Source: Clostridia bacterium (lineage in GTDB: Bacteria > Bacillota > Clostridia > Oscillospirales > SIG627). From it: a stretch of 64,000 bases of DNA. Location: assembly GCA_017440805.1 (NCBI GenBank), contig JAFSGN010000009.1, positions 4,302-68,301 on the forward strand. Direction: 5' to 3'. The notes under the pieces are model-generated. The model worked only from the letters and a program-made list of their open reading frames with translations, searched no databases and was not told where the DNA came from. The position numbers were made by a program, and so were the translations under genes. This document shows, one piece after another, positions 1 to 64,000 of the stretch (the first letter of the stretch is position 1; each line of letters starts with the position of its first letter).

Positions 1-1564
1 ATTTGTATATTCCCGTATCGACACCGACGCCACTCCGCTTTTTTATTTTTCTGGAAACAAGTCTGAACGCATACATGATAATGTTGTGGCTTTTGATGTT
101 GACGGTGATACGGTTTACTACACCGATAAAAATGATAATACGATTAATTCCCGCAGTCTTTCCACCGGGAAAGTGAAAATGCTGCACGACATATATCTTA
201 CAAACCTCATATATGACAACGGCACAATATACGGAAAAGGCGATAATGACTATATTGTTTACGAGTATAATGTTGCAAACGACACCATTACCTCAGGTGC
301 ATACGACATTTATTCCGTATTCAATATCATTGACGGCAAAGTAAAAGGAGTATATTATTCAGGTGCACTGCTTTCACAAACGATTTTTGACAGTTATTCT
401 CCCGCTGTTCTTACATCATATCTTCCCGACGGTGAATATAAGAACTGGAAACAGTACGATTCCCGCTGGGCAAATATCAAATTTCCCAACGGTGAGACCA
501 TAAAGCAGGTTGGCTGTCTTGTAACAAGTATTGCAATACTTGTTGTGGGTTCGGGAATACGCGATGAGGTGGAGTTTAATCCCGGAACTTTTGTGGAATC
601 CCTTAAAAACAACAACGGTTTCAGCGGGGCATCACTATACTGGTCGGCGGTAGAGCGGGTTATACCCGAATTTAAACTGTATTCTTCATGGACATCTCTC
701 AACGGAACAAAAAAAGAAAAAGCACAACTTATCTCCTCTCATCTTGAACAGGGAAGAAAAGTTGTTGTCCGTGCAGTATCAAATCAGCACTGGGTTGCAG
801 TTGACAAGGTTGAAAACGGGAAAATATACATTTGCGACCCGGGTCGGAATGTGACCGATTTATTTGATTATTACGATGCAAACGATGTTACAAGAATTGC
901 AATTTTTCACCCCGTTTCTTCCGAAACGGTAAAATATGAAAGCGGTCTTTATTCCATTACTTCCGACAACGGACTCAGACTCCGTGCAGGTCCCGGTCTT
1001 AACTATGACAGACTTTCTCTCATCCCTTTTGAAGAGGTTGTGGAAATCAAATCTGTGGGAGACCAATGGGGTTATACCACATACAACGGTGTTAACGGAT
1101 GGGTTTTTATGGAATACACAAAGTTTATCCAGCCTTTGATGTATACTGTTAAATACAACGCAAACGGCGGTATAAATGCTCCCGAATCCCAGCAAAAAAC
1201 TCACGACTCTCCCCTTGGCCTTACTCTTTCCCAGCCACAGTATGACGGATATATATTTTTAGGTTGGTCGCCCGACCCCTCTGCATCTTTTGCAGCATAT
1301 TTTCCGGGTGATGTATACCAGATGAACGACAATATCACCCTTTATGCCGTATGGCAGAAAAGTTCCTCCCCCTTTATTTACGGCGATACCAATCTTGACG
1401 GTATTTTTTCCCTTGCAGATATTGCCATTACAGCATTGCACATAAAAAATCCCGACGAACATCCCCTGACCTACGAAATGTTCTCTGCTGCGGATATTAA
1501 CAAGGACAATGTTGTAAATATAATTGACCTGGAACTCATGAAAATAAAACTTGCGTCAATATAA
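1..1564 (+). CDS. Secreted multidomain protein, 5'-truncated by the window edge: C39-like cysteine-peptidase domain, SH3, Listeria/Bacteroides-type (Flg_new) repeat and C-terminal type I dockerin
   Basis: The frame is open from nt 2 with no stop upstream of the GTG at 86, so the real start lies outside the window. Motifs: YDSRWANIKF..QVGCLVTSIAI (C39_2-like Cys), GLRLRAGPGLNYDRL..GWVFMEYT (SH3), YTVKYNANGG..LGWSPD..ITLYAVW (Flg_new), and a dockerin at the C-terminus. Confidence 0.8.
   Translation, partial: FVYSRIDTDATPLFYFSGNKSERIHDNVVAFDVDGDTVYYTDKNDNTINSRSLSTGKVKMLHDIYLTNLIYDNGTIYGKGDNDYIVYEYNVANDTITSGAYDIYSVFNIIDGKVKGVYYSGALLSQTIFDSYSPAVLTSYLPDGEYKNWKQYDSRWANIKFPNGETIKQVGCLVTSIAILVVGSGIRDEVEFNPGTFVESLKNNNGFSGASLYWSAVERVIPEFKLYSSWTSLNGTKKEKAQLISSHLEQGRKVVVRAVSNQHWVAVDKVENGKIYICDPGRNVTDLFDYYDANDVTRIAIFHPVSSETVKYESGLYSITSDNGLRLRAGPGLNYDRLSLIPFEEVVEIKSVGDQWGYTTYNGVNGWVFMEYTKFIQPLMYTVKYNANGGINAPESQQKTHDSPLGLTLSQPQYDGYIFLGWSPDPSASFAAYFPGDVYQMNDNITLYAVWQKSSSPFIYGDTNLDGIFSLADIAITALHIKNPDEHPLTYEMFSAADINKDNVVNIIDLELMKIKLASI
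1379..1561 (+). other. Type I dockerin module (duplicated Ca-binding segments)
   Basis: YGDTNLDGIFSLADIAITALHI ... SAADINKDNVVNIIDLELMKIKL shows two F-hand-like loops, DTNLDGxxxxxD and DINKDNxxxxxD. Confidence 0.75.
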
Positions 1565-1571
1565 CCAAATC

Positions 1572-1616
1572 AAAAAAAGCCATAACCCTTGTATTACAGG
1601 GATTATGGCTTTTCTT
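1572..1616. terminator. Bidirectional rho-independent terminator between convergent genes
   Basis: An A-run is followed by the stem GCCATAACCCT / AGGGATTATGGC (one bulge) and a T-run. Confidence 0.6.
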
Positions 1617-2379
1617 ATTTAATAAGTTCAAGTGCTTCTCTGTGTGCGTTTTCTGTCCCGGCAAGTACCGAGCAGGGTTTGTTTAATGTAACAGGTGTAT
1701 TTTCCATTGTGGTAACCGTACCTCCTGCCTCACGGACAATAAGTGATGCAGCAGCATAATCCCAGGGTTGTAACTGCAGTTCAAAGAAAAGGTTGCTGCA
1801 GCCGCATGCCACATCGCACAGGTCCAGAACAGCACTGCCGGAACGCCGTATATCCATCGATTTTTCAAGAAAAAGTTCTGCCAGACCAAGAGTTTCATGC
1901 GCCGTTTTCCGATTGTACGGAGTTGTTCCGAAAGATACAATTCCTTCAGAAATACTGCCGTTTCCCATTTTTACGGCTCTTCCGTTAAGAAATGCTCCCT
2001 GTCCTTTTAGTGCAGTATACATCTTATTTTTGTAAGGGTTATATACAACGCCGAAAATCACTTCACAGTCTTTCACAAGTGCTACCGATATTGCACTGTG
2101 GTCAAATCCTTTTATAAAATTTGTTGTTCCGTCTATGGGGTCAATAATGAAAGTATATTCATTCATATCGGGGACTGCACTTCCGCTTTCTTCTGCAAAA
2201 AAATTTGCCTGCGGAAGAATTTTTGAAAGCCCCTCTATCAGACATTCCTGAACCTTTACATCATAAGCGGTAACAAAATTTGCATCACCGTTTTTTTCTG
2301 ATATTTCAGCCTGAATATCAGATGCGGAAAGCACAATCTCCCCCGCCGTTTTTATGAGTTCCGTTATTTGCCGGTACAT
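1615..2379 (-). CDS. Inositol monophosphatase family protein (SuhB/IMPase-like)
   Basis: IIDPIDGTTNF and WDYAAASLIVREAGG motifs. 254 aa. Confidence 0.85.
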   Translation of the reverse strand: MYRQITELIKTAGEIVLSASDIQAEISEKNGDANFVTAYDVKVQECLIEGLSKILPQANFFAEESGSAVPDMNEYTFIIDPIDGTTNFIKGFDHSAISVALVKDCEVIFGVVYNPYKNKMYTALKGQGAFLNGRAVKMGNGSISEGIVSFGTTPYNRKTAHETLGLAELFLEKSMDIRRSGSAVLDLCDVACGCSNLFFELQLQPWDYAAASLIVREAGGTVTTMENTPVTLNKPCSVLAGTENAHREALELIK

Positions 2380-2393
2380 ACTGCTTATTATTC

Positions 2394-2996
2394 CTATTCA
2401 AGTACAAGTTCACCGAAAAATTCAGGTCTGTGGTAATCGGGAGTGGGAGTGTCTACCGGTGACCAGAGAGCATAGTGCGGAATTTCGGTTTTGTCTCCGC
2501 ATTTAAAGAAGTTTGCTTTATAAACCGCACCGCTCTGGGTGTTTATTGTTCCAAACATTTTTTCCAGCATATCTGTTGTCAGAAGATATTCAACCTGCCA
2601 ATAGTCCTCCTGCTTTTCAACCTTGATTTCGGGCAGATTATCCCATAAATTTGTTACTAACACTCTGTCGTGTCTGCTGCTGCCGAAACTGCAGTCAATA
2701 GTTCCCAGGGCGTTTACTTCCATATTCGCATATTTATCCTGTTTTTCAGGTGCAAAATTGAAGAAAAATTCTACACAACTGTCATTGCATACAGGGTCAT
2801 GATAATTTTTGTATACCGCACGGGGATTTTTTTCCATGCATTTCATGCGGACATAAAAACCTTCACCCTTTACAAAAATAACCTGTGCGTATGTTTCGGG
2901 TTTATATCCGTCAAGCCAGGAAAAAACATCAATCTTTAATGTATCTGCCTTTGAAAAATCCTTTTCATCGAGGTTTCTGATAATATACTGTTTCAT
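2394..2996 (-). CDS. Carbohydrate-binding family 9-like protein
   Basis: The family-typical C-terminus YALWSPV..PDYHRPEFFGELV is present. I moved the start to the ATG at 2996, preceded by AAAGGA N8, instead of the ORF-track 3020. Confidence 0.55.
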   Translation of the reverse strand: MKQYIIRNLDEKDFSKADTLKIDVFSWLDGYKPETYAQVIFVKGEGFYVRMKCMEKNPRAVYKNYHDPVCNDSCVEFFFNFAPEKQDKYANMEVNALGTIDCSFGSSRHDRVLVTNLWDNLPEIKVEKQEDYWQVEYLLTTDMLEKMFGTINTQSGAVYKANFFKCGDKTEIPHYALWSPVDTPTPDYHRPEFFGELVLE

Positions 2997-2998
2997 TT

Positions 2999-3445
2999 TT
3001 ATTTTCCTTTCGTCAAACAAAAGTTAAGTTTATTTCCGCAAAATCCGCAGAATACCGCCTGTGAATTTGTTTTCTTCCCGCACCGGAAACAGACGGACTC
3101 TTGTGTTTTATTCTTTAGTCCGCACAATGTACAGAAATTGGAGGTGTTTTCTTTTCCGCATCTGCACCGCCACATCATAATGCGATGTTCCCCGGAAACA
3201 GGTGAAACATCATCTATTCTGAAATTCCCTACAAAGCAGGAGGAAACCTCTTGGTTATTGTAAAACATACCGCAGTGACACATATCACAGGGAAGGGCGT
3301 ATTTGTTTTGTATCTCTTCAAGAATTATTCTGCAGACTTTTTCGATATCAGAAATTTCATCTCTGTGAGAAACCACTCCGCGAAAGCGGTAATCCTTCAG
3401 TGTTATATCAAAATTTTGAGTTTTCATATCTTTCGTTCCCATCAT
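2999..3445 (-). CDS. Zinc-ribbon domain protein (double CxxC ribbon at the C-terminus)
   Basis: CRCGKENTSNFCTLCG..CFRCGKKTNSQAVFCGFCG. It lies 2 nt upstream of the next gene in the same operon. The start codon is uncertain (ATG at 3445, 3442 or 3427). Confidence 0.6.
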   Translation of the reverse strand: MMGTKDMKTQNFDITLKDYRFRGVVSHRDEISDIEKVCRIILEEIQNKYALPCDMCHCGMFYNNQEVSSCFVGNFRIDDVSPVSGEHRIMMWRCRCGKENTSNFCTLCGLKNKTQESVCFRCGKKTNSQAVFCGFCGNKLNFCLTKGK

Positions 3446-3457
3446 AAGTTAGATTAC

Positions 3458-3486
3458 ATTATACCCTTTTTTATTCATTTTTTCAA
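3458..3486 (-). promoter_or_regulatory. Sigma-A-type promoter for the zinc-ribbon/CBM9-like/IMPase operon
   Basis: The minus strand reads TTGAAA-17 nt-TATAAT. The -10 lies only about 13 nt from the first ATG, so the leader is very short. Confidence 0.45.
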
Positions 3487-3651
3487 TAGCATAACACAAA
3501 AAAGCACCTGCAGATTGGAAGAATGCTCTGTATAGTAAAGAAAGTTAACATACTATTAATCTTTCAGAAATAATTGTATGAATTTTTTCGTAATTTACCA
3601 TTAAGAAATCTTCAATTATGCATTTTATACAGAAAAACATTGCCGTAACGG

Positions 3652-3680
3652 TTGCATTTCTCATTATTTTAGTATATAAT
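3652..3680 (+). promoter_or_regulatory. Sigma-A-type promoter for the M23 peptidase gene
   Basis: TTGCAT-17 nt-TATAAT, about 115 nt upstream of the ATG at 3798. Confidence 0.45.
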
Positions 3681-3797
3681 AACCAAGAATGCGGTTTTGG
3701 ATATACATATATTATAATGGTATAAAATGCGGTTGCTCAAATCCGGCAGCCGTCAATCGTGATATTTTCTCTACTTGATTAAAGAAGGAGTGACTTC

Positions 3798-5663
3798 ATG
3801 CGGAACGAAAAAAACAGCCATAACAAGTCCCGAACAAGCGAGTTTTTCAATGCATTATTGTCCGTGCTTATGTTACCGGTATCGTTTGTTCTGTCCTTGC
3901 CGCAAAGGATAAAAGGATTTGTGAAGAAACTCGGCAACAAGGAACTGTATAAGAACGCTGCTCACTATACATTGAACTGCAAATCATACAATCCCTCTTT
4001 TTCAGGACTTTTCGTGTGTTTCAAAGCATCGGGATTAGGCTTTTTTGACAGTTTATACAATGCTCTTTACATGTATGTAAGCGAGAAAGTTTTCCGTTCC
4101 GAAGATTTACCCAAAAAACGCTACGGAAATACTGCCATTCACCCGTTGGGTTACAACCGGAAAAACAGTAAAGTTACTTTCTGGTCGTTTGTTACAGGTA
4201 TACTCGATGTTATTCCCCGTGTTTGCTTTATCCCATCAAAGATTTCAGCGAAATTAAAATCAAACAGACTTCTCAACGAAAACAGTTTTTCCAATATAAT
4301 GAGATTTGTCTCGGGTTGCCGCAGAAAAGTTTCCTACATACTTCCCGTTATTATGGCTGCGGCAGTCGGTTTATACATCTACAATGTTTCCTCTTCGGAA
4401 ATTGTACTTAATGTATCATACAACGGCATTGAACTGGGACATGTGGAAAACAGCGATGTAATAAACAATGTTATCAACTCGGTGGAAGAAACAATTTCGG
4501 GTGCATCGGGAGTTTCCATGAAACTTTCGGGAAATATCACCTACTCCACCTCCAAAACATCCTCCCCCGACTATGCAACCTCTTCCGAACTTTATTCAGA
4601 CATACTCACGGAAGCAAAAAAAGATTATACCGACGCATACGCATTATATATTGACGGCACATTTGTTGCGGCATGTCAGACAAAAACCGAAATTGAAAGT
4701 GTTCTTAACGAGTTTTCAGGCGGTGACTATACGGTGATTGCCAACGGAATACAAATTCTCAAACAGGATTACCCCAAAAACTCCGTGAAAACTGCAGAGC
4801 AACTCAGAGAAATTCTGGGTAACGGCTCAAAACCAAAAGAAAAACTTGTAGTTATGTCCCTTAATGCAACAACTATAAAAGATGAGCCTGCAGCACCGGT
4901 AAAAGTTCTGAGAAACATTCCTGCCCCCATAAATGACGATGAGGTCGACTTTTCCAACGCATATGCTATTGACGACACTCAAAAGGTACTTGAAATAAAT
5001 TATCTTACCGAAGAATTCCAGCAAAAGACAGTTGTTTCCAAATACGAAACAAGATACGAATACGACCCCGATATGTATATTACATCAAAATATGTAAAAC
5101 AGTACGGAAGAGACGGGTCAAAAAAAGTTACAGAAAAAATAACATATATCAACGGCATAGAAGATTCCCGACTCACAGTAAGCGAAGAAACCATAAAACA
5201 GCCGATTGACAAAATTGTGGTATGCGGGCTCAAACCACTGCCCGAAAACAGCCGTTCCGGTGAGGGAAAAGTAATGATATGGCCCTACGAAGGCGAAATA
5301 AACGAACACTTCGGCTGGAGGGTCAGAAACAACTCTTATTATGAATATCATGCCGGAATTGATATGTCCGCTCCCAGAGGCACTCCCATTTTTGCAGCAG
5401 CATCCGGTGTGGTGGAAAAAGCAGGAAATTTCTACAACGGTTACGGAAAAATGGTAATAATTCACCACGGAGACGGCATACAGACCTACTACGCACACAT
5501 GAACGATATTTATGTTTCCACAGGTGATGTTATCACCCAGGGTACAATTATAGGTGAAATAGGTTCAACAGGTGATTCCACCGGAAACCACATACATTTT
5601 GAAGTTCGTGTCGACGGCACTCCTGACAATCCGTTGAACCACCTTATACCAAGAGGAGAATAA
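3798..5663 (+). CDS. M23 family peptidoglycan metalloendopeptidase with G5 domain and long membrane-anchored N-terminal region
   Basis: HAGIDMSAPRGTPIFAAASGVV and GNHIHFEV (M23 Zn motifs). A G5-like segment YEYDPDMY..GRDGSKKVTEKITYINGIE precedes them. RBS is AAGGAG. Confidence 0.85.
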   Translation: MRNEKNSHNKSRTSEFFNALLSVLMLPVSFVLSLPQRIKGFVKKLGNKELYKNAAHYTLNCKSYNPSFSGLFVCFKASGLGFFDSLYNALYMYVSEKVFRSEDLPKKRYGNTAIHPLGYNRKNSKVTFWSFVTGILDVIPRVCFIPSKISAKLKSNRLLNENSFSNIMRFVSGCRRKVSYILPVIMAAAVGLYIYNVSSSEIVLNVSYNGIELGHVENSDVINNVINSVEETISGASGVSMKLSGNITYSTSKTSSPDYATSSELYSDILTEAKKDYTDAYALYIDGTFVAACQTKTEIESVLNEFSGGDYTVIANGIQILKQDYPKNSVKTAEQLREILGNGSKPKEKLVVMSLNATTIKDEPAAPVKVLRNIPAPINDDEVDFSNAYAIDDTQKVLEINYLTEEFQQKTVVSKYETRYEYDPDMYITSKYVKQYGRDGSKKVTEKITYINGIEDSRLTVSEETIKQPIDKIVVCGLKPLPENSRSGEGKVMIWPYEGEINEHFGWRVRNNSYYEYHAGIDMSAPRGTPIFAAASGVVEKAGNFYNGYGKMVIIHHGDGIQTYYAHMNDIYVSTGDVITQGTIIGEIGSTGDSTGNHIHFEVRVDGTPDNPLNHLIPRGE

Positions 5664-5670
5664 TTCAAGA

Positions 5671-6204
5671 ATGAAAAAGATTTTATTTATTTTGTTTGCT
5701 TTTTGCCTTATATTGCTTACATCTTGCTCTGACGGCAGTATGGGCGGTCATCCGGTGGGCAAAATGGAACTTTCCAACAAGGCGGTTGACTTCACTTTTT
5801 ACTATCCTGACACATGGCTTACCAATATGAACGAGGGTATGGTTTGCCTTTATGTCGCAAACGACGACCCGTCAAATGTATCTGTAACAACATTCGGACT
5901 GGGCGAGGATTTTTCCACACTGGACGAATATATTTCTGGACTCCCCGAGAGTTTTACATCCCAGTGGAACGCAGTATTCGGTCAGACAGATTTTGGCACT
6001 CCCGAAGAAATAACTCTGGGCGGTGTTCCCGCAAAGAAACTTACTTATGAAGTTACTATCGGTCAAATTCCCTACCGTTATATTCAGGTGTTTGCACTGA
6101 AAGACTCAAATGTCTACACTCTCACATACGCGGCACGAACCGAAGTCTTTGACAAACATCTGAAAAATGTCAACGGAATAATCGAAAGTTTCAGTTTCAA
6201 ATAA
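5671..6204 (+). CDS. Lipoprotein of unknown function
   Basis: Signal peptide with lipobox LLTSC. The start is 7 nt after the M23 stop. Confidence 0.7.
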   Translation: MKKILFILFAFCLILLTSCSDGSMGGHPVGKMELSNKAVDFTFYYPDTWLTNMNEGMVCLYVANDDPSNVSVTTFGLGEDFSTLDEYISGLPESFTSQWNAVFGQTDFGTPEEITLGGVPAKKLTYEVTIGQIPYRYIQVFALKDSNVYTLTYAARTEVFDKHLKNVNGIIESFSFK

Positions 6205-6223
6205 TCATAAATCAAATGATACA

Positions 6224-6287
6224 ATCCCCTTAGAGCAGTACTCGAAAACAAAAAGTTTTCAGGACTACGCTAAGGGGATTTCTTTAA
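6224..6287. terminator. Bidirectional terminator (long imperfect hairpin)
   Basis: The outer stem AATCCCCTTAG/CTAAGGGGATT encloses the inner stem CGAAAAC/GTTTTC(A)G and is followed by TTTCTTT. It lies between convergent genes. Confidence 0.5.
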
Positions 6288-6306
6288 AGTCTGCCTACAT
6301 ATGACT

Positions 6307-7611
6307 TTATTTATTCAGATATTGAATGTATTCCTCAAGACACATATCAAGTTCGTACATTCTCATGGCGTGGAATCTGCCCACATAACGAAAATGCCAC
6401 GGCTCATACATTATACCGGTTATTTCGGTTTTATCTTCCGGATAGCGGAGAATAAAACCAAAATACTGACAGTTTTCTTCCAGCCATTTTGCCTGACTTG
6501 TGCCGGCAAATTTCATTGACGCGGTAGAACGGTTGTGTATATCGGCGGTAAGTCCGCTCTGATGTTCACTTGCGCCGGGTGGATTTACCGATTTTTTTGC
6601 CTCTTGTTCAGCATTGTCGCCGTATTGGTCTCTCAAGGACTCTACTTCTTCCTGATACAGCCACGATTGAGTCTTATAACTTCTGTACGCACTTGTAACC
6701 CATAAATCGCTGAAACCGTATTTTCTTGCCTCTATCATCATTGCATCCGCAGCCATCTGTGCATTAAGGCACATTTTCTGTTTGTCACGGTCAGGTTTTG
6801 TATATTCAACATTTCTCAGATTTTCGGGTACAAAATCCTCGGAAAGAAGATTTGATGTATTCACAAGGTACAGGAAATCGTCTCTGTTTTCGGGGTTCAT
6901 ATACTGCTCGTATTTGTAAAGGTCGGCCCTGAACTTTATCGGCAAATCATTAAAATACCGGCTTTCTTCAATGTAAGGAGTGGTTTGTGCCGGTTTATTG
7001 TAAAAAGATATTTGTTTGGTACCGTCGTTCTTTATGGTACAGGTATGCCGGTCCTTTTCTATTGTAATTCCGTCAACTCCCGTTTCAAAAAATTCAAACG
7101 GAATATACAACTCATCATCTTCTATTACCGCCTTTGCACCAAGGGTTACAGAGGTTCCGTTTACAGTAGCCTTTTGTGAGTCAACTCCAAATGACGCCCA
7201 TTCATCTACACCGTTCAATATAATTGTCACATTGTTGACGGGATCTCCCGCACGGGTTATATCGGCGCCCAAAAACTCAAATGCAGAAGCCGGTATATAT
7301 GCAGTTCCCTCGCTTCTGGCAATTTTTTTAACAGCGCTGAAATCAACAAAATCTTGTGTTTCAAGAACCTTTCCGGTTTCAGAATCCACAGAATAGTTTA
7401 TCAGTTTTATATCACTGCTGTGAGGCGGTGTTTCGGTACGGCGGAACCTTATGCTTAACGCAACCCCGAACACATAAATCAAACAGAAAACAAAATAAAA
7501 AACAAGAAAGAAAAACAGTCCTGCAATAAATTTTCCTTTTCTTTTAGCCTTTTTTCTTTTTTTTCGGTATTGTGCGGTTTTTCCCGGAAGAGATTTATTC
7601 TGATTATTCAT
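6307..7611 (-). CDS. D-alanyl-D-alanine carboxypeptidase family (VanY/M15B) with N-terminal TM anchor and copper-amine-oxidase-N-like stalk domain
   Basis: SAYRSYKTQ, ASEHQSGLTADI and EPWHFRYVG (M15B motifs). N-terminus is basic followed by a TM helix. Confidence 0.85.
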   Translation of the reverse strand: MNNQNKSLPGKTAQYRKKRKKAKRKGKFIAGLFFFLVFYFVFCLIYVFGVALSIRFRRTETPPHSSDIKLINYSVDSETGKVLETQDFVDFSAVKKIARSEGTAYIPASAFEFLGADITRAGDPVNNVTIILNGVDEWASFGVDSQKATVNGTSVTLGAKAVIEDDELYIPFEFFETGVDGITIEKDRHTCTIKNDGTKQISFYNKPAQTTPYIEESRYFNDLPIKFRADLYKYEQYMNPENRDDFLYLVNTSNLLSEDFVPENLRNVEYTKPDRDKQKMCLNAQMAADAMMIEARKYGFSDLWVTSAYRSYKTQSWLYQEEVESLRDQYGDNAEQEAKKSVNPPGASEHQSGLTADIHNRSTASMKFAGTSQAKWLEENCQYFGFILRYPEDKTEITGIMYEPWHFRYVGRFHAMRMYELDMCLEEYIQYLNK

Positions 7612-7667
7612 ACCATACCTTTCTTTCTGCGCGTCACGGATTGTGTACTCATAATTTTATAAAAGAC

Positions 7668-7696
7668 TTGATTAACCGTCCCTTTTATGTTATACT
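7668..7696 (+). promoter_or_regulatory. Sigma-A-type promoter for ygiQ
   Basis: TTGATT-17 nt-TATACT. Confidence 0.4.
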
Positions 7697-7742
7697 ATAT
7701 TATAATATTCAATACTTATATTGTCAAGTAAAATGGTGAATT

Positions 7743-9650
7743 ATGAATAATGATTTTTTGCCCGTTTGCGCAGAGGATTTAAAAGTGCGCGGCTGGGAAG
7801 ATGTTGATTTTGTATATGTTACGGGTGATGCCTATGTGGACCACCCTTCTTTTGGTGTTTCCATTATTTCAAGAGTGTTGGAAAAAGCAGGCTATCGTAT
7901 AGCCATTTTGTCACAGCCCGACTGGCGAAAACCCGAAAATTTTAAAATATTCGGCAAACCCCGTCTTGGCTTTCTTGTAACCTCGGGAAATATTGATTCA
8001 ATGGTTGCACACTATACTGCATCAAAGAAAAAGAGAAGCAGCGACTATTATTCTCCCGGCGGAAAAGCAGGTTTACGCCCCGACAGAGCAGTTATTGTAT
8101 ACTGCAATATGATTCGTCAGGCATACGGGGATATTCCGATAATTATAGGCGGTCTTGAAGCGTCTTTACGGCGTTTTGCCCATTACGACTATTGGGACAA
8201 CAAGGTCAGACGCAGTATACTGTGCGACTCCCGTGCAGATATTTTAACCTATGGTATGGGTGAAAATATACTCTTGCGTATTGCAACTCTTTTGGACAAG
8301 GGTGTTCCCGTAAAGAAAATCCGCGATGTAAGAGGTACTGTCGTACTGTGTGAAAAAGATTATAAGCCGTCGGGAGAAACCATATTCTGCGGTGATTATG
8401 ATAATCTGAAAACCGACAAAAATCTGTATGCAAAGGCTTTTGCAATACAATATAAAAACAACGACCATATAAACGGAAAAATTATAACCGAGGGCTATGA
8501 CAATAAAATTCTTGTCCAGAACCCCCCAATGCCTCCCCTTGAAAGAGAGGAACTTGACAGGGTTTATTCCCTGCCGTATATGAGGGATTACCATCCCATG
8601 TACCAAAAAGACGGCGGTGTTCCTGCGATAAACGAAGTAAAGTTTTCCATTACTCACAACAGAGGTTGTTTCGGCGGTTGTGCCTTTTGTGCTCTTGCAT
8701 ACCATCAGGGCAGAACAGTCAGAAGCCGTTCTGTAAAATCGGTTGTACGGGAGGCAGAAATAATTGCCTCTATGCCCGATTTCAAAGGATATATTCACGA
8801 TGTGGGCGGTCCTACCGCAAATTTCCGATACCCTTCCTGCAAAAAACAACTTACCCATGGAATGTGCAAAAACAGACGATGTCTTACGCCCACTCCCTGT
8901 CCCAATCTTGAAGCAGACCACAGCGAATATATACGGCTTTTGCACGAAGTGGAAAAGGTAGAGGGAGTCAAAAAAGTTTTTATCCGCTCCGGAATACGAT
9001 TTGACTATATGTTAGCCGACAGTAATGATTCATTTTTCAAGCGTCTGGTATCCCGTCATACCAGCGGACAACTTAAAGTAGCACCCGAACACTGTTCCGA
9101 CCGTGTATTAAAGCAAATGGGTAAACCCTCTATACAGGTCTACAACAAATTCAAAGAAAAATACTTTTCTCTGTGCGATAAATTCGGTCTTGAGCAATAC
9201 CTTGTACCGTATCTTATGTCCAGTCATCCGGGCTCTACCCTTAATGACGCCATTGAACTTGCTCTCTATCTTAAAAAAAGCGGTTATTCGCCTGAGCAGG
9301 TTCAGGATTTTTATCCCACTCCCGGAACTGCATCTACTTGTATGTTCTACACCGGCACAGACCCCTTTACAAACAAAAAAGTATATATTCCCTCTGACTA
9401 TGAAGAAAAGCGTATGCAAAGAGCACTTTTACAATTCAAACGCCCCGAAAATCACCCGCTTATAAGAAAAGCACTTATAAAAGCGGGCAGAAATGACCTT
9501 ATCGGATTTGGTGCAAACTGCCTTGTTCCTCCCGAAAGAAACTCCTCCTCGGCACAGCAGAAAGGCAAAAAACACCTTAGCGAGGCAAAGGGTAAACATC
9601 AGGTTGCTTCCCATGGCAAAAAACAAGGAAAAATAATGAAAAAGAAATAA
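7743..9650 (+). CDS. ygiQ: YgiQ family radical SAM protein (UPF0313), with lysine-rich C-terminal tail
   Basis: Family-typical N-terminus [26 protein letters not shown], and a radical-SAM cluster CFGGCAFC. Confidence 0.9.
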
Positions 9651-9668
9651 ATAATTCTTCCAAAAGTA

Positions 9669-9697
9669 TTGATTTTTTTGAAAACTTGTGATATAAT
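9669..9697 (+). promoter_or_regulatory. Sigma-A-type promoter (extended -10) of the rimP-nusA-infB operon
   Basis: TTGATT-17 nt-TGaTATAAT, about 180 nt upstream of rimP. Confidence 0.5.
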
Positions 9698-9728
9698 AAC
9701 AATAGTACAATTTAAGATGAAGGATGAT

Positions 9729-9762
9729 GAAAGAGTGGTTGACGCCACTCTTTCAAGTTTTA
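9729..9762 (+). promoter_or_regulatory. Terminator-like hairpin in the rimP leader (candidate attenuator)
   Basis: A perfect 10-bp stem GAAAGAGTGG/CCACTCTTTC with a 6-nt loop, followed by AAGTTTTA. It lies about 30 nt downstream of the predicted TSS. Confidence 0.35.
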
Positions 9763-9876
9763 TATAAGCAAACAGACAAAAAATTCAATCAATCCGAATA
9801 AATCCGGCAAATATAAAACGATATCCCGAAAATCCACAATTCTTGTTTATTATTTATTTATATACAGGAGGAACAA

Positions 9877-10368
9877 ATGGCTGAAAAGAAAAAAAATGCC
9901 TCCTCCGGCGGCATTGCAAAGCAGGTGGAACTGCTTGTCAAACCCAAGGTTGAAGAACTGGGGTATACGCTGTGGGATGTGGAATACGCCAAGGAAGGCG
10001 TAGACTGGAATCTGACTTTATTTATTGACAAGACAGATGTTCAGGTGGGAATTGATGACTGTGTCACGGTTCATCATGCAGTGGAACCTATCATTGATGA
10101 GGCTGACCCCATAAAAGATTTTTATTATCTTCAGATTTCCACAGCGGGAATCGAACGGGAACTCAAACGCCCTGAACACTTTGAGTTTTATTTGGGACAT
10201 AAAATCGAAATTAAATTTTTCGCCCCCTTTGAAATTGACGGAAACAAGGTAAAGACACTTGAAGCCGTTCTTGAAAAATATGATAATAAAATTATAACTA
10301 TAAATTACGGAGGTAAAATATTCGATATCGAAGAGGCAAAATGCGCCTCTGTCAAAAGCGTCGAATAA
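9877..10368 (+). CDS. rimP: Ribosome maturation factor RimP
   Basis: Position immediately upstream of nusA. Conserved LWDVEY and ISTAGIERELK segments. RBS is AGGAGG. Confidence 0.9.
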   Translation: MAEKKKNASSGGIAKQVELLVKPKVEELGYTLWDVEYAKEGVDWNLTLFIDKTDVQVGIDDCVTVHHAVEPIIDEADPIKDFYYLQISTAGIERELKRPEHFEFYLGHKIEIKFFAPFEIDGNKVKTLEAVLEKYDNKIITINYGGKIFDIEEAKCASVKSVE

Positions 10369-10380
10369 AGAACAACAAAA

Positions 10381-11454
10381 ATGAACACAGAATTTTTCAC
10401 TGCCCTCGACCTTTTGGAAAGCGAAAAAGGCATTTCAAAAGAATACATGCTTGAAAAGGTTGAAGCGGCCCTTCTTGCAGCCTACAAAAAAGATGCCAAC
10501 GGTGCAAATGTAAAGGTTGTTATCGACCCTGTAAAAAAGGATGTAAAGATGTACCAGGAAAAAACGGTTGTTGAAGTTGTGCAGGATGAGTCAACCGAAA
10601 TCACTCTTGAAGCAGCACACAAAATCAGCAAACGCCTGAAAATCGGAAGCATCGCGGATGTGGAAGTCAAAACAAAAAATTTCGGAAGGATTTCGGCTCA
10701 GACCGCAAAACAGGTTATTATCCAGGGCATCCGTGAGGCAGAACGAGAACTGATGATAAAAGAATACGAATCAAAAAGAGATGATATTCTTACCGCACTG
10801 GTTACAAAAGTTGACCCATTGAGCGGAAATGCCGTTCTCGAAATCGGAAAAAACCAGGCCACCCTCATTAAAAGCGAACAAATCCCCGGCGAAGACCTGC
10901 GTGTGGGCGACCGCATAAAAGTGTATGTTACTGAAGTCAAAAAAGAAACAAAAGGTCCTATTGTTTTACTTTCAAGAAATACTACGGGAATTGTCAAAAG
11001 ACTTTTTGAACTGGAAATTCCCGAAATCCAGGACGGCACGGTAATTATTCACTCTGTTTCCCGCGACCCCGGAAGCAGAGCAAAAATTGCGGTTTATTCA
11101 CGGAACGCCGATGTTGATGCAATCGGCTCATGCATAGGTCCCAAAGGTATGAGAAAAGCAAATATAATGAACGAACTTGCAGGTGAAAAAATTGATATTG
11201 TTGAATACAGTGAAATTCCCGAAGATTTTATAAAAGCGGCTCTTTCTCCCGCAACAGTACAAAGTGTAACAATCACCTCCCAGGACCCCAAAACCTGCAA
11301 AGTAATGGTTGCAAATGACCAACTTTCCCTTGCAATAGGAAAAAAAGGACAAAATGCAATGTTGGCGGCAAAACTTACAGGCTTTAAAATTGATATTAAA
11401 TCTCCCGAACTTGAAGCAAAGGAAACTGCTTCTCCGGCGGAAGATAACCAATAA
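10381..11454 (+). CDS. nusA: Transcription termination/antitermination factor NusA
   Basis: S1 and two KH domains (GDRIKVYV, IGPKGMR, AIGKKGQN). Confidence 0.95.
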   Translation: MNTEFFTALDLLESEKGISKEYMLEKVEAALLAAYKKDANGANVKVVIDPVKKDVKMYQEKTVVEVVQDESTEITLEAAHKISKRLKIGSIADVEVKTKNFGRISAQTAKQVIIQGIREAERELMIKEYESKRDDILTALVTKVDPLSGNAVLEIGKNQATLIKSEQIPGEDLRVGDRIKVYVTEVKKETKGPIVLLSRNTTGIVKRLFELEIPEIQDGTVIIHSVSRDPGSRAKIAVYSRNADVDAIGSCIGPKGMRKANIMNELAGEKIDIVEYSEIPEDFIKAALSPATVQSVTITSQDPKTCKVMVANDQLSLAIGKKGQNAMLAAKLTGFKIDIKSPELEAKETASPAEDNQ

Positions 11455-11471
11455 CAACACGGGAGGTTACA

Positions 11472-11747
11472 ATGCAGTACAAAACTCCCGAAAGACGCTG
11501 TACGGGGTGCGGTAATACCATTCCGAAAAAAGACCTTCTCCGTGTGGTAAGAGAGCCTGACGGTACAATATCCGTTGACAGTACCGGAAAAAAGTCAGGG
11601 CGGGGAGCATACATCTGTAACAAAAAAGAATGTTTTCTCAAAGCACAAAAAACAAAGCGGCTTGAAAACAGTCTTAAATGCAGTATATCCCCTGAAGTTT
11701 ACCAGAATCTCCAAAGCCGTATACAAGAGGAGGAAAGCCATGAGTAG
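11472..11747 (+). CDS. ylxR: YlxR/RnpM family RNA-binding protein (DUF448)
   Basis: RRCTGCG..KKDLLRVV..GRGAYIC motifs. Conserved position after nusA. Confidence 0.9.
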   Translation: MQYKTPERRCTGCGNTIPKKDLLRVVREPDGTISVDSTGKKSGRGAYICNKKECFLKAQKTKRLENSLKCSISPEVYQNLQSRIQEEESHE

Positions 11748-12075
11748 TCACCAGGACAAAGTACTGAGTGCTTTAGGTCTTGCCATGCGTGCCGGGAAAC
11801 TCAGTCTGGGAACAGAAATGGTTCAGGACTCGGTAAGAAACGGCAAATCGCATCTTGTGGTTTGTGCCGGTGACATTTCAGACGGAAGCAGAAAAAAACT
11901 TACAAACACCTGCTCGTACTACAATGTCGAACTTATAGAACATTCGGAAATGTCCTCTCTTGCATCAGCACTTGGCAAAAAAAAGCCGATAAGTTCCGTT
12001 TCAGTAAATGATTTGAATTTCAAAATACTTATAAAAAAACAGTTTGCACCTACGGTGAAAACAGAAAATGATTGA
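11740..12075 (+). CDS. ylxQ: L7Ae-family ribosomal-protein-like protein YlxQ
   Basis: [10 protein letters not shown] motif. The ATG at 11740 is preceded by AGAGGAGG and overlaps the ylxR stop by 8 nt. I discarded the ORF-track start at 11575. Confidence 0.85.
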
Positions 12076-12089
12076 TAAGGTGGGATTAT

Positions 12090-14675
12090 ATGTCCGCAGA
12101 AACTAATAACAAATTAAACACTCTTGCCAAGGATTTTGGCATTAAATCCAAAGATATGGTTAAAATATTTGAGGACAACGGAATGGATGTTAAAAACAGA
12201 CTTTCCGCGTTGCGTGATGACGAGGTTAACTTTATAATAGAGTATCTCTCAAAGTCCTCACCCGTATCCGATATTGATAAATACCTTTCGGGCGAAATTA
12301 AAATTGATTTCCCCATCGCTGCACCCGTAAAAGAGACAAAGAACGAACCTGCACCTAAAGTTGAGGAAAAGAAAGAGGTTTCTAAACCGGAAGAAAAGAA
12401 ACCCGAAATACAGAAAACTCAGCCTAAAGAACAACAGCCTCAGCAGAAAAAGCAGATTCCTCAGCAGAGAGTGCCTGAAAAAGAGGTTCAGAACAAAAAG
12501 CCTGTTCAACCCATCCGTCCTCAGAACGATAAGAAGCAGCCTCAGAAGTCTGCAAATGCTCCCCAGAAGAGTGAACCCCGCAGTGCAATTGACAAATTCA
12601 ATCAGAAGATTACAAAAAGCCAACCCTCTTCCCAGCAACCGCAGAAAAAGGACACTTCTTCCAAAGAGCAATTTACCCGTACTCAGAATACTCCAAACCG
12701 TACAGCCCAGGGCTTTGCCGAAGTCAAAAAGAATGTGCGTGTGGTTGACACAAGAATTGTCGATGTAGACCTTTCAAAATACGATGAAAAACTTATGGAC
12801 CACATGGGAGATTCGGGTCGCGGAGATGGCGGAAGTGCAAAACAGAAGTTTAAAAAGTTTGGTTCACGAAACGATAAAAAACCCGGTTTCAAAAAGAAGA
12901 GCGAGCCTGTTAAACCTATTCTCCCCACTTTGATTAATCTTCCTGATAATATGATTGTATCCGACCTTGCCCGTGAACTTCATCTGACAACAGCGGTAGT
13001 TGTTAAAAAACTTATGTCATTGGGTATGATGGTTACACTCAACCAGTCCATTGACTTTGACACTGCAGCAATTGTGGCAGATGAGTTTGGTGTTAAGGCA
13101 GAAAAAATTGTTGTTGTAAGTATAGAAGAAAAACTTATAGACGAAAGTCAGGACAAAGCGGAAGATTTGGTGGAAAGAAGTCCTGTTGTAGTTGTTATGG
13201 GACATGTTGACCACGGTAAAACTTCTCTGCTTGACGCTATAAGAAATGCAAATGTAACCGCAGGAGAAGCAGGCGGAATTACTCAGCACATCGGTGCTTA
13301 CAGAGTTAATGTCAACGGTAAAGATATTACTTTCCTTGACACTCCCGGACATGAAGCATTCACCGCAATGCGTGCAAGAGGTGCAAAAGCAACCGACATT
13401 GCAATTCTTGTTGTTGCTGCCGACGACGGTATTATGCCACAGACAGTTGAAGCAATAAACCATGCCAAAGCGGCAGGAGTATCAATCATCGTTGCAATAA
13501 ACAAAATAGATAAACCCGCTGCAAATCCTGAAAATGTAAAAACAGAACTTACAAAATACGAACTTGTTCCTGAAGAATGGGGCGGCGATGTTATCTGTGT
13601 ACCCGTATCCGCTCTCACACATCAGGGTATTGATGACCTTCTGGAAAATGTTCTTTTGGTGGCGGAGATTGCTGAACTCAAAGCAAATCCCAACCGTGCC
13701 GCAAAAGGTATCGTAATAGAAGCACGGCTTGACAAGGGCAGAGGACCTGTTGCAACTGTTCTTGTTCAGAACGGTACTCTCCATGCAGGAGATACCCTGA
13801 TTGCCGGAACTGCAGTTGGTCGTGTAAGACTTATGACCAATGAAAAGGGTGAAACACTCAAGGAGGCAGGTCCTTCTGTTCCTGTTGAAATTTTAGGTCT
13901 TGCGGAAGTTCCCAGTGCAGGAGATGTATTTAATGCCGTTTCCGATGAAAGAATGGCTCGTGAACTTGCACAACAACGCCGCGACAAAGAAAAAGAAGAA
14001 GAATTCATGCAGAATTCCAAAGTTTCTCTTGACGATTTGTTCAGTCAGATTAAAGAGGGCGTTAAGGAACTCAACATTATAGTCAAAGCCGATGTTCAGG
14101 GCTCTGCAGAGGCGGTTAAGGCGTCTCTTGAAAAGATTTCCAATGAGGAAGTCCGTGTAAGAGTCATCCACAGCGGTGTAGGTGCCATAAGAGAAAATGA
14201 TGTTATGCTTGCTGCCGCTTCAAATGCAATCATTGTCGGATTCAACATCCGTCCCGACAAGGGTGCAATTGAATCTGCCGAAAGACAGCAGGTTGAAATA
14301 AGAACTTACAGAATAATTTACGAATGTATCGAAGAAATCGAAGCCGCTATCAAGGGTATGCTTGCTCCTAAATTCAAAGAGACAATACTCGGTATGGCTG
14401 AAGTCCGTCAGACCATTCATGTACCCAATGTGGGAACTATTGCCGGTTCCTATGTTACAGACGGAAAAATCACAAGAAACGCAGGTATTCGTATTGTCCG
14501 TGACGGTGTGGTTATATTTGAAGATAAAATCTCATCTCTCCGCCGTTTCAAAGACGATGTGAAAGAAGTCAACCAGGGTTATGAATGCGGTGTCGGACTT
14601 GAAAAATACAACGACATCAAGGTGGGAGATGTATTTGAAGCATTCGTAATGGAAGAAATTAAAGCAGGTGAATAA
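12090..14675 (+). CDS. infB: Translation initiation factor IF-2 with long K/Q/P/E-rich N-terminal region
   Basis: G-domain [17 protein letters not shown] and NKID. The ATG at 12090 preceded by AAGGTGGG is preferred over the TTG at 12072. Confidence 0.95.
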
Positions 14676-15059
14676 ATGCCGGGTAATTACAGAAAAAACC
14701 GTATAAACGAAACTGTGGCACACGAAATTGCAAATATAATACGCCAGGTCAAAGACCCAAGAGTACAAAGTGCTTTTATAACAATAACCTCTGCACAGGT
14801 GACAGGCGACCTTAAATTTGCAAAAATCTTTTACAGTTTCATGCAGGGCGACGAAAAGGAAATTAAAAAGGGACTTATAAGTGCAACAGGTTTTATACGC
14901 CGTGAACTTGCATCAAGACTCAACCTCAGGATAACTCCCGAACTCAAATTTATATTCGACGATTCTCCAAAGCACGGTTCGGATATATCGGCAATTCTCA
15001 AAACACTGGATATAAAACCTGACGATGAGGAACAACAAGATGAACAGTCTGAGTTTTGA
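14676..15059 (+). CDS. rbfA: Ribosome-binding factor A
   Basis: R..R+NE.+..E+A.I+ pattern (RKNRINETVAHEIANII). The start abuts the infB stop. Confidence 0.9.
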   Translation: MPGNYRKNRINETVAHEIANIIRQVKDPRVQSAFITITSAQVTGDLKFAKIFYSFMQGDEKEIKKGLISATGFIRRELASRLNLRITPELKFIFDDSPKHGSDISAILKTLDIKPDDEEQQDEQSEF

Positions 15060-16023
15060 ATATACAATTGACAGAGAATTTTATGAAAATTTGTATCGCT
15101 GTCTTGTACAGGACACTGTTGACAATTTCAGAATTGTCATACACTCCCGCCCCGACGGCGATGCAGTCGGAAGCGGATATGCTCTTGCATATATTTTGAA
15201 TTCTCTGGGGAAACGCGCCTGTGTCGTTTGTTACGATGATGTGCCCAAAAAGTTTGAGTATATCACGGATATCGGATTCACCGAATTTGAACATCAGTTC
15301 ATCATAACAGTGGATGTTGCAGACATGACACTTATCGGAAACGATGTTGAACTTCCGATACTTTGTGCCATTGACCACCACATGAGAAATTCGGTGAATA
15401 CTTCCGAAAAATTTGTAAAAAGCGAAAAAGCCTCCTGTGGTGAAATAATTTTTGAGTTTGCGCTCTTTTGCGGTGTAAAGTTTGACTCATACCTTGCAAA
15501 ATGTCTGCACACAGCCATTTCCACCGATACGGGAAGTTTCAAGTACGAAGCAGTAACCGAAAATACTTTCCTTGCGGCAGCGTATCTTGCCCGCTTTATT
15601 CCCCGTGAAGAGGCGGCAAAAATCAATCTTACAAACTTTGATATTAAAACCAAAAAGCAAATGCAACTGGAATGTTATGCCGTACAAAACATTCATCTGC
15701 ATTTTGCAGACACTGTGGGAATTTGCATAATAACCGACGGGATAAAGGAAAAATTTGGTGCAGACGACGAGGACACGGGATGTATTTCACAGATTCCGCG
15801 CCAGATTGATACTGTGGAAAGTTCTTTTTCAATCAAGCAAAAGACAGACGGAACATGCAAAGTTTCCATGCGTACAAAGGAATATGTTGATGCGGCACAG
15901 TTTTGTTCAAATTTCGGCGGAGGCGGTCACAAACGCGCTGCAGGCTGTACCATACAGGGTACTCCCGCGGAAGTTGAGAACAAGATAATCGAAATGTACC
16001 GCAAAACTATAGTGCAAAGATGA
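15040..16023 (+). CDS. nrnA: DHH/DHHA1 phosphoesterase (NrnA-type oligoribonuclease / pAp phosphatase)
   Basis: HSRPDGDAVGS, DHH (AIDHHMRN) and GGGGHKRAAG. The ATG at 15040 has a GAGGAA RBS. Confidence 0.85.
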   Translation: MNSLSFEYTIDREFYENLYRCLVQDTVDNFRIVIHSRPDGDAVGSGYALAYILNSLGKRACVVCYDDVPKKFEYITDIGFTEFEHQFIITVDVADMTLIGNDVELPILCAIDHHMRNSVNTSEKFVKSEKASCGEIIFEFALFCGVKFDSYLAKCLHTAISTDTGSFKYEAVTENTFLAAAYLARFIPREEAAKINLTNFDIKTKKQMQLECYAVQNIHLHFADTVGICIITDGIKEKFGADDEDTGCISQIPRQIDTVESSFSIKQKTDGTCKVSMRTKEYVDAAQFCSNFGGGGHKRAAGCTIQGTPAEVENKIIEMYRKTIVQR

Positions 16024-16919
16024 ACGGAATACTTAATTTATACAAACCATGCGGAATAACCTCGCACACTGCAATAAGTGTTGTAAAAGGAATTTTCGGT
16101 GTCTCAAAAGTCGGACACACAGGCACTCTTGACCCTATGGCATCAGGTGTTTTGCCTGTGCTTATAGGTAAAGCCGTAAAACTAAGCGAATATATGATAT
16201 GCGACCATAAGAAATACAAAGCACGGCTTAAACTCGGACTTACCACCGATACAGAGGATATAAGCGGAAAAGTGCTGACGGAGTGCGGTGACATTCCCCC
16301 GGAAGAACAAATAAGAGATGCGGTTATGAGTTTCGTCGGGGATTACATGCAAACTCCCCCTATGTATTCGGCACTTAAAAAAGACGGAAAAAAACTGTAC
16401 GAACTTGCCAGAAAAGGACAAGAGGTACAGCGGGAAGCAAGACAAGTCACTATTCACTCAATAGAAATACTTGAAGTCGGATATGATTTTTGTGATTTTA
16501 TTGTATCCTGCTCCAAAGGTACATATATTCGTACCTTATGTGCTGATATAGGAAAAAAACTGGGTTGCGGAGGAATTATGTCTTCTCTTGAGAGAGTGAC
16601 GGCAGGGGGATTTGATGTTGAAAACAGCATTACCCTTGAACAACTTCGTGCAATACCCAAAGAAGAACTTTTCCAATGCCTCACAACCATAGAAGACTTT
16701 TTTTCGGAACTTGAAAAAATTAAACTCAATTCCTTTTATTCCGCCCTTGCACTTAACGGTGCACACATATATGTTTCAAAAATCAAACCCGCAACACCTT
16801 TATCTCCCGGGCAAAAACTCCTGATGTATACACACGATGACCGTTTTTTTGCCCTGGGCGAAGTAAGACAACTCGAAAACCAACTTGTCATAAAACCCGT
16901 AAAAATGTTCGGAATATAA
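16020..16919 (+). CDS. truB: tRNA pseudouridine(55) synthase TruB
   Basis: KVGHTGTLDPMASGVLPV with the catalytic Asp. 4-nt overlap with nrnA. Confidence 0.95.
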   Translation: MNGILNLYKPCGITSHTAISVVKGIFGVSKVGHTGTLDPMASGVLPVLIGKAVKLSEYMICDHKKYKARLKLGLTTDTEDISGKVLTECGDIPPEEQIRDAVMSFVGDYMQTPPMYSALKKDGKKLYELARKGQEVQREARQVTIHSIEILEVGYDFCDFIVSCSKGTYIRTLCADIGKKLGCGGIMSSLERVTAGGFDVENSITLEQLRAIPKEELFQCLTTIEDFFSELEKIKLNSFYSALALNGAHIYVSKIKPATPLSPGQKLLMYTHDDRFFALGEVRQLENQLVIKPVKMFGI

Positions 16920-16949
16920 AATAGGAATATAAAATAAAAGGAGAAAAAA

Positions 16950-17219
16950 ATGCAAGCAGTAATTACAGTAACAGGAAAAGACAGTGTTGGCATTATTGCC
17001 AAAGTATCACAGAAATGTGTTGACTATAATGTCAACATAATTGACATTTCACAAAGTGTATTGAAAGACTATTTTGCAATGATTATGCTGGTTGAAATTG
17101 ACAAACTCAGTATCCCGTTTACAAATTTTGTAGATGAAATGAGCAATATAGGACAGACCAACGGACTCTCAATACATACAATGCACGAAGACATTTTTAA
17201 CTCTATGCACAAAATATAA
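16950..17219 (+). CDS. ACT domain protein (UPF0237 family)
   Basis: [18 protein letters not shown] at the N-terminus. Paired with the UPF0210 gene downstream. Confidence 0.85.
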
Positions 17220-17242
17220 TTAACATCAGGAAAGGAGTTATT

Positions 17243-18607
17243 ATGCTGGGAATTAATACAAACGAAATTCTCGAAACCATAAATATGATACGGGATGAAC
17301 ACCTGGATATTCGTACCGTAACCATGGGGATATCGCTGTTTGACTGTGTAAGCGAAAATCCGGAAAAACTCTGTGAGAACATTTACAACAAAATAACCAA
17401 TACTGCAAAAAATCTTATTCCGGTGTGCGAAACCATTGAAAAAGAATACGGCATACCGATTATCAACAAACGAATTTCACTCACTCCCATCTCACTCATA
17501 GGTGCAGGCTGCAATTCCGATGAGTTTGTCAAGATTGCAAAAACACTGGATAAAGCAGCAGACACATTGGGCGTAAACTTTATAGGCGGATATTCTGCAC
17601 TTGTGCAAAAGGGATTTACAAACGGAGCCCGTGAACTTATAAACTCAATCCCCCAGGCACTTACCGAAACCTCAAGAATCTGTTCTTCAGTCAATGTTGC
17701 TACCACTAAATCAGGCATAAATATGGATGCGGTAGCAGAAATGGGACAGATAATAAAACAAACCGCTTTCCTTACAAAAGAAAACGACTCTATCGGATGT
17801 GCAAAACTTGTGGTATTTGCCAATGTTCCTGATGACAATCCTTTTATGGCAGGTGCTTTTCACGGTATGGGTGAGCCTGAAACCGTTATAAATGTGGGTG
17901 TTTCGGGTCCGGGTGTTGTAGCAAGTGCTATTGAAAAAGCAGGAAACTGCAATCTTACACAGATTTCTGACACAATAAAAAAGACCGCGTTCAAAATAAC
18001 CCGTATGGGACAACTTGTAGCCTACGAGGCATCCAAGCGTCTTAATGTTCCTTTCGGAATAGTTGACCTTTCTCTTGCTCCCACCCCTGCAATAGGTGAC
18101 TCGGTTGCCGATATTCTCGAGAAAATCGGTCTTGAGAAAACAGGTGCCTGCGGTACTACCGCCGCACTTGCCATGCTGAATGACGCTGTTAAAAAAGGCG
18201 GTACCATGGCATCCAGCCATGTAGGCGGTCTTTCGGGTGCATTTATTCCCGTTTCAGAAGATGCCGGTATGATAAGTGCTGTTGAATGCGGCTCACTCAC
18301 CATTGAAAAACTGGAAGCAATGACTGCGGTCTGCTCGGTAGGCCTTGATATGATTGCTGTACCGGGTGATACAACAGCAGAAGTTATTTCGGCACTTATT
18401 GCAGACGAAATTGCGATAGGAGTTATAAACAACAAAACCACCGCTGTGCGCGTTATTCCCGCTTACAATAAAAAAGTGGGAGACAGTGTTGAATTCGGCG
18501 GTCTGTTAGGTGAGGCTCCTGTTATGAAAATAAACACTGCTTCTCCTGATATATTCATAAAACGCGGAGGCCGTATCCCGGCGCCTATACATAGTTTAAG
18601 AAACTAA
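17243..18607 (+). CDS. PFL-like / UPF0210 (DUF711) family protein
   Basis: [27 protein letters not shown] is the family-typical N-terminus. 454 aa. Confidence 0.85.
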
Positions 18608-18650
18608 AACTACAATAACCTTTCTTATGATACACTTTTTTGGAGGTCTT

Positions 18651-19910
18651 ATGTTTAAATGTATTGTTTGCGGAGCAGTTTTTGAACAAAGCGAAACTGT
18701 TTGTCCCGTGTGCGGTGTTGGACCTGAAAATTTTGAAATAATACAGCAGGAAAAAGAGGAGTTCATCTCCTCACCTGCCAAACAGCAGATATATCTTATA
18801 ATCGGCGGAGGCCCTGCGGCAGTATATGCCGCAGAAGCCATACGGGAGAGAGACCAAAACAGCGGAATTTGTATTCTGACTGAGGAAAAGTATCTGCCTT
18901 ACAACCGTCCCATATTGACAAAAAAGCCTACCGCTCCTCCAGAAACCATTCTTATGCATAAAAAGGAGTGGTATGACCAAAAAAACATTTGTGTTCTGAC
19001 CGAAAAGAAAGTTACAAAAATATCTCCCGAACTTCATGAAATCATTGTGGGAGACAATGAAAAATACCACTATGACAAACTGATTTATGCAACAGGTGCT
19101 CACTGTTTTATTCCCGACATACAAAACAATGGGCTTTACGGTGTCTTTGCCATCAGAGGAATTGAAGATATAAATGCCATTGCCTCTTTTCCCAACAGTG
19201 ATATTGAAGATGCCGCGATAATCGGTGGAGGTGTCCTGGGACTTGAAGCAGCATGGATGCTCAAAAAAAGCGGTATAAAGAATATTACCGTTCTTGAAGC
19301 CTCGGAGCGTATTATGCCCCGTCAGTTAGACAGAGAATCCTCGGAAGAACTTTGCAAAATTGCTTCTCAAAAGGGAATAAACATCATAACCTCAGCAGAA
19401 ATAGAAAAAATAAACGGAACACAGGCAGCTGAGGGAATAACCCTTAAAGACGGAAAATTTGTTCCCGCCCGTATTATAATTATTTCCTGCGGAATTCGTG
19501 CCAACCTTTCTCTTGCGAAAGAGTGCGGTCTTGAAACAGGAAAAGGGGTTAAAGTAAACTCACATTGCCAAACTTCCAATCCCGAAATTTTCGCTTGTGG
19601 CGACTGTGCCGAATTTGACGGTAAAAACTACGGTCTCTGGGCTCAGGCTCTGGCGATGGGAAAAACGGCAGGTGCCTGTGCTGCGGGTGACAATGTTACT
19701 TTTGAATTTTCCAACTATCCCTTAACCTTCAGCGGTATGGACACAATGTTATACGCCATCGGTGACTGTATGAGCAACCCGGAGGAAAAATATACGGTGG
19801 AACGCCCCAACCCTCACACCAAAATTTTCAGAAATTCTGACGGAAAACTGTGCGGTGCGGTACTGACAGGCAATATTACAGGTGCTTCCTCTATTAAACT
19901 TGAAATTTAG
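18651..19910 (+). CDS. NAD(P)/FAD-dependent oxidoreductase with N-terminal rubredoxin-type zinc ribbon
   Basis: CIVCG..CPVCG ribbon followed by GGGPAAVYAA and GGGVLGLEAA dinucleotide folds. The ATG at 18651 follows GGAGG. Confidence 0.8.
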   Translation: MFKCIVCGAVFEQSETVCPVCGVGPENFEIIQQEKEEFISSPAKQQIYLIIGGGPAAVYAAEAIRERDQNSGICILTEEKYLPYNRPILTKKPTAPPETILMHKKEWYDQKNICVLTEKKVTKISPELHEIIVGDNEKYHYDKLIYATGAHCFIPDIQNNGLYGVFAIRGIEDINAIASFPNSDIEDAAIIGGGVLGLEAAWMLKKSGIKNITVLEASERIMPRQLDRESSEELCKIASQKGINIITSAEIEKINGTQAAEGITLKDGKFVPARIIIISCGIRANLSLAKECGLETGKGVKVNSHCQTSNPEIFACGDCAEFDGKNYGLWAQALAMGKTAGACAAGDNVTFEFSNYPLTFSGMDTMLYAIGDCMSNPEEKYTVERPNPHTKIFRNSDGKLCGAVLTGNITGASSIKLEI

Positions 19911-19928
19911 AAACAGAGAAAGAATTTT

Positions 19929-20759
19929 ATGCAAATAATAAAAAATAAAACCTTTGACCATGAGCGTGCATTGTATGGAAGTGACGGAATTCACGCCTTA
20001 AACTGCAGATTTGACGGTCCTGAGGACGGTGAAAGCGCTTTTAAGGAAAGCGGCAATATAAAAGTTGAAAATTGTTTTTTCAATTTGCGTTATCCTTTCT
20101 GGCACGACACAAATGTAGAGATAACCAACTGCGAAATGACCTCTCTTTGCCGTGCGGCACTGTGGTACTCGGAAAACATAAAAATTACAAACTCAAAACT
20201 TTTGGGCATAAAAGCATTGCGGGAATGCAGTAATGCGGAAATATACGGATGCAATATTGTTTCCCCCGAGTTTGGCTGGTTTTCCAAAAATGTTACCATG
20301 AAAAACTGCAATGCCGAGAGCGAATATTTTATGATGCATTCGGAAAAGTTATCCTTTGAGAATGTTTCACTTTCGGGTAAATATTCCTTTCAGTACATAA
20401 CAGATTCAAACTTTGACAGGTGCAAATTCAATACAAAAGATGCTTTCTGGCATGCAAAAAATATTGTAATAAAAGACAGTATAATAAATGGCGAGTACCC
20501 TGCGTGGTACTGCGAAAATGTAACATTTGAAAACTGCATCATAACCGGTACTCAACCCTTTTGCTACTGCAAAGGTCTGAAACTCATAAATTGTCAAATG
20601 AATAATGCCGATCTTTGTTTTGAAAAATCCGAAGTCAGTGCTGATATTACAACCCATGTAATCAGTATTAAAAACCCGGATTTTGCGATTATTACCCTTC
20701 CCTCTGTCGACCAACTCATTGAGTGCGATAAGGAAAACTGCAAGATAACACTTGGATAA
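19929..20759 (+). CDS. DUF3737 family protein (beta-helix repeats)
   Basis: ERALYGSDG..L.NC.F.G..DGESAFKES N-terminus and repeated NC/ENV beta-helix turns. Confidence 0.7.
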   Translation: MQIIKNKTFDHERALYGSDGIHALNCRFDGPEDGESAFKESGNIKVENCFFNLRYPFWHDTNVEITNCEMTSLCRAALWYSENIKITNSKLLGIKALRECSNAEIYGCNIVSPEFGWFSKNVTMKNCNAESEYFMMHSEKLSFENVSLSGKYSFQYITDSNFDRCKFNTKDAFWHAKNIVIKDSIINGEYPAWYCENVTFENCIITGTQPFCYCKGLKLINCQMNNADLCFEKSEVSADITTHVISIKNPDFAIITLPSVDQLIECDKENCKITLG

Positions 20760-20763
20760 TGAT

Positions 20764-20796
20764 AAAAGAGTGAGATTTTTTAAATCTCACTCTTTT
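20764..20796. terminator. Bidirectional terminator
   Basis: Perfect stem AAAAGAGTGAGATTT / AAATCTCACTCTTTT flanked by A- and T-runs. It lies between convergent DUF3737 and clpX. Confidence 0.75.
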
Positions 20797-20798
20797 AT

Positions 20799-22055
20799 TT
20801 ATTTGTATTCAATTTCTGCCTGTGCGTTTTCGGTAATAACCTTATCTGTTATTATAAGTTTTTTCACATTTTCACAAGAAGGAATATCGTACATATATTT
20901 CTGCATAATTTCTTCCATTATAGAACGGAGACCTCTTGCACCTGTATTCCGCTTTACTGCAAGTCGTGCAATTTCCGCATATGCCTCTTCTGTGAATTCC
21001 AGTTCAACCCCGTCCATATCAAAGAGTTTTTTATACTGCTTTGTAAGTGAATTTTTCGGTTCTTTAAGAATACGGACAAAAGCCGCCTCATCAAGAGGTT
21101 CAAGTGCAGTTATTACAGGAATACGGCCGACAAGTTCAGGAATAAGTCCGTATTTCACCAGGTCATGAGAGATAATTTTGGAAAGAATTTTTTCGTCCTG
21201 TCTTTCCTTTTTTGTGTGAACAGATGCTCCGTATCCTATTGACTGACTTCCTGTTCTTTGTTCTATAACCTGTTCAATCCCGTCAAAAGCACCTCCGCAT
21301 ATAAACAAAATATTGGAGGTGTCCACAGGAATAAATTCCTGATTGGGATGTTTTCTTCCACCTTGCGGCGGTACATTCGAAACCGTGCCTTCAAGAATTT
21401 TCAAAAGTGCCTGTTGCACACCCTCACCCGAAACATCTCTTGTTATGGAACGGTTTTCACTGCGTCGGGAAATTTTATCTATTTCGTCTATATATATAAT
21501 TCCCTTTTCCGCCTGCGAGACATCATAATCTGCCGCCTGGATAAGCCTTAACAGTATATTTTCAACATCCTCACCTACATAACCTGCCTCGGTAAGTGTT
21601 GTAGCATCTGCAATTGCAAAAGGTACTTTCAAGGTTTTTGCAAGAGTCTGTGCAAGAAGTGTTTTTCCGACGCCGGTAGGACCTAAAAGCAAGACATTGC
21701 TCTTTTGTATTTCTACATCATCGCTTTTGTCCTGAAGAATACGCTTATAGTGATTATACACCGCAACAGAAAGCGCCGCTTTTGCACTTTCCTGACCTAC
21801 AACATACTGGTCAAGCGCCTCTTTGAGTTGAGCCGGTTTTGGAAGAGTCTTGAGTGAAAGAGGGTTTTTCTCAGCAGCCTGTGTGTCTTTTTCGTCCTGT
21901 ATAATAATATTGCAGGTTGAAACACAGTTATCGCAAATATAAACCCCTCCGGGACCGGGAATAATATAATCTACTTCGTTTGCAGGTGCCCCGCAAAACG
22001 AACAACGGGGAATATCAGCAGTATTATTACCGCCGTTTTTATTTTTCTCTGCCAT
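20799..22055 (-). CDS. clpX: ATP-dependent Clp protease ATP-binding subunit ClpX
   Basis: Zinc ribbon CSFCG..CDNC, Walker A GPTGVGKT, and IYIDEIDK. Confidence 0.97.
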
Positions 22056-22096
22056 ATTTACTGCGCAAAAAGGTTGCGCCGTCCTTTCAATTCAGA

Positions 22097-22681
22097 TTAT
22101 GCTCTCTTTTCAATCACACGGTCAATAAGTCCGTATTCGGCTGCCTGAGCCGCATACATAAAGTTATCACGGTCAGTATCTCTTTCAATAACTTCAAGAG
22201 GCTGTCCTGTGCGTTCAGCAAGTATTTTATTCAGAGTCTGTTTTGTGCGGATGATGTGGTCGGCATGAATTTTTATATCACTTGCCTGTCCCTGATATCC
22301 TCCCAAAGGCTGATGAATCATAATTTCGCTGTGAGGAAGAGCAAGTCTTTTGCCCTTGGCACCTGCTGCCAGAAGAAACGCGCCCATACTTGCAGCCATA
22401 CCTATACAGATAGTTGAAACATCGCATTTAATAAAGTTCATTGTGTCGTATATTGCCAGTCCCGCACTTACTGAACCGCCGGGACTATTGATATAAAGCG
22501 AAATATCTTTGTCAGGGTCTTGTGCTTCCAAAAACAGAAGTTGTGCTACAACAAGAGACGCAGTAACATCATTTACCTCATCGGCAAGAAATACTATACG
22601 GTCATTAAGCAGACGGGAATATATGTCGTATGCTCTTTCACCTCTGCCGGTCTGTTCAATTACTGTTGGTACAAGTGCCAT
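22097..22681 (-). CDS. clpP: ATP-dependent Clp protease proteolytic subunit ClpP
   Basis: [25 protein letters not shown]. Catalytic GMAASMG, H and D are present. The ATG at 22681 is preceded by AAGGAGGA, and I discarded the ORF-track extension to 22978. Confidence 0.95.
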
Positions 22682-22760
22682 AATTATGTCCTCCTTGAAA
22701 TCTTTTGTTTCGGTTAATTTATTTTTGGGGAAGGACTTTCTGCCCTCCCCCAAAAGTAAT

Positions 22761-24257
22761 TTATTTGTCGCTTTCAGCGGTTTCTGTTTTCTTTTTTCTT
22801 GTGGTCTTGGGTTTTTCCTCGCCCTCAGCCTTAGGTTCTTCTGTCTTTTTCTTTCTTGTGGTCTTGGGCTTTTCCGCTGTATCGGAAGTTTTTTCTTCTG
22901 CTTTTTCAGCAGTCTTTTCCGCAGCCTTTTTTGTTGTCTTTGCCTTGGGTTTTGCAGTTTCTTTCTTCTCTTCGGCAACTTCTGTTATCTTTGCGTTATC
23001 TTTGATAAATTCAGATGCTTTACGCATTGCAAGGTCCTTCTTAACCGCATCTTTTTCAAGTGCTTCCTGAACCTTTTCAATTTCCATCTTATATGCATCT
23101 GCAATTGCCTTGTATTCTGCAGTAATGTCTTCTTCGGTAGGCTCAATCTTTTCAAGTTCAACAACTTTTTCAAGTGCAAGACGAACTTTTACCTGACGCT
23201 CTGCCTGAGGCTTCATCTGTGCCTTAAGGTCATTGATGGTAGTACCTGTGTACTTGAAGTAAGTATCAAGGTCAAGTCCCTGTGACTGCATACGGTAAGC
23301 ATAGTCGTTTACCATACCGTCAACTTCCTGGTCAAACATAGCCTGAGGAATGTCTGCTTCTACATTGGCAATAAGTGCGTCATAAATTTTTTCCATAACT
23401 GCACTGTCTGCGGCATCGTTGTATCTCTTTTCTATTTTTGCCTTAACATCTGCCTTATATTCAGCCAAAGTATCAAATTCGGAAACATCTTTTGCGAACT
23501 CGTCGTCAAGTTCGGGAAGTTGCTTAACTTTAAGTGCGTTGAGAGTAACTGTAAATACAGCATCCTTGCCTTTAAGTTCTTCTGCATGGTATTCTTCGGG
23601 GAACTTAACATTAACATCAAATGTTTCGCCTATGTTATGACCTGCAATCTGGTCTTCAAATCCGGGAATAAACTGTCCGGAGCCTAATTTAAGGTCATAT
23701 CCTTTTGCGGCACCGCCGTCAAAAGCAACTCCGTCAACCTTACCTAAGTAATCAATGTTTGCGGTATCATCCATTGCAGCCGCACGGTCTGTAATGTCTA
23801 TCATACGGGAGTTACGCTCTCTTGCTGCGTTTACATCCCTGTCAACATCTTCGTCGGTAACTTTCTTTACAACTTTTTCTGCTTCAAGTCCCTTGTAGCT
23901 CTTAAGACTTACTTCAGGCTTTACAAAAACCTTTGCGGTAATTTCAACGCCTTCGTCTGTAATATCTCCAACAGAAATTTCAGGCTGTGCTACCGGCTCG
24001 ATACCGCTTTCTTTAACAGCCGCTTCGTATTCTGCAGGGATAAGATTATTGAGTGCTTCTTCATAAAATACACCCTTGCCGTACATTTTTTCAATAATGC
24101 TCTTAGGTGCCTTACCCTTACGGAAACCGGGAATATTGATTTTGGGTGCATTCTTTTTGTAAACCTTGAGTACTTCTGCTTCAAATGTTTCCTTCGCAAT
24201 GACAAACTCAAGTTCCACAGTGTTTTTTTCGGTTGTTTTTGTGTTCTTTAAACTCAT
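22761..24257 (-). CDS. tig: Trigger factor with about 73-aa K/E/T-rich C-terminal extension
   Basis: GFRKGKAP ribosome-binding motif and an FKBP-type PPIase core (GFEDQIAGH). The tail is [15 protein letters not shown]...[12 protein letters not shown] x2. Confidence 0.95.
22783..22876 (-). repeat. Two 37-nt direct repeat units (33/37 identical, 57-nt period) inside the tig 3' tail, each encoding [12 protein letters not shown]
   Basis: Plus strand: TTCTGTTTTCTTTTTTCTTGTGGTCTTGGGTTTTTCC at 22783 and TTCTGTCTTTTTCTTTCTTGTGGTCTTGGGCTTTTCC at 22840. Confidence 0.8.
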
Positions 24258-24295
24258 TTTGGGAAATCCTTTCTCTTGATATGTATATCATATAT

Positions 24296-24323
24296 ATTCT
24301 AATCAAAAATCAGTTCTTGTCAA
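24296..24323 (-). promoter_or_regulatory. Sigma-A-type promoter of tig
   Basis: The minus strand reads TTGACA-16 nt-TAGAAT. Confidence 0.5.
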
Positions 24324-24351
24324 TAGTTTTTGAAAAATTTTACAATATCTT

Positions 24352-25056
24352 TCAATCTATTTTCAAGGGAATAAACTTTAAATAATCACAGGAAACAAGA
24401 TTAAGTTCAATTCCGTATTTTGTACGGCAAAGTCCTGCGTTATCAGATATGCCGTGAAGATGTCCGTAATACAGTCTTTGTATACCGTATGAAAGCAGAG
24501 TGTCAAATATTATTTCCTGAACCGTTCCCGTAACCGCCGGCGGATAATGCATAAATACAATTATTTCAGCATCGGGATTTTTTTCGAGAAGTTTTTTTGC
24601 ACATTCCAAAGACATCTGCAGTCTTTGGTTTTCACGGTTAAGAATCTTCAAATCCTCGGGTTTAAGTGAGTTTTCGCAAATCCAGCCCCTTGTTCCGCAA
24701 ATAATCTTGTTTTCGCAAAGATAGGCATTGTTATGAAGAAAATCTATAGTGGAAATATCATTTTCCGCCTTGAATTTTTCCAGTTTGGAAAAAGTCTCCC
24801 ACCAGTAATCGTGGTTACCCTTGCCAATAATTTTTCTGCCCGGCAGACTGTCCAGCCACTTAAAGTCGCTGGCTGACTCTTCAAGGGTCATACCCCAGGA
24901 AATATCGCCCGGTATAATTACCGTGTCATCATCTGTTACCGTACTTTTCCAGTTACTTTCGAGTTGGCAGGTATAATTCTCCCATCGTCTCCCGAAAACA
25001 TCCATCGGCTTATCGCAACTTAATGATAAATGGGGGTCGGATATGGTATATATCAC
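24352..25056 (-). CDS. Metallophosphoesterase family protein
   Basis: SDPHL, GDISWG, GNHDYW and HYPP/GHLHG motifs. Confidence 0.8.
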   Translation of the reverse strand: MIYTISDPHLSLSCDKPMDVFGRRWENYTCQLESNWKSTVTDDDTVIIPGDISWGMTLEESASDFKWLDSLPGRKIIGKGNHDYWWETFSKLEKFKAENDISTIDFLHNNAYLCENKIICGTRGWICENSLKPEDLKILNRENQRLQMSLECAKKLLEKNPDAEIIVFMHYPPAVTGTVQEIIFDTLLSYGIQRLYYGHLHGISDNAGLCRTKYGIELNLVSCDYLKFIPLKID

Positions 25057-25060
25057 AAAT

Positions 25061-26536
25061 TTATCCTCGTTTCAGAAATTCAAAAACCTGTTCTGCCATT
25101 TCTTCCTTATTAACAACGGTATTAAATCTTGCACTCTTTCCGCAAAGTTCTGCAATAGGTGCAGGTACCTGTGTGGAGGTTTGCTCTTTGAGTGCATCAA
25201 TAGCAGAAAACTCATCTCCCTGTGACGATTTTCCGAAAGAGGAAAGTACATCTGCGGCAAATTTGTACGGACTTGCTGTAGATACTATTATCATTTCGGT
25301 ATTGTCGCAGGTATTTTTACGGTACTGCTCTGCACAATAGGTTGCAACCGCTGTGTGAGTATCCATAAGATAGGAATAATCTTCAAAATACTTTTGAATT
25401 GTATTCCGTGTGTTGTCCTCGTCACAATAAGCACCGTAAAACATCTTTTCTATTTTTGCATGGGTCTGGTCACTTATTTTATATACACCGTTTTCATTGA
25501 GCAACTTCATATTCTGTGCAGTTTGCTCGCTGCCGTCAAGAAGATACAAAAGTCTTTCAAGATTGCTGGAAATAAGTATATCCATAGAGGGAGAAACAGT
25601 CTGATAGAACGGACGGTTTCTGTCATAAACACCTGTTTTTATAAAGTCTGTGAGAATGTTGTTTTTATTTGAGGCACACACAAACTTGCCGATATTGAGT
25701 CCCATTTCCTTGGCAATATATGCGGCAAATATATTACCGAAATTACCTGTAGGAACGCAAACATTGACAGGGTCGCCAAGATTAATCTTTTTGTTGTTTA
25801 CCAAATCACAGTACGCGGAAATATAGTAAACAATCTGCGGTGCAAGTCTGCCCCAGTTGATACTGTTGGCACTGGAGAAGAAATATCCTGCCCGGTCAGC
25901 CTTCTGTGCATAAGTTTTGTCACCGAATATTTTCTTTACTCCGCTTTGTGCATCATCAAAGTTTCCTTTAATTGCACAAACATTCACATTGTCACCTTCC
26001 TGAGATGACATCTGAAGTTTCTGGATTTTACTTACACCGTCACTGGGATAAAATACCATTATTTTAATTTTGTCAAGGTTCTTATAACCCTCCAGTGCCG
26101 CTTTTCCGGTATCGCCCGAAGTTGCAACAAGAATGCAGGCATCCTTGTCGCTTTGAGTCATTTTAAGCGACTCGGAAAGTGCCAGAGGCATAAACTGAAG
26201 TGCCATATCCTTGAAAGCACAGGTAGGACCGTGCCATAACTCAAGAAAACTGTAATCTCCCGCTTGTTTTACGGGTGCAGGGTTTTCCCCGAAATTTTTT
26301 TCGCTGTACGCCTTTTCGCAGAGTTGAGCAAGGTTCTGATAGTCATCAAGAAAAAGGCTCAGCACCTTTTCTGCACGGGACTTGTAGTCCAGGTTGCAAA
26401 GAGATGATATAAAATCGTTGTCAATCTGAGGAATCATTTCGGGCATATAAAGACCGCCGTCATCTGCAATTCCTTTTTTAATGACCTGTGCTGATGTGAG
26501 GTGTTTTTTTTCACCCCGTGTACTTGAATAATACAT
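25061..26536 (-). CDS. thrC: Threonine synthase (long form)
   Basis: YYSTRG..GIADDGGLYMP N-terminus. PLP-lysine context CAFKDMALQ. 491 aa. Confidence 0.9.
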   Translation of the reverse strand: MYYSSTRGEKKHLTSAQVIKKGIADDGGLYMPEMIPQIDNDFISSLCNLDYKSRAEKVLSLFLDDYQNLAQLCEKAYSEKNFGENPAPVKQAGDYSFLELWHGPTCAFKDMALQFMPLALSESLKMTQSDKDACILVATSGDTGKAALEGYKNLDKIKIMVFYPSDGVSKIQKLQMSSQEGDNVNVCAIKGNFDDAQSGVKKIFGDKTYAQKADRAGYFFSSANSINWGRLAPQIVYYISAYCDLVNNKKINLGDPVNVCVPTGNFGNIFAAYIAKEMGLNIGKFVCASNKNNILTDFIKTGVYDRNRPFYQTVSPSMDILISSNLERLLYLLDGSEQTAQNMKLLNENGVYKISDQTHAKIEKMFYGAYCDEDNTRNTIQKYFEDYSYLMDTHTAVATYCAEQYRKNTCDNTEMIIVSTASPYKFAADVLSSFGKSSQGDEFSAIDALKEQTSTQVPAPIAELCGKSARFNTVVNKEEMAEQVFEFLKRG

Positions 26537-26561
26537 TTTATGTTATCTCCTGAAAGAATTA

Positions 26562-26948
26562 TTACTTGCTTATAAAAGCATCTTTTATGTGGTTTATTTT
26601 TATCCCGCCGTTTTGGGGAATTATTGCCTCAATCACATCAAACCGGTATGTTTCGCATTTGACGGAACAGAATTTAAGATAATACTTTGCGGATTTAATA
26701 ATATTCTGCTGTTTTTTGTAATTAACAGATTCAGCAGGTGTGCCGTACCTTACGCAAAGGTTCTCACTCCTCGAGCGTACCTCCGCAAATATAAGTGTTT
26801 TTTTCTTTTTACATACTATATCAATTTCGCCGTAGGGCGAATAAAAATTGGAATCAAGTATACGATAACCGTTAAGCACCAGGTAAAGTCTGACCTTAAA
26901 TTCGGCAATATTTCCTCTCAGTTTACGGCTTAATTTCAGGTTACTCAT
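26562..26948 (-). CDS. yraN: YraN family endonuclease-like protein (UPF0102)
   Basis: GEIDIV..FAEVR motifs. Conserved pairing with rnhB. Confidence 0.8.
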   Translation of the reverse strand: MSNLKLSRKLRGNIAEFKVRLYLVLNGYRILDSNFYSPYGEIDIVCKKKKTLIFAEVRSRSENLCVRYGTPAESVNYKKQQNIIKSAKYYLKFCSVKCETYRFDVIEAIIPQNGGIKINHIKDAFISK

Positions 26949-27547
26949 TTTTCACCGTACAATTTTTTCAGAAAACTAATGCGGTGCAACGGTGTAGGGC
27001 CGTGTTCCATAATTGCCCCATAATGTGCTTTTGTGGGATACCCTTTGTGTTTTGCAAGACCATACTGCGGATATTTCCTGTCCATTTCAAGACAATATCT
27101 GTCCCTTGAAACCTTTGCAAGTATTGATGCCGCGGCAATTGAGGGGATTTTTCCGTCGCCTCCCACTACCGCTTTTCCGTCAATATCAAAGTCACGGTAT
27201 ATATTTCCGTCTACCAAAAGAAAATCAGGCTTTACACTCATATTTTCCACCGCTCGTCTCATTGCAAGAAGCGATGCATTAAGAATGTTGATTTGGTCTA
27301 TTTCAAAGGGCTCACAGACACCTATTCCGTAACTTATTGCATCACGGATTATGATATCAAAAAGTTTTTCCCGCTTTTTTTCGGTAATCTTTTTTGAATC
27401 GTCAAGCCCTTCAATTTCATATCCGTCGGGAAGTATTACCGCCGCCGCATATACTGCACCGAACAGCGGTCCTCTGCCTGCCTCGTCAAGACCTGCAGCC
27501 ATACAGGAATTTTCAGGCACAATCTCTCTGTAGATATCCCAGTTCAT
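26945..27547 (-). CDS. rnhB: Ribonuclease HII
   Basis: GLDEAGRGPLFG, DDSKK, and ASILAKV.RD. Confidence 0.93.
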   Translation of the reverse strand: MNWDIYREIVPENSCMAAGLDEAGRGPLFGAVYAAAVILPDGYEIEGLDDSKKITEKKREKLFDIIIRDAISYGIGVCEPFEIDQINILNASLLAMRRAVENMSVKPDFLLVDGNIYRDFDIDGKAVVGGDGKIPSIAAASILAKVSRDRYCLEMDRKYPQYGLAKHKGYPTKAHYGAIMEHGPTPLHRISFLKKLYGEK

Positions 27548-27617
27548 ATAACTTTTCCCTTTCAGAAAACACCCGTACTCTGAATTTATTGAATTCGCCG
27601 ATATTACGACGAAAAAA

Positions 27618-28469
27618 TTAAATTCTGTCGAGTGTAATTCTTCCTATCTTGCCGCCTCGGAATTCGTCAAGAATGGCGGTACAACAACGGTCATAGTCAA
27701 TCTCTCCGCCGGAAATAAGAAAACCCCGTTTTCTGCCCACTGCCTCAAGTATTTCAAGAGGTGTACCGTCAAGGTCAGAAAGTTTGTATCTTGCCTTAAA
27801 TTGTTCGGGGTAATATCTGACAAGTTTTTTTATCAGTGCGAGAGTAATATCATCGGTATAAAGGACATCATCCTTTATAGCACCTGTAACCGCAAGATTT
27901 TCAGCCACTGTCTGGTCATCAAATTTCGGCCACAGTACACCCGGCATATCCAGAAGTTCTATTCCGATTTCGGTACGAACCCACTGTTTCTGAAGTGTAA
28001 CTCCGGGTCTGTCTTCCACTGCCGCTTTTTTTGAACCGCACAATTTATTGATTATAGAGGATTTACCCACATTGGGTATTCCCACTATCATTGCTTTTAC
28101 GGTCCGACCGCTCATGCCCTTAGCGTCATAGCGTTCAAGTTTTTCTTTAAGTACATTCCGTATATTTGAAGCAATATCCGAAAGTCCCTTAGCAGTCATA
28201 CAATCGGTCACAATAACCGTTGAACCCTCTTTTTCCATTGCACTTTTCCATCTGGCTGTCATATCGGGATCGGCAAGGGAATACTTGTTCAGCAGGGTTA
28301 TCATCGGTTTCGAGCCCACAAGACGCAATATTTCCGGATTTCTGCTGCTGTGCGGAATGCGGGCATCAAGTATTTCAATTATTATATCAACATTTGAAAG
28401 GTTTTCGCTTATCATCCGGCGTGTTTTCGCCATATGACCGGGAAACCATTGTATATTGGCACTTGGCAT
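27618..28469 (-). CDS. rbgA: Ribosome biogenesis GTPase YlqF/RbgA
   Basis: IQWFPGHMAK and circularly permuted G motifs (LNKYSLAD, GIPNVGKSS). Confidence 0.93.
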   Translation of the reverse strand: MPSANIQWFPGHMAKTRRMISENLSNVDIIIEILDARIPHSSRNPEILRLVGSKPMITLLNKYSLADPDMTARWKSAMEKEGSTVIVTDCMTAKGLSDIASNIRNVLKEKLERYDAKGMSGRTVKAMIVGIPNVGKSSIINKLCGSKKAAVEDRPGVTLQKQWVRTEIGIELLDMPGVLWPKFDDQTVAENLAVTGAIKDDVLYTDDITLALIKKLVRYYPEQFKARYKLSDLDGTPLEILEAVGRKRGFLISGGEIDYDRCCTAILDEFRGGKIGRITLDRI

Positions 28470-28478
28470 TTTTCACCT

Positions 28479-29045
28479 TTATTCTACGGGTTTTACTTCC
28501 CCGATTTTGTTAATGGGTGTTACACGGAAAAGAACTTTTCCCATGATGCTCCGTTTATCCACTGAGCCGAAATGACGGCTGTCCCGGGAGTTATTGCGGT
28601 TGTCGCCCATAACAAAAACCTCTCCCTCGGGTACTTTAAAAGGAAACTGTGTAATTCCTGTACGCATTGAAACCCCTTTTATAAAGTTTACATAGGGTTC
28701 TTCAATTACTTTTCCGTCAACCATTACAATCCAGGTATCAAAATCTATATCAACAACCTGTCCCTCTGTGGCAATAACCCTTTTTATAAGGGGAGAAGTA
28801 TAATCTTCAAGTTGCTGAAAAACCACTATATCGCCTTGTTTTGCTTCAACCAAATCCGTAATAACAAGAGTATCGCGGTGTTCCAGTGTTTTCATCATAC
28901 TTTCGCCGTCTACTGCAACGATTCGTACAACAAATGTAAAAACAAGAACCACCGACACAAGCGCGGTAACAAAGGTTTCCACCCAGTCGTAAAGTTCTTT
29001 TGTAAGGCTGTCACCCGGCTTTTTATTTATGGATGTTCTCATCAT
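28479..29045 (-). CDS. lepB: Signal peptidase I
   Basis: GESMMKTL (catalytic Ser box), KRVIA and GDNRNNSRDSR. Confidence 0.92.
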   Translation of the reverse strand: MMRTSINKKPGDSLTKELYDWVETFVTALVSVVLVFTFVVRIVAVDGESMMKTLEHRDTLVITDLVEAKQGDIVVFQQLEDYTSPLIKRVIATEGQVVDIDFDTWIVMVDGKVIEEPYVNFIKGVSMRTGITQFPFKVPEGEVFVMGDNRNNSRDSRHFGSVDKRSIMGKVLFRVTPINKIGEVKPVE

Positions 29046-29055
29046 AAATTCTCCT

Positions 29056-29100
29056 TAAAAATACATATCGGTATTTCCGCAAAGCCGCGGAAATACCGAT
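29056..29100 (-). terminator. Hairpin between rplS and lepB (terminator or partial attenuator)
   Basis: A 14-bp perfect stem ATCGGTATTTCCGC/GCGGAATACCGAT-type is followed on the minus strand by ATGTATTTTT. Confidence 0.5.
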
Positions 29101-29114
29101 ACTCCGAACACAAA

Positions 29115-29456
29115 TCAGATGCGTTCCTTGACTTTTGCGGCTTTACCGGAAAGTCCGCGCAAATAATAAAGTTTAGCTCGGCGGATTTTACCCTGTCTTA
29201 CGGTTTCAACCTTGTCAACATTGGGCGAATGGATAGGGAAAGTTTTTTCAACTCCGACACCGTAGGAAACGCGTCTTACAGTGAAGGTTTCGGAAATGCC
29301 GCCGTTTTTCTTTGCGATAACGGTGCCTTCGAAAATCTGAATTCTTTCTCTTGTACCCTCTTTTATTCTGTTGTGAACACGAACTGTGTCACCAACCTTA
29401 ATAACGGGTACTTCCTTTTTAAGTTGCTCGTTTGTGAAAGCTTTAATCAAATCCAT
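29115..29456 (-). CDS. rplS: 50S ribosomal protein L19
   Basis: [27 protein letters not shown]. The ATG at 29456 is preceded by GAAGGAGGAG, and I discarded the ORF-track extension to 29561. Confidence 0.95.
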
Positions 29457-29583
29457 AAAGCTCCTCCTTCCTTGGTTTAGGAAAGCAGAAATGTTCATGC
29501 CGAGCACGGCAGCGGACCATTTCTTTGTCTTACCAAATTGTATTTTTTCCGAAAAGGGCACAATATCCCCATTTCAGTTTAAC
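29457..29583 (-). promoter_or_regulatory. Structured 5' UTR of rplS (candidate L19 autoregulatory leader)
   Basis: The leader is about 127 nt. It contains the nested hairpin AGAAATG-..-GCCG-TGCT-CGGC-..-CATTTCT just upstream of the RBS. Confidence 0.3.
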
Positions 29584-29589
29584 AGACAT

Positions 29590-29618
29590 ATTATACCACG
29601 CATGTTACAATACTTCAA
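29590..29618 (-). promoter_or_regulatory. Sigma-A-type promoter (extended -10) of rplS
   Basis: The minus strand reads TTGAAG-17 nt-TGgTATAAT. Confidence 0.55.
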
Positions 29619-29651
29619 TAGAAAACCAAAAAATTTACAGTTTTTTCATCT

Positions 29652-30653
29652 TTATCTGTCGCAAGTGGCATACGCATTGAGGTCTATTCTAGCAATATTG
29701 CCGTTTCTGTAATCATAAAAGGCCTGTGCGCCTATCATAGCCGCATTATCTCCGCAAAGGGATATGGGCGGAAGATACAGTTCAATTCCTTTTTCTTTAC
29801 AGAATTTTTCAAGTGTTTTTCTTATATGGCTGTTGGCACTTACTCCACCTGCTGCTGCAAGTTTGTTGTACGGATAATCCTCCAGTATCCTTTCAAGACG
29901 GTCCAGCAATGTTTCGGTAACATTTTTGGTAAAAGATGCCGCCACATCTTCGCGGACTATTTCCGTGCCCTTCTGGGCACTGTTATGCAATGTGTTTATT
30001 ACCGCAGTTTTAAGCCCCGAAAAAGAAAAATCGTAGGGCGAGTCCTTAATACGCACAAAAGGAAAAGTATATGCCAAAGGATTACCCTCAGAAGCAAGGC
30101 GGTCCATTTCTTTTCCGCCGGGATATTCCAGTCCCATCACTCTTGCAACCTTGTCAAACGCCTCACCTATGGCATCATCTCTTGTTCTGGCGATGGTTTT
30201 GTACTCCGAATAACTGTCCACACCTATAACCGAAGTGTGTCCTCCCGAAATAACCAATGCCAGAAATTCCGGCTCAAGGTCCGGATTCACAAGATAATTT
30301 GCGGCTATATGTCCCATAATATGATTTACCGGTATAAGTGGTTTATTGATTGAGTATGCAAGACCTTTTGCAAAATTCACTCCCACAAGAAGTGCCCCTA
30401 TAAGACCGGGGCGGTTGGTAACTGCCACAGCATCAATCTGTTCAAGCGTAATCTGTGCTTTTTCCAGAGCAGTTTTAACAAGAGGGCTTATTGCCTCAAT
30501 ATGTGCCCGGGAGGCAATTTCGGGAACAACGCCTCCGTATCTCTTGTGTATATCAATTTGTGAGAGAATTTCATTTGAAAGTATAATCCGTCCGTCTTTA
30601 ACTACGGCAGCGGATGTTTCGTCACAGGATGACTCTATCGCAAGAATTAACAT
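29652..30653 (-). CDS. tsaD: tRNA N6-adenosine threonylcarbamoyltransferase TsaD
   Basis: ILAIESSCDETSAAV, HIMGHI and GGVSAN motifs. Confidence 0.95.
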   Translation of the reverse strand: MLILAIESSCDETSAAVVKDGRIILSNEILSQIDIHKRYGGVVPEIASRAHIEAISPLVKTALEKAQITLEQIDAVAVTNRPGLIGALLVGVNFAKGLAYSINKPLIPVNHIMGHIAANYLVNPDLEPEFLALVISGGHTSVIGVDSYSEYKTIARTRDDAIGEAFDKVARVMGLEYPGGKEMDRLASEGNPLAYTFPFVRIKDSPYDFSFSGLKTAVINTLHNSAQKGTEIVREDVAASFTKNVTETLLDRLERILEDYPYNKLAAAGGVSANSHIRKTLEKFCKEKGIELYLPPISLCGDNAAMIGAQAFYDYRNGNIARIDLNAYATCDR

Positions 30654-31534
30654 AGTTTTAAATCAAATAATTCGGCATCCTCCACGGGAGAGGAATAATA
30701 GTTTTTACGGACGCCGACCTTTTCAAAGCCTTTCTTTTTATAAAGTGAAATTGCACTGCTGTTTGAGGCGCGTACCTCCAGCCTTACACACGAAGCATTT
30801 TTATCTTTTGCAAACCTTACTGCTCTGTCAAGAAGTGCCTGACCTATTCCCATACGGCGAAACTCCGAGGATACGGCAATGTCGGTAATTTCAATCCAGT
30901 CATCTATACAGTATATAGTTACAAAGCCTGTTATTTTCCCGTCTTTCAATGCGACAAATCCTCTTGCATATTCATTGGCATCAAGACGGCAGAACTCTTG
31001 TTCACTCCACGGATTTGAAAAGCATTCTGCGGCTATGCGGTACATATCATGTGCATATCTTACATTATACGGATGAATTTCAAAATCTTCGTATTCCTCC
31101 ACATCGCACAGGTGTGAGAAAATACTTTCTATCCCGCTTTCAATCATCTGAAGGCACTTTTGGTATTCATCAACACCGCATCCGTACGGGTCGCTTATAT
31201 CTTTGGGCATAGATATAACCACCTTGCCTTTAAGATTATCAGGAAAGAGGTTTTTTATCATTTCGGTATGGGCGGAGGTAATTCCAACTATAATCTGACT
31301 TTGCTCAACAAGGGCGGCATTTATCTGAATTGCCCGGTGAATTACCTCTTTTCCGTAGCGTTTTTCAAGAACTTCTTTTGCATTTTTGGTAATACTGTCA
31401 CCTATTCCCACAGCGATACCGCAGGACTGTGCCGTATACGGAACACCGTTTTTCTCAAAAAAATTATCCGCACAAACCTGTGCCATAGGACTTCGACAAG
31501 TATTTCCCGTGCAAACAAACAAAACCTTTGTCAC
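30647..31534 (-). CDS. Fusion protein: low-molecular-weight phosphatase (YwlE/arginine-phosphatase-type P-loop) fused to RimI-type GNAT N-acetyltransferase
   Basis: N-terminal about 145 aa carries VCTGNTCRSPMA (CX5RS) and DISDPYG. C-terminal about 150 aa carries NPWSEQEF and RRMGIGQALL (GNAT/RimI). 7-nt overlap with the tsaD start. Confidence 0.85.
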   Translation of the reverse strand: MTKVLFVCTGNTCRSPMAQVCADNFFEKNGVPYTAQSCGIAVGIGDSITKNAKEVLEKRYGKEVIHRAIQINAALVEQSQIIVGITSAHTEMIKNLFPDNLKGKVVISMPKDISDPYGCGVDEYQKCLQMIESGIESIFSHLCDVEEYEDFEIHPYNVRYAHDMYRIAAECFSNPWSEQEFCRLDANEYARGFVALKDGKITGFVTIYCIDDWIEITDIAVSSEFRRMGIGQALLDRAVRFAKDKNASCVRLEVRASNSSAISLYKKKGFEKVGVRKNYYSSPVEDAELFDLKLC

Positions 31535-31606
31535 AGAAACCTCCTTATCAGATGATAAAAATTTTCTACGGTCTGCCGATGTGAATTTACTGCCGAAAAG
31601 TCAGAA

Positions 31607-32092
31607 TCAGTATCCGAAAGTACCGTTGAGACTGTCATCGTCATTTATCCATTCTTCAACATCTATTTCGGTGTACAGTTCAGGAGTATTGCGGACAATA
31701 ACCTTTGAGATACCTGCATTTATAATAAGTTTTTTACACATCTGACAACTGCATCCGTTAGGAATCAGTTCTCCTGTTTTACTGTCTATACCTGCAAGAT
31801 ACAGTGTTGCATCCAGCATATTTTCACGAGATGCAGAAATAATTGCGTTTGCCTCCGCATGAACAGAACGGCAGAGTTCATATCGTTCGCCTCTGGGTAT
31901 ATTGAGTTTTTCACGCTGACAAAATCCCAAATCACAGCAATTCTGTCGTCCTCTGGGTGCTCCCGCATATCCGGTTGAGACAATACTGTCATTTTTTACT
32001 ATTATTGCACCGTACTTTCTTCTCAGGCAAGTTCCTCTTTTGGCAACCGTCTGGGCAATATCCAGATAATAGTTAATTTTACTTACTCGCAT
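31607..32092 (-). CDS. Deoxycytidylate (dCMP) deaminase, ComEB family
   Basis: HAEANAI and SCQMCKKLIINAG zinc-binding motifs. Confidence 0.88.
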   Translation of the reverse strand: MRVSKINYYLDIAQTVAKRGTCLRRKYGAIIVKNDSIVSTGYAGAPRGRQNCCDLGFCQREKLNIPRGERYELCRSVHAEANAIISASRENMLDATLYLAGIDSKTGELIPNGCSCQMCKKLIINAGISKVIVRNTPELYTEIDVEEWINDDDSLNGTFGY

Positions 32093-32131
32093 ATATGTAT
32101 TCCTTTCAGCAAATAATTGACAGGTTTCTTT

Positions 32132-33004
32132 TTATATGGTCTTTGAGAACACCTTTAAAAACCTGCGGAATTCTTCTCCCACTTCGTCATTCTTTACACC
32201 CATCATAACATTTGCCATCAAAAATCCCAGTTTGCTTCCCATATCGTGACGGATTCCCTCATATTCGTATGCCATGACTTTACCTGATTTTGCCTGTACT
32301 GCCATAGCGTCGGTGAGCTGAATTTCATTTCCTGCACCCGGTTGAACATTTTCCAGAATATCAAAAATATCCGGTGTGAGAAGTGCTCTGCCGAGAATGG
32401 AAAGATTTGAATATTTCTTTTCAATGGGCGGTTTTTCTATCATATCGGATACCTTATAAATTCTGTCGCTGCACTTTTCCACTTTAAGCGAACAGTATTT
32501 TACTATCTGCTCATCGGTAACCTCCTGAACTCCCACAACAGACATGCCGTACTCATTGTAAACATCTACCATTTTCCTGGTTGTAGACACAGGAGCATCT
32601 ATAACATCATCACCGTAAAGTACCATAAAAGGCTCATCGCCTACAAAGGACCTAGCACGGAGAACCGCGTGTCCCAGTCCCTTGGGCTCTTTCTGACGGA
32701 TAAAATATATATTTGCAAGATTGGCAACACTGCGCTGATTTTCAAGAAGTTGAAGTTTTCCGGATGAAGCCAGTTTATTTTCGTATTCAACAGAATAGTC
32801 AAAGTAATTTTCAATTGCCTCTTTGCCACGGTTTGTTATTATAAGTATATCTGTAATTCCTGCCTCAACCGCTTCCTCAACAAGATACTGAATAGACGGC
32901 TTATCCACAATGGGCATAATTTCCTTGGGTACACCTGCTGCCGCAGGAAGCATTCTTGTTCCCAAACCTGCTGCCGGAATAACTGCCTTGGTAATCTTTT
33001 TCAT
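32132..33004 (-). CDS. galU: UTP-glucose-1-phosphate uridylyltransferase
   Basis: AVIPAAGLGTRMLPA..PKEIMPIVDKPSIQYLVEEA. The ATG at 33004 has an AGGAG RBS. Confidence 0.93.
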   Translation of the reverse strand: MKKITKAVIPAAGLGTRMLPAAAGVPKEIMPIVDKPSIQYLVEEAVEAGITDILIITNRGKEAIENYFDYSVEYENKLASSGKLQLLENQRSVANLANIYFIRQKEPKGLGHAVLRARSFVGDEPFMVLYGDDVIDAPVSTTRKMVDVYNEYGMSVVGVQEVTDEQIVKYCSLKVEKCSDRIYKVSDMIEKPPIEKKYSNLSILGRALLTPDIFDILENVQPGAGNEIQLTDAMAVQAKSGKVMAYEYEGIRHDMGSKLGFLMANVMMGVKNDEVGEEFRRFLKVFSKTI

Positions 33005-33196
33005 TGTAAATCCCACTCCTTTTAAATAAATTATACAATTCCAATTATATTATACAACAAAAGCCTGAATAATTCAAGACACAATGATAAAATAAATTAT
33101 CTGACAAAAAATGTCCCGAATGCTATTTACTTTTAGTTTTAAATAGTGTATAATATACTGTATAAGTTTTCATTTTAATATTAAGGAGTTACAAAT

Positions 33197-34375
33197 ATGA
33201 CACAAGAGATGAAAAATGCGGCAATAGAATCCGCCGTTGAAAAATTCAAAACACTTCTGAGTGCACAACTTGACCGTGCACAGAACATAAAAAAAGACTC
33301 TGAGTTTGTCGACTATTCAAAACTTGACAAAATAATTATCGGTATCTGCGGAGGCGACGGTATAGGTCCTGTTATTTCCGCCCAGGCACAGAGAATTATG
33401 GAATACCTGCTCAAAGATGAAAATGCGAAGGGCAAAGTAGAATTCCGTGTTATAGACGGTCTTACCATTGAAAACCGTGCCGCTTGCGGAAAAGCAATTC
33501 CCGATGATGTAATGGAACAACTTTACCAATGCCATGTTATTCTCAAAGGACCCACAACAACTCCCCAGGCAGGCGACGGTTGGCCCAACATCGAAAGTGC
33601 CAATGTTGCAATGCGTAAAAAACTTGACCTGTTTGCAAATGTACGCCCGGTAAAAGTTCCCGACCAGAACATTGACTGGACCTTCTTCCGCGAAAACACC
33701 GAGGGCGGATATGCTGTAGGCAGTCAGGGTATTCATGTAGATGACGATCTGGCGGTAGACTTTGTTATTACAACAACCGAGGGTACCGACCGTATTGCCC
33801 GTCTTGCTTACGATTATGCAAAGAAAAACGGAAAAGACCATGTTTCTATTGTTACAAAAGCAAATGTAATAAAAACAACCGACGGCAAATTCCTGAATCT
33901 CTGTCAGAAAGTTGCTTCGGAATACCCTGAAATACGCACAACCGAATGGTACATAGACATTATGACCGCAAAACTGGTTGACCCCAAGAGAAGATGCGAC
34001 TTCCAGGTAGTAGTTCTTCCTAACCTTTACGGCGATATACTTACCGACGAAGCAGCAGAGTTCCAGGGCGGTGTAGGTACTGCGGGAAGTGCAAACATCG
34101 GTAAAAAGTACGCAATGTTTGAGGCAATTCACGGCTCTGCTCCCCGTATGGTTAAAGAAGGTCGTGCAGAGTATGCCGACCCCTGTTCAATGCTCAGGGC
34201 AGTTGTACTTCTGCTGAGTCACATCGGATATCAGACAGAATCCGACAGACTCGCAAAAGCCCTTGATATATGTATGTTTGAAGAGAAAAAACTTACCATG
34301 ACCGGCCGTTCCGACGGTGCTACCGCCGCACAGTTTGCCGATTATGTTATGGAAACCATAGAAAAGATTAGATAA
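33197..34375 (+). CDS. Isocitrate/isopropylmalate dehydrogenase family protein (probable isocitrate dehydrogenase)
   Basis: GGDGIGPV, RENTEGGY and NLYGDILTDEAA motifs. 392 aa. Confidence 0.8.
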   Translation: MTQEMKNAAIESAVEKFKTLLSAQLDRAQNIKKDSEFVDYSKLDKIIIGICGGDGIGPVISAQAQRIMEYLLKDENAKGKVEFRVIDGLTIENRAACGKAIPDDVMEQLYQCHVILKGPTTTPQAGDGWPNIESANVAMRKKLDLFANVRPVKVPDQNIDWTFFRENTEGGYAVGSQGIHVDDDLAVDFVITTTEGTDRIARLAYDYAKKNGKDHVSIVTKANVIKTTDGKFLNLCQKVASEYPEIRTTEWYIDIMTAKLVDPKRRCDFQVVVLPNLYGDILTDEAAEFQGGVGTAGSANIGKKYAMFEAIHGSAPRMVKEGRAEYADPCSMLRAVVLLLSHIGYQTESDRLAKALDICMFEEKKLTMTGRSDGATAAQFADYVMETIEKIR

Positions 34376-34378
34376 AAT

Positions 34379-35017
34379 ATGAAAAAAACAATCGAACAAA
34401 AACAAATTTCCAATGCCGTTATCAACCGACTCCCCAGATATCACCGGTACCTGGGCGAACTTTTAAAGAGCGATATTACCCGTATTTCTTCTAATGCCCT
34501 TGCACAGAAAATGTCTATCACCGCCTCGCAAATCCGTCAGGATTTGAACTGTTTCGGTGGGTTTGGCCAACAGGGATACGGATATAATGTTGCGCTCCTT
34601 TACAAGGAAATCGGAAAAATTCTGGGGGTTGACAAATCATATAATGCAATAATAATTGGTATAGGAAACCTGGGACATTCTCTTGCATCACATCATATGT
34701 TCAAAAACCGCGGTGTTAATCTTATCGGTTTGTTTGATGTAAATCCCGATATTGTAGGAACAAATGTTCTTTCATTACAGGTAAAAGAAATATCGGAACT
34801 GGAAAATTTCTGCCATAACAATCGGGTAGACATTGCAGTTCTTACAGTACCGAAAGCCGAAACGCCCATAATGTGCGAACGACTTGCGGAACTCAATGTA
34901 AAGGGATTCTGGAACTTTTCCAATATGGAACTTGAACTTCCCGGTTACGATGTGCAGATTGAAAATGTCCACATGGGTGACAGCCTTATGAAACTTTGTT
35001 ACAGACTGACGCAATGA
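34379..35017 (+). CDS. rex: Redox-sensing transcriptional repressor Rex
   Basis: RLPRYHRYL winged helix and GIGNLGHSLA Rossmann fold. The start is 4 nt after the dehydrogenase stop. Confidence 0.92.
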   Translation: MKKTIEQKQISNAVINRLPRYHRYLGELLKSDITRISSNALAQKMSITASQIRQDLNCFGGFGQQGYGYNVALLYKEIGKILGVDKSYNAIIIGIGNLGHSLASHHMFKNRGVNLIGLFDVNPDIVGTNVLSLQVKEISELENFCHNNRVDIAVLTVPKAETPIMCERLAELNVKGFWNFSNMELELPGYDVQIENVHMGDSLMKLCYRLTQ

Positions 35018-35057
35018 TTTGTTCGTTATGCCCTTTTGTTGTATAAATTTACAATAC

Positions 35058-35097
35058 AAAAGACAGAAGTCAACCTGACTTCTGTCTTTATTCTTTT
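35058..35097. terminator. Bidirectional terminator
   Basis: A 12-bp perfect stem AGACAGAAGTCA/TGACTTCTGTCT with loop ACC, followed by TTATTCTTTTTT. Confidence 0.7.
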
Positions 35098-36564
35098 TTA
35101 TAGTACGGTATCGCAAAGACCGAAAACGGTAAGATTTACAAGTCCCGGAGTAATTCCCTTCGGCGCACCCAGTATTTTCAGTCTTACGGCACAGGTTCTT
35201 ACTGTATCAAATTCACGGTAATCAACCACAAGGTCCCGGTCATTTTCCGATGCATCTACCAGTGTATGCCAGTTTGTCTGTTTTGTGTCCGATGCATATT
35301 CTACAACATATCTGAACGGCCCGGGATTTATTCCGTTTTCGGTATCCATACCGATATCACGCCACAAAAGACGAATTGAGGAAACATTATAAAAAGTTTC
35401 GTTTCTTCCCACTGTATAAGTGATACAGGGTTGTTTGTCATCTTCGGCAGGCTGCCACCAGGTCAATACGCTTTCGTCTGAAGCATATATAGGCTCTCTT
35501 CCTTCTTTGAAACTGGTTGCACAAGGCCACACATTAAATGTCAAAGGCAGAAGTCCCGCACTGTTTCCTTCTTCAGGATGATTAAGTACACCGGGAGCAT
35601 ATTGAGGTGTTTCGGTAATACCGGGGCAGAAAATCTCGCCGTTTTCATCCACACCTACAGGGTCCATACCGATACGCCGTTCAAATTTATGGTTGAATCC
35701 GAAAACAGAAGAATAAAACATCCATAAAGTATCATTGGGACCTTTTACAATACTTCCGTGCCCTGCGCCTTTTACAACTCCGTATCGGCTCTCGGCAAGT
35801 GGGTTGTGGTTTTTCTGAGGTCTGAAACCTGAAAGAGGTCCCTGGTCGGAATATACCACCGCATTTACATATCCCGAATACTCTGTTCCGCATCCCGAAT
35901 ACATAAGATAGTATCTGTTGCCGATTTTAAACGCCCACTGTCCTTCTATCCAGCCCATGCGTCTGTTTTGATTATATTCTCCTGTGCATTGCCACTGTTT
36001 TGTCTTGTCAAATTCATTTATAACAACCGGCTCGGTTATAAGCATCCAGGGTTTGTCCGGGTCAAGTTCAGCACCCACGGTACTGGTATAATATTCAACA
36101 TCCCTTTCTCCGCAAATGTCCTTATCACTGCTGCCCTCGTGCCAGTAAAAATAAAGTCTGTCTCCGTCTGCAAGATAGCATCCGTCAGGCACTTTCATAT
36201 GATTTCCTTTTGTATCGGTAAGCATTCCGCAAAGTTTAAAAGGTCCTTCCGGACTGTCGGCGCAATACACCTCAGGTCTGCTATGACCGGAAAGATACCA
36301 TTTACCCCTAAACTCAACGATAGCAGGGCTGTAATTTACATTATCAACGCCTATATCTATCTTTTTCCAGTTTACAAAATCCTCACTTACATATGCCAGT
36401 TTATAACTGGGGTACATATACCATTTACCGTCATGGTATACAACACTTGGATCTCCCATTGAACGGTAATCGTTGATTCCTGACTGTTCCTTTGGCACTC
36501 TTACATCGTCTCTGTATCCGCTGGGCATATCCTCTACCGGAAGAGGATTACAGTATGTTTTCAT
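35098..36564 (-). CDS. Glycoside hydrolase family 43 protein with C-terminal discoidin (F5/8 type C)-like domain; no signal peptide
   Basis: NP.P..GDPSVVYHDGKWYMYPS and the GH43 five-blade pattern. The C-terminus NVSSIRLLWRD..YVVEYASD..WHTL is discoidin-like. The ATG at 36564 follows AAAGGA. Confidence 0.8.
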   Translation of the reverse strand: MKTYCNPLPVEDMPSGYRDDVRVPKEQSGINDYRSMGDPSVVYHDGKWYMYPSYKLAYVSEDFVNWKKIDIGVDNVNYSPAIVEFRGKWYLSGHSRPEVYCADSPEGPFKLCGMLTDTKGNHMKVPDGCYLADGDRLYFYWHEGSSDKDICGERDVEYYTSTVGAELDPDKPWMLITEPVVINEFDKTKQWQCTGEYNQNRRMGWIEGQWAFKIGNRYYLMYSGCGTEYSGYVNAVVYSDQGPLSGFRPQKNHNPLAESRYGVVKGAGHGSIVKGPNDTLWMFYSSVFGFNHKFERRIGMDPVGVDENGEIFCPGITETPQYAPGVLNHPEEGNSAGLLPLTFNVWPCATSFKEGREPIYASDESVLTWWQPAEDDKQPCITYTVGRNETFYNVSSIRLLWRDIGMDTENGINPGPFRYVVEYASDTKQTNWHTLVDASENDRDLVVDYREFDTVRTCAVRLKILGAPKGITPGLVNLTVFGLCDTVL

Positions 36565-36637
36565 AACAGGATTCCTTTCGTAATACAAAAGATTTTTTTA
36601 TTGCAGACGAATTATAGCATATGCACTATAAAAAGTC

Positions 36638-36673
36638 AACAGGTATTTCAAAAATTGAAATACCTGTTTTTTT
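36638..36673. terminator. Hairpin terminator downstream of carB-dapF
   Basis: AACAGGTATTTCAA/TTGAAATACCTGTT 14-bp stem. There is a T7 run on the plus side and GACTTTTT on the minus side. Confidence 0.55.
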
Positions 36674-36679
36674 AACTTA

Positions 36680-39600
36680 TTAATACTGTATTTCGCCCTC
36701 ATAAATCAATGAGGCTGTTCCTGTCAGATATACGGCATCGTCTGTGTAGTTTACAATAACATCTCCGCCTTTGAGTTTGACGGTTATATCTTCATCCTTA
36801 CTGCACATTCCGTTTTCAACTGCCGCAACAACTGCCGCACAGGCACCTGTTCCGCAAGCAACTGTTTCTCCGTTTCCTCGTTCCCAAACACGCATTTTCA
36901 ATGTATTTTTATTTACAAGGCGGACAAACTCGGTGTTGGTCCGTTCAGGAAAAAGCGGTGAGTTTTCAAACAACTGTCCTACCGTCTGAACATCAACATT
37001 ATCAACACGGTCGCAGAACACAACGCAGTGAGGGTTACCAAAAGAGACACAGGTAATATCGTATTCCTTTTCACCCACGGTAACCTTGCGGTTTACCGCA
37101 ATATCACCATCCAGATTAACAGGAATATCTGCAACCTTAAGGGAAGCCTTGCCCATATCAACCTCAACCGAACTTACAACGGAATTCATGATATACAGTT
37201 TCAGTTTACGAACACCTGACGGAGTTTCAACAGTCATAACTTCCTTGGGAACAAATCCATAGTCATATAGGAATTTTCCAACACAGCGTATGGCATTGCC
37301 CGCCATTTTTCCTTCGCTGCCATCAATATTGAACATACGCATTTTTGCATCGGCAACATCTGATTTTTCAATAAGCAGAAGTCCGTCCGCACCGATGCTG
37401 TAATGACGGTTAGTGTAGTTAACCGCAAGAGATTCAGGACATGAAATATCGCCGTTCATATTATTTAAAACAATGTAGTCGTTACCTGTTCCCTGCATTT
37501 TGTAGAATTTCAGTTTTTTGCGGGAAGAACGAAGGTCATTGATATTTACAAGTTCGGTATTGTTCTGTGTAAATCTTCCCAGCAATATATCGGCAAGAGC
37601 ATTTGCCGTATCAAGAGATGTTATGCAGGCAACCGAAAGTTGCAATGCACGGCGGTGAAGTCTGATATAATCATCGATAGAAGACTTCTTCTTTGCACCG
37701 GTATAGATAGTGTAAATAATCTTACCAGTTTCAAGAAGTTTTATCATATCGTCGCTGTGGCTGAGTTTATCTACCACCTCAACATCAATATCCAGCGAAG
37801 AAATTGCACGGGCAGTTCCCTCTGTTGCATATATCTTAAGACCCAGGTCATCAAGTTTCTTTGCAAGTTTTACAATTTCAAGTTGATCCTGCTTGCTTAC
37901 ACTTATAAGAACTCCGCGTCTGTGAGGGTCCTGAACATGTGATATATGGAAACCTGCCGAAACAAGTCCCTTGAAAAGTGCCTCTTCAAGTGTCTTTCCT
38001 ATACCCAGAACTTCTCCGGTAGACTTCATTTCAGGTCCGAGTGCCGAGTTTACATCGTTAAGTTTCTCAAAAGAGAACACAGGTACTTTTACCGAGAAAT
38101 AAGGCGGTGTCTTATAAAGTCCTGTTCCGTAACCCAGGGATTTAAGTGTTTGGCCAACCATTATTTTGGTTGCTATGTCAACCATAGGCACACCGGTTAC
38201 TTTGCTTATATAAGGTATTGTACGGGAAGCACGGGGATTAACCTCAATAACATAAAGTTCGTTCTGATAGATAAGGTACTGAATATTTACAAGTCCTTTG
38301 GTTCCCAGAGAAAGTGCAAGTTTAGTGGAGGACTCAATAACCTGATTCATCATTTTATCGTTTATGCTGTACGGAGGATAAACCGCAATTGAGTCACCGC
38401 TGTGTACGCCTGCGCGCTCGATATGCTGCATAATACCGGGGATAAGAACATCTTTTCCGTCTGATATAACATCAACCTCAAGTTCATTACCCATCATATA
38501 CTTATCAACAAGAACAGGATTTTCAATCTTCTGGGAAAGAATGATTTCCATATACTGCTCAACATCAGCCTGTGTATACGCAATTGTCATATTCTGACCG
38601 CCGATAACATATGAGGGGCGGAGAAGCACGGGATATCCCAGATTTTCTGCCGCTTCAAGCGCCTGTTCCAGTGTCATAACACCGATACCCTTGGGACGCT
38701 TGATATTAAAGGTTTCAAGAAGTGCATCAAATCTTTCTCTGTCTTCCGCAATGTCTATTCCGTCTGCAGATGTTCCGAGAATTGTTATATTGTTCTTTGC
38801 AAGGAATTTTGTAAGTTTTATTGCTGTCTGTCCGCCGAATGCCACAACAACACCGATAGGCTTTTCAATTTCGATTATATTCATAACATCTTCCGATGTC
38901 AGAGGTTCAAAGTAAAGACGGTCAGCAGTGTCAAAGTCTGTAGATACTGTTTCGGGGTTATTGTTTATTATAATAACCTCATAACCCAGTTTTTTCAGTG
39001 CCCATACACAGTGTACCGACGAATAATCGAACTCAATACCCTGACCTATACGGATAGGTCCTGAACCGAGAACTATAATTCTTTCCTTTTTACCTGTGAT
39101 ATGGTCAAGTGCCTCGTTCTTAGTATCATACGATGAGTAGAAATAAGGTGTCATTGCCTTATATTCACCGCCACATGTATCAACTGTTTTATAGGAGGCA
39201 CTCAGGTGTTTTTTAACTTTTGTACCCGAAATGCGTTCGATTGCAGTATCGGTATATCCCAGTTTCTTACCTTCAAGGTAAAGTTCATCGGTAATATGAC
39301 CTACAATACTCTTCTCGTAATTTACAAGATTCTTTATTTTATTTATAAACCATTTGTCTATACGGGTTATAGCATTGATTTCATCCACAGACACACCTCT
39401 CTGGAGTGCCTTGAATACCGTAAAAATACGCACATCATCAACATCTTCAAGTTTTTTCTTGATGTTATGTACCTGGTTGAGTGACTTCATATCCAGAGTG
39501 TCCTGAGATATTTCGGCACCTCTTACCGCTTTCATAAGCGCCGCCTCAAAACTTTGTCCTATGGACATTACTTCTCCGGTCGCTTTCATCTGAGTGCCCA

Positions 39601-40714
39601 GTTTTCTTGATGCGTTTACAAATTTATCAAAAGGCCATTTGGGGAATTTGATTACCGCATAATCCACGGTAGGCTCAAAACATGCCCAGGTTGTGCCTGT
39701 AATATCGTTTTTGATTTCGTCAAGTGTATATCCGAGAGCAATTTTTGTGGTAACTTTTGCAATGGGGTATCCTGTCGCTTTGGATGCGAGGGCTGATGAA
39801 CGGGATACACGGGGGTTTACCTCAATAACTGCATATTCAAAACTGTCGGGATTGAGAGCAAACTGACAGTTACATCCGCCTTCTATACCAAGTTCGCTTA
39901 TAATCTCAAGAGATGCGGAACGAAGCATCTGAAACTCTTTATTTGCCAGAGTCATTGCAGGGGCAACAACTATACTGTCGCCTGTGTGAACGCCTACCGG
40001 GTCAACATTTTCCATACTGCACACCGCAATAACATTGCCCACCGCGTCACGCATTACTTCAAATTCTATTTCTTTCCATCCGTAGATGTACTTTTCAACC
40101 AATACCTGAGTGATAGGCGAAAGCATAAGTCCGTTGGAAGCAACTGTAACAAGTTCCTCCTCGTTATATGCAACGCCGCCGCCTGCACCGCCAAGAGTAA
40201 AAGCAGGTCGGATGATTACGGGATATCCTATTTTCTTTGCAATGGATACGGCAGTATCAACATCATTTGCTATATCGGAAGGAATGCAGGGCTGGTTTAT
40301 TTTCTGCATTGTATCACGGAAAAGTTGTCTGTCTTCCGCTTTGTCAATAGCCTCTGCGCTTGTTCCCAAAAGTCTTACTCCCATGCTGTCAAGGAAACCG
40401 CACTTTGAAAGTTGCATTGCAATTGTAAGACCTGTCTGTCCGCCGAGAGAGGCAAGAAGACTGTCGGGTTTTTCTTTTTCTATAATTCTCTTTATTGTGT
40501 CAACTGTAAGAGGTTCAAGGTATATTTCGTCAGCAAGTGCCTTATCGGTCATAATGGTAGCAGGGTTTGAGTTCACAAGAACAACATTGAGTCCTGCCTC
40601 TTTCAGAACACGACATGCCTGTGCGCCTGCGTAGTCAAACTCAGCCGCCTGACCAATTACAATAGGTCCTGAACCTATAACAAGAACTTTCTTTATACTG
40701 GTGTTCAACGGCAT
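36680..40714 (-). CDS. carB: Carbamoyl-phosphate synthase large subunit fused in frame to a C-terminal diaminopimelate-epimerase-like (DapF) domain
   Basis: 1344-aa ORF. Residues 1 to about 1067 are a full CarB (two ATP-grasp halves plus an MGS-like domain). There is no stop before ..SSRKKLKFYKMQGTGNDYIV.., which opens a 277-aa DapF fold. Confidence 0.9.
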   Translation of the reverse strand: MPLNTSIKKVLVIGSGPIVIGQAAEFDYAGAQACRVLKEAGLNVVLVNSNPATIMTDKALADEIYLEPLTVDTIKRIIEKEKPDSLLASLGGQTGLTIAMQLSKCGFLDSMGVRLLGTSAEAIDKAEDRQLFRDTMQKINQPCIPSDIANDVDTAVSIAKKIGYPVIIRPAFTLGGAGGGVAYNEEELVTVASNGLMLSPITQVLVEKYIYGWKEIEFEVMRDAVGNVIAVCSMENVDPVGVHTGDSIVVAPAMTLANKEFQMLRSASLEIISELGIEGGCNCQFALNPDSFEYAVIEVNPRVSRSSALASKATGYPIAKVTTKIALGYTLDEIKNDITGTTWACFEPTVDYAVIKFPKWPFDKFVNASRKLGTQMKATGEVMSIGQSFEAALMKAVRGAEISQDTLDMKSLNQVHNIKKKLEDVDDVRIFTVFKALQRGVSVDEINAITRIDKWFINKIKNLVNYEKSIVGHITDELYLEGKKLGYTDTAIERISGTKVKKHLSASYKTVDTCGGEYKAMTPYFYSSYDTKNEALDHITGKKERIIVLGSGPIRIGQGIEFDYSSVHCVWALKKLGYEVIIINNNPETVSTDFDTADRLYFEPLTSEDVMNIIEIEKPIGVVVAFGGQTAIKLTKFLAKNNITILGTSADGIDIAEDRERFDALLETFNIKRPKGIGVMTLEQALEAAENLGYPVLLRPSYVIGGQNMTIAYTQADVEQYMEIILSQKIENPVLVDKYMMGNELEVDVISDGKDVLIPGIMQHIERAGVHSGDSIAVYPPYSINDKMMNQVIESSTKLALSLGTKGLVNIQYLIYQNELYVIEVNPRASRTIPYISKVTGVPMVDIATKIMVGQTLKSLGYGTGLYKTPPYFSVKVPVFSFEKLNDVNSALGPEMKSTGEVLGIGKTLEEALFKGLVSAGFHISHVQDPHRRGVLISVSKQDQLEIVKLAKKLDDLGLKIYATEGTARAISSLDIDVEVVDKLSHSDDMIKLLETGKIIYTIYTGAKKKSSIDDYIRLHRRALQLSVACITSLDTANALADILLGRFTQNNTELVNINDLRSSRKKLKFYKMQGTGNDYIVLNNMNGDISCPESLAVNYTNRHYSIGADGLLLIEKSDVADAKMRMFNIDGSEGKMAGNAIRCVGKFLYDYGFVPKEVMTVETPSGVRKLKLYIMNSVVSSVEVDMGKASLKVADIPVNLDGDIAVNRKVTVGEKEYDITCVSFGNPHCVVFCDRVDNVDVQTVGQLFENSPLFPERTNTEFVRLVNKNTLKMRVWERGNGETVACGTGACAAVVAAVENGMCSKDEDITVKLKGGDVIVNYTDDAVYLTGTASLIYEGEIQY
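36683..37513 (-). other. DapF-like domain; first catalytic Cys replaced by Ala
   Basis: FNIDGSEGKM-A-GNAIRC, with a GCG codon at 37301-37303 where DapF has CGNG. FGNPHCV and ERGNGETVACGTGA are retained. Confidence 0.8.
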
Positions 40715-41781
40715 ACCTTTTCATCCTCCATCATCTTGCAGAATTTGTCTGTCATTTTCATTGCCTCGGTGGGACCCGGGCATGCTTCGGGCGGGAACTG
40801 GAGAGTAAATGCTTTAAGTGATGGGTAATCCATTCCTTCGCAAGTATTGTCATTTACATTAACATGAGTAACTACCGCATCTTTGGGAAGTTTTTCTATG
40901 TCAACGGCATATCCGTGACTTTGCGATGTTATAAATACTCTGCCTGTTTCAACATTCTTTACGGGGTTTCCCCCACGGTGACCGTGGGGCATCTTGAAGG
41001 TATCTCCCCCAAGGGCAAGCGCCATAAGTTCATGTCCCATACCTACACCGAAAATCGGTTTTTTTCCGATTAATTTTTTGATTTGCTCTATACACAAAGA
41101 ATTGTCCTTCGGGTCGCCGGGACCGTTGGACAGCATAATGCCGTCAGGGGAAAGTTTAAAAACTTCCTCTGCCGTTGTATTATAAGGCAGACATGTTACA
41201 TGACAGCCTCTTTTTGTAAGAGTTGCAATAAGACTCTCGGTAACACCGTAATTAAGCAGTGCCACTCTGTACTTTTCTTTCCCCTGTGCGGGATATTCTT
41301 TTACAGTATTATCGGAAACCGTTTTTACTGCGTCGGAAATACGATAATTCTTTACTGCAGAAAGTACCTCATCAGTAACCTCATTTACAACAGCCGCATT
41401 CATACAACCGTTTTCCCGTATAATTTCCGTAAGTTCACGGGTATCAATTCCGTAAATTCCGGGGATTTCATATTGCTTCAAAAATTCGTCAAGAGTCATT
41501 TCACAACGGAAATTTGACGGGGTGTCGCAATACTCTCTCACAACATATCCCTTGAGTTGCGGTTTTGAACTTTCAAAGTCCTCTTTCGCAAGGCCGAAAT
41601 TGCCTACAAGAGGGAATGTGTGCATTACTATCTGTCCGTAAAAGGACGGGTCGGTAAGAATTTCGGTATATCCGCCGACACCTGTGGTGAAAACAATTTC
41701 CCCCACAGTGTCGCCGTCAAATCCAAAGCCTTTGCCTTCAAATATTTTTCCGTTTTCCAAAACAAGAAATTTCTTTTTCAT
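40705..41781 (-). CDS. carA: Carbamoyl-phosphate synthase small (glutaminase) subunit
   Basis: Triad context GVGMGHELM (where canonical CarA has the nucleophile Cys in G(I/V)CLGHQ, so Cys->Met here, not pursued) and HGHRGGNPV. 10-nt overlap with the carB start. Confidence 0.95.
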   Translation of the reverse strand: MKKKFLVLENGKIFEGKGFGFDGDTVGEIVFTTGVGGYTEILTDPSFYGQIVMHTFPLVGNFGLAKEDFESSKPQLKGYVVREYCDTPSNFRCEMTLDEFLKQYEIPGIYGIDTRELTEIIRENGCMNAAVVNEVTDEVLSAVKNYRISDAVKTVSDNTVKEYPAQGKEKYRVALLNYGVTESLIATLTKRGCHVTCLPYNTTAEEVFKLSPDGIMLSNGPGDPKDNSLCIEQIKKLIGKKPIFGVGMGHELMALALGGDTFKMPHGHRGGNPVKNVETGRVFITSQSHGYAVDIEKLPKDAVVTHVNVNDNTCEGMDYPSLKAFTLQFPPEACPGPTEAMKMTDKFCKMMEDEKVCR

Positions 41782-41800
41782 ATATTTTTCTCCGAAGATA

Positions 41801-42700
41801 TTATTTCATCAATTTTACAAGTACTGCCTTTTGTGCGTGTAATCTGTTTTCCGCCTCGTCAAATATTTCAGGATGCTCCTCAAACACCTTATCGGTTATT
41901 TCTTCCTCGCGGTGTGCCGGCAGACAGTGAAGAACCATTGCATCTTTTTTAGCCCAGCCCATAACACTGTCGTTAATCTGGTAGTTTTTGAAAACAACCT
42001 TACGCTTTTCCGCCTCACCTTCCTGTCCCATTGACGCCCATACATCAGTATAAAGAACATCGGCGTTCTCAGCGGCAGCCTTGATATCCTCTGTGCAGGT
42101 GAATTTTCCGTTTTTCTCTGCCCACGCCATAATATCTTTATCAGGCTTATAATCTGCAGGGCATGCTACGGAAACCTCCATACCCATCTTAATTCCGCCA
42201 ACTATAAGTGAGTTTGCCATATTGTTTCCGTCGCCGATAAAGCACATCTTCAGACCTTTAAGTGTCTTTTTGTATTCGCGTATTGTCATAAGGTCTGCAA
42301 GGACCTGACATGGATGTGCATAGTCGGTAAGTCCGTTTATTATAGGTATTGAGCCGTATTCTGCAAGTGCCTCAACTTCGCTCTGTTCATAGGTACGAAT
42401 CATTATACCGTCAAGATACCTTGAAAGAACGCGGGCGGTATCTTTTACGGGTTCACCTCTTCCTATCTGCAGGTCGTTGGAACTGAGGAACAGTGCTGTA
42501 CCGCCAAGTTGGTACATACCCGCTTCAAAGGACACACGGGTGCGGGTTGAGGATTTCTGGAATATCATTCCCAGTGTTTTTCCTTTGAGAATGGTGTGTT
42601 CAACCCCCATCTTGCGCTCACTCTTAAGTTTGTCCGCAAGGTCAAGTATTTCGGTTATCTCATCCGTAGACAAGTCCGAAAGTTTTAAAAGATGCTTCAT
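41801..42700 (-). CDS. argF: Ornithine carbamoyltransferase
   Basis: STRTRVSFE, HPCQ and HCLP motifs. The ATG at 42700 follows AAAGGA. Confidence 0.93.
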   Translation of the reverse strand: MKHLLKLSDLSTDEITEILDLADKLKSERKMGVEHTILKGKTLGMIFQKSSTRTRVSFEAGMYQLGGTALFLSSNDLQIGRGEPVKDTARVLSRYLDGIMIRTYEQSEVEALAEYGSIPIINGLTDYAHPCQVLADLMTIREYKKTLKGLKMCFIGDGNNMANSLIVGGIKMGMEVSVACPADYKPDKDIMAWAEKNGKFTCTEDIKAAAENADVLYTDVWASMGQEGEAEKRKVVFKNYQINDSVMGWAKKDAMVLHCLPAHREEEITDKVFEEHPEIFDEAENRLHAQKAVLVKLMK

Positions 42701-42819
42701 ATATATCAGTCCTTTCATTAATTCAAACTGAAAACCGCAGGGATATTCTTCATAAAAATTGTACTGTCATATTACCTCATGGAAATGACCGTTACTATTG
42801 TTTTATAACCGAAGAATTA

Positions 42820-43983
42820 TTACTCTCCTGCTACCTGTCTGATTATGCTTACCGCCTGTTCAAGAAGATTATCGGGAATATTAAGTGCAGGAAGAAGTCT
42901 GACTTTATTCTTTGCCGTAAGAGGTACAACACCTTTTTCTATACAGCCCAGAACAACCTCTTTTGCAGGTTTCTCGGTTTCGATACCCAGCATAAGTCCC
43001 ATTCCGCTTATACTTTTAATGCCTTTTGCTCCTGTGAGGGAGTCAATAATGTATTTACTTTTCCGATTAACCTCATTACAAAGGTTATCGTCTATTCTCT
43101 CAATTATGCTGAGAGCACCTGCGGCACACACGGGATTTCCGCCGAAAGTTGAACCGTGGGAACCGGGAGTAATGGTATCTTTGGTTTTTTCACCCATAAG
43201 AGTTGCTCCCATGGGAAGTCCGCCGGCAAGTCCTTTTGCGGTAGAAACAATATCCGGCATAATGCCGTAATTCATATAACAGTAGAGTTGTCCGGTCCTG
43301 CCGTTACCGGTCTGTACTTCATCAATAATCAGCAGTATATCCTTTTTTTTGCATATTTCAGCAACTTTTTTCACATATTCAGATTCAAGTGCTATAACTC
43401 CGCCCTCGCCCTGAACAAGTTCCATCATAATCGCACAGACTTTATCATCAATAAGACCTGCAATACTGTCTGCATCATTTGGCTCGGCATACCGGAATCC
43501 CTCTGTGAAAGGTCCGAAGGTTGTATGGAACACATCCTGTCCCGTTGCCGCAAGAGTAGTGACTGTTCTTCCGTGAAAACTGTTTTTAAGCGTTATTATT
43601 ACATTCCGTCCGTCGCCGTATTTATCAAATGAATATTTTCTTGCACATTTTATGGCACATTCGTTTGCCTCTGCTCCCGAATTTGAGAAAAAGACTTTTT
43701 TCATTCCGCTTTTTTCGCAAAGCATTTTGGCAAGTTTTGCCTGGGGAGAGGTATAATAAAGATTTGAAGTATGCTGAAGTTTTGAAAGTTGCTCTTTTAC
43801 AGCCTCCTGCCACACCTCATCACAAAGTCCGAAAGTGTTTACCGCTATACCGCTTCCCATATCTATGTACTTTTTGCCGTTTTCGTCATACAACAGTGAG
43901 CCTTCGCCTTTTTCAAACTGCAAATCAAATCTGCCGTATGACGACGCAATATATTGGCTGTCAAATGATTTAATGTCGTTCAT
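42820..43983 (-). CDS. argD: Acetylornithine aminotransferase
   Basis: Class III aminotransferase with SGAEANE, DEVQTG.GRTG and STAKGLAGG (PLP Lys). Confidence 0.92.
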   Translation of the reverse strand: MNDIKSFDSQYIASSYGRFDLQFEKGEGSLLYDENGKKYIDMGSGIAVNTFGLCDEVWQEAVKEQLSKLQHTSNLYYTSPQAKLAKMLCEKSGMKKVFFSNSGAEANECAIKCARKYSFDKYGDGRNVIITLKNSFHGRTVTTLAATGQDVFHTTFGPFTEGFRYAEPNDADSIAGLIDDKVCAIMMELVQGEGGVIALESEYVKKVAEICKKKDILLIIDEVQTGNGRTGQLYCYMNYGIMPDIVSTAKGLAGGLPMGATLMGEKTKDTITPGSHGSTFGGNPVCAAGALSIIERIDDNLCNEVNRKSKYIIDSLTGAKGIKSISGMGLMLGIETEKPAKEVVLGCIEKGVVPLTAKNKVRLLPALNIPDNLLEQAVSIIRQVAGE

Positions 43984-44068
43984 AATAAACCTCTTGTATC
44001 CGGTTAAAAGTTTTGGTTGGTTTTTTCATATTTTATAGTGTTAGACTCACTGTTTAAGTGCTGTGTGT

Positions 44069-44920
44069 TTAAACAAACATAGTACCGATACCTTCATCGG
44101 TAAGTGTTTCTATAAGTATCGCATGAGGAATTCTGCCGTCTATAATAAAGACCTTTTTAACACCCTCGTTTATTGCTTCCACACAGCAGTTTGCCTTAGG
44201 TATCATTCCGCCGGATATTACACCGCTGTTTATAAGTCCGGGGACCTCCGAAGCCTTTATTTTGGAAATAAGGGTTGACGGGTCATCTTTATCACGCATT
44301 ATTCCGCTGATGTCTGTCATGGAAATAAGACTTTCAGCCTTGAGCGCACCCGCTATTCTTGCTGCCGCCGTATCTGCATTGATATTGTATATATTACCGT
44401 CTTTGTCATATCCTACGGTTGAAATTATGGGGATATATCCGTTTTGCAGAAGGTCTGCAATAGGCTGCGGATTAATTTTCTTTATTTCCCCTACATAACC
44501 CAGGTCGGGATTGAGCATTTCCGCCTCAATCATTCCGCCGTCCATTCCGCAAAGTCCTATGGCGTTTCCGCCGATATTACCCATAAGCGTAACCAGACTC
44601 TTGTTGATTTTACCGGCAAGTACCATCTGGACTATCTGTGCCGTTTCTTCATCGGTTACACGAAGTCCGTTTCTGAACTCGCTCTTTTTTCCCATTTTGT
44701 CCATCATCTCGGTGATTTCAGGACCTCCGCCGTGAACAAGCACAACCTTGACACCTATAAGTGACAACAGCACAAGGTCTCCCATAACGGCATTTTTCAA
44801 CTCGCTGTTTATCATGGCGTTTCCGCCGTATTTTACAACGACAATTTTATTGTTATACGATTGTATGTAAGGAAGTGCATGTATAAGCACCTCTGCCCTT
44901 TCGGCGTTGGAAAGATTCAT
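44069..44920 (-). CDS. argB: Acetylglutamate kinase
   Basis: VVKYGGNAM, VLVHGGGP and NINADTAA. Confidence 0.95.
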   Translation of the reverse strand: MNLSNAERAEVLIHALPYIQSYNNKIVVVKYGGNAMINSELKNAVMGDLVLLSLIGVKVVLVHGGGPEITEMMDKMGKKSEFRNGLRVTDEETAQIVQMVLAGKINKSLVTLMGNIGGNAIGLCGMDGGMIEAEMLNPDLGYVGEIKKINPQPIADLLQNGYIPIISTVGYDKDGNIYNINADTAAARIAGALKAESLISMTDISGIMRDKDDPSTLISKIKASEVPGLINSGVISGGMIPKANCCVEAINEGVKKVFIIDGRIPHAILIETLTDEGIGTMFV

Positions 44921-45013
44921 AAAAATTCCTTTCTTTATTGGAATGTGCGGAAATTCTTTGTTCTGCCCGGCTAATAATGCATTGGGAAAACTTATATAAA
45001 ACAGGTTTTATCT

Positions 45014-46237
45014 TCAGGTTCTGTAGTCTCCGTTTATCTTGACATAGTCGTATGTAAGGTCGCATCCGCGGGCAACGGCTTCGCTTTCACCCGAATTGAG
45101 ATTTATGTCAATGCATATCTCGTTTTCGGAGAGAACTTTTTTCGCAACCTCTTCGGAAAACTCTATTCCGCTTCCGTTGCGGCAAACTTCAACTTTACCC
45201 GCCGAAGAGATGAAATCCACATCAACCTTATTCACATCAATATCTGCACCGCTGTAACCTATGGCACACAGTACCCGTCCCCAGTTAGCATCTGCACCGA
45301 ACATTGCGGCCTTGAGAAGACTGGAACAAACAACGGATTTTGCAACGGTACGGGCAACTGTCTTATCCGATGCACCATGTACTTTGCATTCGAGAAGTTT
45401 TGTTGCACCCTCTCCGTCTTTTGCAATCATACGGCAAAGATATGCTGTAACCCGCGAAAGTGCCTCTTTGAACACATCAAAATCCGCACCTTCACAAGTA
45501 ATCTTTCTGTTACCTGCCATACCATTGGCAAGTATTGATACCATATCATTGGTAGAGGTATCTCCGTCAATACTTACCATATTAAAACTGTCGGTTATAT
45601 CTTCACTGAGGGCTTTCTGAAGCATCTCCGGTGAGATGTCCGCATCTGTGGTTATAAACACCAGCATTGTTGCAAGGTTGGGGTGAATCATTCCGCTTCC
45701 CTTTGCTATGCCGCCGATACGGCAACTCTTACCGTCAATGCTGAATTCTACTGCGGTTTCCTTAAGAAGTGTATCCGTGGTCATGATTCCCTCGGCAGCA
45801 GATGTGCTGTTGTCACCAAGACCTTTGCATAAATCTTCCATTCCTTCCGCAATGGGAAGTATATCAAGCGGCTGACCTATAACACCTGTGGAGGCTACTA
45901 TAACATCATTTGCAGGAACGCCTGTATGCTTTTGGACAAGTCCGCACATTGCTTTTGCAATCTCAATACCGTTGGCATTGCAGGTATTGGCATTTCCGCT
46001 GTTGCATATAACCGCTTGTGCAATACCGTTTGCAATATTTTCACGGGTTACATAAATGGGTGCACCCTTCACAAGATTTTTTGTGTACACACTTGCGGCG
46101 GCGCAAGGGACCTCACTCAATATGAGAGAAAGATCCTTTTTTGTTTTGTTTTTGCGTATTCCGCAATGAATACCGTTTGCTCTGAATCCTTTTGCGGCAC
46201 ACACTCCGCCTGTGATTGTATTTATCGTACTGTTCAT
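45014..46237 (-). CDS. argJ: Bifunctional ornithine acetyltransferase / N-acetylglutamate synthase
   Basis: The autoprocessing site context ATMLVFITTDA and GMIHPN are present. Confidence 0.95.
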   Translation of the reverse strand: MNSTINTITGGVCAAKGFRANGIHCGIRKNKTKKDLSLILSEVPCAAASVYTKNLVKGAPIYVTRENIANGIAQAVICNSGNANTCNANGIEIAKAMCGLVQKHTGVPANDVIVASTGVIGQPLDILPIAEGMEDLCKGLGDNSTSAAEGIMTTDTLLKETAVEFSIDGKSCRIGGIAKGSGMIHPNLATMLVFITTDADISPEMLQKALSEDITDSFNMVSIDGDTSTNDMVSILANGMAGNRKITCEGADFDVFKEALSRVTAYLCRMIAKDGEGATKLLECKVHGASDKTVARTVAKSVVCSSLLKAAMFGADANWGRVLCAIGYSGADIDVNKVDVDFISSAGKVEVCRNGSGIEFSEEVAKKVLSENEICIDINLNSGESEAVARGCDLTYDYVKINGDYRT

Positions 46238-46239
46238 AA

Positions 46240-47178
46240 TTAATCTCCTATAGTCAGGCCGAAGTCATCATCCAACCCCAGCATTATATTCATACACTGC
46301 ATTGCGGCACCCGAAGCACCTTTTCCCAGATTATCAAACTGAGATATGAGAACACATCTGTCATTGTTGCCGGTAATAATTATTTCCATATCGTCTCTGC
46401 CTGCCATATCGTTTGACGCAACAAAGCCTTCGGAAACAACCGGTCTGACTTTTACCATCTTACTGTTTCTGTATTTCTCACAGAACATATTGTATATATC
46501 ATCAATCGATGGGTTACCTTTTAAAAGTTTGGGGTAAACAGGTATTGAAACCTGCATACCGCTGTAAAAATCACACACAGTAGGCAAGAATACCGGCTCG
46601 GAAGAAAGTCCTGTTATATACTTCATCTCCGGCAGATGCTTATGATTCTGAGTAACTCCGTACTGTCTGGGGCTGTCAAACTCTGCCGGACGGCCGGTGT
46701 CCTGATATTCCGTTATCATCTTTTTACCGCCGCCGCTGTAGCCTGTAAGAGAAAAACAGGTAACAGGATAATCCGGAGTCATCATACCGCATTCCGTAAG
46801 AGGATATACCAATGATACAAATCCACTTGCATGGCATCCAGGCACTGCTATTCTTTTTCCGTTTATAACAGCAGTTCTGAACCTTTCGCCAAGTTCCGCA
46901 AATCCATACGCCCACTCAGGATTTGTCCGATGCGCTGTAGACGCGTCTATAATATGAACCTGAGGATTATCGCAAAGAGAAACCGACTCTTTAGCCGCCA
47001 CATCAGGCAGACAGAGAAAGGTTATGTCGGAACTGTTTATAAGTTTCTTTCTTTCATCGGGGTCTTTTCTCTTGCTGTCGTCTATTTCCAGAATTTCTAT
47101 ATCCTTACGGCAGGAAAACCTTTCGAATATTTTCAGGCCAGTTGTTCCCTCTTTGCCGTCGATAAACACTTTATACAT
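46240..47178 (-). CDS. argC: N-acetyl-gamma-glutamyl-phosphate reductase (short type)
   Basis: MYKVFIDGKEGTTGL and the catalytic PGCHASG. The ATG at 47178 follows GGAGA, and I discarded the ORF-track extension to 47262. Confidence 0.92.
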   Translation of the reverse strand: MYKVFIDGKEGTTGLKIFERFSCRKDIEILEIDDSKRKDPDERKKLINSSDITFLCLPDVAAKESVSLCDNPQVHIIDASTAHRTNPEWAYGFAELGERFRTAVINGKRIAVPGCHASGFVSLVYPLTECGMMTPDYPVTCFSLTGYSGGGKKMITEYQDTGRPAEFDSPRQYGVTQNHKHLPEMKYITGLSSEPVFLPTVCDFYSGMQVSIPVYPKLLKGNPSIDDIYNMFCEKYRNSKMVKVRPVVSEGFVASNDMAGRDDMEIIITGNNDRCVLISQFDNLGKGASGAAMQCMNIMLGLDDDFGLTIGD

Positions 47179-47233
47179 CTTAACTCTCCATTTATTCCGC
47201 AGCAAATTTGCCGCATTTTCCACATTGTATAAT

Positions 47234-47262
47234 ATTATAATACAAAATGCAAAAAAAGTCAA
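47234..47262 (-). promoter_or_regulatory. Consensus sigma-A promoter of the arg-car operon
   Basis: The minus strand reads TTGACT-17 nt-TATAAT. Confidence 0.6.
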
Positions 47263-47270
47263 TAGTCATT

Positions 47271-47286
47271 TTGCATAATTATTCAT
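47271..47286 (-). promoter_or_regulatory. ARG box (ArgR/AhrC operator candidate)
   Basis: The minus strand reads ATGAATAATTATGCAA, giving TGAAT-AATT-ATGCA against consensus TGAAT-W4-AT(T/G)CA. It lies immediately upstream of the -35. Confidence 0.4.
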
Positions 47287-47442
47287 TTGCTCCTGCGAAT
47301 TTATGCATAAACATTGTATAATATGTATGGATGTCAATTCCTGACTGTTTTTTTATTTTTTTAACGGATATTGTAATTTAAAATCATACATTGTATCAAA
47401 TTGCTGTTAAAAAAAAATTAACATTCCAACATCTTAAAATTA

Positions 47443-47471
47443 TTTACAAAAAAGTCATTTTATGGTATCAT
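47443..47471 (+). promoter_or_regulatory. Sigma-A-type promoter (extended -10) of the NCS2 permease gene
   Basis: TTTACA-17 nt-TGgTATCAT. Confidence 0.4.
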
Positions 47472-47523
47472 ATTTGTAGCATAATTCTAAAAATTTATTT
47501 TTTGGTCGAAAGGATTTCCAGCA

Positions 47524-48975
47524 ATGAAAAATGTTTTGCAATCTGTCGGCTATCTGCCCGACGAACGCCCCAGTTTTTTTAAGTTGTTCCTTTACGCACT
47601 CCAACAAGTAATTGTTATGTTCCCGGCAACCGTTACCGTGGCTCTCATAACCGGTTTTCAGGTTTCCACAACAATTTTCGCCAGCGGTCTTGCAACAATA
47701 TGTTTTATATTGGTTACAGGACAGAAAATCCCGCTTTATTATGGTTCTTCGTTTGCATACCTTACTGCAATAGCAAGTCTTGTGACAAGTGATGCCATAA
47801 TGGCAAAACTTTCCCCCGAAGCAATGGCTCAGGTCCAGGCATGGCAGCAGGGTGCAAGTGCAACTCTACCGGCAGAAGCAATTCAATATGCACAGTTTGG
47901 TATTGTTATGTCCGGTTTTGTTTCTATTGCCGCAGGTCTTCTTATTAAATTCAGCGGAGCAAAAGCCGTTGAAAAAATACTCCCTCCGTCAATAACAGGT
48001 CCTATTGCAATGGTTATAGGTCTTACTCTTGCAGGAAACGCCCTCGGCGATGCATATACTCCTTCGGCTACATTCACAGGTGACATGGGACTTGTATGGG
48101 TTGTTTCCCTTGCAACACTCCTTTCCACCATTTTGTTTTCAAGATATCTTAAAGGTGTTCTCGGTCAGTTGCCTCTCCTTCTGGGTGCTGCAGTAGGATG
48201 TCTTACCGCAGGTCTGGTTTACTGGATTGGCGGAAGCACACCCGATTTCAACCTTTTTGACTCCATGACAATTGAAACCATAGTTTCCGCATCTGCATGG
48301 AAACTGGGTGACGGCGGAATTTTTGCTCTCCCTGCTTTTACACTCCCCAAAGTATCAATAGAAGCACTGATTGCAATTATGCCTGTTGCAATTGCTACAA
48401 TTCCCGAGTCAACAGCACATATGTATCAACTTGATATTTATGTAAACAATGTTGCAAAAGAAAAAGGCAAAGGCAAATACGACCTTGTATCCAAACTTGA
48501 CAAAAACCTTATCGGTGACGGTATAGGCGATATGATTACCGGTTTAATCGGCGGTCCTGCAGGTACAAACTACGGTGAAAACATAAGTACCATGGCTATA
48601 ACAAAGGTATTTTCCGTACCTGTTCTTGTTGTAGCGGCTGTAATCGCAATGGTTGTATCCTGTTTCACACCCCTTATTCAATGCATTTACGCAATTCCCA
48701 CCGCAGTTATAGGCGGTCTTGAAATATACCTCTTCGGTGCTATTGCCGCACAGGGTATTGCAATAATGATTGACAAAAATGTGGATATGTTCTCCGCCAA
48801 GAATATTGCGGTTATTGCAACTGTTATGGTACTTGGTATCGGCGGAAACTACAAGTTCGGCGGTAACATTCCTTTCTTCGGCATTGAAGTTCCCTGCATT
48901 GCAGGTGCTGCAATTTTCGGTATAATTCTCAACCTCATTCTCAGCATAGGCGAAAAGAAAAAGTCTGCCGAATAA
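47524..48975 (+). CDS. Nucleobase:cation symporter-2 (NCS2, uracil/xanthine permease) family transporter
   Basis: About 13 TM segments with the NCS2 signature region GPAGTNYGENISTMAITKV. Confidence 0.85.
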   Translation: MKNVLQSVGYLPDERPSFFKLFLYALQQVIVMFPATVTVALITGFQVSTTIFASGLATICFILVTGQKIPLYYGSSFAYLTAIASLVTSDAIMAKLSPEAMAQVQAWQQGASATLPAEAIQYAQFGIVMSGFVSIAAGLLIKFSGAKAVEKILPPSITGPIAMVIGLTLAGNALGDAYTPSATFTGDMGLVWVVSLATLLSTILFSRYLKGVLGQLPLLLGAAVGCLTAGLVYWIGGSTPDFNLFDSMTIETIVSASAWKLGDGGIFALPAFTLPKVSIEALIAIMPVAIATIPESTAHMYQLDIYVNNVAKEKGKGKYDLVSKLDKNLIGDGIGDMITGLIGGPAGTNYGENISTMAITKVFSVPVLVVAAVIAMVVSCFTPLIQCIYAIPTAVIGGLEIYLFGAIAAQGIAIMIDKNVDMFSAKNIAVIATVMVLGIGGNYKFGGNIPFFGIEVPCIAGAAIFGIILNLILSIGEKKKSAE

Positions 48976-48994
48976 TCATTTTAAACATTACAAT

Positions 48995-49033
48995 GAAAAA
49001 ATGCATGGATTTTAAAAATCCGTGCATTTTTTT
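48995..49033 (+). terminator. Rho-independent terminator
   Basis: ATGCATGGATT/AATCCGTGCAT stem followed by T7. Confidence 0.75.
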
Positions 49034-49120
49034 GTATAAAAACAGATAGGCCGCTCCCCGTCACATTTGTGTTAAATGAACAATTCATGTTGTTTATAAC
49101 ACATAACTTACAAATATGTG

Positions 49121-49149
49121 TTGACTTTATACGGAGTCAGTGCTAAAAT
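49121..49149 (+). promoter_or_regulatory. Sigma-A-type promoter of the AEC transporter gene
   Basis: TTGACT-17 nt-TAAAAT. The inverted repeat AACACATA-N9-TATGTGTT (49098-49122) overlaps the -35. Confidence 0.4.
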
Positions 49150-49180
49150 AAATACCAGTCCTATTAAAAGGAGTGTACTT

Positions 49181-50152
49181 ATGGAGGTTTTCAATCTTAC
49201 CTTACAGCAAATGCTTGTGATGTTTATCATCATGGCGGCGGGATATATACTTAGAAAAGGAAATTACATACCCGAAAACAGTTCGGTGGCAATATCCAAA
49301 ATCCTGGCTTTTTTTCTGGCACCTGCATTGACGCTTCAAAATATGGCAGTCAATTGCACTCCTGAGACATTCATTGAAAATTCACGGCTGTTCATTTACA
49401 GTATTGTAATTGTACTGATTGCTGTTGGTATTTCCTATTGCCTGTCGGCGTTGTTTGTACGAAACAAGGAAAAATCACGGGAACTGGAATATCAGCGTCA
49501 GATTTATAAATATGCTCTGACATTCGGTAATTATGGTTATATGGGCACATACATAATTCTGGGAATATGGGGAGACGAGATGTTGTTCAAGTACAATATG
49601 TTCTGCCTTGTACTAAGCATTGTAGTATATTCCTGGGGCATTTACATACTTGTACCGAAATCCGAAAATTCCCCCGGCATTCTGGACAATCTGAAAGCAG
49701 GCCTGACAACCCCTACCATGATATCAATACTGTTGGGCGTTATTATAGGTCTGAGCGGGTTAAGTCGGTTTATTCCGGGTTTTGTCCTGTCCTCCATGGA
49801 AACTGCAGGAAACTGCATGGGACCCATGTCCATGCTTCTGGCAGGAATTGTTATCGGCGAGTATAATCTTCCTGAACTTATGAAAAATAAAAAAATATAT
49901 CTTGTTTCTTTACTCCGGTTGATTATTCTTCCTGCATTGTTTGTGGGAGCCCTGAAACTTATGAATCTCCCCGGAGATATTATGATTGTAGTACTGATTG
50001 CCTTTGCCACACCCCTGGGACTGAATACAGTTGTTTTTCCCTCCGCCTACGGCGGTGACAAGAAAACAGGGGCATCAATGACTGTGATATCAAGTCTGCT
50101 CTCAATTATAACAATCCCTCTCATGTACTATGTTTTTCTTGTTTTGATGTAA
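49181..50152 (+). CDS. AEC (auxin efflux carrier) family membrane transporter
   Basis: 10 TM segments, two-repeat organisation, and family-typical N-terminus Q.L.MF.IM..GY.LRK. The ATG at 49181 follows AAAGGAG. Confidence 0.8.
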   Translation: MEVFNLTLQQMLVMFIIMAAGYILRKGNYIPENSSVAISKILAFFLAPALTLQNMAVNCTPETFIENSRLFIYSIVIVLIAVGISYCLSALFVRNKEKSRELEYQRQIYKYALTFGNYGYMGTYIILGIWGDEMLFKYNMFCLVLSIVVYSWGIYILVPKSENSPGILDNLKAGLTTPTMISILLGVIIGLSGLSRFIPGFVLSSMETAGNCMGPMSMLLAGIVIGEYNLPELMKNKKIYLVSLLRLIILPALFVGALKLMNLPGDIMIVVLIAFATPLGLNTVVFPSAYGGDKKTGASMTVISSLLSIITIPLMYYVFLVLM

Positions 50153-50173
50153 ATATAATTCCAATAAAAACAG

Positions 50174-50216
50174 TGCCTCAGTAGATATAAAACTACTGCG
50201 GCATTTTATTTTTTTG
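50174..50216 (+). terminator. Rho-independent terminator
   Basis: TGCCTCAGTAG/CTACTGCGGCA stem (one mismatch) followed by TTTTATTTTTTT. Confidence 0.65.
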
Positions 50217-50561
50217 TCATATTACAATATAGCCGTTATGTTGTTTCTTTCCGGTACATTTTCTGTTCACACAGGGATAATACCGTCAAATCCGGAATAA
50301 ACCTGCAGATATTTCTGTTCACATAACCATCTCCCTGATTGCATTTTTACATGTTAATGTGCGACATATCAAGCATTTGCCGTTTTTTGCGTATATTTTC
50401 ATTATTTATGTGGATTTTTTCGTTTTTCGAAAGAAAAAGAGTGTTATAATATACTCAGATTTTTCTGTGATTTCAGACACCTGATGAAGAAAAACACACC
50501 ATTATCTCAAAATGCAAAGAAAAAATCAATAATACACATTCAAAATGAAAGGCGGATTTAT

Positions 50562-50852
50562 ATGAAAATCGGATACTTACCCCTTTACATCAAACTATAT
50601 GACGATATCGGTTCAAAAAGAGATGACATAATAAAATTCTATCTGGATACAACAGATATGTTCAGGCAACGCGGACTGGAAGTTATAACAACAGACTTCT
50701 GCCGTATAAAACCGGAATTTGAAAAAACCGCAGGATTTACAAAAATCATCAACGATTTATGTGTTGATATAAGTGCACAACTTTACAAACCCGACTGTCC
50801 CCCCTGCTCTACTTTTAAACCGCCTGTTACAACCGACGACAAAGTTCCGTAA
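50562..50852 (+). pseudogene. Probable 5' relic of an L-fucose/L-arabinose-isomerase-family gene (only about 57 N-terminal residues are recognisable)
   Basis: MKIGYLPLYIKLYDD..RGLEVITTDFCRIKPEFEKTA resembles the N-terminus of proteins about 470-500 aa long. The frame then runs into unrelated sequence and stops after 96 codons. Confidence 0.3.
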
Positions 50853-50976
50853 GTATTTCTGAAAAAATCGAAGAGGGTTTACAAAAATTAATATAATACA
50901 TTTCGGATGTAATTAAAGCAGCAAGTACCACGGTATCAGAAATTTAAACAGCACTTCGGTTGAGATGCTGTTTCTC

Positions 50977-51005
50977 TTGCTTTTTTTATTTGAATGTGAT
51001 ATAAT
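50977..51005 (+). promoter_or_regulatory. Sigma-A-type promoter (extended -10) of ppa
   Basis: TTGCTT-17 nt-TGaTATAAT. Confidence 0.45.
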
Positions 51006-51045
51006 ACAATACCTGAAACATTCTTATAGGAAAGGAGATATTCCA

Positions 51046-51579
51046 ATGTCTAATATCTGGCATGACATTTCACCAAAAAGAATACACGCCGAAGATTTTA
51101 TCTGTGTTGTGGAAATTTCAAAAGGAAGTAAGAAAAAATACGAACTTGACAAAGAAACCGGCTTTCTTATGCTGGACAGAATTCTGCACACATCAACACA
51201 CTATCCTGCAAACTACGGGTTTATTCCCAGAACTTACGGTGACGACAATGACCCGCTTGATGTACTCCTGTTATGCTCCGAGCAGATTGAACCGATGACG
51301 CTTGTCCGTGCATATCCTATCGGAGTAATTTCCATGATTGATAACGGACGCAATGACGAAAAAATAATTGCTATCCCTTTCAACGACCCAAACTATAATA
51401 TGTACAAGGATATAAGTGAACTGCCTAAACACATTTTCGAGGAAATGAGCCACTTTTTCTCGGTATATAAAAATCTTGAAAACAAAGAAACCGCAGTAAA
51501 CGAAGTCAGCGATTATAAAGTCTCGCTTAAAATAATTGACAAAGCAATCAATAATTACATAGACAAGTTTTGCAAATAA
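51046..51579 (+). CDS. ppa: Inorganic pyrophosphatase, family I
   Basis: EISKGSKKKYELDKETG, YPANYGFIP.T.GDDNDPLDVL. The ATG at 51046 follows AGGAAAGGAG. Confidence 0.93.
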   Translation: MSNIWHDISPKRIHAEDFICVVEISKGSKKKYELDKETGFLMLDRILHTSTHYPANYGFIPRTYGDDNDPLDVLLLCSEQIEPMTLVRAYPIGVISMIDNGRNDEKIIAIPFNDPNYNMYKDISELPKHIFEEMSHFFSVYKNLENKETAVNEVSDYKVSLKIIDKAINNYIDKFCK

Positions 51580-51628
51580 CGGGTATTTTACCGTAATCCG
51601 TGCGGTTATTCCGAAATCTGTATGTTCA

Positions 51629-51934
51629 TTAATATACTGGCAAAATCATACCACAAGCAATCTTTGTACCGGAATTACCCGACAGCTGGGTTATAAAGTC
51701 ATCCGGCGACGAATGAATTATAACAGTTTTTCCTATTATTTCCTCGGGAGAAAATCTGTCTGTCAAAAAAACAGAAAATCCATATCCGTCCGCACCAAAC
51801 ACAGGGGGCATATCTCCCGCGTGGTAAGGGTGTGGGCAACTGTCGGGATTATAGTGCGTCATCGCATCGGCAAATAGGTCTGTGTTGTTTCCCGTGCAAC
51901 TCCCGCCGTTATGTATATGAACCGCAAAAACAGG
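51629..51934 (-). pseudogene. 5'-truncated Cu/Zn-superoxide-dismutase-family gene fragment
   Basis: The open frame reads PVFAVHIHNGGSCTG..MTHYNPDSCPHPYHAGDMPPVF..VIIHSSPDDF..SGNSGTKIACG. This is only the C-terminal about two-thirds of the SodC fold. A TAA sits directly upstream at 51935-51937, and an upstream terminator hairpin lies about 30 nt away. The first ATG lies after the HxH motif. Confidence 0.5.
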
Positions 51935-51962
51935 TTACATACTTACTGATTTGTCTTTAATA

Positions 51963-52004
51963 TCAAAAATACCGCTGAAACGATGTCGTTTCAGCGGTAT
52001 TTTG
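51963..52004. terminator. Perfect-stem terminator downstream of the Fe-S protein gene
   Basis: ATACCGCTGAAACG-ATGT-CGTTTCAGCGGTAT 14-bp stem flanked by A5 (T5 on the minus strand) and TTTGTT. Confidence 0.7.
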
Positions 52005-52037
52005 TTATCCGGTGGTTTTCTGTTACGCCTTATAAAA

Positions 52038-52739
52038 TCACTCAATAATATTTCCGTCTGTGGAAATTGTAACCACTCTCCAGGGAATAAATTTTCCGCT
52101 TGTCATAAGAGCATTTTTTACACTAAATTCTATTCCTCCGCAACAGGGTACTTCCATTCGTACTACCGTTACACTTTTTATATTGTTGTTTGCAATTATG
52201 GCAGACAGTTTTTCCGTATAGTCGCCCTCATCAAGTTTTGGACAGCCGATAAGTGTTATATGGTTTCTTATAAATTCGTTATGAAAGTTTCCGTATGCAT
52301 ATGCTGTACAGTCTGCGGCTACCAGTAAATTTGCTCCGTCAAAATACGGTGCATTTACCGGTACAAGTTTTATCTGTACCGGCCACTGAGACAATCTGCT
52401 GATATTTTCGGTTGCAGACGGAATATTATCGGTACGGCATTCTCTGTGAATGGTTTTTGAGTGAGTTCCCGGACAACCGCAGGGAAGCGGTGTCTCCGAT
52501 TTTTGTTCCTTGGCTTTCTTCACTGCGTTTTCGTTATATACAGGGGCTTCCCTTTCTTCAAAGGTAATTGCTCCCGTAGGGCAGGCAGGCAGACAATCAC
52601 CCAGACCATCACAGTAATCCTCGCGTGTGAGTTTTGCTTTTCCGTTTATCATTTCAATTGCACCCTCATGACAGGCAGCGGCACACAAACCGCATCCATT
52701 GCATTTTTCTCCATCAATTTTTATTATTTTTCTTATCAT
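52038..52739 (-). CDS. 4Fe-4S dicluster domain protein with conserved Cys-rich C-terminal domain
   Basis: CNGCGLCAAAC and CDGLGDCLPACP ferredoxin motifs. The C-terminal part carries AADCTAYAY, IGCPKLD and VPCCGG. Confidence 0.75.
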   Translation of the reverse strand: MIRKIIKIDGEKCNGCGLCAAACHEGAIEMINGKAKLTREDYCDGLGDCLPACPTGAITFEEREAPVYNENAVKKAKEQKSETPLPCGCPGTHSKTIHRECRTDNIPSATENISRLSQWPVQIKLVPVNAPYFDGANLLVAADCTAYAYGNFHNEFIRNHITLIGCPKLDEGDYTEKLSAIIANNNIKSVTVVRMEVPCCGGIEFSVKNALMTSGKFIPWRVVTISTDGNIIE

Positions 52740-52752
52740 GTGTAATACCTCC

Positions 52753-52781
52753 TTGACTTTTCGGTTATATTATACTATAAT
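52753..52781 (+). promoter_or_regulatory. Consensus sigma-A promoter of the Crp/Fnr regulator gene
   Basis: TTGACT-17 nt-TATAAT. The palindrome GTTGT-TTTT-ACAAC at 52797-52810 lies in the leader. Confidence 0.5.
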
Positions 52782-52823
52782 AATTAAAACAAATCTGTTG
52801 TTTTTACAACGAAAGGCGGAAAA

Positions 52824-53516
52824 ATGAAAAATTTTATTCCGGTTCTGAAGAGAACACAGTTATTTTCAGGTGTAGGTACAGAAGAAACCGAATCTATGCT
52901 TTCCTGTCTTAATGCAAGACTCTGCGTATATCAAAAAGGCGAATATGTCATACGCCAGGGGGAGCATCTGAATGAGATTATTGTGTTGCTTGAAGGGAAT
53001 CTTCACATTCAGAATGACGATTACTGGGGAAACCGAAGCATATTAAGTCATATTACCCCGGGAGAAATGTATGGCGAATCTTATGTTTCACCGGAAAGCG
53101 GAACGGTTATCAACGATGTTGTTGCAACAGAAAAAAGCACCGTAATCTTTTTTAATGTCACAAGAATCCTTACAACCTGCTCTTCAGCCTGCAGGTTTCA
53201 TCAGAAAGTAATGCAGAACATGTTCTTCGCAATCTCAGAAAAAAACAGAAATCTTGTGCAGAAACTCGGACATATGTCCAAGCGTTCCACCCGTGAAAAA
53301 CTCGTTTCATATCTGTCGGAACAAGCAGGAAGACAAAACAACTCTCATTTCACCATTCCTTTCAACCGCCAGCAACTTGCGGATTTTCTGTCGGTTGACA
53401 GAAGTGCCATGTCTAACGAACTGTGCAAAATGCGGGATGAGGGACTTATAGAATTCAATAAAAACAGTTTTATTCTATTAGATAATCTGCGGAACAGTAC
53501 ACCTTCCACCGTATAA
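52824..53516 (+). CDS. Crp/Fnr family transcriptional regulator
   Basis: N-terminal cNMP-binding-like barrel and C-terminal HTH (RQQLADFLSVDRSAMSNEL). Confidence 0.88.
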   Translation: MKNFIPVLKRTQLFSGVGTEETESMLSCLNARLCVYQKGEYVIRQGEHLNEIIVLLEGNLHIQNDDYWGNRSILSHITPGEMYGESYVSPESGTVINDVVATEKSTVIFFNVTRILTTCSSACRFHQKVMQNMFFAISEKNRNLVQKLGHMSKRSTREKLVSYLSEQAGRQNNSHFTIPFNRQQLADFLSVDRSAMSNELCKMRDEGLIEFNKNSFILLDNLRNSTPSTV

Positions 53517-53550
53517 TAAAAATCTGCCTAAAAAATTTTTGCAAAAACTA

Positions 53551-53579
53551 TTGACAAATCCGATTTTATGTGTTAGAAT
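53551..53579 (+). promoter_or_regulatory. Sigma-A promoter of T-box unit 1
   Basis: TTGACA-17 nt-TGtTAGAAT. Confidence 0.6.
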
Positions 53580-53590
53580 ATCCCCCGTAA

Positions 53591-53862
53591 ACGCAGTGAT
53601 GCGGAATAGTATGCAAAGTATTTTTGCTTTGAGAGAGATGTCGGGCGGTGCGAGACATTGGCAGAATCTTGCAGAACTCACCGTTGAGCGGCTGTCGTGA
53701 ACTTACAGTAGGGACAGACGGAAACTCCCGTAACAGAGTTAAGATGTGTTAGCATCTAAAGGGCATCCTTACAGGATGAAAAAGAGTGGTACCGCGGAAA
53801 CATTATCTGAAGTTTAACGTTTTCGTCTCTTTGAGTCAACAAAGAGATGAGAGCGTTTTTTT
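53591..53862 (+). promoter_or_regulatory. T-box leader (riboswitch) 1, specifier CUC (Leu), transcription-attenuation type
   Basis: K-turn GTGATGCGG/CCGTTGAGCG. Specifier loop with AGTA on the 5' side and GAA-CTC-A on the 3' side (CTC at 53677-53679). AGAGAG bulge, GGTGCGA distal loop, T-box GAGTGGTACCGCGG (53784-53797). Terminator stem CGTCTCTTTG/CAAAGAGATG followed by T7. Confidence 0.85.
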
Positions 53863-53910
53863 GTTGACAAAACCTTTATATTATATTTTTTATGAAAGGA
53901 AATTTCAAAA

Positions 53911-55299
53911 ATGAGAACAATCTATGTTACAGACATTACTCTTAAGAAACTTTCAGAGGACCGTGAAATATCACTGCTTTTCCGCGAAAAATCCGCCATC
54001 GCTAATTGTGCCGATGCACTCGGTGTAAATGCTATAGAGTTGCCTGCTGTAAAAAATCTTCGTGAGGATACCATTATTTATAAAACCATTGCACAAAATG
54101 TTCAGCATGCAACCCTTGCCGTTCCGGTGGGATTCAACAAGCAGGATGTTGCGTCTGTATGGGAATGCATCAAAGACGCAAAACAACCTCGCCTTCAGGT
54201 TGAACTTCCCGTTTCAACAATTCAGATGGAATATACATATCATGTAAAGCAGTCGGTTATGCTCGAAAAAATTACCGAACTCATAAAAGAAGCAAAAACA
54301 TATTGCAATGATGTGGAATTTTCAGCACTGGATTCCACACGCGCCGATGATGACTTTCTTATCTCAGCCGCAAAAGAAGCAGAGTCCGCCGGTGCAAGTA
54401 TGATAACTCTTTGCGATAATGCCGGAGTTTCGACTCCCCGTCAAATCGAAGAGATGGTTGAAAAAATCAAACAAGCGGTAAGCATTCCAGTATATATTCA
54501 GGTTTCTGACCGTATAAATATGGGTGTTGCATCATCCTTTGCAGCGATTTCAAAAGGTGCAGACGGCATTAAATGTGCCATTGCCGGCAAAGACATTCTT
54601 TTAACCGGTGAATTTTCCGACGCAATGAGTGTCTGCGGCACTCAGATTGATGCTAAAATTGAACTTAACACCACAAAAATTCATGCAAGTATTGACGAAA
54701 TGCTGTCAAACATAAATCACAAAAACTATGAAAACGAAGTATCCGTAAGCGACAGAAAAAAGATTTTGCTTGATTCCGATTCTTCCATCTCCCAGGTTGC
54801 TCACGCAGCAGAGGTTTTGGGATACCAACTTTCTGATTCGGATATGGGAAATGTATATAAAGCACTGACACAGGTATGGGAAAAGAAAGGTGCAGTAGGT
54901 TCAAAAGAATTTGAAGCGTTGATAGCAAGTTCTGCCATGCAGGCTCCTTCGACATACCATTTTGAAACATACACAACAACAAGTAGCAATGCGACAAGTT
55001 CAATGTCACAGGTTACACTTAAATGCAATGACGAAATAATATGCGGTGTCAGCAGCGGAGACGGTCCGATAGACTCTGCTTTCCGTGCAATCGAACAGTG
55101 CATAGGACATCACTATGAACTTGATGATTTTCAGGTTCAGTCCGTAACAGAAGGTAAAGAAGCCCTGGGTTCTGCGTTGGTAAGACTTCGCAACAACGGA
55201 AAACTTTATTCAGGTAACGGAACATCAACCGATATTGTCGCTGCAAGCATAAGAGCATATATAAATGCACTTAACAAAATTGTTTTTGAGGAGGCATAA
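53911..55299 (+). CDS. 2-isopropylmalate-synthase-like protein with degenerate active site but intact C-terminal LeuA regulatory/dimerisation domain
   Basis: HMGL-type barrel similarity, but DTTLRDGEQ is replaced by DITLKKLSE and HxHND by QVSDR. The C-terminus GDGPIDSAFRAIEQ..VTEGKEALGSALVRLRNNGKLYSGNGTSTDIVAASIRAYINALNK is classic LeuA_dimer. Confidence 0.75.
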   Translation: MRTIYVTDITLKKLSEDREISLLFREKSAIANCADALGVNAIELPAVKNLREDTIIYKTIAQNVQHATLAVPVGFNKQDVASVWECIKDAKQPRLQVELPVSTIQMEYTYHVKQSVMLEKITELIKEAKTYCNDVEFSALDSTRADDDFLISAAKEAESAGASMITLCDNAGVSTPRQIEEMVEKIKQAVSIPVYIQVSDRINMGVASSFAAISKGADGIKCAIAGKDILLTGEFSDAMSVCGTQIDAKIELNTTKIHASIDEMLSNINHKNYENEVSVSDRKKILLDSDSSISQVAHAAEVLGYQLSDSDMGNVYKALTQVWEKKGAVGSKEFEALIASSAMQAPSTYHFETYTTTSSNATSSMSQVTLKCNDEIICGVSSGDGPIDSAFRAIEQCIGHHYELDDFQVQSVTEGKEALGSALVRLRNNGKLYSGNGTSTDIVAASIRAYINALNKIVFEEA

Positions 55300-55300
55300 A

Positions 55301-57760
55301 ATGAAGATAGTATTTTCAACCAAGGATGTAAGTCGTGCGACTTTCCTTGATACCTGCCGTTATGCCTTTGACTACGGATTTGAAGGTTTTGAAATATATG
55401 ATGCAATCAAAGAAAGAAGTTTTCATCACGACAGCATATTAAGGCGTGACCGCACTGCTGATGCCAAAAGAAAACTTGTAAACAGAAGTCTTTCGGTTTC
55501 GGCACTCCGTATGCCCGACGGTATTGATGACCAAAATACAACCGCGGATTCGGTGGTTAAATATGTAGATATGGCTTCGGCATCAGGGATTTCCAATGTC
55601 ATTGTACGCGTTAACAATAAAATTTCCTTTGGTGTCCTGGATGAAAAACTCTGCCGTGCCATAAAAAAGGCAGAAAATACGGATGTCAATATCCTGTTTG
55701 AAACTGTGGGGGCATTGGCAAACACAGAAAATGTAATTGATATAATAAACCACTTTTCTTCTGCTGTCATCGGTGCTTCCTGGAATGTCAGAGGTACATA
55801 TTTTGATGCAGGGGAAACATCCGAGGCAACTATCAAAACTTTGGGTGCTTACATCAAGTATGTTCGTCTGGGAGATATGAAAGACGGAAAAACAGTCCTG
55901 ATTGGCGAGGGTGAACTTGATGTGGCAAAACTTATCGGTGCTCTTTCGTCGCTCAACTATGAAGGATATATTTGTGCGGCATGGAATGAGGAAATTAATG
56001 ATGCAGATATAGTTTTAACTCACTTTGCAAATTATATTTCACAACTGAACCGTGAAAAGAAATCTTTTGATAAAGCCTACTACAACAGAGATAAGACCGG
56101 AACATTTGTATGGAAAAAATACGATGTTATTGATGCCACTTTTTCCGATGTGCTTGACACTATGGTTGAAAATTACCCGGACCAGTATGCATTCAAGTAT
56201 CCCACTCTGGATTACACAAGAACTTATGAACAGTTCAGACGGGATGTGGATGATTGTGCGGCAGCCCTTATATCTCTCGGCGTAAAAGCAGGTGACCATG
56301 TTGCAGTCTGGGCAACAAATGTACCCGAATGGTTCATCACCTTCTGGGCAACAACAAAAATCGGCGCAGTTCTGGTTACTGTAAACACTGCGTATAAAAT
56401 TCATGAAATTGAATATCTTCTGAAACAGTCTGATACACATACTCTGGTTATGATTGAGTTTTGTAAAGACATCAATTACAAGGAAATTATTGAGGAACTC
56501 TGTCCGGAACTCAAAACTCTTACTCCCGGTCAACCCCTCTATTCTAAAAATCTTCCGTTCCTCAGAAATGTTATAACAGCAGGATTTTCTATGGACGGAT
56601 GTCTTACCTGGGAACAGATGCTTTCCCGTTCCTATCTTGTTCCCCGTGAAGAAGTAAGAAGACGCGCGTCCCTTGTTAAGCCTGACGATGTATGCAACAT
56701 GCAGTATACATCAGGTACAACAGGTTTCCCAAAAGGTGTTATGCTTACACACCGTAATATCGTTAACAACGGTAAAACTATCGGTGACAGAATGGATTTG
56801 TCAACAGCCGACCGTATGATGATTCAGGTGCCTATGTTCCATTGCTTCGGCATGGTGCTTTCAATGACATCAATGATGACTCACGGCGGAACACTTTGTC
56901 CCATTCCGTATTTCTCACCCAAGTCATCTCTTGCCTGTGTAAATGATGAGAAAATCACCTGCTTTAACGGTGTACCTACAATGTTTATTGCAATGTTTGC
57001 CCATCCTGATTTTGCAAAAACAGACTTTTCATATATGCGTACAGGTATAATGGCGGGTGCAAACTGCCCGGCAGATTTAATGCGCCGTGCATCTGTGGAA
57101 ATGAATATGCGTGAAATTATTTCGGTGTACGGTCAGACCGAGGCTTCCCCCGGATGTACCATGGGTGAAGTTAACGAAGACCTTGACCACAGAGTAGAAA
57201 CTGTCGGAAGTGCATTTCCCGGCGTTGAATGTAAGATTATTGACCCTGAAACAGGCAAAGAACTTCCCGACGGAGAGAGCGGTGAATTTGTTGCCCGCGG
57301 TTTCAATATTATGAAAGGCTATTACAAAATGCCGGAAGCAACCGCTCAGGCGATAGATGAAGACGGATGGCTCCATTCCGGCGACATTTGTATGAGAACA
57401 CCTGACGGATACTACAAGGTTACAGGTCGTCTTAAAGATATGATTATCCGCGGAGGAGAAAACTTATATCCAAGAGAGATTGAAGAGTTCTATCTTACAA
57501 ATCCGAAGGTACGCGATGTTCAGGTTGTGGGCGTACCCGACGAAAGATACGGTGAGGAATGTTGTGCCTGGGTTATTCTTCACAAGGGAGAAACTGCCGA
57601 CGAAAATGAAATGAAAGAATTCGGCAATGCTTCCATTGCAAGACATAAAGTGCCAAAATACTTCTTGTTTGTTGATAGCTTCCCAATGAACGCTGCAGGT
57701 AAAATTCTCAAATACAAAATGCGGGAGGAATCAGCCGAAAAATTAGGCCTTAAAAAATAA
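55301..57760 (+). CDS. Fusion protein: xylose-isomerase-like TIM-barrel (sugar-phosphate isomerase/epimerase family) domain plus FadD-type AMP-forming acyl-CoA ligase
   Basis: The N-terminal about 255 aa is a TIM-barrel family (GFEGFEI.., ..YEGYICAAWNEE). The C-terminal about 555 aa carries MQYTSGTTGFPKGVMLTH (A3), YGQTE, GWLHSGD and GKILKYKMRE. The ATG at 55301 follows GAGGAGG, 1 nt after the preceding stop. Confidence 0.85.
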   Translation: MKIVFSTKDVSRATFLDTCRYAFDYGFEGFEIYDAIKERSFHHDSILRRDRTADAKRKLVNRSLSVSALRMPDGIDDQNTTADSVVKYVDMASASGISNVIVRVNNKISFGVLDEKLCRAIKKAENTDVNILFETVGALANTENVIDIINHFSSAVIGASWNVRGTYFDAGETSEATIKTLGAYIKYVRLGDMKDGKTVLIGEGELDVAKLIGALSSLNYEGYICAAWNEEINDADIVLTHFANYISQLNREKKSFDKAYYNRDKTGTFVWKKYDVIDATFSDVLDTMVENYPDQYAFKYPTLDYTRTYEQFRRDVDDCAAALISLGVKAGDHVAVWATNVPEWFITFWATTKIGAVLVTVNTAYKIHEIEYLLKQSDTHTLVMIEFCKDINYKEIIEELCPELKTLTPGQPLYSKNLPFLRNVITAGFSMDGCLTWEQMLSRSYLVPREEVRRRASLVKPDDVCNMQYTSGTTGFPKGVMLTHRNIVNNGKTIGDRMDLSTADRMMIQVPMFHCFGMVLSMTSMMTHGGTLCPIPYFSPKSSLACVNDEKITCFNGVPTMFIAMFAHPDFAKTDFSYMRTGIMAGANCPADLMRRASVEMNMREIISVYGQTEASPGCTMGEVNEDLDHRVETVGSAFPGVECKIIDPETGKELPDGESGEFVARGFNIMKGYYKMPEATAQAIDEDGWLHSGDICMRTPDGYYKVTGRLKDMIIRGGENLYPREIEEFYLTNPKVRDVQVVGVPDERYGEECCAWVILHKGETADENEMKEFGNASIARHKVPKYFLFVDSFPMNAAGKILKYKMREESAEKLGLKK

Positions 57761-57788
57761 CAAGGTCTTATCAGCGGCTATAAATCCG

Positions 57789-58589
57789 ATGAAAAATTAC
57801 AAAATTATAGATGCTCACTGCCATATTTATCCGGATAAAATTGCTCAGAAAGCATCGGAAAGTACCGGAAATTTTTACAGCATTCAGATGAGTCTTGACG
57901 GCAAAATATCCACACTTCTGGAACATGGAAAAACTGCCGGTATCTCCCATTTCATAGTACAGTCTGTTGCAACTACTCCAAAGCAGGTTTCCAGTATAAA
58001 CAACTTTATTGCCTCTTCGGTCAATGAAAGCAACGGTGAATTTACAGGCTTGGGAACTCTTCATCCCGACAGCGAAAACTTGAAATCAGATGTTGATGAA
58101 ATATTGCGTCTCGGATTGAAAGGCGTGAAACTTCATCCCGATATACAGCAGTTCAAAATAGACGATTACCGTATGCTGAAAATATACGAACTTTGCGAAG
58201 AAAAACTCCCCATTCTTATACATACGGGAGACCACCGTTATGACCTTTCAAACCCAAACAGAATTATGCCCATACTCGACATATATAAAAATCTGACGGT
58301 CATAGGAGCACATTTCGGCGGTTGGTCCATCTGGGAAGAAGCAACAGAAAAACTTTGTAAGTACCGCAATTTCTATGTGGACTGTTCATCTTCGCTTTAT
58401 GCCATAACGCCCGACAAAGCAAAGGAACTTATTATGGCATACGGAACAAACAGGGTTCTTTTCGGAACAGATTATCCCATGTGGGAACCAAAAGAGGAAA
58501 TTGAAAAATTTATGCAGATTGACCTTACAGATGATGAGCGTCGGGACATACTGTATAACAATGCCGCAAAGTTGTTTGGCATACAATAA
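57789..58589 (+). CDS. Amidohydrolase-2 (PF04909-type metal-dependent TIM-barrel hydrolase) family protein
   Basis: IIDAHCHIYP (HxH) at the N-terminus, GVKLHP, and FGTDYPMW (Asp) near the C-terminus. Confidence 0.75.
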   Translation: MKNYKIIDAHCHIYPDKIAQKASESTGNFYSIQMSLDGKISTLLEHGKTAGISHFIVQSVATTPKQVSSINNFIASSVNESNGEFTGLGTLHPDSENLKSDVDEILRLGLKGVKLHPDIQQFKIDDYRMLKIYELCEEKLPILIHTGDHRYDLSNPNRIMPILDIYKNLTVIGAHFGGWSIWEEATEKLCKYRNFYVDCSSSLYAITPDKAKELIMAYGTNRVLFGTDYPMWEPKEEIEKFMQIDLTDDERRDILYNNAAKLFGIQ

Positions 58590-58633
58590 AAACGACGGGC
58601 TGAAAAATTTTTTAAACTTTTTTCAAAAACCCC

Positions 58634-58662
58634 TTGACAAATTGAAATTTGCGGAGTATAAT
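58634..58662 (+). promoter_or_regulatory. Consensus sigma-A promoter of T-box unit 2
   Basis: TTGACA-17 nt-TATAAT. Confidence 0.6.
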
Positions 58663-58691
58663 ACATTCCAAGGTTTGAATATCACAAAAAA

Positions 58692-58956
58692 CGACTGTGA
58701 CGAGGACGGTCGGATTGTGAGGCCTTGAGAGAGTTGCCGGGTGGTGCGAGGCAATGGCGGAACTTTCCAATGACTTATCACCTCTGAGTCGAAGGACCGA
58801 AAAGTTTTACTTAGTAGACTCCTTCCGTAACGCTGCGTAAAAGCAAAGAACTTGTTTGAGTTCAGTAAGTGACGGAATACTTGTATTCCGTAATTTGAGT
58901 GGTACCGCGGGTTGTTATAACTCGTCTCAAAGTTATCTTTGGGGCGAGTTTTTTGT
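58692..58956 (+). promoter_or_regulatory. T-box leader (riboswitch) 2, specifier position reads AUC (Ile; tentative), transcription-attenuation type
   Basis: Base stem CGACT/AGTCG. K-turn GTGACGAGG/CCTCTGAG. ATC-A directly 5' of the CCTC helix (58777-58780). AGAGAG bulge, GGTGCGA distal loop, T-box GAGTGGTACCGCGG (58897-58910). Terminator CTCGTCTCAAAG/CTTTGGGGCGAG followed by T6. Confidence 0.8.
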
Positions 58957-59013
58957 TTTATTCGGATTTGTAAACAAATATCACATTTGTCAGATTTGAA
59001 AGGAGACAAAACA

Positions 59014-61314
59014 ATGGATTACAGTTTAAAAGAAGTGGCAGGAAGAATCAAGGACCTGCGTGAAGCAAAAGGTTTTACGCCGGACCAACTTGCAAAACTT
59101 ACAGGTGTATCTGTTGAAGATTACAAAGTTTTAGAGAGAGGCGAAACAGACTTCACCTTCACATTCATTTACAAATGTGCAAAGGCTTGTGGCGTTGAAG
59201 TTGTTGATTTGCTCGAAGGAACAAGCAGTACCCTCACCTCTTTTACCGTTACAAGAAAAGGCGAAGGACTTAAAATTTTAAAGAAGCACGGGGTGGAATA
59301 CGACAATCTGGCTCCCAAGTTCAAAGAAAAACTTGCCGAACCGTTCCTTGTTAAATTCCCCTATCTTGAAGAAGAACAAAATCAGCCGATAAAATTGAGT
59401 TCACACAATGGTCAGGAATTTGATATCATTGTCAAAGGCTCTCTCAAAGTTCAGGTCGGAAACCATATAGATGTTCTCAATGAAGGTGATTCTATTTTCT
59501 ACAACAGTATCATTCCCCATGGTATGGTTGCTGTTTCAGAGGGCGGTTGTGAATTTCACGCAATCGTTTTAAATCCGCAAGACGGACTTGTAAGCGAAGA
59601 ATACCCCGATGCACCTATTTCATCTGAAAAGCATCTGGTAAAAGAGGTTAAATCCGGAACTGTTGCCGATGATTTCATTGAATCATCCTATGACGAAAAC
59701 GGTGTATTCAACGGCATAACCTTCAAAAATGCGGATAAATTCAATTTTGCATTTGACTGTGTGGATGCAATCGCACAAAAAAATCCCGACAAACTTGCAA
59801 TGATGTGGGTTGCAAACGATAAAACAGACAGAAGATTTACTTTCAGTGATTTGAAAAAGTATTCAAACAAAACCGCAAACTATTTTGAATCTCTGGGAAT
59901 CAAAAAAGGCGATACCGTAATGCTGGTATTAAAACGCCACTATCAGTTCTGGTTCTGCATGCTTGCACTTCATAAAATCGGTGCTATCGCAATCCCCGCG
60001 ACAAACCAACTTGTAGAACACGATTTTGATTACAGATATAAAGCGGCAAGAGTAAAAGCAGTTGTCTGCACAAATGACGGCGAGGTTTCATGTGAAGCAG
60101 AAAAAGCCGCGGCAAACTATCCCGGAATGGTAAAAGTTCTGGTTGGCGGTGAAAAAGAGGGATGGCACGATTTCAATGTTGAAATGGAACGCTTCAGCAC
60201 ACACTTTGACAGAAACGAAAACTCCCCCTGCGGAAATGAGCCTATGCTTATGCTCTTTACCTCCGGTACAACAGGATACCCCAGAATTGCAACACATTCA
60301 TATAAATACGCATTGGGACATTATCCCACAGCAAAGCATTGGCACAATGTAAATCCCGACGGACTTCATTTCACAATCTCCGATACAGGTTGGGGTAAGG
60401 CTCTCTGGGGCAAACTCTACGGTCAATGGTTATGTGAAGCAGCCGTATTTACTTATGACTTTGATAGATTCCGCTCGGAAGACATCCTGCCCATGTTTGC
60501 AAAATATCATATTACAACTTTCTGTGCTCCCCCTACAATGTACCGTTTCTTCATCAAGGAAGATTTGTCAAAGTATGACCTTTCATCCATCGAATATGCT
60601 ACAACAGCAGGCGAAGCACTGAACCCTGAAGTATTCAATCAGTTCAAGAAAGCAACAGGACTTACAATCATGGAAGGGTTCGGTCAGACAGAAACAACAC
60701 TTTCCATCGCAAACTTTGTAGGCTCAACTCCCAAAATCGGTTCAATGGGCAGACCCAGTCCTTTATATGATGTAGTTGTCCTTGACCCTGACGGAAACGA
60801 ATGTAAAACAGGCGACACAGGTGAAATCTGTATCCGCACAAAAGACGGTTCTCCCTGCGGTCTCTTTATCGGATATTACCTTGACGAGGAAAAGACCAAA
60901 GAGGTCTGGTATGACGGATACTATCATACAGGCGACCAGGCAACCATGGACGAAGACGGATATCTCTGGTATGTGGGCCGTATCGATGATGTAATCAAAT
61001 CCTCCGGCTACCGCATCGGTCCTTTTGAAATAGAAAGTGTTATCATGGAACTTCCTTATGTTCTTGAATGTGCAATTACTCCGGTTCCCGATGAGGTCCG
61101 CGGACAGATTGTAAAAGCGACAATCGTACTTGTTAAAGGAACAACCGGCACAGACGAGTTAAAAAAAGAAATCCAGGAATATGTAAAAACACATACTGCT
61201 CCTTATAAGTACCCGAGAATTGTCGAGTTTGTAGATGAACTTCCAAAGACAATCAGCGGTAAAATCAGGCGTGTGGAAATCCGTAAGAACGACCAGAAAA
61301 AAATGAGCAAATAA
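59014..61314 (+). CDS. Fusion protein: XRE-type HTH, cupin domain and ACSM/MbcS-type AMP-forming (medium/short-chain) acyl-CoA synthetase
   Basis: Residues 1-65 are an HTH_3 domain (LREAKGFTPDQLAKLTGVSVEDYKVLERGE). Residues about 100-195 are a cupin (GQEFDIIVKGSLKV..GDSIFYNS.IPHG). The remainder is an adenylate-forming enzyme (LFTSGTTGYPRIA, GFGQTET, YHTGD, SGKIRR). The ATG at 59014 follows AAAGGAGA. Confidence 0.85.
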   Translation: MDYSLKEVAGRIKDLREAKGFTPDQLAKLTGVSVEDYKVLERGETDFTFTFIYKCAKACGVEVVDLLEGTSSTLTSFTVTRKGEGLKILKKHGVEYDNLAPKFKEKLAEPFLVKFPYLEEEQNQPIKLSSHNGQEFDIIVKGSLKVQVGNHIDVLNEGDSIFYNSIIPHGMVAVSEGGCEFHAIVLNPQDGLVSEEYPDAPISSEKHLVKEVKSGTVADDFIESSYDENGVFNGITFKNADKFNFAFDCVDAIAQKNPDKLAMMWVANDKTDRRFTFSDLKKYSNKTANYFESLGIKKGDTVMLVLKRHYQFWFCMLALHKIGAIAIPATNQLVEHDFDYRYKAARVKAVVCTNDGEVSCEAEKAAANYPGMVKVLVGGEKEGWHDFNVEMERFSTHFDRNENSPCGNEPMLMLFTSGTTGYPRIATHSYKYALGHYPTAKHWHNVNPDGLHFTISDTGWGKALWGKLYGQWLCEAAVFTYDFDRFRSEDILPMFAKYHITTFCAPPTMYRFFIKEDLSKYDLSSIEYATTAGEALNPEVFNQFKKATGLTIMEGFGQTETTLSIANFVGSTPKIGSMGRPSPLYDVVVLDPDGNECKTGDTGEICIRTKDGSPCGLFIGYYLDEEKTKEVWYDGYYHTGDQATMDEDGYLWYVGRIDDVIKSSGYRIGPFEIESVIMELPYVLECAITPVPDEVRGQIVKATIVLVKGTTGTDELKKEIQEYVKTHTAPYKYPRIVEFVDELPKTISGKIRRVEIRKNDQKKMSK

Positions 61315-61322
61315 AACTTCAT

Positions 61323-61355
61323 GCCGAGGGAGATAAATCACCCTCGGCTTATTTT
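61323..61355 (+). terminator. Terminator-like hairpin between the ligase and ACT-MBL genes (possibly partial)
   Basis: GCCGAGGG-N10-CCCTCGGC followed by TTATTTT. Confidence 0.4.
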
Positions 61356-61374
61356 GTAAAAGAGGTGAATCGGG

Positions 61375-62811
61375 TTGAAAAAAACATATGTAACTTCCAT
61401 GCCAAACCATATAGGTGCCTTTTTGAAAGCAAGTAAATGCTTTTCGGAATTGGGGGTAAATATCACCCGTGTAAGTTATAACAAGGCAGTTGATTCCCAC
61501 ACCTTGTTTATTGACGCCGAAGGAACAGAGGAACAATTAAAAAAGGCAGATAACCAACTTGAGAAAATCGGATATCTGCAAAGCAATACGAATAAGACCA
61601 GTATCGTTTTGATTGAGTTCTGTCTTGAAGATGTACCGGGAAGTGTTACAAATGTACTTGAACTTATAAATAAATTCAACTTCAATATATCCTATATCAG
61701 TTCTCAGGAAAACGGTACAGATTATCAATATTTCAAAATGGGTTTATATGTTGATGATTTTGATAAAATTTCCGAGTTTTTAAAAGAAGTGGAGAAACTT
61801 TGTAAAGTTCGTGTGATAGACTACAACAGTTCCGAAAAGGTGTATGATAACAGTATTTTTTACAACACCTATGTTTTAGGTCTGTCGCAGACAATGGGAC
61901 TTTCGGAAAAAATAAGCCGTGAACTTTTGGTACATGTCAACCTTGCAATGCAGACACTTGACGAACAAGGACTGTCTCCGTACCGCACTTTTGACAGTAT
62001 AAGTAAGTTTGCCGAACTTTTAGGCGACTCAAAGGGGAAAAATTTTAATCCCCGCATAAGCACTCACAGAATAACTGACAACACCGAAATAATTCTTATA
62101 GAGCCTCCCTGCGGAAGCAATACCATAATTATAAAAAGCAATGAAAAGGTTCTGTTTGTAGACAGCGGATATGCCTGTTATGCGGATGAGATGCTGGAAG
62201 TATTCAAAAAATTATTTCCCGGGTTTGACAAAATGGAAAAGACAATTCTTGTAACTCACGCAGATGTGGACCACTGCGGACTTTTACCGTTGTTCGATAA
62301 GATAATTGCAAGTAAAAAAACTGCGGACTGTCTTGTTAATGAACACCAGGGCAAAAACGGTTACAGAGAATCAAATCCTCTCCATAAGCCATATATTAAT
62401 ATCTGTAAAATTTTAACATCATATCAGGCATTGGAGCCATGTAAAATAACTGCTATGTGGAATGATGTTCCCGACCTGACAGAACCTCTGACACAAATCG
62501 GATTTTTCAACTTTGAAGAACTGCACTTTGAGGTATACGAAGGAAAGGGCGGTCATCTGCCCGGCGAGATTGTGCTGATAGATTATTCAAAACATATTGC
62601 CATCACAGGCGACATTTATATCAACACACACGGCCTGACTGAAAAACAGGCAAAATACAACCAGTATGCACCAATCCTTATGACCTCAGTGGACACCGAC
62701 CCGAATTTGTGTTTAGAGGAAAGAAAAGCAATTATGCAAAGACTGGGCGTAGGCACCTGGCAGATATTTGGCGCACACGGATTCAAAAAAGATTATTCGG
62801 TTAATTTATAA
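61375..62811 (+). CDS. Fusion protein: tandem ACT domains plus metallo-beta-lactamase-fold hydrolase
   Basis: Two ACT-like units (NHIGAFLKASKCFSELGVNITRVS and DVPGSVTNVLELINKFNFNISYIS), then an MBL core (VTHADVDHCG as HxHxDH variant, ..ITGDIYI.., GAHG). The TTG start follows AGAGGTGA. Confidence 0.75.
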   Translation: MKKTYVTSMPNHIGAFLKASKCFSELGVNITRVSYNKAVDSHTLFIDAEGTEEQLKKADNQLEKIGYLQSNTNKTSIVLIEFCLEDVPGSVTNVLELINKFNFNISYISSQENGTDYQYFKMGLYVDDFDKISEFLKEVEKLCKVRVIDYNSSEKVYDNSIFYNTYVLGLSQTMGLSEKISRELLVHVNLAMQTLDEQGLSPYRTFDSISKFAELLGDSKGKNFNPRISTHRITDNTEIILIEPPCGSNTIIIKSNEKVLFVDSGYACYADEMLEVFKKLFPGFDKMEKTILVTHADVDHCGLLPLFDKIIASKKTADCLVNEHQGKNGYRESNPLHKPYINICKILTSYQALEPCKITAMWNDVPDLTEPLTQIGFFNFEELHFEVYEGKGGHLPGEIVLIDYSKHIAITGDIYINTHGLTEKQAKYNQYAPILMTSVDTDPNLCLEERKAIMQRLGVGTWQIFGAHGFKKDYSVNL

Positions 62812-62880
62812 ACCATAAAATCGTATGCCGACAGGCTTCGGTTTGTTAATTCTGAGACATTTTCCCATCTCATTGATTAC

Positions 62881-62927
62881 GGGGGTGTAAAAACTCTGTT
62901 TGAGTTTTTTACACCCCCTGTCTTTTT
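62881..62927. terminator. Bidirectional terminator
   Basis: GGGGGTGTAAAAACTC/GAGTTTTTTACACCCCC followed by TGTCTTTTT. Confidence 0.7.
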
Positions 62928-63817
62928 CAATCGGAAAAGTCTTTTTCAATTATGTATTTGAGCAAACTTTTAAGCGACCTTGACAACCACTTGTTTTTAT
63001 GGTAGATAAGCTGCTTCCAAATCTCAACATTCATATCGCAAATATCAAGATAACAAAGTTCCCCCGATTCAACCAGTTCTTTTGTAACGAAATCAGGAAG
63101 AAAAGAATATACATCATCTTTTGCAATCAACGAGGTTATCATATCTGTTCTTCCGATTTCAAGTATGGGTACTATTTCCAACGATTTTTTTGCAAGTTCC
63201 TTGTCAAAAACTCTCCTGTATCCCTGACCGTATTCGGTCAAAACAAATGGTTGGTCAATTATATCCCTGATTGATAAATTTTTAACTCCCGCGAATCTTG
63301 ACCGGGCATTCGCCACAAAGTGCATGGATACAGGTTCCTCTTTTGCAATGACATAATCCTTATGGTATGAGTGACTGTCAAGTGTTATAATAACATCTGC
63401 TTCGTTATGGTCAAGCATATCAAACATAACAGATGTGTCTGCAGTTGTAAATTTAACCGAAATACCGGGGTATCTTTTATGAAAATCAATATAATTCCCG
63501 GTAATCATGGCATCACACAATGAGTCGGGTGTTACAATATGTATATGTCCTTTGCATTCTCTGTCTTCCCCGGTATTTTCCTTGAATTCCTCTGTTAAAG
63601 AGCGAACACGGTGTGCATAGGAAACAAGTTCGTGACCTCTCTCGGTAAGGGTTACGGTATGATTTATTCTTTCAAACAAAAGACAACCCAGTTCATCTTC
63701 AAGTTGCTTTATCTGAAAAGATATGGTAGATTGGGAATACCCGAGTTGTTCCGCTGTTTTTGTAAAACTACCCAGTTCAGCAACATGAATAAAAGTGATT
63801 AAATTGCGTAATTCCAT
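62927..63817 (-). CDS. LysR family transcriptional regulator
   Basis: N-terminal HTH LRNLITFIHVAELGSFTKTAEQLGYSQSTISFQIKQLE, followed by a LysR substrate-binding domain. Confidence 0.92.
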   Translation of the reverse strand: MELRNLITFIHVAELGSFTKTAEQLGYSQSTISFQIKQLEDELGCLLFERINHTVTLTERGHELVSYAHRVRSLTEEFKENTGEDRECKGHIHIVTPDSLCDAMITGNYIDFHKRYPGISVKFTTADTSVMFDMLDHNEADVIITLDSHSYHKDYVIAKEEPVSMHFVANARSRFAGVKNLSIRDIIDQPFVLTEYGQGYRRVFDKELAKKSLEIVPILEIGRTDMITSLIAKDDVYSFLPDFVTKELVESGELCYLDICDMNVEIWKQLIYHKNKWLSRSLKSLLKYIIEKDFSD

Positions 63818-63845
63818 TGTTCCGCCCCCAACATATGAAATTTAG

Positions 63846-63865
63846 ATGGTAAACATTCAAACCAT
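63846..63865. promoter_or_regulatory. Inverted repeat in the divergent LysR intergenic region (candidate LysR-type box)
   Basis: ATGGT-N10-ACCAT, directly upstream of a TTGACT-17-TATACT promoter facing right. Confidence 0.35.
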
Positions 63866-63933
63866 TTGTTTGACTAATATTGAAAACTATTATATACTAT
63901 GTTAAGAAAAAAATCAATACTTGTAGGAAAAAA

Positions 63934-64000
63934 ATGAATAATGCACAACTTTATACCATTATTGCTCTTTGCGTGTATGCAATTGCGATGGCTCTGATTG
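63934..64000 (+). CDS. 5' end of a membrane protein gene (truncated by the window edge), divergent from the LysR gene
   Basis: MNNAQLYTIIALCVYAIAMALI.. is a hydrophobic N-terminal helix. Only 22 codons are visible and the RBS is weak. Confidence 0.3.
   Translation, partial: MNNAQLYTIIALCVYAIAMALI

Follow-up and report, generated by a model that had tools for sequence, protein, structure and literature searches.

A widespread carB::dapF gene fusion of Clostridia whose DapF-like domain has, in one large clade, lost the catalytic residue Cys73

The known effectors of CarB, the large subunit of CPSase, namely ornithine, IMP and UMP, bind within its MGS-like domain. In mammalian CPS1, a glutaminase domain is retained without its catalytic Cys, and in Haemophilus influenzae, Cys73Ala mutants of the diaminopimelate (DAP) epimerase DapF do not epimerise. 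The O-ureidoserine racemase DcsC and the 2,4-diaminobutyrate racemase PddB, as far as is known, keep both cysteines, and the substrate of DcsC differs from DAP at its distal end. Proline-racemase-like enzymes with Cys/Thr are reportedly trans-3-hydroxy-L-proline dehydratases. DcsC (7VDY) and PddB belong to the DapF family but have given up DAP as a substrate; unlike DcsC, the domain described here has an unchanged distal site and has lost one cysteine. In arylmalonate decarboxylase (AMDase), which has a racemase fold (Asp/Glu racemase superfamily), Gly74 stands in place of one Cys and Cys188 is the sole proton donor (PMC4996985). Escherichia coli DapF, whose dimer is broken by mutation of Tyr268 (4ik0), binds and stimulates the RNA pyrophosphohydrolase RppH (PDB 6D13; PMC6061791), a non-catalytic precedent in which the DapF fold alters another enzyme's activity simply by binding; in that case, however, DapF is a free-standing protein with its catalysis intact, and the partner is unrelated to CPSase. 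In the searchable literature we found no paper describing a CarB::DapF fusion and no description of a CarB with an appended amino-acid-racemase fold.

The window analysed here, a 64-kb stretch of the genome of a gut Clostridia bacterium, contains on its minus strand an ORF of 1344 aa (36680..40714) in which an entire CarB runs into a full DapF fold without a stop or linker. The two genes are genuinely fused in this ORF, a carB::dapF that closes an argC-argJ-argB-argD-argF-carA-carB operon, a context that the Bacillus argCJBD-carAB-argF cluster resembles. The features are as follows.

36638..36668, minus strand, intrinsic-terminator-like hairpin (14-bp stem, T-rich tail) 12 nt past the stop, at the operon end
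36680..36682, minus strand, TAA stop of the fused ORF
36683..37513, minus strand, DapF-like domain, residues 1068-1344 (TIGR00652, PF01678, AF2 model, Foldseek)
36854..36856, minus strand, TGC encoding ORF residue 1287, the second catalytic cysteine (Cys217 equivalent), which is retained
37301..37303, minus strand, GCG Ala codon replacing catalytic Cys73, ORF residue 1138, domain position 71
37481..37483, minus strand, AAC codon, the Asn11 equivalent in the GNDY motif, Asn in this window
37514..40714, minus strand, CarB part, residues 1-1067 (NF003671, TIGR01369, Pfam)
40705..41781, minus strand, carA, CPSase small (glutaminase) subunit (NF009475, 424 bits, cutoff 221)
41801..47262, minus strand, upstream arginine genes argF to argC together, each with an NCBIfam equivalog/subfamily match above cutoff:
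41801..42718, minus strand, argF
42820..43983, minus strand, argD
44069..44920, minus strand, argB
45014..46237, minus strand, argJ
46240..47262, minus strand, argC

At the sequence level, all features of a working CPSase large subunit are present in the CarB part, which comprises a pair of ATP-grasp synthetase units together with an oligomerisation domain and the MGS-like allosteric domain (Pfam MGS 946-1032), closes with a short conserved tail, ..TELVNINDLRSSRKK, and matches the NCBIfam CarB models NF003671 (1445 bits, cutoff 599, residues 1-1044) and TIGR01369 (1411 bits). Like CarB with an MGS-like domain, it gives a full-length equivalog match, has carA upstream, with the carB start codon and carA stop overlapping by 10 nt, and lies in an arginine operon; in contrast to ordinary CarB, ~277 additional residues follow the allosteric domain. 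Residues 1069-1343 of the ORF match the NCBIfam DapF model TIGR00652 at 278.5 bits (cutoff 114.65), and Pfam recognises CPSase_L_D1/D2/D3, MGS and DAP_epimerase on the fused ORF, with PF01678 matching twice. The junction reads ..SSRKK-LKFYKMQGTGNDY.. and its internal Met is not a start codon; it corresponds to Met6, a conserved residue of the DapF motif F-x-K-M-x-G. Nothing resembling GGAGG lies before it at the junction, in agreement with the first-pass annotation, which had seen no Shine-Dalgarno sequence there.

The same annotation's claim of a 1344-aa in-frame fusion is borne out by the ORF listing, NCBIfam, Pfam and Logan contigs from four runs of one study (depth 12-21), which, as assembled contigs rather than raw reads, show 0 differences and 0 gaps over 36600-38000. 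It is scarcely credible that errors of assembly or sequencing produced the fusion or the Ala codon, through a lost stop or a frameshift between a carB and a dapF that are really separate. In L001 (GCA_054290425.1), a related genome, the gene is indeed called in two pieces (878 + 449 aa), but the four runs, assembled separately, agree completely across the junction and the Ala codon, and in 80 different genomes each locus with enough contig carries an unbroken fused ORF of ~1340-1370 aa. Moreover, these genomes span many assemblers and studies, and the linker sequence is conserved among fusions. Independent sources supplied over 100 full-length homologues in which both the fusion and the Ala recur, and in related strains from a different metagenome a synonymous change turns GCG into GCA at 37301.

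The DapF-like domain has the same two-lobed fold as DapF (EC 5.1.1.7; PF01678, TIGR00652; H. influenzae 1BWZ/2GKE, B. anthracis 2OTN) and shares 40% identity with the B. anthracis enzyme, with the DAP-binding residues, His159, Glu208 and Cys217 kept. It differs from DapF in the replacement of Cys73 by Ala, its position on the CarB C terminus, the loss of the aminotransferase neighbour and about a dozen new invariant residues. In the AF2 model, pLDDT exceeds 90 across most of the domain, which resembles closed, ligand-bound DapF (TM to DapFs 0.81-0.90; Foldseek TM 0.90 and rmsd 2.4 to ligand-bound 9mro), and the Foldseek fold matches include trans-3-hydroxy-L-proline dehydratase structures. HMMER alignment to solved DapFs places the Ala of the query string 'segkmAgnairc' opposite the catalytic Cys73 of H. 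influenzae ('sevsqCgngarc') and B. anthracis ('segksCgnglrc'), which confirms the loss of the first catalytic cysteine, as Ala GCG at 37301-37303, reported by the first-pass annotation. The Cys of GNAIRC, raised there as a possible occupant of the catalytic position, aligns instead with the second, non-catalytic Cys, and was rejected as a stand-in because canonical enzymes carry that residue besides Cys73 (113/119 stand-alone DapFs). The DAP-recognition set is complete in the alignment, comprising Asn64, Asn157, Asn190, Glu208, Arg209, two helix N-termini and His159; the window sequence has Asn11 and Ala76.

Far from being an isolated oddity of one genome, the fusion is a member of a large family. 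It is widespread: in gut and rumen Clostridia, species-representative genomes gave at least 598 matches, with Oscillospiraceae, Ruminococcus and Christensenellaceae among the names reported for its hosts; the best 80 of these come from 80 different genomes and are fused wherever the contig permits a complete ORF. The closest 120 homologues of full length are all ~1343 aa long, with Ala (116) or Gly (4) at the Cys73 position, and among the top matches in species-representative genomes this position is Ala in 51, Gly in 6 and Cys in 21, with 3 unparsed. Neighbour-joining trees separate the Ala/Gly from the Cys clade cleanly, whether computed on the CarB columns alone or on the DapF columns alone, which argues for a single loss of Cys73. 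The Ala/Gly fusions, that of the window among them, form a single monophyletic clade, rich in species, throughout which the loss is fixed; this large clade is undescribed.

At Ala/Gly-clade loci with enough flank, argCJBDF-carA-fusion is the usual gene order, and the genes downstream differ between genomes. The Cys-type fusions (Ruminococcus sp. FC2018 locus L079; P0243, 1349 aa, 62% identical to the window protein over its full length) have the same architecture, linker and carA partner, but they retain Cys73 and Asn11 and lie not in an arg operon but in the order glutamine synthetase / carA / carB::dapF / PatA-like aminotransferase / pyrG. This aminotransferase, which the Ala/Gly-type fusions have lost as a partner, is 50-55% identical to the one that follows a stand-alone dapF. 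The Cys-type proteins are presumably true bifunctional CPSase-epimerases. Because these sister-clade fusions retain both Cys73 and the aminotransferase neighbour of a stand-alone dapF, the fusion predates the cysteine loss, and the pairing started with a catalytically intact DapF.

Within the Ala/Gly clade the Cys73 position is Ala in 226/235 sequences, Gly in 9/235 and Cys in 0/235, with Ala and Gly interchanging, while the Cys217 equivalent is present in 235/235 and N62, D64, G65, N160, H162, N193, E211, R212, C220 and G221 are each kept in at least 234/235. Two structural cysteines near Cys217 vary, whereas Cys217, His159 and Glu208 do not. The Asn11 position is Asp in 142 and Asn in 93, in contrast to Asn in 119/119 stand-alone DapFs and 20/20 Cys-type fusions; position 76 is S, C, A or N; and the new clade-specific invariant residues include N18, S28, E49, R198, N214 and Y256. 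Across these 235 sequences the remodelling is confined to the reacting-carbon side of the pocket, and the distal site is invariant. Since the change of Asn11 to Asp retains an ammonium acceptor at the reacting carbon, the alignments suggest that the ligand still bears an ammonium group there, like DAP. The ratio of DapF to CarB divergence stands at 1.37 for the Ala/Gly clade against 1.43 for its Cys-bearing sister, and purifying selection on the domain is equally strong in the two; a decaying relic was therefore rejected, given this equal constraint and the selective remodelling of the active site. With the loss of Cys73 fixed across so large a clade, the domain is probably no longer an epimerase, yet still in use, and we infer that it is functional but unable to run the two-thiol epimerase mechanism.

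Our best, tentative answer to what that function might be is a regulatory module that would bind DAP and sit at the allosteric end of CPSase, to which we assign a probability of about 0.4. The pocket is under selection and the domain sits directly on the CarB allosteric domain, which points most readily to a predicted module that no longer epimerises but binds LL- or meso-diaminopimelate, or a molecule very like them. Two-base epimerisation would be impossible without the second thiol; open-to-closed domain movement or dimerisation could instead tune the arginine-pathway CPSase, which would then follow the supply of the cell-wall and lysine precursor, a physiological logic that we infer. AF2 gave no confident packing of the DapF domain on the allosteric domain (pTM 0.67; linker pLDDT 55-64), and the signalling interface between them is thus only putative.

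The invariance of Cys217 together with His159 and Glu208 amid variable structural cysteines speaks against a binding module, being easier to account for if the thiol still performs chemistry. The main rival, itself unlikely, is accordingly an enzyme with new single-base chemistry, in which Cys217 alone would take up or hand over the alpha-proton at a single face of a substrate resembling DAP, and the small residue 73 would leave space for an extra substituent or a leaving group; in place of epimerisation, the domain would catalyse elimination/dehydration, decarboxylation with stereospecific protonation or one-way proton exchange. It would also explain why position 73 is always small, why the pocket is remodelled only on the reacting-centre side and why constraint is strong, and it has precedents in the same or analogous folds: in trans-3-hydroxy-L-proline dehydratase (proline racemase superfamily, Cys/Thr) and AMDase (Gly74/Cys188) one catalytic Cys is replaced, the other kept and the remainder of the pocket conserved, as here, and in AMDase the replacement is also small. 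However, those enzymes stand alone and have known leaving-group substrates, whereas this domain is tethered to a CPSase in an operon that offers no gene for a candidate substrate or pathway partner and has variable genes downstream. With the distal site unaltered, any substrate would have to resemble DAP almost exactly, and we know of no beta-substituted or alpha-carboxylated DAP metabolite. The variability of position 76 and Asn11 would, moreover, be unusual in a finely tuned new active site.

Two further explanations fit less well than a binding module. A purely structural piece, such as a DapF-type dimer clamping two CarB subunits, with ligand and catalysis irrelevant, is improbable: the aromatic matching E. 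coli Tyr268 is kept as Tyr or Phe, many clade-specific invariant residues outside the known substrate contacts could form new interfaces and the join has no linker, but some ten invariant or nearly invariant pocket residues and Cys217 would be left unexplained in 235 sequences otherwise ~60% identical. Slightly more doubtful still is that the domain remains the cell's diaminopimelate epimerase, with a non-thiol group (water in the Cys73 cavity, Asp/Asn11, or Ser/Cys at position 76) replacing the missing acid/base. Cys217 and all substrate-binding residues are intact, the HMM score is well over the DapF equivalog cutoff and many clade members have Asp11 or Cys/Ser76, but no candidate replacement is conserved clade-wide, and the window protein (Asn11, Ala76) has none. 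Neither the 64-kb window nor the flanks of 80 related loci (at most 10 kb per side) yielded a second dapF, a result that would favour a retained epimerase but carries little weight, with ~0.5 chance matches expected within 20 kb. The best 150 library matches include no full-length stand-alone DapF without Cys73; the 9 that lack it are CarB-fusion pieces, fragments or, in 2 cases, unchecked. The inactivity of the H. influenzae Cys73Ala mutant and the clade's loss of the aminotransferase partner found by a stand-alone dapF and the Cys-type fusion also argue against epimerisation. The constraint and remodelled site leave the first-pass annotation's alternatives, a neofunctionalised enzyme or a ligand-sensing appendage, as the right pair of options. 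Its statement that this is not a known pairing holds for the searchable literature but not for the sequence databases, which contain thousands of copies of the fusion, labelled only CarB.

The fused gene and the small-subunit gene that overlaps its start are located in the window as follows.

36680-40714 (-): carB::dapF, a single ORF of 1344 aa
40705-41781: carA (small subunit), overlapping the start of carB

The 1344-residue protein matches the NCBIfam CarB equivalogs NF003671 (1445 bits, cutoff 599, residues 1-1044) and TIGR01369 (1411 bits, cutoff 1027), and the DapF model TIGR00652 (278.5 bits, cutoff 114.65, residues 1069-1343). In Pfam it contains two copies each of CPSase_L_D1 and CPSase_L_D2, one of CPSase_L_D3, and an MGS domain at residues 946-1032, followed by two DAP_epimerase repeats, the alignment to PF01678 scoring 189.7 bits against a cutoff of 34.7. 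The junction reads ..NINDLRSSRKK-LKFYKMQGTGNDY.. with neither a stop nor a linker. Family models and junction thus bear out the first-pass annotation, which had described a complete CarB running into a full-length DapF without a stop. The possibility that the internal Met starts a separate DapF was rejected: this residue is Met6, conserved in the N-terminal motif of DapF, and Leu occupies the position where DapF usually starts.

Logan contigs from four runs of one gut metagenome study cover 36600-38000 at a depth of 12-21 with 0 differences and 0 gaps. As these data are contigs and not raw reads, the read-level check of the junction and the Ala codon is partial, resting on four identical contigs. 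Diverged relatives are present in other ruminant gut metagenomes, one of which has GCA in place of GCG at the Ala codon, a synonymous change (position 37301). The agreement among the four runs, combined with intact fused ORFs in related genomes, rules out an assembly artefact or a missing stop; the comparative family evidence makes this reading untenable, and we give practically no credence to the idea that either the fusion or the Ala codon is artefactual. At one related locus (L001 7307-11350; GCA_054290425.1, JAZPGL010000014.1) gene calling splits the fusion into ORFs of 878 and 449 aa with 57 nt between them, reflecting a frameshift, an assembly error, or recent pseudogene formation. Many fragment “proteins” in the databases, 449 or 501 aa long, begin at conserved internal CarB Met residues.

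The window's ORF belongs to a CarB::DapF family that is widespread and has gone unannotated. The 120 full-length proteins that match it best measure 1338-1355 aa, are 72-87% identical, and each contain a DAP_epimerase domain, and wherever the source gives a name, that name is solely “carbamoyl-phosphate synthase large subunit.” Cys73 (Haemophilus influenzae DapF numbering), the first catalytic thiol, is missing from all 120 (Ala in 116, Gly in 4), and Cys217, the second, is present in all 117 that could be parsed. A scan using one genome per species recovered at least 598 encoded relatives, so that what was noted in a single genome belongs to a large family. The best 80 of these relatives come from 80 different genomes, mostly gut and rumen metagenome-assembled genomes, with reported names that include Oscillospiraceae, Acutalibacteraceae, Ruminococcus, Eubacterium sp., Christensenellaceae, and Saccharofermentans. 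Among these best 80 loci the gene is fused, at ~1340-1370 aa, wherever the contig permits a complete ORF, and the residue at position 73 is Ala in 51, Gly in 6, Cys in 21, and unparsed in 3. Ruminococcus sp. FC2018 and Ruminococcaceae bacterium AM07-15, which were taken as cultured strains, are both of the type that keeps Cys73 (hereafter Cys-type, as opposed to Ala/Gly-type). No second fused copy was seen in any of the 80 genomes, nor did Cys-type (21 loci) and Ala/Gly-type fusions occur together in one genome. In a clustered protein library, 135 of the 150 best matches, mostly stand-alone DapFs, have both cysteines; nine lack Cys73, and those checked are pieces of CarB fusions or fragments. 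A literature search for DapF fused to or paired with CarB, for dead-enzyme forms of DapF, and for DapF2 found no paper on the fusion, and the main text of a large reconstruction of gut amino-acid pathways makes no mention of it.

NJ trees built from CarB-only and from DapF-only columns each separate the Ala/Gly-type cleanly from the Cys-type, with the Gly variants scattered within the Ala clade. The simplest history is a single fusion with an intact DapF, followed by one loss of Cys73 without reversion. The two clades also differ in gene context. The Ala/Gly-type fused gene, that of the window included, is the last gene of argC-argJ-argB-argD-argF-carA-carB. Cys-type fusions have carA upstream, often with glutamine synthetase genes and a small conserved gene of 189 aa, suspected to encode an ANTAR-type regulator, further upstream, and they are followed directly by a PatA-like class I/II aminotransferase gene (NF005816, 543 bits, below the 620 cutoff) and often then by pyrG (CTP synthase). 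Loci with the aminotransferase gene after dapF are the following.

L029, L044, L046, L050, L055-L059, L062, L079: Cys-type fusions
L082 10001-12117: a further such locus

The aminotransferase is absent from Ala/Gly-type loci. It is 50-55% identical to the one encoded directly downstream of stand-alone dapF in other Clostridia, and because the two share this neighbor, the Cys-type fused domain is presumably a true epimerase. In the window, a strong terminator lies 12 nt past the stop of the fused gene, and two further features occur in this region.

36611-36639 (-): promoter-like, near-consensus site (TTGACT, 17-nt spacer, TATAAT, TG extension), overlapping the arg-operon terminator hairpin
35098-36588 (-): gene for a 496-aa glycoside hydrolase of family 43, lying after the promoter-like site

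At the catalytic site of the window's protein, the codon for position 73, at the N-terminus of the first central helix, is GCG (37303-37301), encoding Ala. HMMER alignment to solved DapFs places this Ala opposite Cys73 (H. influenzae sevsqCgngarc, B. anthracis segksCgnglrc, query segkmAgnairc), confirming the loss of the first catalytic cysteine that had been read from the sequence alone. Because the Cys of GNAIRC aligns with a second cysteine that canonical DapFs carry alongside Cys73, it sits elsewhere than at the catalytic position and is rejected as a replacement thiol. Cys217 is retained (TGC, 36856-36854), as are the motifs NxDGSE, GNPH, and ERGxGET and every DAP-binding residue: Asn11, Asn64, Gly74-Asn75, Asn157, Asn190, Glu208-Arg209, and Gly218-Ser/Thr219.

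To place these features in the family, the Ala/Gly-type domains (235) were set against fused Cys-type domains (20) and stand-alone DapFs (119). Position 73 is Cys in none of the 235 Ala/Gly-clade domains (Ala 226, Gly 9) vs. all 119 stand-alone DapFs, and Cys217 is invariant in 235 of 235. Conserved in all three groups are Asn64, Asn157, Asn190, Glu208, and Arg209, which we take from H. influenzae DapF–inhibitor structures to hold the distal L-amino-acid end of DAP; the two helix N-termini, which presumably, from the same structures, hold the reacting carboxylate; and His159 and Cys217. The DAP-binding set is conserved across the Ala/Gly clade apart from Asn11, which is Asp in 142 and Asn in 93 of its members and invariant Asn in the other groups. 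The changes in this clade cluster around the reacting carbon. Position 76, normally Gly or Ala, is mostly Ser, Cys, Ala, or Asn, and about 12 further residues are invariant in this clade alone (N18, G21, T24, C25 nearly so, S28, E49, R198, N201, N214, K246, N255, Y256, the C-terminal Tyr, and others). A Cys or Ser at position 76 (AGN-C/S-IRC) was rejected as a general replacement for the missing thiol, since S, C, A, N, V, or G occurs there across the clade. Cys25 (window 37432-37440 for domain positions 24-26, ..ISCPES..) falls within a short stretch that most stand-alone DapFs lack and is nearly clade-specific, being present in 216 of 226 Ala-type sequences, with Asn or Ser in Cys-type fusions. 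It is unlikely to be a relocated thiol, as it is Ser in ~15% of Ala-type species; in the DapF structure, position 25 would fall at the distal end of the first helix. It could contribute to an interface, to redox chemistry, or to metal binding.

The ratio of DapF to CarB divergence is 1.37 in the Ala/Gly clade vs. 1.43 in the Cys clade. Thus, scaled to CarB, the DapF part evolves no faster in the former clade than in the latter, which indicates that the domain is under full purifying selection. Judged by these sequences, one half of the catalytic pair is gone in the Ala/Gly clade and the binding pocket is preserved. An AlphaFold2 model of the C-terminal 449 residues, taking in the allosteric and DapF domains, reaches a mean pLDDT of 83.9, exceeding 90 over most of the DapF part, and supports the two-lobed DapF fold: its top Foldseek matches are ligand-bound, closed DapFs (9mro, TM 0.90, rmsd 2.4; 3ejx, TM 0.88), followed by DcsC, PhzF, and hydroxyproline dehydratases. 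With a linker pLDDT of 55-64 and a pTM of 0.67, the model leaves the orientation of the DapF domain relative to the allosteric domain undefined.

DapF inverts one stereocentre using two cysteines on opposite faces, and Cys73Ala mutants reportedly do not epimerise. The residues observed indicate that the Ala/Gly clade cannot use the two-cysteine mechanism yet retains the pocket. We tentatively favor, with a probability of about 0.4, a model in which the Ala/Gly-type domain is an epimerase-dead DAP-binding module acting on the adjacent allosteric domain of CarB. Lobe closure or dimerisation of the DapF domain would act on that neighbor, and arginine-pathway carbamoyl-phosphate synthesis would thereby be tied to the pool of DAP, lysine, and cell-wall precursors. 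The clade shows one mark of an enzyme-derived allosteric domain, or pseudoenzyme: an essential residue has been lost, with not only the fold but also the binding pocket still under purifying selection. The change of Asn11 to Asp keeps an ammonium acceptor and so favors a ligand that retains a second amino group, as DAP does; a ligand of the citrulline or N-acetylornithine type, with a planar nitrogen for the reacting carbon, ranks below DAP because Asn11 changes only to Asp, which suits ammonium. There is precedent for several elements of this proposal. Mammalian CPS1 keeps a glutaminase domain that lacks its catalytic Cys, and the arginine and DAP pathways of E. coli already share enzymes (ArgD/DapC). 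In addition, E. coli DapF stimulates RppH, to which it binds (PMC6061791).

The main rival to a DAP-binding module is a working enzyme that would use Cys217 alone for face-specific proton transfer or elimination on a diaminopimelate-like substrate, the domain being physically attached to the arginine-pathway CPSase. This reading best accounts for the fact that Cys217 never varies while two structural cysteines do, and the pattern seen here, with one catalytic Cys replaced, the other kept, and the pocket otherwise conserved, is one shared with one-cysteine lyases of racemase folds; however, the neighborhoods of the related loci yield no candidate substrate, and we consider it rather unlikely. 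T3LHyp (hydroxyproline) dehydratases, which reportedly use a Cys/Thr pair, would provide a parallel. Arylmalonate decarboxylase has a racemase fold with Gly in place of one Cys, which leaves the other Cys as sole proton donor (PMC4996985). If the single-thiol reading is true, the domain would be the DapF-family counterpart of these enzymes and would catalyze a reaction not yet described for the DapF fold. Residual epimerisation with a non-thiol base has the intact pocket on its side, but the window's protein, with Asn11 and Ala76, offers no candidate substitute group, and we regard this option as improbable. A purely structural role is likewise assigned little weight. The first-pass annotation had proposed either a neofunctionalised enzyme or a ligand-sensing appendage, and that pair of alternatives survives insofar as the domain is under selection and has lost Cys73, but it now applies to a widespread family and not to one genome.

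In hundreds of species of gut and rumen Clostridia, then, the last 277 residues of the CPSase are ignored by annotation under the name “carbamoyl-phosphate synthase large subunit.” No second dapF was found in the 64-kb window or in the flanks of the 80 related loci; with ~0.5 chance hits expected, this absence carries little weight. In Cys-type organisms the hidden domain is probably the organism's DapF, and reconstructions that seek a separate dapF gene could therefore wrongly score such organisms as incapable of making lysine or DAP. Ala/Gly-clade members are likely to cause the reverse mistake, a match far above the DapF cutoff being counted as a working epimerase despite the missing catalytic cysteine. 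CarB and DapF are known kinds, as are one-cysteine derivatives of racemase folds. As its sequences indicate, the absence of one cysteine has become fixed, under strong selection, in a large clade with an arginine-operon context, and this clade represents a clean natural experiment in which a two-base racemase lost one catalytic cysteine once and the loss was kept. Either arginine synthesis would have gained a new metabolite-sensing input, or the domain would have acquired new single-thiol chemistry.

The remainder of the window contains ordinary housekeeping genes, with no dap or lys genes among them. Several of its genes merit brief description.

6307-7611 (-) and 3798-5663 (+): a VanY-like D-Ala-D-Ala carboxypeptidase domain protein, below resistance-family cutoffs, and nearby a peptidoglycan metallopeptidase-like protein
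53911-55299 (+), 55265-57760 (+), and 58939-61314 (+): a LeuA-like protein and two acyl-CoA ligase ORFs

The former pair are ordinary cell-wall remodelling genes. The LeuA-like protein has HMGL-like and LeuA_dimer domains with the middle part missing, and it matches 2-isopropylmalate synthase models in two separate stretches only, below every cutoff. Both acyl-CoA ligase ORFs carry N-terminal extensions of ~250-290 aa without a family match, possibly an effect of ORF-start calling.

Other DapF fusions were present among the library proteins. P0371 (1046 aa), P0310 (692 aa), and P0373 (742 aa) begin with the CarB N-terminal motif MPLNR.IK.VL, followed by eroded pieces of CPSase domains (~30% identity, partial ATP-grasp matches) and an intact C-terminal DapF with both cysteines; they look like the mirror image of the Ala/Gly fusion. 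In P0324 (776 aa), an N-terminal DapF with both cysteines is joined to a Mur ligase (Mur_ligase, Mur_ligase_M, Mur_ligase_C), which joins the epimerase to a likely DAP-adding enzyme of cell-wall synthesis.

Follow-up and report, generated by a model that had tools for sequence, protein, structure and literature searches.

T-box riboswitches induce the expression of the genes they control when the cognate tRNA is uncharged, and the ilv-leu operon of Bacillus subtilis has such a T-box, specific for leucine. In rumen bacteria, the classical work of Allison and Bryant reportedly established branched volatile fatty acids as precursors of the branched-chain amino acids (BCAAs); this work is said to have defined the physiology and the labelling of the route, but not its activation genes or their regulation. 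Rumen anaerobes are known to draw on 2-methylbutyrate as a precursor of isoleucine and on isovalerate as a precursor of leucine (PMC10658910). Among the acyl-CoA ligases that act on such acids, the medium-chain acyl-CoA synthetase of Methanosarcina acetivorans (MacsMa) prefers 2-methylbutyrate (PMC10455477). The methylbutyryl-CoA synthetase of Staphylococcus aureus (MbcS) is reported to activate 2-methylbutyrate and isobutyrate and to supply primers for branched-chain fatty acids (PMC10026030, PMC11167679).

Here, we examine a five-gene cluster (g1 to g5) in a stretch of 64,000 nucleotides from a Clostridia bacterium (the window), and compare it with related loci in other genomes (designated by L numbers). 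We suggest that the cluster is probably the carboxylate-activation part of a starvation-induced, T-box-controlled salvage of branched-chain volatile fatty acids to BCAAs.

Results

Two T-box units specific for leucine and isoleucine

Positions 53551-62811 consist of two promoter/T-box/terminator units (Table 1). A sequence-only reading of this DNA had described near-consensus promoters, T-box leaders with Leu and Ile specifiers, intrinsic terminators and five domain architectures, and all of these are confirmed. A cmscan of the whole window against Rfam gave the T-box as the sole family at its gathering score, with two matches, and leader 2 lies close to that score (93). The covariance-model alignment reads the specifier loop of leader 1 as GAA-CUC-A (CUC at 53677-53679, Leu) and that of leader 2 as GACUu-AUC-A (AUC at 58777-58779, Ile), both BCAA specifiers. 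The UGGU bulges of the two leaders (53787-53790 and 58900-58903) pair with an A discriminator base, as in tRNA-Leu and tRNA-Ile, and each terminator hairpin overlaps the 3' strand of its antiterminator. Pfam and NCBIfam agree with the five architectures, the second ACT unit of g5 being visible in an AF2 model only.

Table 1. Features of the two units and the adjoining regulator gene (positions in the window)
Feature	Position	Strand	Basis
Promoter, unit 1	53551..53579	+	TTGACA-17-TAGAAT, TG-extended -10, 11/12 consensus matches
T-box leader 1	53587..53833	+	RF00230, 126.5 bits, E 1.1e-27, full model 1-219
Intrinsic terminator, leader 1	53816..53865	+	18-pair stem (hairpin 53816-53857) and T run; terminator scan
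g1, LeuA paralog without active site	53911..55299	+	HMGL-like, LeuA_dimer (Pfam)
g2, TIM barrel::ligase fusion	55301..57760	+	AP_endonuc_2, AMP-binding, AMP-binding_C (Pfam)
g3, PF04909 amidohydrolase	57789..58589	+	Amidohydro_2, Pfam 1.9e-30
Promoter, unit 2	58634..58662	+	TTGACA-17-TATAAT, 12/12 consensus matches
T-box leader 2	58688..58932	+	RF00230, 95.0 bits, E 1.5e-19
Intrinsic terminator, leader 2	58919..58958	+	14-pair stem (hairpin 58919-58950) and T run
g4, HTH(XRE)-cupin-ligase fusion	59014..61314	+	HTH_3, Cupin_2, AMP-binding(+C) (Pfam)
g5, ACT-ACT, helical linker, MBL fold	61375..62811	+	ACT, Lactamase_B (Pfam)
LysR-family regulator	62927..63817	-	HTH_1, LysR_substrate (Pfam, public gene call)

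The genes of the Leu unit

The first gene, g1, has the domain order of 2-isopropylmalate synthase (LeuA), namely a TIM barrel, a linker and the regulatory/dimerisation domain (HMGL-like, 6e-33; LeuA_dimer, 1e-31), but it scores below every LeuA equivalog cut-off of NCBIfam (248 vs 532 bits). Alignment with the LeuA structures 3ewb and 3rmj shows LRDGEQ replaced by LKKLSE and HxH by QxS, so that neither the substrate-binding Arg (R->K) nor any of the three metal ligands (D->K, H->Q, H->S) is left. The loss of the ligands, which the sequence-only reading had recognized, extends to 70 of 70 orthologs, and the residues now found at two of the three positions vary among them. Within the protein, conservation is highest in the regulatory domain (78% vs 57%). 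Judged by these replacements, g1 is a catalytically dead LeuA paralog; we propose that it serves as the leucine-sensing partner of g2, to which it is tightly coupled (stop at 55299, start at 55301) and which it adjoins in all loci that have both genes.

In g2, a xylose-isomerase-like TIM barrel (residues 1-250) precedes a medium/short-chain acyl-CoA ligase (residues 280-819). Its start was refined to the ATG at 55301 (RBS GAGGAGG) from 55265, in agreement with the public gene call, and homologs occur in at least 598 species-level genomes. The N-terminal domain is seen solely within this ligase fusion; its AF2 model (pLDDT 89.8) resembles UlaE, ketose 3-epimerases and AsbF in Foldseek (TM 0.7-0.76), a likeness of fold that is only generic (13-17% identity). 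Many polar residues at the C-terminal ends of the strands of this barrel are invariant, E31, E134, W161, R164 and D192 among them. The best NCBIfam family of g2, PRK12583, gives 668 bits, under its cut-off of 832, and the closest PDB entries to the ligase domain are fatty-acyl, feruloyl and malonyl-CoA synthetases (E 1e-79 to 1e-67). Because this domain is without a close characterised relative, its assignment to isovalerate comes only from the Leu specifier of the T-box and from the linkage described below; on these grounds we propose g2 as a candidate isovalerate-CoA ligase.

The third gene, g3, carries an intact HxH motif at its N-terminus, and its best PDB match is an uncharacterised protein (3irs). 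It follows g2 in only about one-third of the loci, and in L217 it comes after the oxidoreductase and aminotransferase genes described below. This member of the amidohydrolase-2 family is probably a metal hydrolase or decarboxylase, encoded by a putative accessory gene.

The genes of the Ile unit

The start of g4 was refined to the ATG at 59014 (RBS AAAGGAGA) from a TTG at 58939 within the terminator, again in agreement with the public gene call. The sequence-only reading had called its ligase domain MbcS-type. Its membership among the ACSM/MbcS-like ligases stands, but the closeness to MbcS is weaker than was stated: MbcS (NF047394) is the best NCBIfam family of g4, yet the score of 455 bits is under the 850-bit equivalog cut-off, and g4 is therefore ruled out as an MbcS ortholog. 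MacsMa (PDB 3ETC) is the better reference and the closest characterised relative: the g4 ligase domain shares 56% identity with it along 525 residues (E 4e-203), and its critical Trp259 and the core ANL motifs are kept in g4. We propose that g4 is a 2-methylbutyrate-CoA ligase. The HTH-cupin module is a separate gene just 5' of the ligase gene in six relatives (L031, L033, L041 and L080-L082).

The AF2 model of g5, which is of moderate quality (pLDDT 68.8) and has only generic Foldseek matches, contains the second N-terminal ACT-like beta-alpha-beta-beta-alpha-beta unit. The HxDxDH motif of the MBL fold reads HADVDH in g5 vs HAHADH in BcII. Homologs number more than 4100, the top 120 of which are 86-90% identical and named only "MBL fold metallo-hydrolase". 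Among 80 loci, the gene lies directly 3' of g4 in 39 and after a MaoC-like gene in 17, and it directly follows an Ile T-box in 3 cases; g5 appears to be a conserved accessory of the ligase units. Convergent with it is the lysR gene, a neighbour retained in close relatives, and in many loci (e.g., L086, L101, L102 and L119) g5 is followed by a lysR(-)/SSF(+) pair, the SSF protein of the relatives being a sodium/solute symporter (NCBIfam). It is uncertain whether the LysR regulator is part of the system.

Linkage to VOR and aminotransferase genes in relatives

Genes for the 2-ketoisovalerate:ferredoxin oxidoreductase VorDABG (VOR) or the branched-chain aminotransferase (BCAT) are absent from the 64-kb window. 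In relatives, some 30 loci found with g2 have the ligases, BCAT, a P-loop protein and VorD/A/B/G in one same-strand array, and an independent search with VorA found the same array (ligase-BCAT-P-loop-VorD/A/B/G) in most of 80 loci; the canonical operon of the relatives is g1-g2-BCAT-P-loop-VorDABG. Both enzymes exceed their NCBIfam cut-offs: BCAT reaches 468 bits on NF009897 (cut-off 307), and the Vor alpha subunit reaches 557 bits on NF005507, the VorB model (cut-off 399). The orthologous clusters adjoin IlvE-type BCAT and VorDABG genes, a context that is neither lipid nor secondary-metabolite. The VOR-BCAT operons themselves often carry T-boxes of Ile, Val or Leu type, a possibility that the sequence-only reading had raised: AUC in L217 (83.6 bits), GUA in L230 (99.7 bits) and CUC in L236 (94.7 bits). 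L217 and L084 both come from the MAG RGIG2110, whose g2, g4 and g5 are 89-90% identical to those of the window.

Conservation and variation of the control

The control is conserved along with the genes: of the 72 g1 copies that could be assessed, 58 have a Leu T-box, and of 58 such g4 genes, 54 have a T-box. A heuristic codon read of all fetched loci gave CUC (51) and CUG (3) for the g1 leaders, and AUC (61), GUA (19) and GUC (1) for those of g4. Rfam alignments bear out example specifiers, including that of a Val leader (82.5 bits, E 1.5e-18); several Ile and Val leaders are under the gathering threshold, with E-values of about 1e-18. The g4 genes with Val leaders are monophyletic (17/17), and a Gly-to-Ala difference within DTGWGK sets the Val type apart from the Ile type. 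A PaaK-like ligase, not present in the window, has GAA-UUC (Phe) leaders in 10 of 11 cases in the relatives. The Leu/Ile logic is extended by Val and Phe arms that the earlier reading had not seen, and across the relatives there is one ligase per amino acid. Odd specifiers occur as well, namely CCC in L037 and UGC in the PaaK leader of L007. A T-box-less clade (L031, L033, L034 and L041) has a conserved Ile/Leu-rich leader peptide (..ANILLLIAIIILAI..) and a terminator 5' of g1, and the L031 leader folds at a z of -7. This leader peptide is an independent regulatory convergence.

Discussion

The salvage of branched-chain carboxylates to Leu and Ile, as put forward by the sequence-only reading, is supported by the likeness of g4 to MacsMa, by the VOR-BCAT linkage and by the additional Val and Phe arms. 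We envisage that uncharged tRNA-Leu(GAG) would base-pair with leader 1 at its CUC specifier and UGGU bulge, stabilize the antiterminator and so permit transcription of g1-g2-g3, and that uncharged tRNA-Ile(GAU) would act likewise at leader 2 to permit that of g4-g5. The g4 ligase domain would then convert 2-methylbutyrate, ATP and CoA to 2-methylbutyryl-CoA, and that of g2 would similarly convert isovalerate to isovaleryl-CoA. By reductive carboxylation, VorDABG would transform these acyl-CoAs to 2-keto-3-methylvalerate and 2-ketoisocaproate, from which the IlvE-type aminotransferase would make Ile and Leu; these two steps would be encoded beyond the window, as the linkage to ligase genes in relatives suggests. 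In the Val arm of the relatives, the substrate of the g4 paralog behind its GUA T-box is presumably isobutyrate, and in the Phe arm that of the PaaK-like ligase behind its UUC T-box is presumably phenylacetate. A second, post-transcriptional control by end products could be exerted by the conserved leucine-binding domain of the dead LeuA, the cupin/HTH module and the ACT domains. We infer this control, the substrates and the anabolic direction.

The ligases might instead provide the branched acyl-CoA starters from which branched-chain fatty acids of the membrane are built, as MbcS does. T-boxes would suit this use because a cell short of BCAAs is short of these primers too; MbcS is, moreover, the best NCBIfam family of g4, and VOR and BCAT, both reversible, could supply the same pool. 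We consider this unlikely, given that g4 fails the MbcS cut-off, that the ligases share operons with BCAT and VOR behind amino-acid-specific T-boxes or an Ile/Leu leader peptide, that fab and pls genes are absent among the most frequent recurrent neighbour families (annotated by Pfam or NCBIfam), and that the Phe-specific arm has no lipid rationale. The two uses are in any case mutually compatible. Less probable still is a catabolic direction, in which BCAT and VOR would oxidise BCAAs to acyl-CoAs and reversed AMP-forming ligases would yield ATP, with excretion of the branched acids. Peptide fermenters classically use VOR and BCAT for catabolism, and reversed AMP-forming synthetases have been proposed in some syntrophs; however, T-boxes induce at amino acid scarcity, which is opposite to the catabolic need, the leader-peptide variant has the same sign of control, and every ligase goes with the specifier of one amino acid only.

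The salvage of volatile fatty acids as outlined does not account for every gene. A simple three-step pathway has no need of the obligatory dead LeuA, of the conserved polar pocket in the TIM barrel, of the amidohydrolase or of the highly conserved ACT-ACT-MBL protein, and the Leu arm may therefore use a different substrate or include an extra reaction. In one such reading, the Leu unit, with or without the amidohydrolase, would be a new multi-step enzyme for another leucine precursor (a hydroxy-, keto- or conjugated acid), with catalytic roles for the TIM barrel and the PF04909 protein. The invariable, tight pairing of g1 with g2, the invariant polar residues of the barrel and the intact HxH motif of g3 speak for this, and PF04909 members include reversible decarboxylases, lactonases and hydratases. 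Against it, most loci are without g3, the LeuA metal ligands are all gone with variable replacements, the resemblance of the barrel to known enzymes is generic, and the canonical operon of the relatives already constitutes a complete isovalerate-to-Leu route; we hold such chemistry to be improbable.

Taken as BCAA salvage, the cluster can be compared with several known systems, and we found no prior report of this regulon in the literature. Its g1 retains the architecture of LeuA, and the domain that binds leucine in LeuA is its most conserved part, but its active site is lost, and its constant partner is the TIM::ligase gene, not leuBCD. MbcS and g4 belong to a common ANL subfamily; MbcS feeds fatty-acid primers, whereas the context of g4 is BCAT and VOR under T-box control. 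The 2-methylbutyrate preference of MacsMa fits the Ile specifier upstream of g4. In contrast, the roughly 235 N-terminal residues of g4 that form the HTH(XRE)-cupin module have no counterpart in the MacsMa chain, and g4 is bacterial, T-box controlled and has a sister paralog group tied to Val T-boxes. The PaaK-like gene of the relatives (526 bits; PaaK cut-off 646) is followed by a PF19571 ACT-pair protein, a pairing of a ligase with an amino-acid-binding module that is also seen in the window; its Phe T-box suggests phenylacetate-to-Phe salvage and not aerobic phenylacetate catabolism.

The ligase, VorDABG and IlvE of the relatives match the three steps of the reductive carboxylation route of rumen bacteria and methanogens, and to this route we here connect specific ligases, the putative sensor modules fused to or partnered with them, and control by T-boxes or a leader peptide; the cluster thereby offers candidate genes for a 60-year-old observation on rumen bacteria. 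With the T-box supply operons, such as ilv-leu of B. subtilis and those for aminoacyl-tRNA synthetases and transporters, it shares the riboswitch class, both leaders being full RF00230 matches, and the principle that uncharged tRNA blocks termination and turns on the genes that restore the amino acid. It differs in what is controlled: in place of transporters, synthetases or the ilv/leu enzymes of de novo synthesis, the T-boxes here govern acyl-CoA ligases, together with VOR and BCAT in the relatives, for the apparent salvage of fermentation acids.

Results

T-Box Leaders of the Two Units

When the 64-kb window was scanned with cmscan against Rfam 15, only two matches reached the gathering score, and both of these were to the T-box family (RF00230, gathering score 93 bits). 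They stand at the head of two consecutive transcription units, the first comprising the genes g1, g2 and g3 and the second g4 and g5, as the sequence-only reading had claimed when it described two T-box leaders with intrinsic terminators behind near-consensus promoters; all of these elements were recovered (see table). The covariance-model alignment gives the 3' side of the specifier loop as GAA-CUC-A in leader 1 and GACUu-AUC-A in leader 2, so the specifiers are the same codons that had been proposed, CUC (Leu, 53677-53679) and AUC (Ile, 58777-58779), each followed by a purine as is usual in T-boxes. Both leaders have the AGAGA and GGUGCGA elements, and Stem I is complete with its K-turn, specifier loop, AG bulge and distal loop. 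The T-box sequences AGAGUGGUACCGCG and UGAGUGGUACCGCG are present, and the 5' arm of each terminator hairpin doubles as the 3' strand of the antiterminator. The T-box bulge, UGGU in both leaders, can pair with the A discriminator base of tRNA-Leu and tRNA-Ile. The base composition is even throughout the region, and no tRNA genes were found within the window. A T-box-core-like word, GTGGTACTGCG at 20504-20514, has no RF00230 match and was rejected as a chance match.

Coordinates of the features in the window and in loci of relatives, with family scores and specifier counts
Feature	Location	Strand	Description
Ferredoxin-domain protein	52038-52739	-	233 residues; Pfam label, public gene call
Crp-family regulator	52824-53516		Pfam label, public gene call
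Unit 1 promoter	53551-53579	+	TTGACA-17-TAGAAT with TG extension
T-box leader 1	53587-53833	+	RF00230, 126.5 bits, E 1.1e-27, model positions 1-219
Terminator, leader 1	53816-53857	+	Long hairpin and T run ending the leader
g1	53911-55299	+	Dead LeuA paralog
g2	55301-57760	+	TIM::ligase
g3	57789-58589	+	Amidohydrolase
Unit 2 promoter	58634-58662	+	Perfect TTGACA-17-TATAAT
T-box leader 2	58688-58932	+	RF00230, 95.0 bits, E 1.5e-19, model positions 1-219
Terminator, leader 2	58919-58950	+	Long hairpin and T run ending the leader
g4	59014-61314	+	HTH-cupin::ligase
g5	61375-62811	+	ACT-ACT::MBL
g1 leaders			Specifiers CUC 51, CUG 3, CCC 1 (heuristic census, lower bounds)
g4 leaders			Specifiers AUC 61, GUA 19, GUC 1 (heuristic census, lower bounds)
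T-box, VorA-found locus	L230		GUA, 99.7 bits
T-box, VorA-found locus	L236		CUC, 94.7 bits
T-box, VorA-found locus	L217		AUC, 83.6 bits, E 2e-18
BCAT, IlvE-type	relatives		NF009897, 468 bits (cut-off 307)
VOR alpha subunit	relatives		NCBIfam VorB model NF005507, 557 bits (cut-off 399)
VOR beta and gamma subunits	relatives		Pfam matches
VorD (delta)	relatives		68-residue 2x[4Fe-4S] ORF
P-loop protein	L055:4904-5572 and 5583-5789		222 residues; CbiA/ParA (NUBPL-like) NTPase
Phe T-box, PaaK-like and ACT-pair units	L075:16435-18448; L027:4100-6177; L020, L102, L103, L109, L110, L149, L150, L158		
Palindrome CTTATAGTGCATAAG	L078:6508-6522; L080:6518-6532; L081:6511-6525; L082:6516-6530		

By the Pfam labels of the public gene calls, the upstream neighbours in the window (42820-47262, minus strand, and 47524-53516) include an argD-argB-argJ-argC cluster, a xanthine/uracil permease, an AEC/SBF transporter and an inorganic pyrophosphatase. 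The ferredoxin-domain protein and the Crp regulator were not found by tblastn beside the cluster in other genomes. Just past the right end of the window (at about 64240-65265, corresponding to 20330-21355 of the fetched locus L001), an SSF-family symporter lies beside lysR. It has 179 residues on a scaffold identical to the window, against about 510-550 in relatives, and may be truncated in this genome; in L001 it is followed by a MaoC-like hotdog gene on the opposite strand.

Conservation of the Cluster and Its Control in Relatives

With g2 as query, a search limited to one genome per species gave at least 598 carriers. The 80 g2 loci fetched from among these (L numbers denote loci fetched from relatives by homology to g2, g5 or VorA) all belong to uncultured MAGs, mostly from ruminant hindgut and rumen, which are labelled Clostridia, Acutalibacteraceae, Oscillospiraceae or Christensenellaceae, together with two Spirochaetales MAGs. 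Among these 80 loci g1 adjoins g2 wherever one locus has both, g3 follows g2 in about one-third, and g4 is usually near g2, on either strand. A T-box word precedes g1 by about 100 nt in 58 of the 72 assessable loci and is also present upstream of 54 of the 58 assessable g4 genes. As for g5, it directly follows g4 in 39 of 80 g5 loci and a MaoC-like gene in 17 of them, and a few copies stand directly behind an Ile T-box or after PaaK-ACT.

Specifiers were read from a MAFFT alignment of Stem I, from Rfam alignments of examples and by a K-turn-anchored census of all fetched loci, and the three agree; the census counts are lower bounds because the heuristic misreads some leaders. Several Ile and Val leaders of relatives fall below the Rfam gathering score, though with E values of about 1e-18. 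The g1 leader of L037 (2586-2832) reads CCC (Pro) in place of CUC, and the leader of a PaaK-like gene in L007 (2636-2886, minus strand) reads UGC (Cys) in place of UUC; each is one base off, a difference that may reflect either an error in the MAG consensus or a genuine change. In L075 a tmRNA gene (5778-6127; RF00023, 168 bits) stands directly ahead of the Leu T-box unit.

Linkage to a Ferredoxin Oxidoreductase and an Aminotransferase

In about 30 g2 loci the ligases stand in one same-strand array with genes for an IlvE-type aminotransferase (BCAT), a P-loop protein and the 2-ketoisovalerate:ferredoxin oxidoreductase VorDABG (VOR). The P-loop NTPase, which matched no NCBIfam family, is present in 31 g2 loci, where it usually precedes VorD-VorA, and could serve VOR specifically, as an Fe-S or assembly factor. 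A reverse search from VorA led back to the same association: in most of its 80 best loci g4 and/or g1-g2 are co-arrayed with BCAT and the P-loop gene. T-boxes in these VorA-found loci precede g4-P-loop-VorDABG-BCAT or the P-loop-Vor genes directly.

Within the 64-kb window itself a search for VOR, BCAT and PaaK genes found none. The MAG RGIG2110, whose g2, g4 and g5 are 89-90% identical to those of the window, holds both L084 and L217. Hence a near relative with the window's unlinked layout has an Ile-T-box VOR-BCAT operon elsewhere, and the same split arrangement recurs in three more MAGs (RGIG7512, T1900044810 bin 10 and DOME_MAG_4360).

Candidate Ligases for the Proposed Ile, Val, Leu and Phe Arms

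The five domain architectures proposed for g1 to g5 were all confirmed by Pfam and NCBIfam. The start of g4 is the ATG at 59014 behind AAAGGAGA, in agreement with the public gene call on an identical ENA metagenome scaffold; a mechanical ORF start at 58939 was rejected, as it falls inside the terminator. The ligase had been described as ACSM/MbcS-type. Its ANL acyl-CoA synthetase domains are clear (AMP-binding 199.9 bits and AMP-binding_C 78 bits, both above the Pfam cut-offs; motifs FTSGTTGYPR and SGKIRR), and the comparison with MbcS is weaker than had been proposed, the equivalog NF047394 scoring 454.9 bits against a cut-off of 850. The closest parallel is MacsMa of Methanosarcina acetivorans (PDB 3ETC), with 56% identity over 525 residues of the ligase domain (E 4e-203), and the preferred substrate of MacsMa is 2-methylbutyrate (PMC10455477). 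Trp259, an alternate-pocket residue critical in that enzyme (PMC10455477), is kept in g4, where TAKHW aligns with the TAKYW of MacsMa. On this likeness g4 is a candidate MacsMa-type 2-methylbutyrate-CoA ligase.

In many genomes g4 occurs as two paralogs, both behind a T-box of their own, and those with GUA (Val) leaders are monophyletic (17 of 17). Only four differences consistently separate the Ile-type from the Val-type proteins, one of them the replacement of Gly461, also present in MacsMa, by Ala. This residue sits in the segment DTGWGK, which at position 461 we take to line the acyl pocket, by analogy with that of acetyl-CoA synthetase; a bulkier side chain there would fit the smaller isobutyrate, and Gly461/Ala is a candidate switch of specificity between 2-methylbutyrate and isobutyrate.

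For g2 the start is the ATG at 55301, with the ribosome-binding site GAGGAGG and two bases past the g1 stop, and here also the public gene call on the identical ENA scaffold agrees. The ligase part has both Pfam domains (AMP-binding 319.5 bits and AMP-binding_C 58.4 bits, above the Pfam cut-offs), and its ANL core motifs are intact, A3 (TSGTTG.PK) as YTSGTTGFPKG and the A10 lysine in AAGKILK. Among NCBIfam families PRK12583 ("fatty acid CoA ligase family") scores highest, with 668 bits, which is under the cut-off; in the PDB the proteins that match best are synthetases of fatty-acyl-, feruloyl- and malonyl-CoA.

A fourth class of T-box, with the specifier loop GAA-UUC-A/C (Phe) in 10 of 11 cases, stands before genes for a PaaK-like ligase and, after it, an ACT-pair protein (PF19571). 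The raw covariance-model columns would give UCC or UCA (Ser); we rejected this because GAA-UUC-A/C shares its register with the other leaders and has a purine after the codon in 5 of 11, and because the UGGU bulge fits the A73 discriminator of tRNA-Phe. In close relatives the PaaK unit comes shortly after lysR and the SSF transporter, which corresponds to a place just outside the right end of the window. Such units suggest a salvage of phenylacetate to Phe in the genomes that have them.

Partner Proteins and Domains

The TIM barrel of g1 aligns with the LeuA structures 3ewb and 3rmj, and the catalytic ligand positions are occupied by K12, K13, Q197 and S199. With LRDGEQ changed to LKKLSE and HxH to QxS, g1 has lost the substrate-binding Arg as well as all three metal ligands, and for the metal ligands the sequence-only reading had claimed this loss; in none of 70 orthologs does an Asp or His stand at any of the three metal positions (70/70), the residues being K, E, Q, V, T or N at position 13, Q, K, E, C, A or R at 197 and S or N at 199. 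The protein lies below every NCBIfam LeuA equivalog cut-off (best 247.8 bits against 532), and NCBI names its orthologs "hypothetical protein" or [quoted passage not shown]. The C-terminal allosteric and dimerisation domain of LeuA is retained (PF08502, 110 bits against 24.9) and is the most conserved part, with a mean identity of 78% over the 70 orthologs against 57% for the barrel.

The N-terminal 250 residues of g2 (PF01261, 40.1 bits against 31.1) form a TIM barrel of eight beta/alpha units in an AF2 model (pLDDT 89.8). Its resemblance to UlaE, ketose 3-epimerases and AsbF is only generic (Foldseek TM 0.7-0.76, the highest with UlaE; 13-17% identity), a sequence search of the PDB with this domain gave no match, and its homologs were found only inside the TIM::ligase fusion. 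Two positions of the canonical Glu/Asp/His/Glu metal site may correspond to E134, which is invariant, and E231, which is nearly so; N162, R164, R189 and D192 stand at the remaining strand ends. The amidohydrolase g3 (PF04909, 107 bits against 26.4) has an N-terminal HxH motif within IDAHCHIYP, and its closest structure by sequence is the uncharacterised protein 3irs.

An N-terminal ACT-like unit, seen only in the AF2 model, a clear ACT domain, a helical linker and an MBL-fold domain (PF00753, 34.7 bits against 22.7) make up g5. With a pLDDT of 68.8 the model is of moderate quality, and Foldseek matched it only to generic structures (MBLs, BcII, flavodiiron proteins, ODP and ACT pairs). In place of the canonical HxHxDH zinc motif, HAHADH in BcII, there is HADVDH (HxDxDH), invariant in 20 aligned orthologs. 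The family has more than 4100 matches, the top 120 of them at 86-90% identity, under the sole name "MBL fold metallo-hydrolase".

Loci without a T-Box

Seven loci without an obvious g1 T-box gave no Rfam match at the gathering score, and an E-value scan of L031 against Rfam did not find known RNA families. In L031, L033, L034 and L041 the operon order is g1-g2-BCAT-P-loop-VorDABG-[HTH-cupin][ligase], and upstream of g1 there are a consensus promoter, a conserved leader peptide of 34-36 codons and a GC-rich terminator. The peptide, MNMQSFFTANILLLIAIIILAITKPDKNSAVCRVFK and variants of it in these four loci, contains the run ANILLLIAIIILAI; the leader region at L031:6340-6580 has a folding energy of -62.7 kcal/mol (z -7). 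Such a layout resembles the classical attenuation by an Ile/Leu leader peptide, a form of control unusual among Firmicutes; it would share the regulatory sign of the T-box and differ from it in mechanism.

In four other T-box-less loci (L078 and L080-L082) the perfect palindrome CTTATAGTGCATAAG occurs once per locus, just past the -10 box of the g1 promoter. L080-L082 have a standalone HTH-cupin gene, at a place that the shorter sequence of L078 does not reach. We regard the palindrome as a candidate operator of this HTH-cupin regulator.

Discussion

Many rumen and gut anaerobes, as has been known since the 1960s, need or use isovalerate, 2-methylbutyrate, isobutyrate and phenylacetate for Leu, Ile, Val and Phe. 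The best-supported reading of the cluster, and in our judgment a probable one, is a starvation-induced activation of branched acids followed by their reductive carboxylation and transamination to Ile and Leu. Uncharged tRNA-Leu and tRNA-Ile would open the two leaders; g4 would convert 2-methylbutyrate, and g2 isovalerate, to the CoA thioester; VorDABG would carboxylate these acyl-CoAs reductively, with reduced ferredoxin, to 2-keto acids, from which IlvE would form Ile and Leu by transamination. We observed the riboswitches with their specifiers, the domain architectures and the loss of the LeuA active site, together with a conserved linkage to VOR and BCAT and the likeness of g4 to an enzyme that prefers 2-methylbutyrate; the substrates we infer. 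A division between two ligase families, the MacsMa type for the alpha-branched acids of the Ile and Val arms and the other for the beta-branched isovalerate of the Leu arm, makes chemical sense. That 2-methylbutyrate and isovalerate serve as sources of Ile and Leu has been documented (PMC10658910).

What decided the interpretation was the comparative context of the relatives. Ligases of this kind might instead supply primers for lipids, as MbcS does; g4 misses the MbcS equivalog cut-off, in the relatives the ligases are arrayed with VOR and BCAT, and we consider such a role unlikely. The Leu unit, with its TIM barrel fusion and its amidohydrolase, might also carry out some more complex chemistry, and this too seems doubtful to us. 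Catabolism appears very improbable: the sign of the T-box and attenuator control is the reason for assigning an anabolic direction to the pathway.

To starvation-induced salvage a second layer could be added, although we put it forward only tentatively and think it somewhat unlikely: every carboxylate ligase would have an amino-acid receptor of its own, as a fused domain or as a partner protein, and with it an allosteric feedback above the riboswitch. For the Leu ligase, the dead LeuA pseudoenzyme would dock on the ligase-fused TIM barrel; for the Ile and Val ligases the cupin would be the receptor, and the HTH would make them "trigger enzymes", at once enzyme and transcription factor; for the Phe ligase the ACT pair would serve. 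The ACT-ACT-MBL protein would then be a shared amino-acid-gated hydrolase, for example a relief valve for acyl-CoA or acyl-AMP. All of these sensor roles we infer; on such a reading the dead LeuA would now be a receptor subunit for leucine, taken over from the enzyme that it once regulated. It is a candidate for a natural pseudoenzyme-as-sensor.

An old question, by which genes gut Clostridia assimilate branched-chain volatile fatty acids and how these are controlled, is thereby made testable with a defined gene set. The set consists of VorDABG, IlvE and ligases that are each specific to one amino acid, all coupled to the cognate tRNA by T-boxes or, in one clade, by a leader peptide. It would extend the T-box regulon to carboxylate salvage and is relevant to branched-chain VFA supplementation in ruminant nutrition. 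Metabolic reconstructions from MAGs should not count the dead LeuA towards leucine biosynthesis, and the prototrophy of the carriers for branched-chain amino acids may hold only when neighbours provide the branched acids.

The riboswitch class, the ANL ligases, VOR, IlvE and the physiology were already known. As far as our searches show, the activation genes and their control in Clostridia had not previously been pinned down; in the full-text literature, where an earlier mention is not fully excluded, we found no paper linking T-boxes to these ligases. As far as we could establish, what is new is that the ligases and VOR-BCAT belong to T-box regulons for Leu, Ile, Val and Phe, together with the layout of one ligase per amino acid and the architectures themselves: the dead LeuA paired with a TIM::ligase, the HTH-cupin::ligase and the ACT-ACT::MBL.

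Follow-up and report, generated by a model that had tools for sequence, protein, structure and literature searches.

A predicted non-catalytic paralogue of 2-isopropylmalate synthase as a possible leucine-sensing partner of an acyl-CoA ligase in a Clostridia bacterium

The enzyme 2-isopropylmalate synthase (LeuA or IPMS, EC 2.3.3.13) is built from a TIM barrel, accessory helices and a regulatory (R) domain in which a beta-beta-beta-alpha unit occurs twice, and Leu T-box control is found in the ilv-leu operons of Firmicutes. Its R domain contains the Leu site and exerts its effect by contacts between the domains of a domain-swapped dimer (PMC9860122). Offshoots of IPMS recruited to another pathway include methylthioalkylmalate synthase (MAM, e.g. 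6e1j) and other derivatives without a regulatory domain; MAM retains catalysis but has dropped that domain. In histidine biosynthesis, HisZ, an inactive histidyl-tRNA synthetase paralogue, serves as the histidine-sensing regulatory subunit of the short-form ATP phosphoribosyltransferase HisG, and experiments have demonstrated that HisZ and HisG form a complex and that this complex binds histidine. Rumen anaerobes reportedly carboxylate branched-chain volatile fatty acids reductively to Leu, Ile and Val (work of Allison, Bryant, Robinson and Peel in the 1960s-70s); this classical body of work consists of labelling and enzymology, without genes, a LeuA-like subunit, T-boxes or ligase fusions. 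Finally, MbcS, the methylbutyryl-CoA synthetase of Staphylococcus aureus, which feeds fatty-acid synthesis, activates 2-methylbutyrate and isobutyrate, the acids corresponding to Ile and Val, and isovalerate only poorly (PMC10026030).

Our study compares these systems with a locus in a window of 64 kb, that is, the whole stretch of contig JAFSGN010000009.1 that was analysed. It carries an open reading frame at 53911-55299 on the forward strand (462 aa), exactly the span given in the initial annotation, whose product we call pLeuA. This protein shares with LeuA the barrel, the accessory helices, the fold of the regulatory domain and control by a Leu T-box, but the metal site (Asp/His/His), substrate Arg, catalytic Glu and both the GIGERAGNA and the HxxGIHQDG motif are missing from it; it is about 45 aa shorter, falls more than 280 bits under the NCBIfam LeuA cut-offs, and always adjoins an acyl-CoA ligase instead of lying beside leuBCD. 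It is thus the mirror image of MAM. The concept resembles that of HisZ, a dead paralogue that recognises the end product and is reused as an allosteric subunit of a committed-step enzyme, although fold and partner are unrelated and, for pLeuA, we infer both the complex and the leucine binding. The substrates, direction and habitat of rumen reductive carboxylation agree with what we propose below, and a ligase, a 2-oxoacid:ferredoxin oxidoreductase (OFOR) and BCAT are the gene set that it requires. Among named proteins, MbcS is most closely related to the ligases that we found behind Ile and Val T-boxes (NCBIfam, 455 bits), but unlike them it has neither an HTH-cupin extension nor a T-box, and the partner ligase of pLeuA belongs to another ANL subfamily (PRK12583-like) and carries an additional TIM domain. 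A full-text literature search returned nothing on the pLeuA family, on a LeuA pseudoenzyme or on a T-box/ligase/OFOR cluster. In the databases, these proteins are named "hypothetical" or "alpha-isopropylmalate synthase regulatory domain-containing".

The protein is divided into three regions:

53911-54600, forward strand: HMGL-like/DRE-TIM barrel (residues 1-230), without metal ligands or catalytic residues
54601-54900, forward strand: shortened accessory/linker region (residues 231-330), with HxxGIHQDG of subdomain I deleted
54901-55299, forward strand: LeuA_dimer regulatory (R) domain (PF08502, 1e-31)

The initial annotation had described a full-length LeuA homologue, and this description is borne out by both profile and structure comparisons. 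PF00682 (HMGL-like) matches residues 18-226 (6e-33), and the match to PF08502 (LeuA_dimer) spans residues 331-457, covering positions 4-130 of the 131 in the HMM. Scores with the NCBIfam LeuA equivalog models do not exceed 248 bits, where cut-offs of 532-748 apply, the best value being 247.8 against 532. The AF2 model is confident (pLDDT 92.8 overall), with most of the barrel at 97-99, two N-terminal blocks at about 90 and residues 275-282 predicted to be disordered. In Foldseek the barrel superposes on 3ewb, 3rmj and 3eeg with an rmsd of 1.7-1.8 Å and a TM(target) of 0.82-0.91; the best matches of pLeuA are LeuA, MAM and HCS structures, with MAM in first place and the Leu-bound 3fig among them.

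Special attention was given to the catalytic residues, for which pLeuA was aligned residue by residue to the structures 3ewb and 3rmj and to canonical LeuAs, and the catalytic columns were counted in 106 family members. The three motif readings of the initial annotation are recovered in these alignments: DTTLRDGEQ reads DITLKKLSE, replacing the Arg by K12 and the Asp by K13; HCHNDLG reads QVSDRIN, with the two His replaced by Q197 and S199; and GIGERAGNA gives way to "AG-KDILL", with four residues deleted. Beyond that earlier reading, the catalytic Glu of S-x-E-D corresponds to L140, NxPDT reads TLCDN, and the accessory-domain motif HxxGIHQDG (the His379 region of Mycobacterium tuberculosis LeuA) is deleted. 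Across the family, no member keeps either His of the HxH pair (0/106), and the metal-ligand Asp of LRDGxQ is kept in only 9 of the 106; the substrate Arg (R80 in M. tuberculosis) persists in 34 and the catalytic Glu (E218) in 25, while the GIGERAGNA loop is deleted in more than 93 and HxxGIHQDG in about 100. In the M. tuberculosis IPMS, R80A, R80K and E218A each abolish activity (PMC10464499). Since the metal site, substrate Arg, catalytic Glu and accessory motif are all lost, pLeuA is predicted to be incapable of the LeuA Claisen condensation, and we classify it, from its sequence, as a predicted non-catalytic paralogue of LeuA. The alternative that the metal ligands have merely been displaced was rejected on the alignments: none of the 106 members has a His at or beside either column, the adjoining columns vary, and two segments, GIGERAGNA and HxxGIHQDG, have been physically removed by deletion. 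Within the family, the sequence varies greatly at the former active-site columns, and this speaks against a new catalytic site in their place.

The regulatory domain presents the opposite picture, as the initial annotation had anticipated when it called this domain well conserved. The match to PF08502 is nearly complete, the GDGPIDA loop and the STDI...AY.NALNK motifs are retained, with the GDGPIDA and STDI loops invariant, and there is little or no variation at G383, G385, P386, D388, A389, F391, S439, T440 and D441. The strongest selective constraint on pLeuA lies on this C-terminal domain: dN/dS is 0.02-0.03 here and about 0.09 (0.08-0.10) in the barrel, being far below 1 in all three regions, and mean pairwise identity within the family is 0.57 in the R domain versus 0.34 in the barrel. 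Identity to the R domain of canonical short-form LeuA is only about 32-34%, and a phmmer search of the PDB with the pLeuA R domain alone matched no R-domain structure of LeuA or CimA. The fairly strong purifying selection on the barrel indicates that it is more than a passive spacer; the loss of the catalytic residues coexists with long-term purifying selection, as in regulatory pseudoenzymes. The family itself comprises more than 100 clusters at 50% identity, with intact open reading frames of 453-480 aa found in 80 genomes. Its habitat is the ruminant gut, where branched-chain volatile fatty acids abound; DNA metagenomes from this source were the only sequencing runs to carry the pLeuA sequence, and no RNA run did.

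The gene is preceded by the following transcription signals:

53551-53579, forward strand: sigma-70-like promoter of the Leu operon (TTGACA-17-TAGAAT, extended -10 TG, 11 of 12 matches)
53587-53833, forward strand: T-box leader of the Leu operon (RF00230, 126.5 bits against a gathering score of 93)
53816-53866, forward strand: intrinsic terminator of the Leu T-box (18-bp stem and T-run), overlapping the antiterminator region

The promoter ends 8 nt upstream of the leader. The specifier codon, read from the CM alignment as "GAA-CUC-A-CCGU", is CUC (Leu) at 53677-53679 and is followed by a purine, and the T-box sequence AGUGGUACCGCG lies at 53785-53796. The CM alignment confirms the CUC specifier both in this leader and in the related locus L085, and CUC was found in all 52 of the resolved leaders of pLeuA relatives, where the flanking helices covary. 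The proposed position of pLeuA as the first gene behind a Leu T-box is supported by the RF00230 match and by the specifier, in the window as well as in its relatives. Downstream, the operon continues with two further genes and is followed by a second transcription unit:

55288-55303, forward strand: pLeuA-ligase junction GAGGAGGcaTAAaATG, with the ligase start placed at 55301 by the gene caller
55301-57760, forward strand: TIM::acyl-CoA ligase fusion (819 aa), the proposed isovalerate-CoA ligase
57789-58589, forward strand: Amidohydro_2/TatD-like metal hydrolase, third gene of the operon, with HxH...H...H...D intact
58634-58950, forward strand: promoter (58634-58662), T-box leader (58688-58932) and terminator (58919-58950) of the second unit
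59014-61314, forward strand: HTH(XRE)-cupin-acyl-CoA synthetase fusion (Pfam), MbcS-like (NCBIfam MbcS model, 455 bits)

The downstream gene had been read as a fusion of a TIM barrel and a ligase, and the Pfam matches (AP_endonuc_2, AMP-binding and AMP-binding_C) agree with this. A xylose-isomerase-like TIM barrel occupies approximately residues 1-255, an assignment that the AF2 model and Foldseek support, and an ANL acyl-CoA synthetase occupies approximately residues 271-819, with 668 bits to the PRK12583-like NCBIfam model and acyl-CoA synthetases as its PDB matches. At the junction, the Shine-Dalgarno sequence of the ligase lies inside the 3' end of pLeuA and is followed by the stop codon, 1 nt and the ligase ATG, an order that indicates translational coupling. 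In the related loci the fusion is found directly 3' of pLeuA in 79 out of 79 cases, at a spacing of -20 to +76 nt (mode +1, usually within about 12 nt), and no natural fusion of pLeuA to the ligase occurs among the top 150 representatives. We had considered that the TIM domain of the ligase might be dead throughout the family, and dropped this idea: only the clade of the window is without the ligands, and a distant clade appears to keep an E-D-H-H-D-E metal site. A profile search with this TIM domain recovered mostly contig-truncated fragments of the same fusion. The Amidohydro_2 gene is found near pLeuA in 33 of the 80 related loci, nearly always directly after the ligase. Given this gene and the fused TIM domain, the operon may run chemistry beyond the needs of a simple pathway.

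In the second unit, the specifier at 58777-58779 is AUC (Ile), and its ligase is proposed to be a 2-methylbutyrate-CoA ligase forming the Ile branch of the same salvage system. MbcS-like ligase paralogues were found behind Ile (AUC) T-boxes in 24 loci and behind Val (GUA) T-boxes in 13, and across the related loci three ligases carry Leu, Ile and Val T-boxes. OFOR (alpha/beta/gamma), BCAT or both are present in 29 of the 80 related loci, and L085 holds a complete cluster of ligase, OFOR and BCAT. In the 64-kb window, where ligases are the only members of this set, we found no OFOR, BCAT, canonical leuA, leuBCD or aconitase-type neighbour. The ligase paralogues with Ile and Val T-boxes, together with OFOR and BCAT in related loci, point to the formation of Leu from isovalerate. 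The catabolic direction, from Leu to isovalerate, was rejected on two grounds: a T-box turns expression on when its tRNA is uncharged, and thioester formation is the direction in which AMP-forming ligases work. The T-boxes, each specific for an amino acid, and the OFOR and BCAT alongside make a role restricted to branched-chain fatty-acid synthesis, as for MbcS, less likely.

The explanation that we prefer, and to which we give an even chance, is that reductive carboxylation of isovalerate yields Leu and that the dead LeuA is a non-catalytic, probably Leu-sensing partner of the ligase. The invariant pairing with the ligase behind a Leu T-box, combined with a retained domain of the Leu-binding type, makes pLeuA most likely the leucine sensor of this ligase. 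Under this explanation, uncharged tRNA-Leu would switch the operon on through the CUC T-box, and pLeuA would be co-produced with the ligase, whose gene starts 1 nt downstream, and would probably form a complex with it. Judging from its context, the ligase most likely activates isovalerate to isovaleryl-CoA, which would be the committed step; isovaleryl-CoA, CO2 and reduced ferredoxin would then yield 2-oxoisocaproate through the OFOR, and transamination by a class IV aminotransferase would give Leu. When Leu is plentiful, a pLeuA dimer would bind it in the regulatory domains and, by a contact that possibly involves the N-terminal TIM domain of the ligase, lower ligase activity. The dead LeuA would in this way bring the LeuA feedback module to a new committed step, and the salvage route would regain the canonical two-tier control by T-box and LeuA feedback inhibition. 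Against this explanation count the limited identity of the R domain to that of canonical LeuA, the lack of pLeuA-ligase fusions among the top 150 representatives, the constraint on the barrel, the absence of OFOR, BCAT and canonical leuA from the window, and a fused TIM domain and a hydrolase that exceed the pathway's needs. The more specific proposition that an R domain exapted on a dead barrel acts as a trans-acting Leu sensor for an ANL-family acyl-CoA synthetase, within a T-box regulon of three branches, is tentative, and we place it somewhat short of an even chance.

It is important to consider that the same pairing would be expected if pLeuA were an obligatory structural or assembly subunit that does not respond to Leu, stabilising or activating the ligase or bridging it to the OFOR so as to channel isovaleryl-CoA, with the "regulatory" domain acting only as a module for dimerisation and partner binding. 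The invariant pairing and the coupling distances fit such a subunit, as do the purifying selection on the barrel and an R domain with an identity of 0.57 within the family against 0.34 to canonical LeuA; the family-specific invariant stretches HYELDDFQ and GKLYSG in this domain suggest a new protein interface, and HMGL-like barrels form complexes with CoA-dependent partners, for example in the DmpG/DmpF-type aldolase-dehydrogenases found among the Foldseek matches. However, the R-domain signature loops GxGPxDA and STDI are invariant, the Leu-specific T-box context makes Leu the economical choice of ligand, and OFOR genes adjoin in only a minority of the loci; we regard this explanation as unlikely, yet deserving of weight. 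Should the R domain sense an effector other than Leu (Ile, Val, 2-oxoisocaproate, isovalerate or an acyl-CoA), its divergence from canonical LeuA would be accommodated, and the LeuA_dimer domain of a citramalate synthase, Leptospira CimA, does bind Ile. This is very improbable in our judgement, as the association with Leu (CUC) T-boxes is strict and another N-terminal module, the HTH-cupin, serves the Ile and Val branches.

Two further explanations concern the barrel and the gene as a whole. The barrel might belong to a neo-functionalised enzyme or ligand carrier that binds 2-oxoisocaproate, isovaleryl-CoA or another intermediate and carries out a metal-independent step, perhaps with the help of the Amidohydro_2 protein and of the xylose-isomerase-like TIM domain fused to the ligase. 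This would account for the low dN/dS of the barrel, for its near-invariant polar residues (D8, T10, S102, E107, D141, R144 and D169) and for the two additional domains in the operon, one of which, in the distant clade, appears to keep its metal site. The conserved positions of the barrel, however, mostly have equivalents in LeuA motifs (DTT, ATS, EDAxR and PDT) without being catalytic residues, the old active-site columns are variable with P100, F24 and K113 as the sole gains, and the proposed pathway requires no additional reaction, which leaves this explanation quite improbable. The erased catalytic motifs could also be those of a decaying leuA pseudogene or an annotation artefact, but the conservation data, the breadth of the family and its dN/dS values refute this, and the confident AF2 model and the conserved operon position behind the T-box add to a probability that we regard as negligible.

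If the proposed exaptation of the R domain is true, pLeuA would be the first LeuA-derived pseudoenzyme, and its partner the first short-chain acyl-CoA ligase under feedback regulation by an amino acid. The ligases would belong to a previously undescribed Leu/Ile/Val T-box regulon of gut and rumen Clostridia, in which branched-chain amino acids are made from isovalerate, 2-methylbutyrate and isobutyrate. It would be a case of exaptation at the level of a domain, where an allosteric module outlives its active site and moves to another committed step towards the same end product. With three T-box ligases, OFOR and BCAT, the pathway becomes testable in gut Clostridia that are abundant but little studied (Christensenellales/Oscillospirales-type MAGs), and metabolic reconstructions that count pLeuA as LeuA would predict a false canonical leucine pathway in them. 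These results bear on the role of branched-chain volatile fatty acids as growth factors of fibre-degrading anaerobes, and they would provide genes and a regulatory logic for a rumen biochemistry that has been genetically undefined for 60 years.

The LeuA-like protein pLeuA belongs by homology to the LeuA/HMGL-like superfamily, yet every catalytic feature that would make it a LeuA, or 2-isopropylmalate synthase (IPMS), has been lost. Its gene and its neighbours are arranged in the window as follows.

Features of the Leu operon and the unit that follows it
53587-53833: first T-box leader (126.5 bits, Rfam)
53911..55299, + strand: pLeuA, 462 aa
55301..57760, + strand: Leu-branch ligase, an 819-aa fusion of a xylose-isomerase-like TIM barrel and an ANL acyl-CoA synthetase
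57789-58589: third gene of the Leu operon, an Amidohydro_2/TatD-like hydrolase with its HxH...H...H...D ligands intact
58634-61314: second unit, an Ile (AUC) T-box and a 766-aa XRE-type HTH-cupin-MbcS-like acyl-CoA synthetase fusion
58688-58932: second T-box leader (95 bits, Rfam)

Pfam assigns residues 18-226 of pLeuA to an HMGL-like barrel (6e-33) and residues 331-457 to the LeuA allosteric/dimerisation, or regulatory, domain (1e-31), and the NCBIfam LeuA equivalog models, whose cut-offs are 532-748 bits, score it no higher than 248. The initial annotation held that the catalytic signature was erased, and residue-level alignments with the crystal-structure sequences 3ewb and 3rmj and with two canonical LeuAs (P0261 and P0264) bear this out: DTTLRDGEQ is replaced by DITLKKLSE, HCHNDLG by QVSDRIN, and GIGERAGNA by AG-KDILL with a four-residue deletion. 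The losses extend to the S-x-E-D strand, whose catalytic Glu (E218 in M. tuberculosis) has become L140 in pLeuA, to NxPDT, which reads TLCDN, and to the accessory-domain motif HxxGIHQDG (His379 region), which is deleted. In M. tuberculosis IPMS, substitution of R80 or E218 alone abolishes activity (PMC10464499). The fold has been preserved: an AlphaFold2 model built with 106 family members as input is confident (pLDDT 92.8, pTM 0.76), its first Foldseek matches in the PDB are LeuA, methylthioalkylmalate synthase (MAM) and homocitrate synthase, its barrel superposes at 1.7-1.8 Å on 3ewb, 3rmj and 3eeg, and it matches M. tuberculosis LeuA over the full length, including the leucine-bound form 3fig. 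We consider it nearly certain that pLeuA is not an IPMS.

An exhaustive HMMER search over 1.84 billion representatives identified more than 100 clusters at 50% identity, with members of 453-480 aa that are 30-48% identical to the query and are named either "hypothetical protein" or [quoted passage not shown]; canonical LeuAs (~505-516 aa) enter the list only at ~198 bits and below.

Fate of LeuA catalytic positions in 106 family members
HxH columns: either His kept in 0
Metal Asp column: kept in 9
Substrate Arg column: kept in 34
Catalytic Glu column: kept in 25
GIGERAGNA: deleted in >93
HxxGIHQDG: deleted in ~100

The former catalytic columns are highly variable (the first His column holds E in 24 members, Q in 15, S in 11, C in 10 and R in 9), which is the pattern of a site released from selection and not that of a remodelled active site. 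A wrecked or decaying leuA would also lose these residues, and this explanation is ruled out by the breadth of the family and by dN/dS values far below 1. Comparison with close relatives, in which dS is near saturation and the values are consequently approximate, gave a dN/dS of 0.08-0.10 for the barrel, 0.13-0.17 for the linker and 0.02-0.03 for the regulatory domain; in the same order, pairs of family members share a mean identity of 0.34, 0.25 and 0.57. The barrel is thus under clear purifying selection and must still have a job, for example as an interface or in ligand binding. The invariant or nearly invariant residues cluster in the regulatory domain, as in the GDGPIDAAF loop (G383, G385, P386, D388, A389, F391) and the S439-T440-D441 loop; the initial annotation likewise noted that this domain is well conserved. 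The leucine site of IPMS sits in this domain (PMC9860122), and selection is therefore centred on the part that hosts it. Identity of the regulatory domain is 0.57 within the family versus 0.34 towards canonical LeuA, and the stretches invariant in this family alone could mean that it contacts a partner or that its ligand has changed.

When one genome was scanned for each GTDB species, pLeuA appeared at 80 loci (41-85% identity). Almost all belong to gut-derived MAGs of Clostridia (ruminants and others), Congzhengia sp. being the closest. A few loci with the pLeuA-ligase pair (L061, L071, L076, L082) come from MAGs labelled Coriobacteriaceae/Eggerthellaceae, Synergistaceae or Salinivirgaceae; here the module may have spread horizontally, or the contigs may be misbinned. 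The Leu-branch ligase is the next gene in 79 of the 79 loci with downstream DNA; relative to the pLeuA stop, its start falls between -20 and +76 nt, most often at +1 nt (25 loci) and with overlap in 12, and in the window its Shine-Dalgarno sequence, GAGGAGG, lies within the final codons of pLeuA. A functional tie between the two proteins is very likely.

Both T-boxes in the window follow a promoter-like site and end in a terminator. Covariance-model alignment places the specifier of the first in the loop GAA-CUC-A (Leu, 53677-53679), as the initial annotation had proposed, and that of the second in CUU-AUC-A (Ile, 58777-58779). In relatives, specifiers were called by a structural heuristic (specifier, purine and 4 bp of helix formed with the strand that follows the K-turn UGA), which was checked for the window and locus L085 against their covariance-model alignments. 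By this heuristic, leaders upstream of pLeuA carry CUC in 52 of 52 resolved cases, with a covarying flanking helix, and those of the HTH-cupin ligases carry AUC (Ile, 24 cases) or GUA (Val, 13 cases). Since a T-box activates its gene in response to uncharged cognate tRNA, the products of these operons must make more Leu, Ile and Val available.

The HTH-cupin-ligase fusion is present in 41 loci, in one or two copies in relatives. The joining of an enzyme to a PuuR-like HTH-cupin module, which may be a sensor or an autoregulator, is unusual in itself. The nearest relative of the Ile/Val ligases is MbcS (NCBIfam, 455 bits), and the Leu-branch ligase is PRK12583-like (668 bits), from another ANL subfamily. 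Purified MbcS activates 2-methylbutyrate and isobutyrate and is poor on isovalerate (PMC10026030), which accounts for the Leu branch taking a ligase of a different subfamily. Recurrent neighbours are 2-oxoacid:ferredoxin oxidoreductase (OFOR) alpha/beta/gamma, a class IV (branched-chain) aminotransferase (BCAT) and a CbiA-like P-loop protein; OFOR and/or BCAT genes occur in 29 of the 80 loci, though many contigs are truncated. L085, reached via a 33%-identical homologue, holds the full cluster in one string: two HTH-cupin ligases, P-loop protein, ferredoxin, OFOR alpha/beta/gamma, BCAT, Leu T-box, pLeuA, Leu-branch ligase and Amidohydro_2. The OFOR genes regularly come after those for the CbiA/MinD-like P-loop protein (~221 aa) and the small 4Fe-4S ferredoxin and before that for the aminotransferase (L085 3377-7699 and 29 other loci). 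OFOR, BCAT and canonical leuA are all absent from the 64 kb of the window.

Other genes of the window also deserve mention. A Crp/Fnr-type regulator (52824-53516, +) lies directly upstream of the Leu operon, beside a divergent poly-ferredoxin-like 4Fe-4S protein (52038-52739, -), and this arrangement (52038-53516) is repeated on other contigs bearing the identical gene. After the Ile-branch ligase, 61375-62811 encodes a protein of 478 aa that joins an ACT domain, of the type that binds amino acids, at its N terminus to a metallo-beta-lactamase fold, in which THADVDH replaces HxHxDH; this protein, which recurs in L045 and no other locus, may be a further accessory factor that senses amino acids. 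The TIM domain of the Leu-branch ligase proves to be a true barrel of the xylose-isomerase-like kind (AF2 pLDDT 90) that matches ketose 3-epimerases, UlaE and AsbF (Foldseek TM 0.7-0.77). Alignment to MJ1311 shows its metal ligands replaced in the window clade (55301-56110; W161-N162, V-R-L-G-D with R189, "CAAW"); a distant clade among loci L050-L083 keeps the E-D-H-H-D-E pattern ("LWD..H", "KHVHxKD", "SLEW"). Any reaction of this domain is not needed by a simple isovalerate-to-leucine pathway, and the Amidohydro_2 protein, found near pLeuA in 33 of the 80 loci and nearly always directly after the ligase, has no obvious place in it.

Rumen bacteria reportedly convert branched-chain acids to acyl-CoAs, then by reductive carboxylation to 2-oxoacids and by transamination to amino acids, according to labelling by Allison, Bryant and others. 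Three ligases under three amino-acid-specific T-boxes beside OFOR and BCAT match this route, and the pathway probably leads from isovalerate to leucine, the substrate being assigned to the ligase from this context.

In our literature search, we found no description of the pLeuA family or of the T-box/ligase/OFOR cluster. The closest functional analogy for the proposed role of pLeuA is HisZ, a dead HisRS paralogue that makes HisG histidine-sensitive. MAM and other IPMS derivatives have kept catalysis and lost the regulatory domain, which makes pLeuA their evolutionary mirror image. Among the LeuAs compared, P0261 has all metal ligands and a Met at the catalytic Glu position (SAMD). P0267 (L086 8001-9536; 511 aa) is a LeuA whose gene adjoins one of the aconitase family (LeuC-like); its motifs are in part degraded (TLCDGEQ, IRAYNDLG where HxHNDLG is expected, and GIGKRAGCA), and it may represent a second, independent erosion of the active site, within a canonical leu operon.

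We rate pLeuA as a putative LeuA-derived pseudoenzyme regulatory subunit. Its loss of catalysis, fold, selection, T-box specificity, gene pairing and neighbourhood come directly from this analysis. Because pLeuA is always made with the ligase from a coupled reading frame, is catalytically dead and retains, under very strong selection, the module by which LeuA binds leucine, its most economical role would be that of a leucine-sensing, non-catalytic subunit of the isovalerate-activating ligase. Of the initial proposal of a leucine-sensing partner for this ligase, the dead barrel, the conserved regulatory domain, the Leu T-box and the ligase pairing stand; leucine binding, the complex and the sign of regulation are what we infer, and a leucine-responsive regulator is at best an even prospect. 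That all three ligases carry an appended putative sensor (pLeuA for Leu; for Ile and Val, a different module of ligand-binding type, XRE HTH and cupin, at the N terminus) fits the sensor idea but is no proof of it. Isovalerate activation by the Leu-branch ligase would be the committed step of leucine salvage, and salvage would thereby come under two tiers of control, T-box induction and end-product inhibition, just as the canonical route does.
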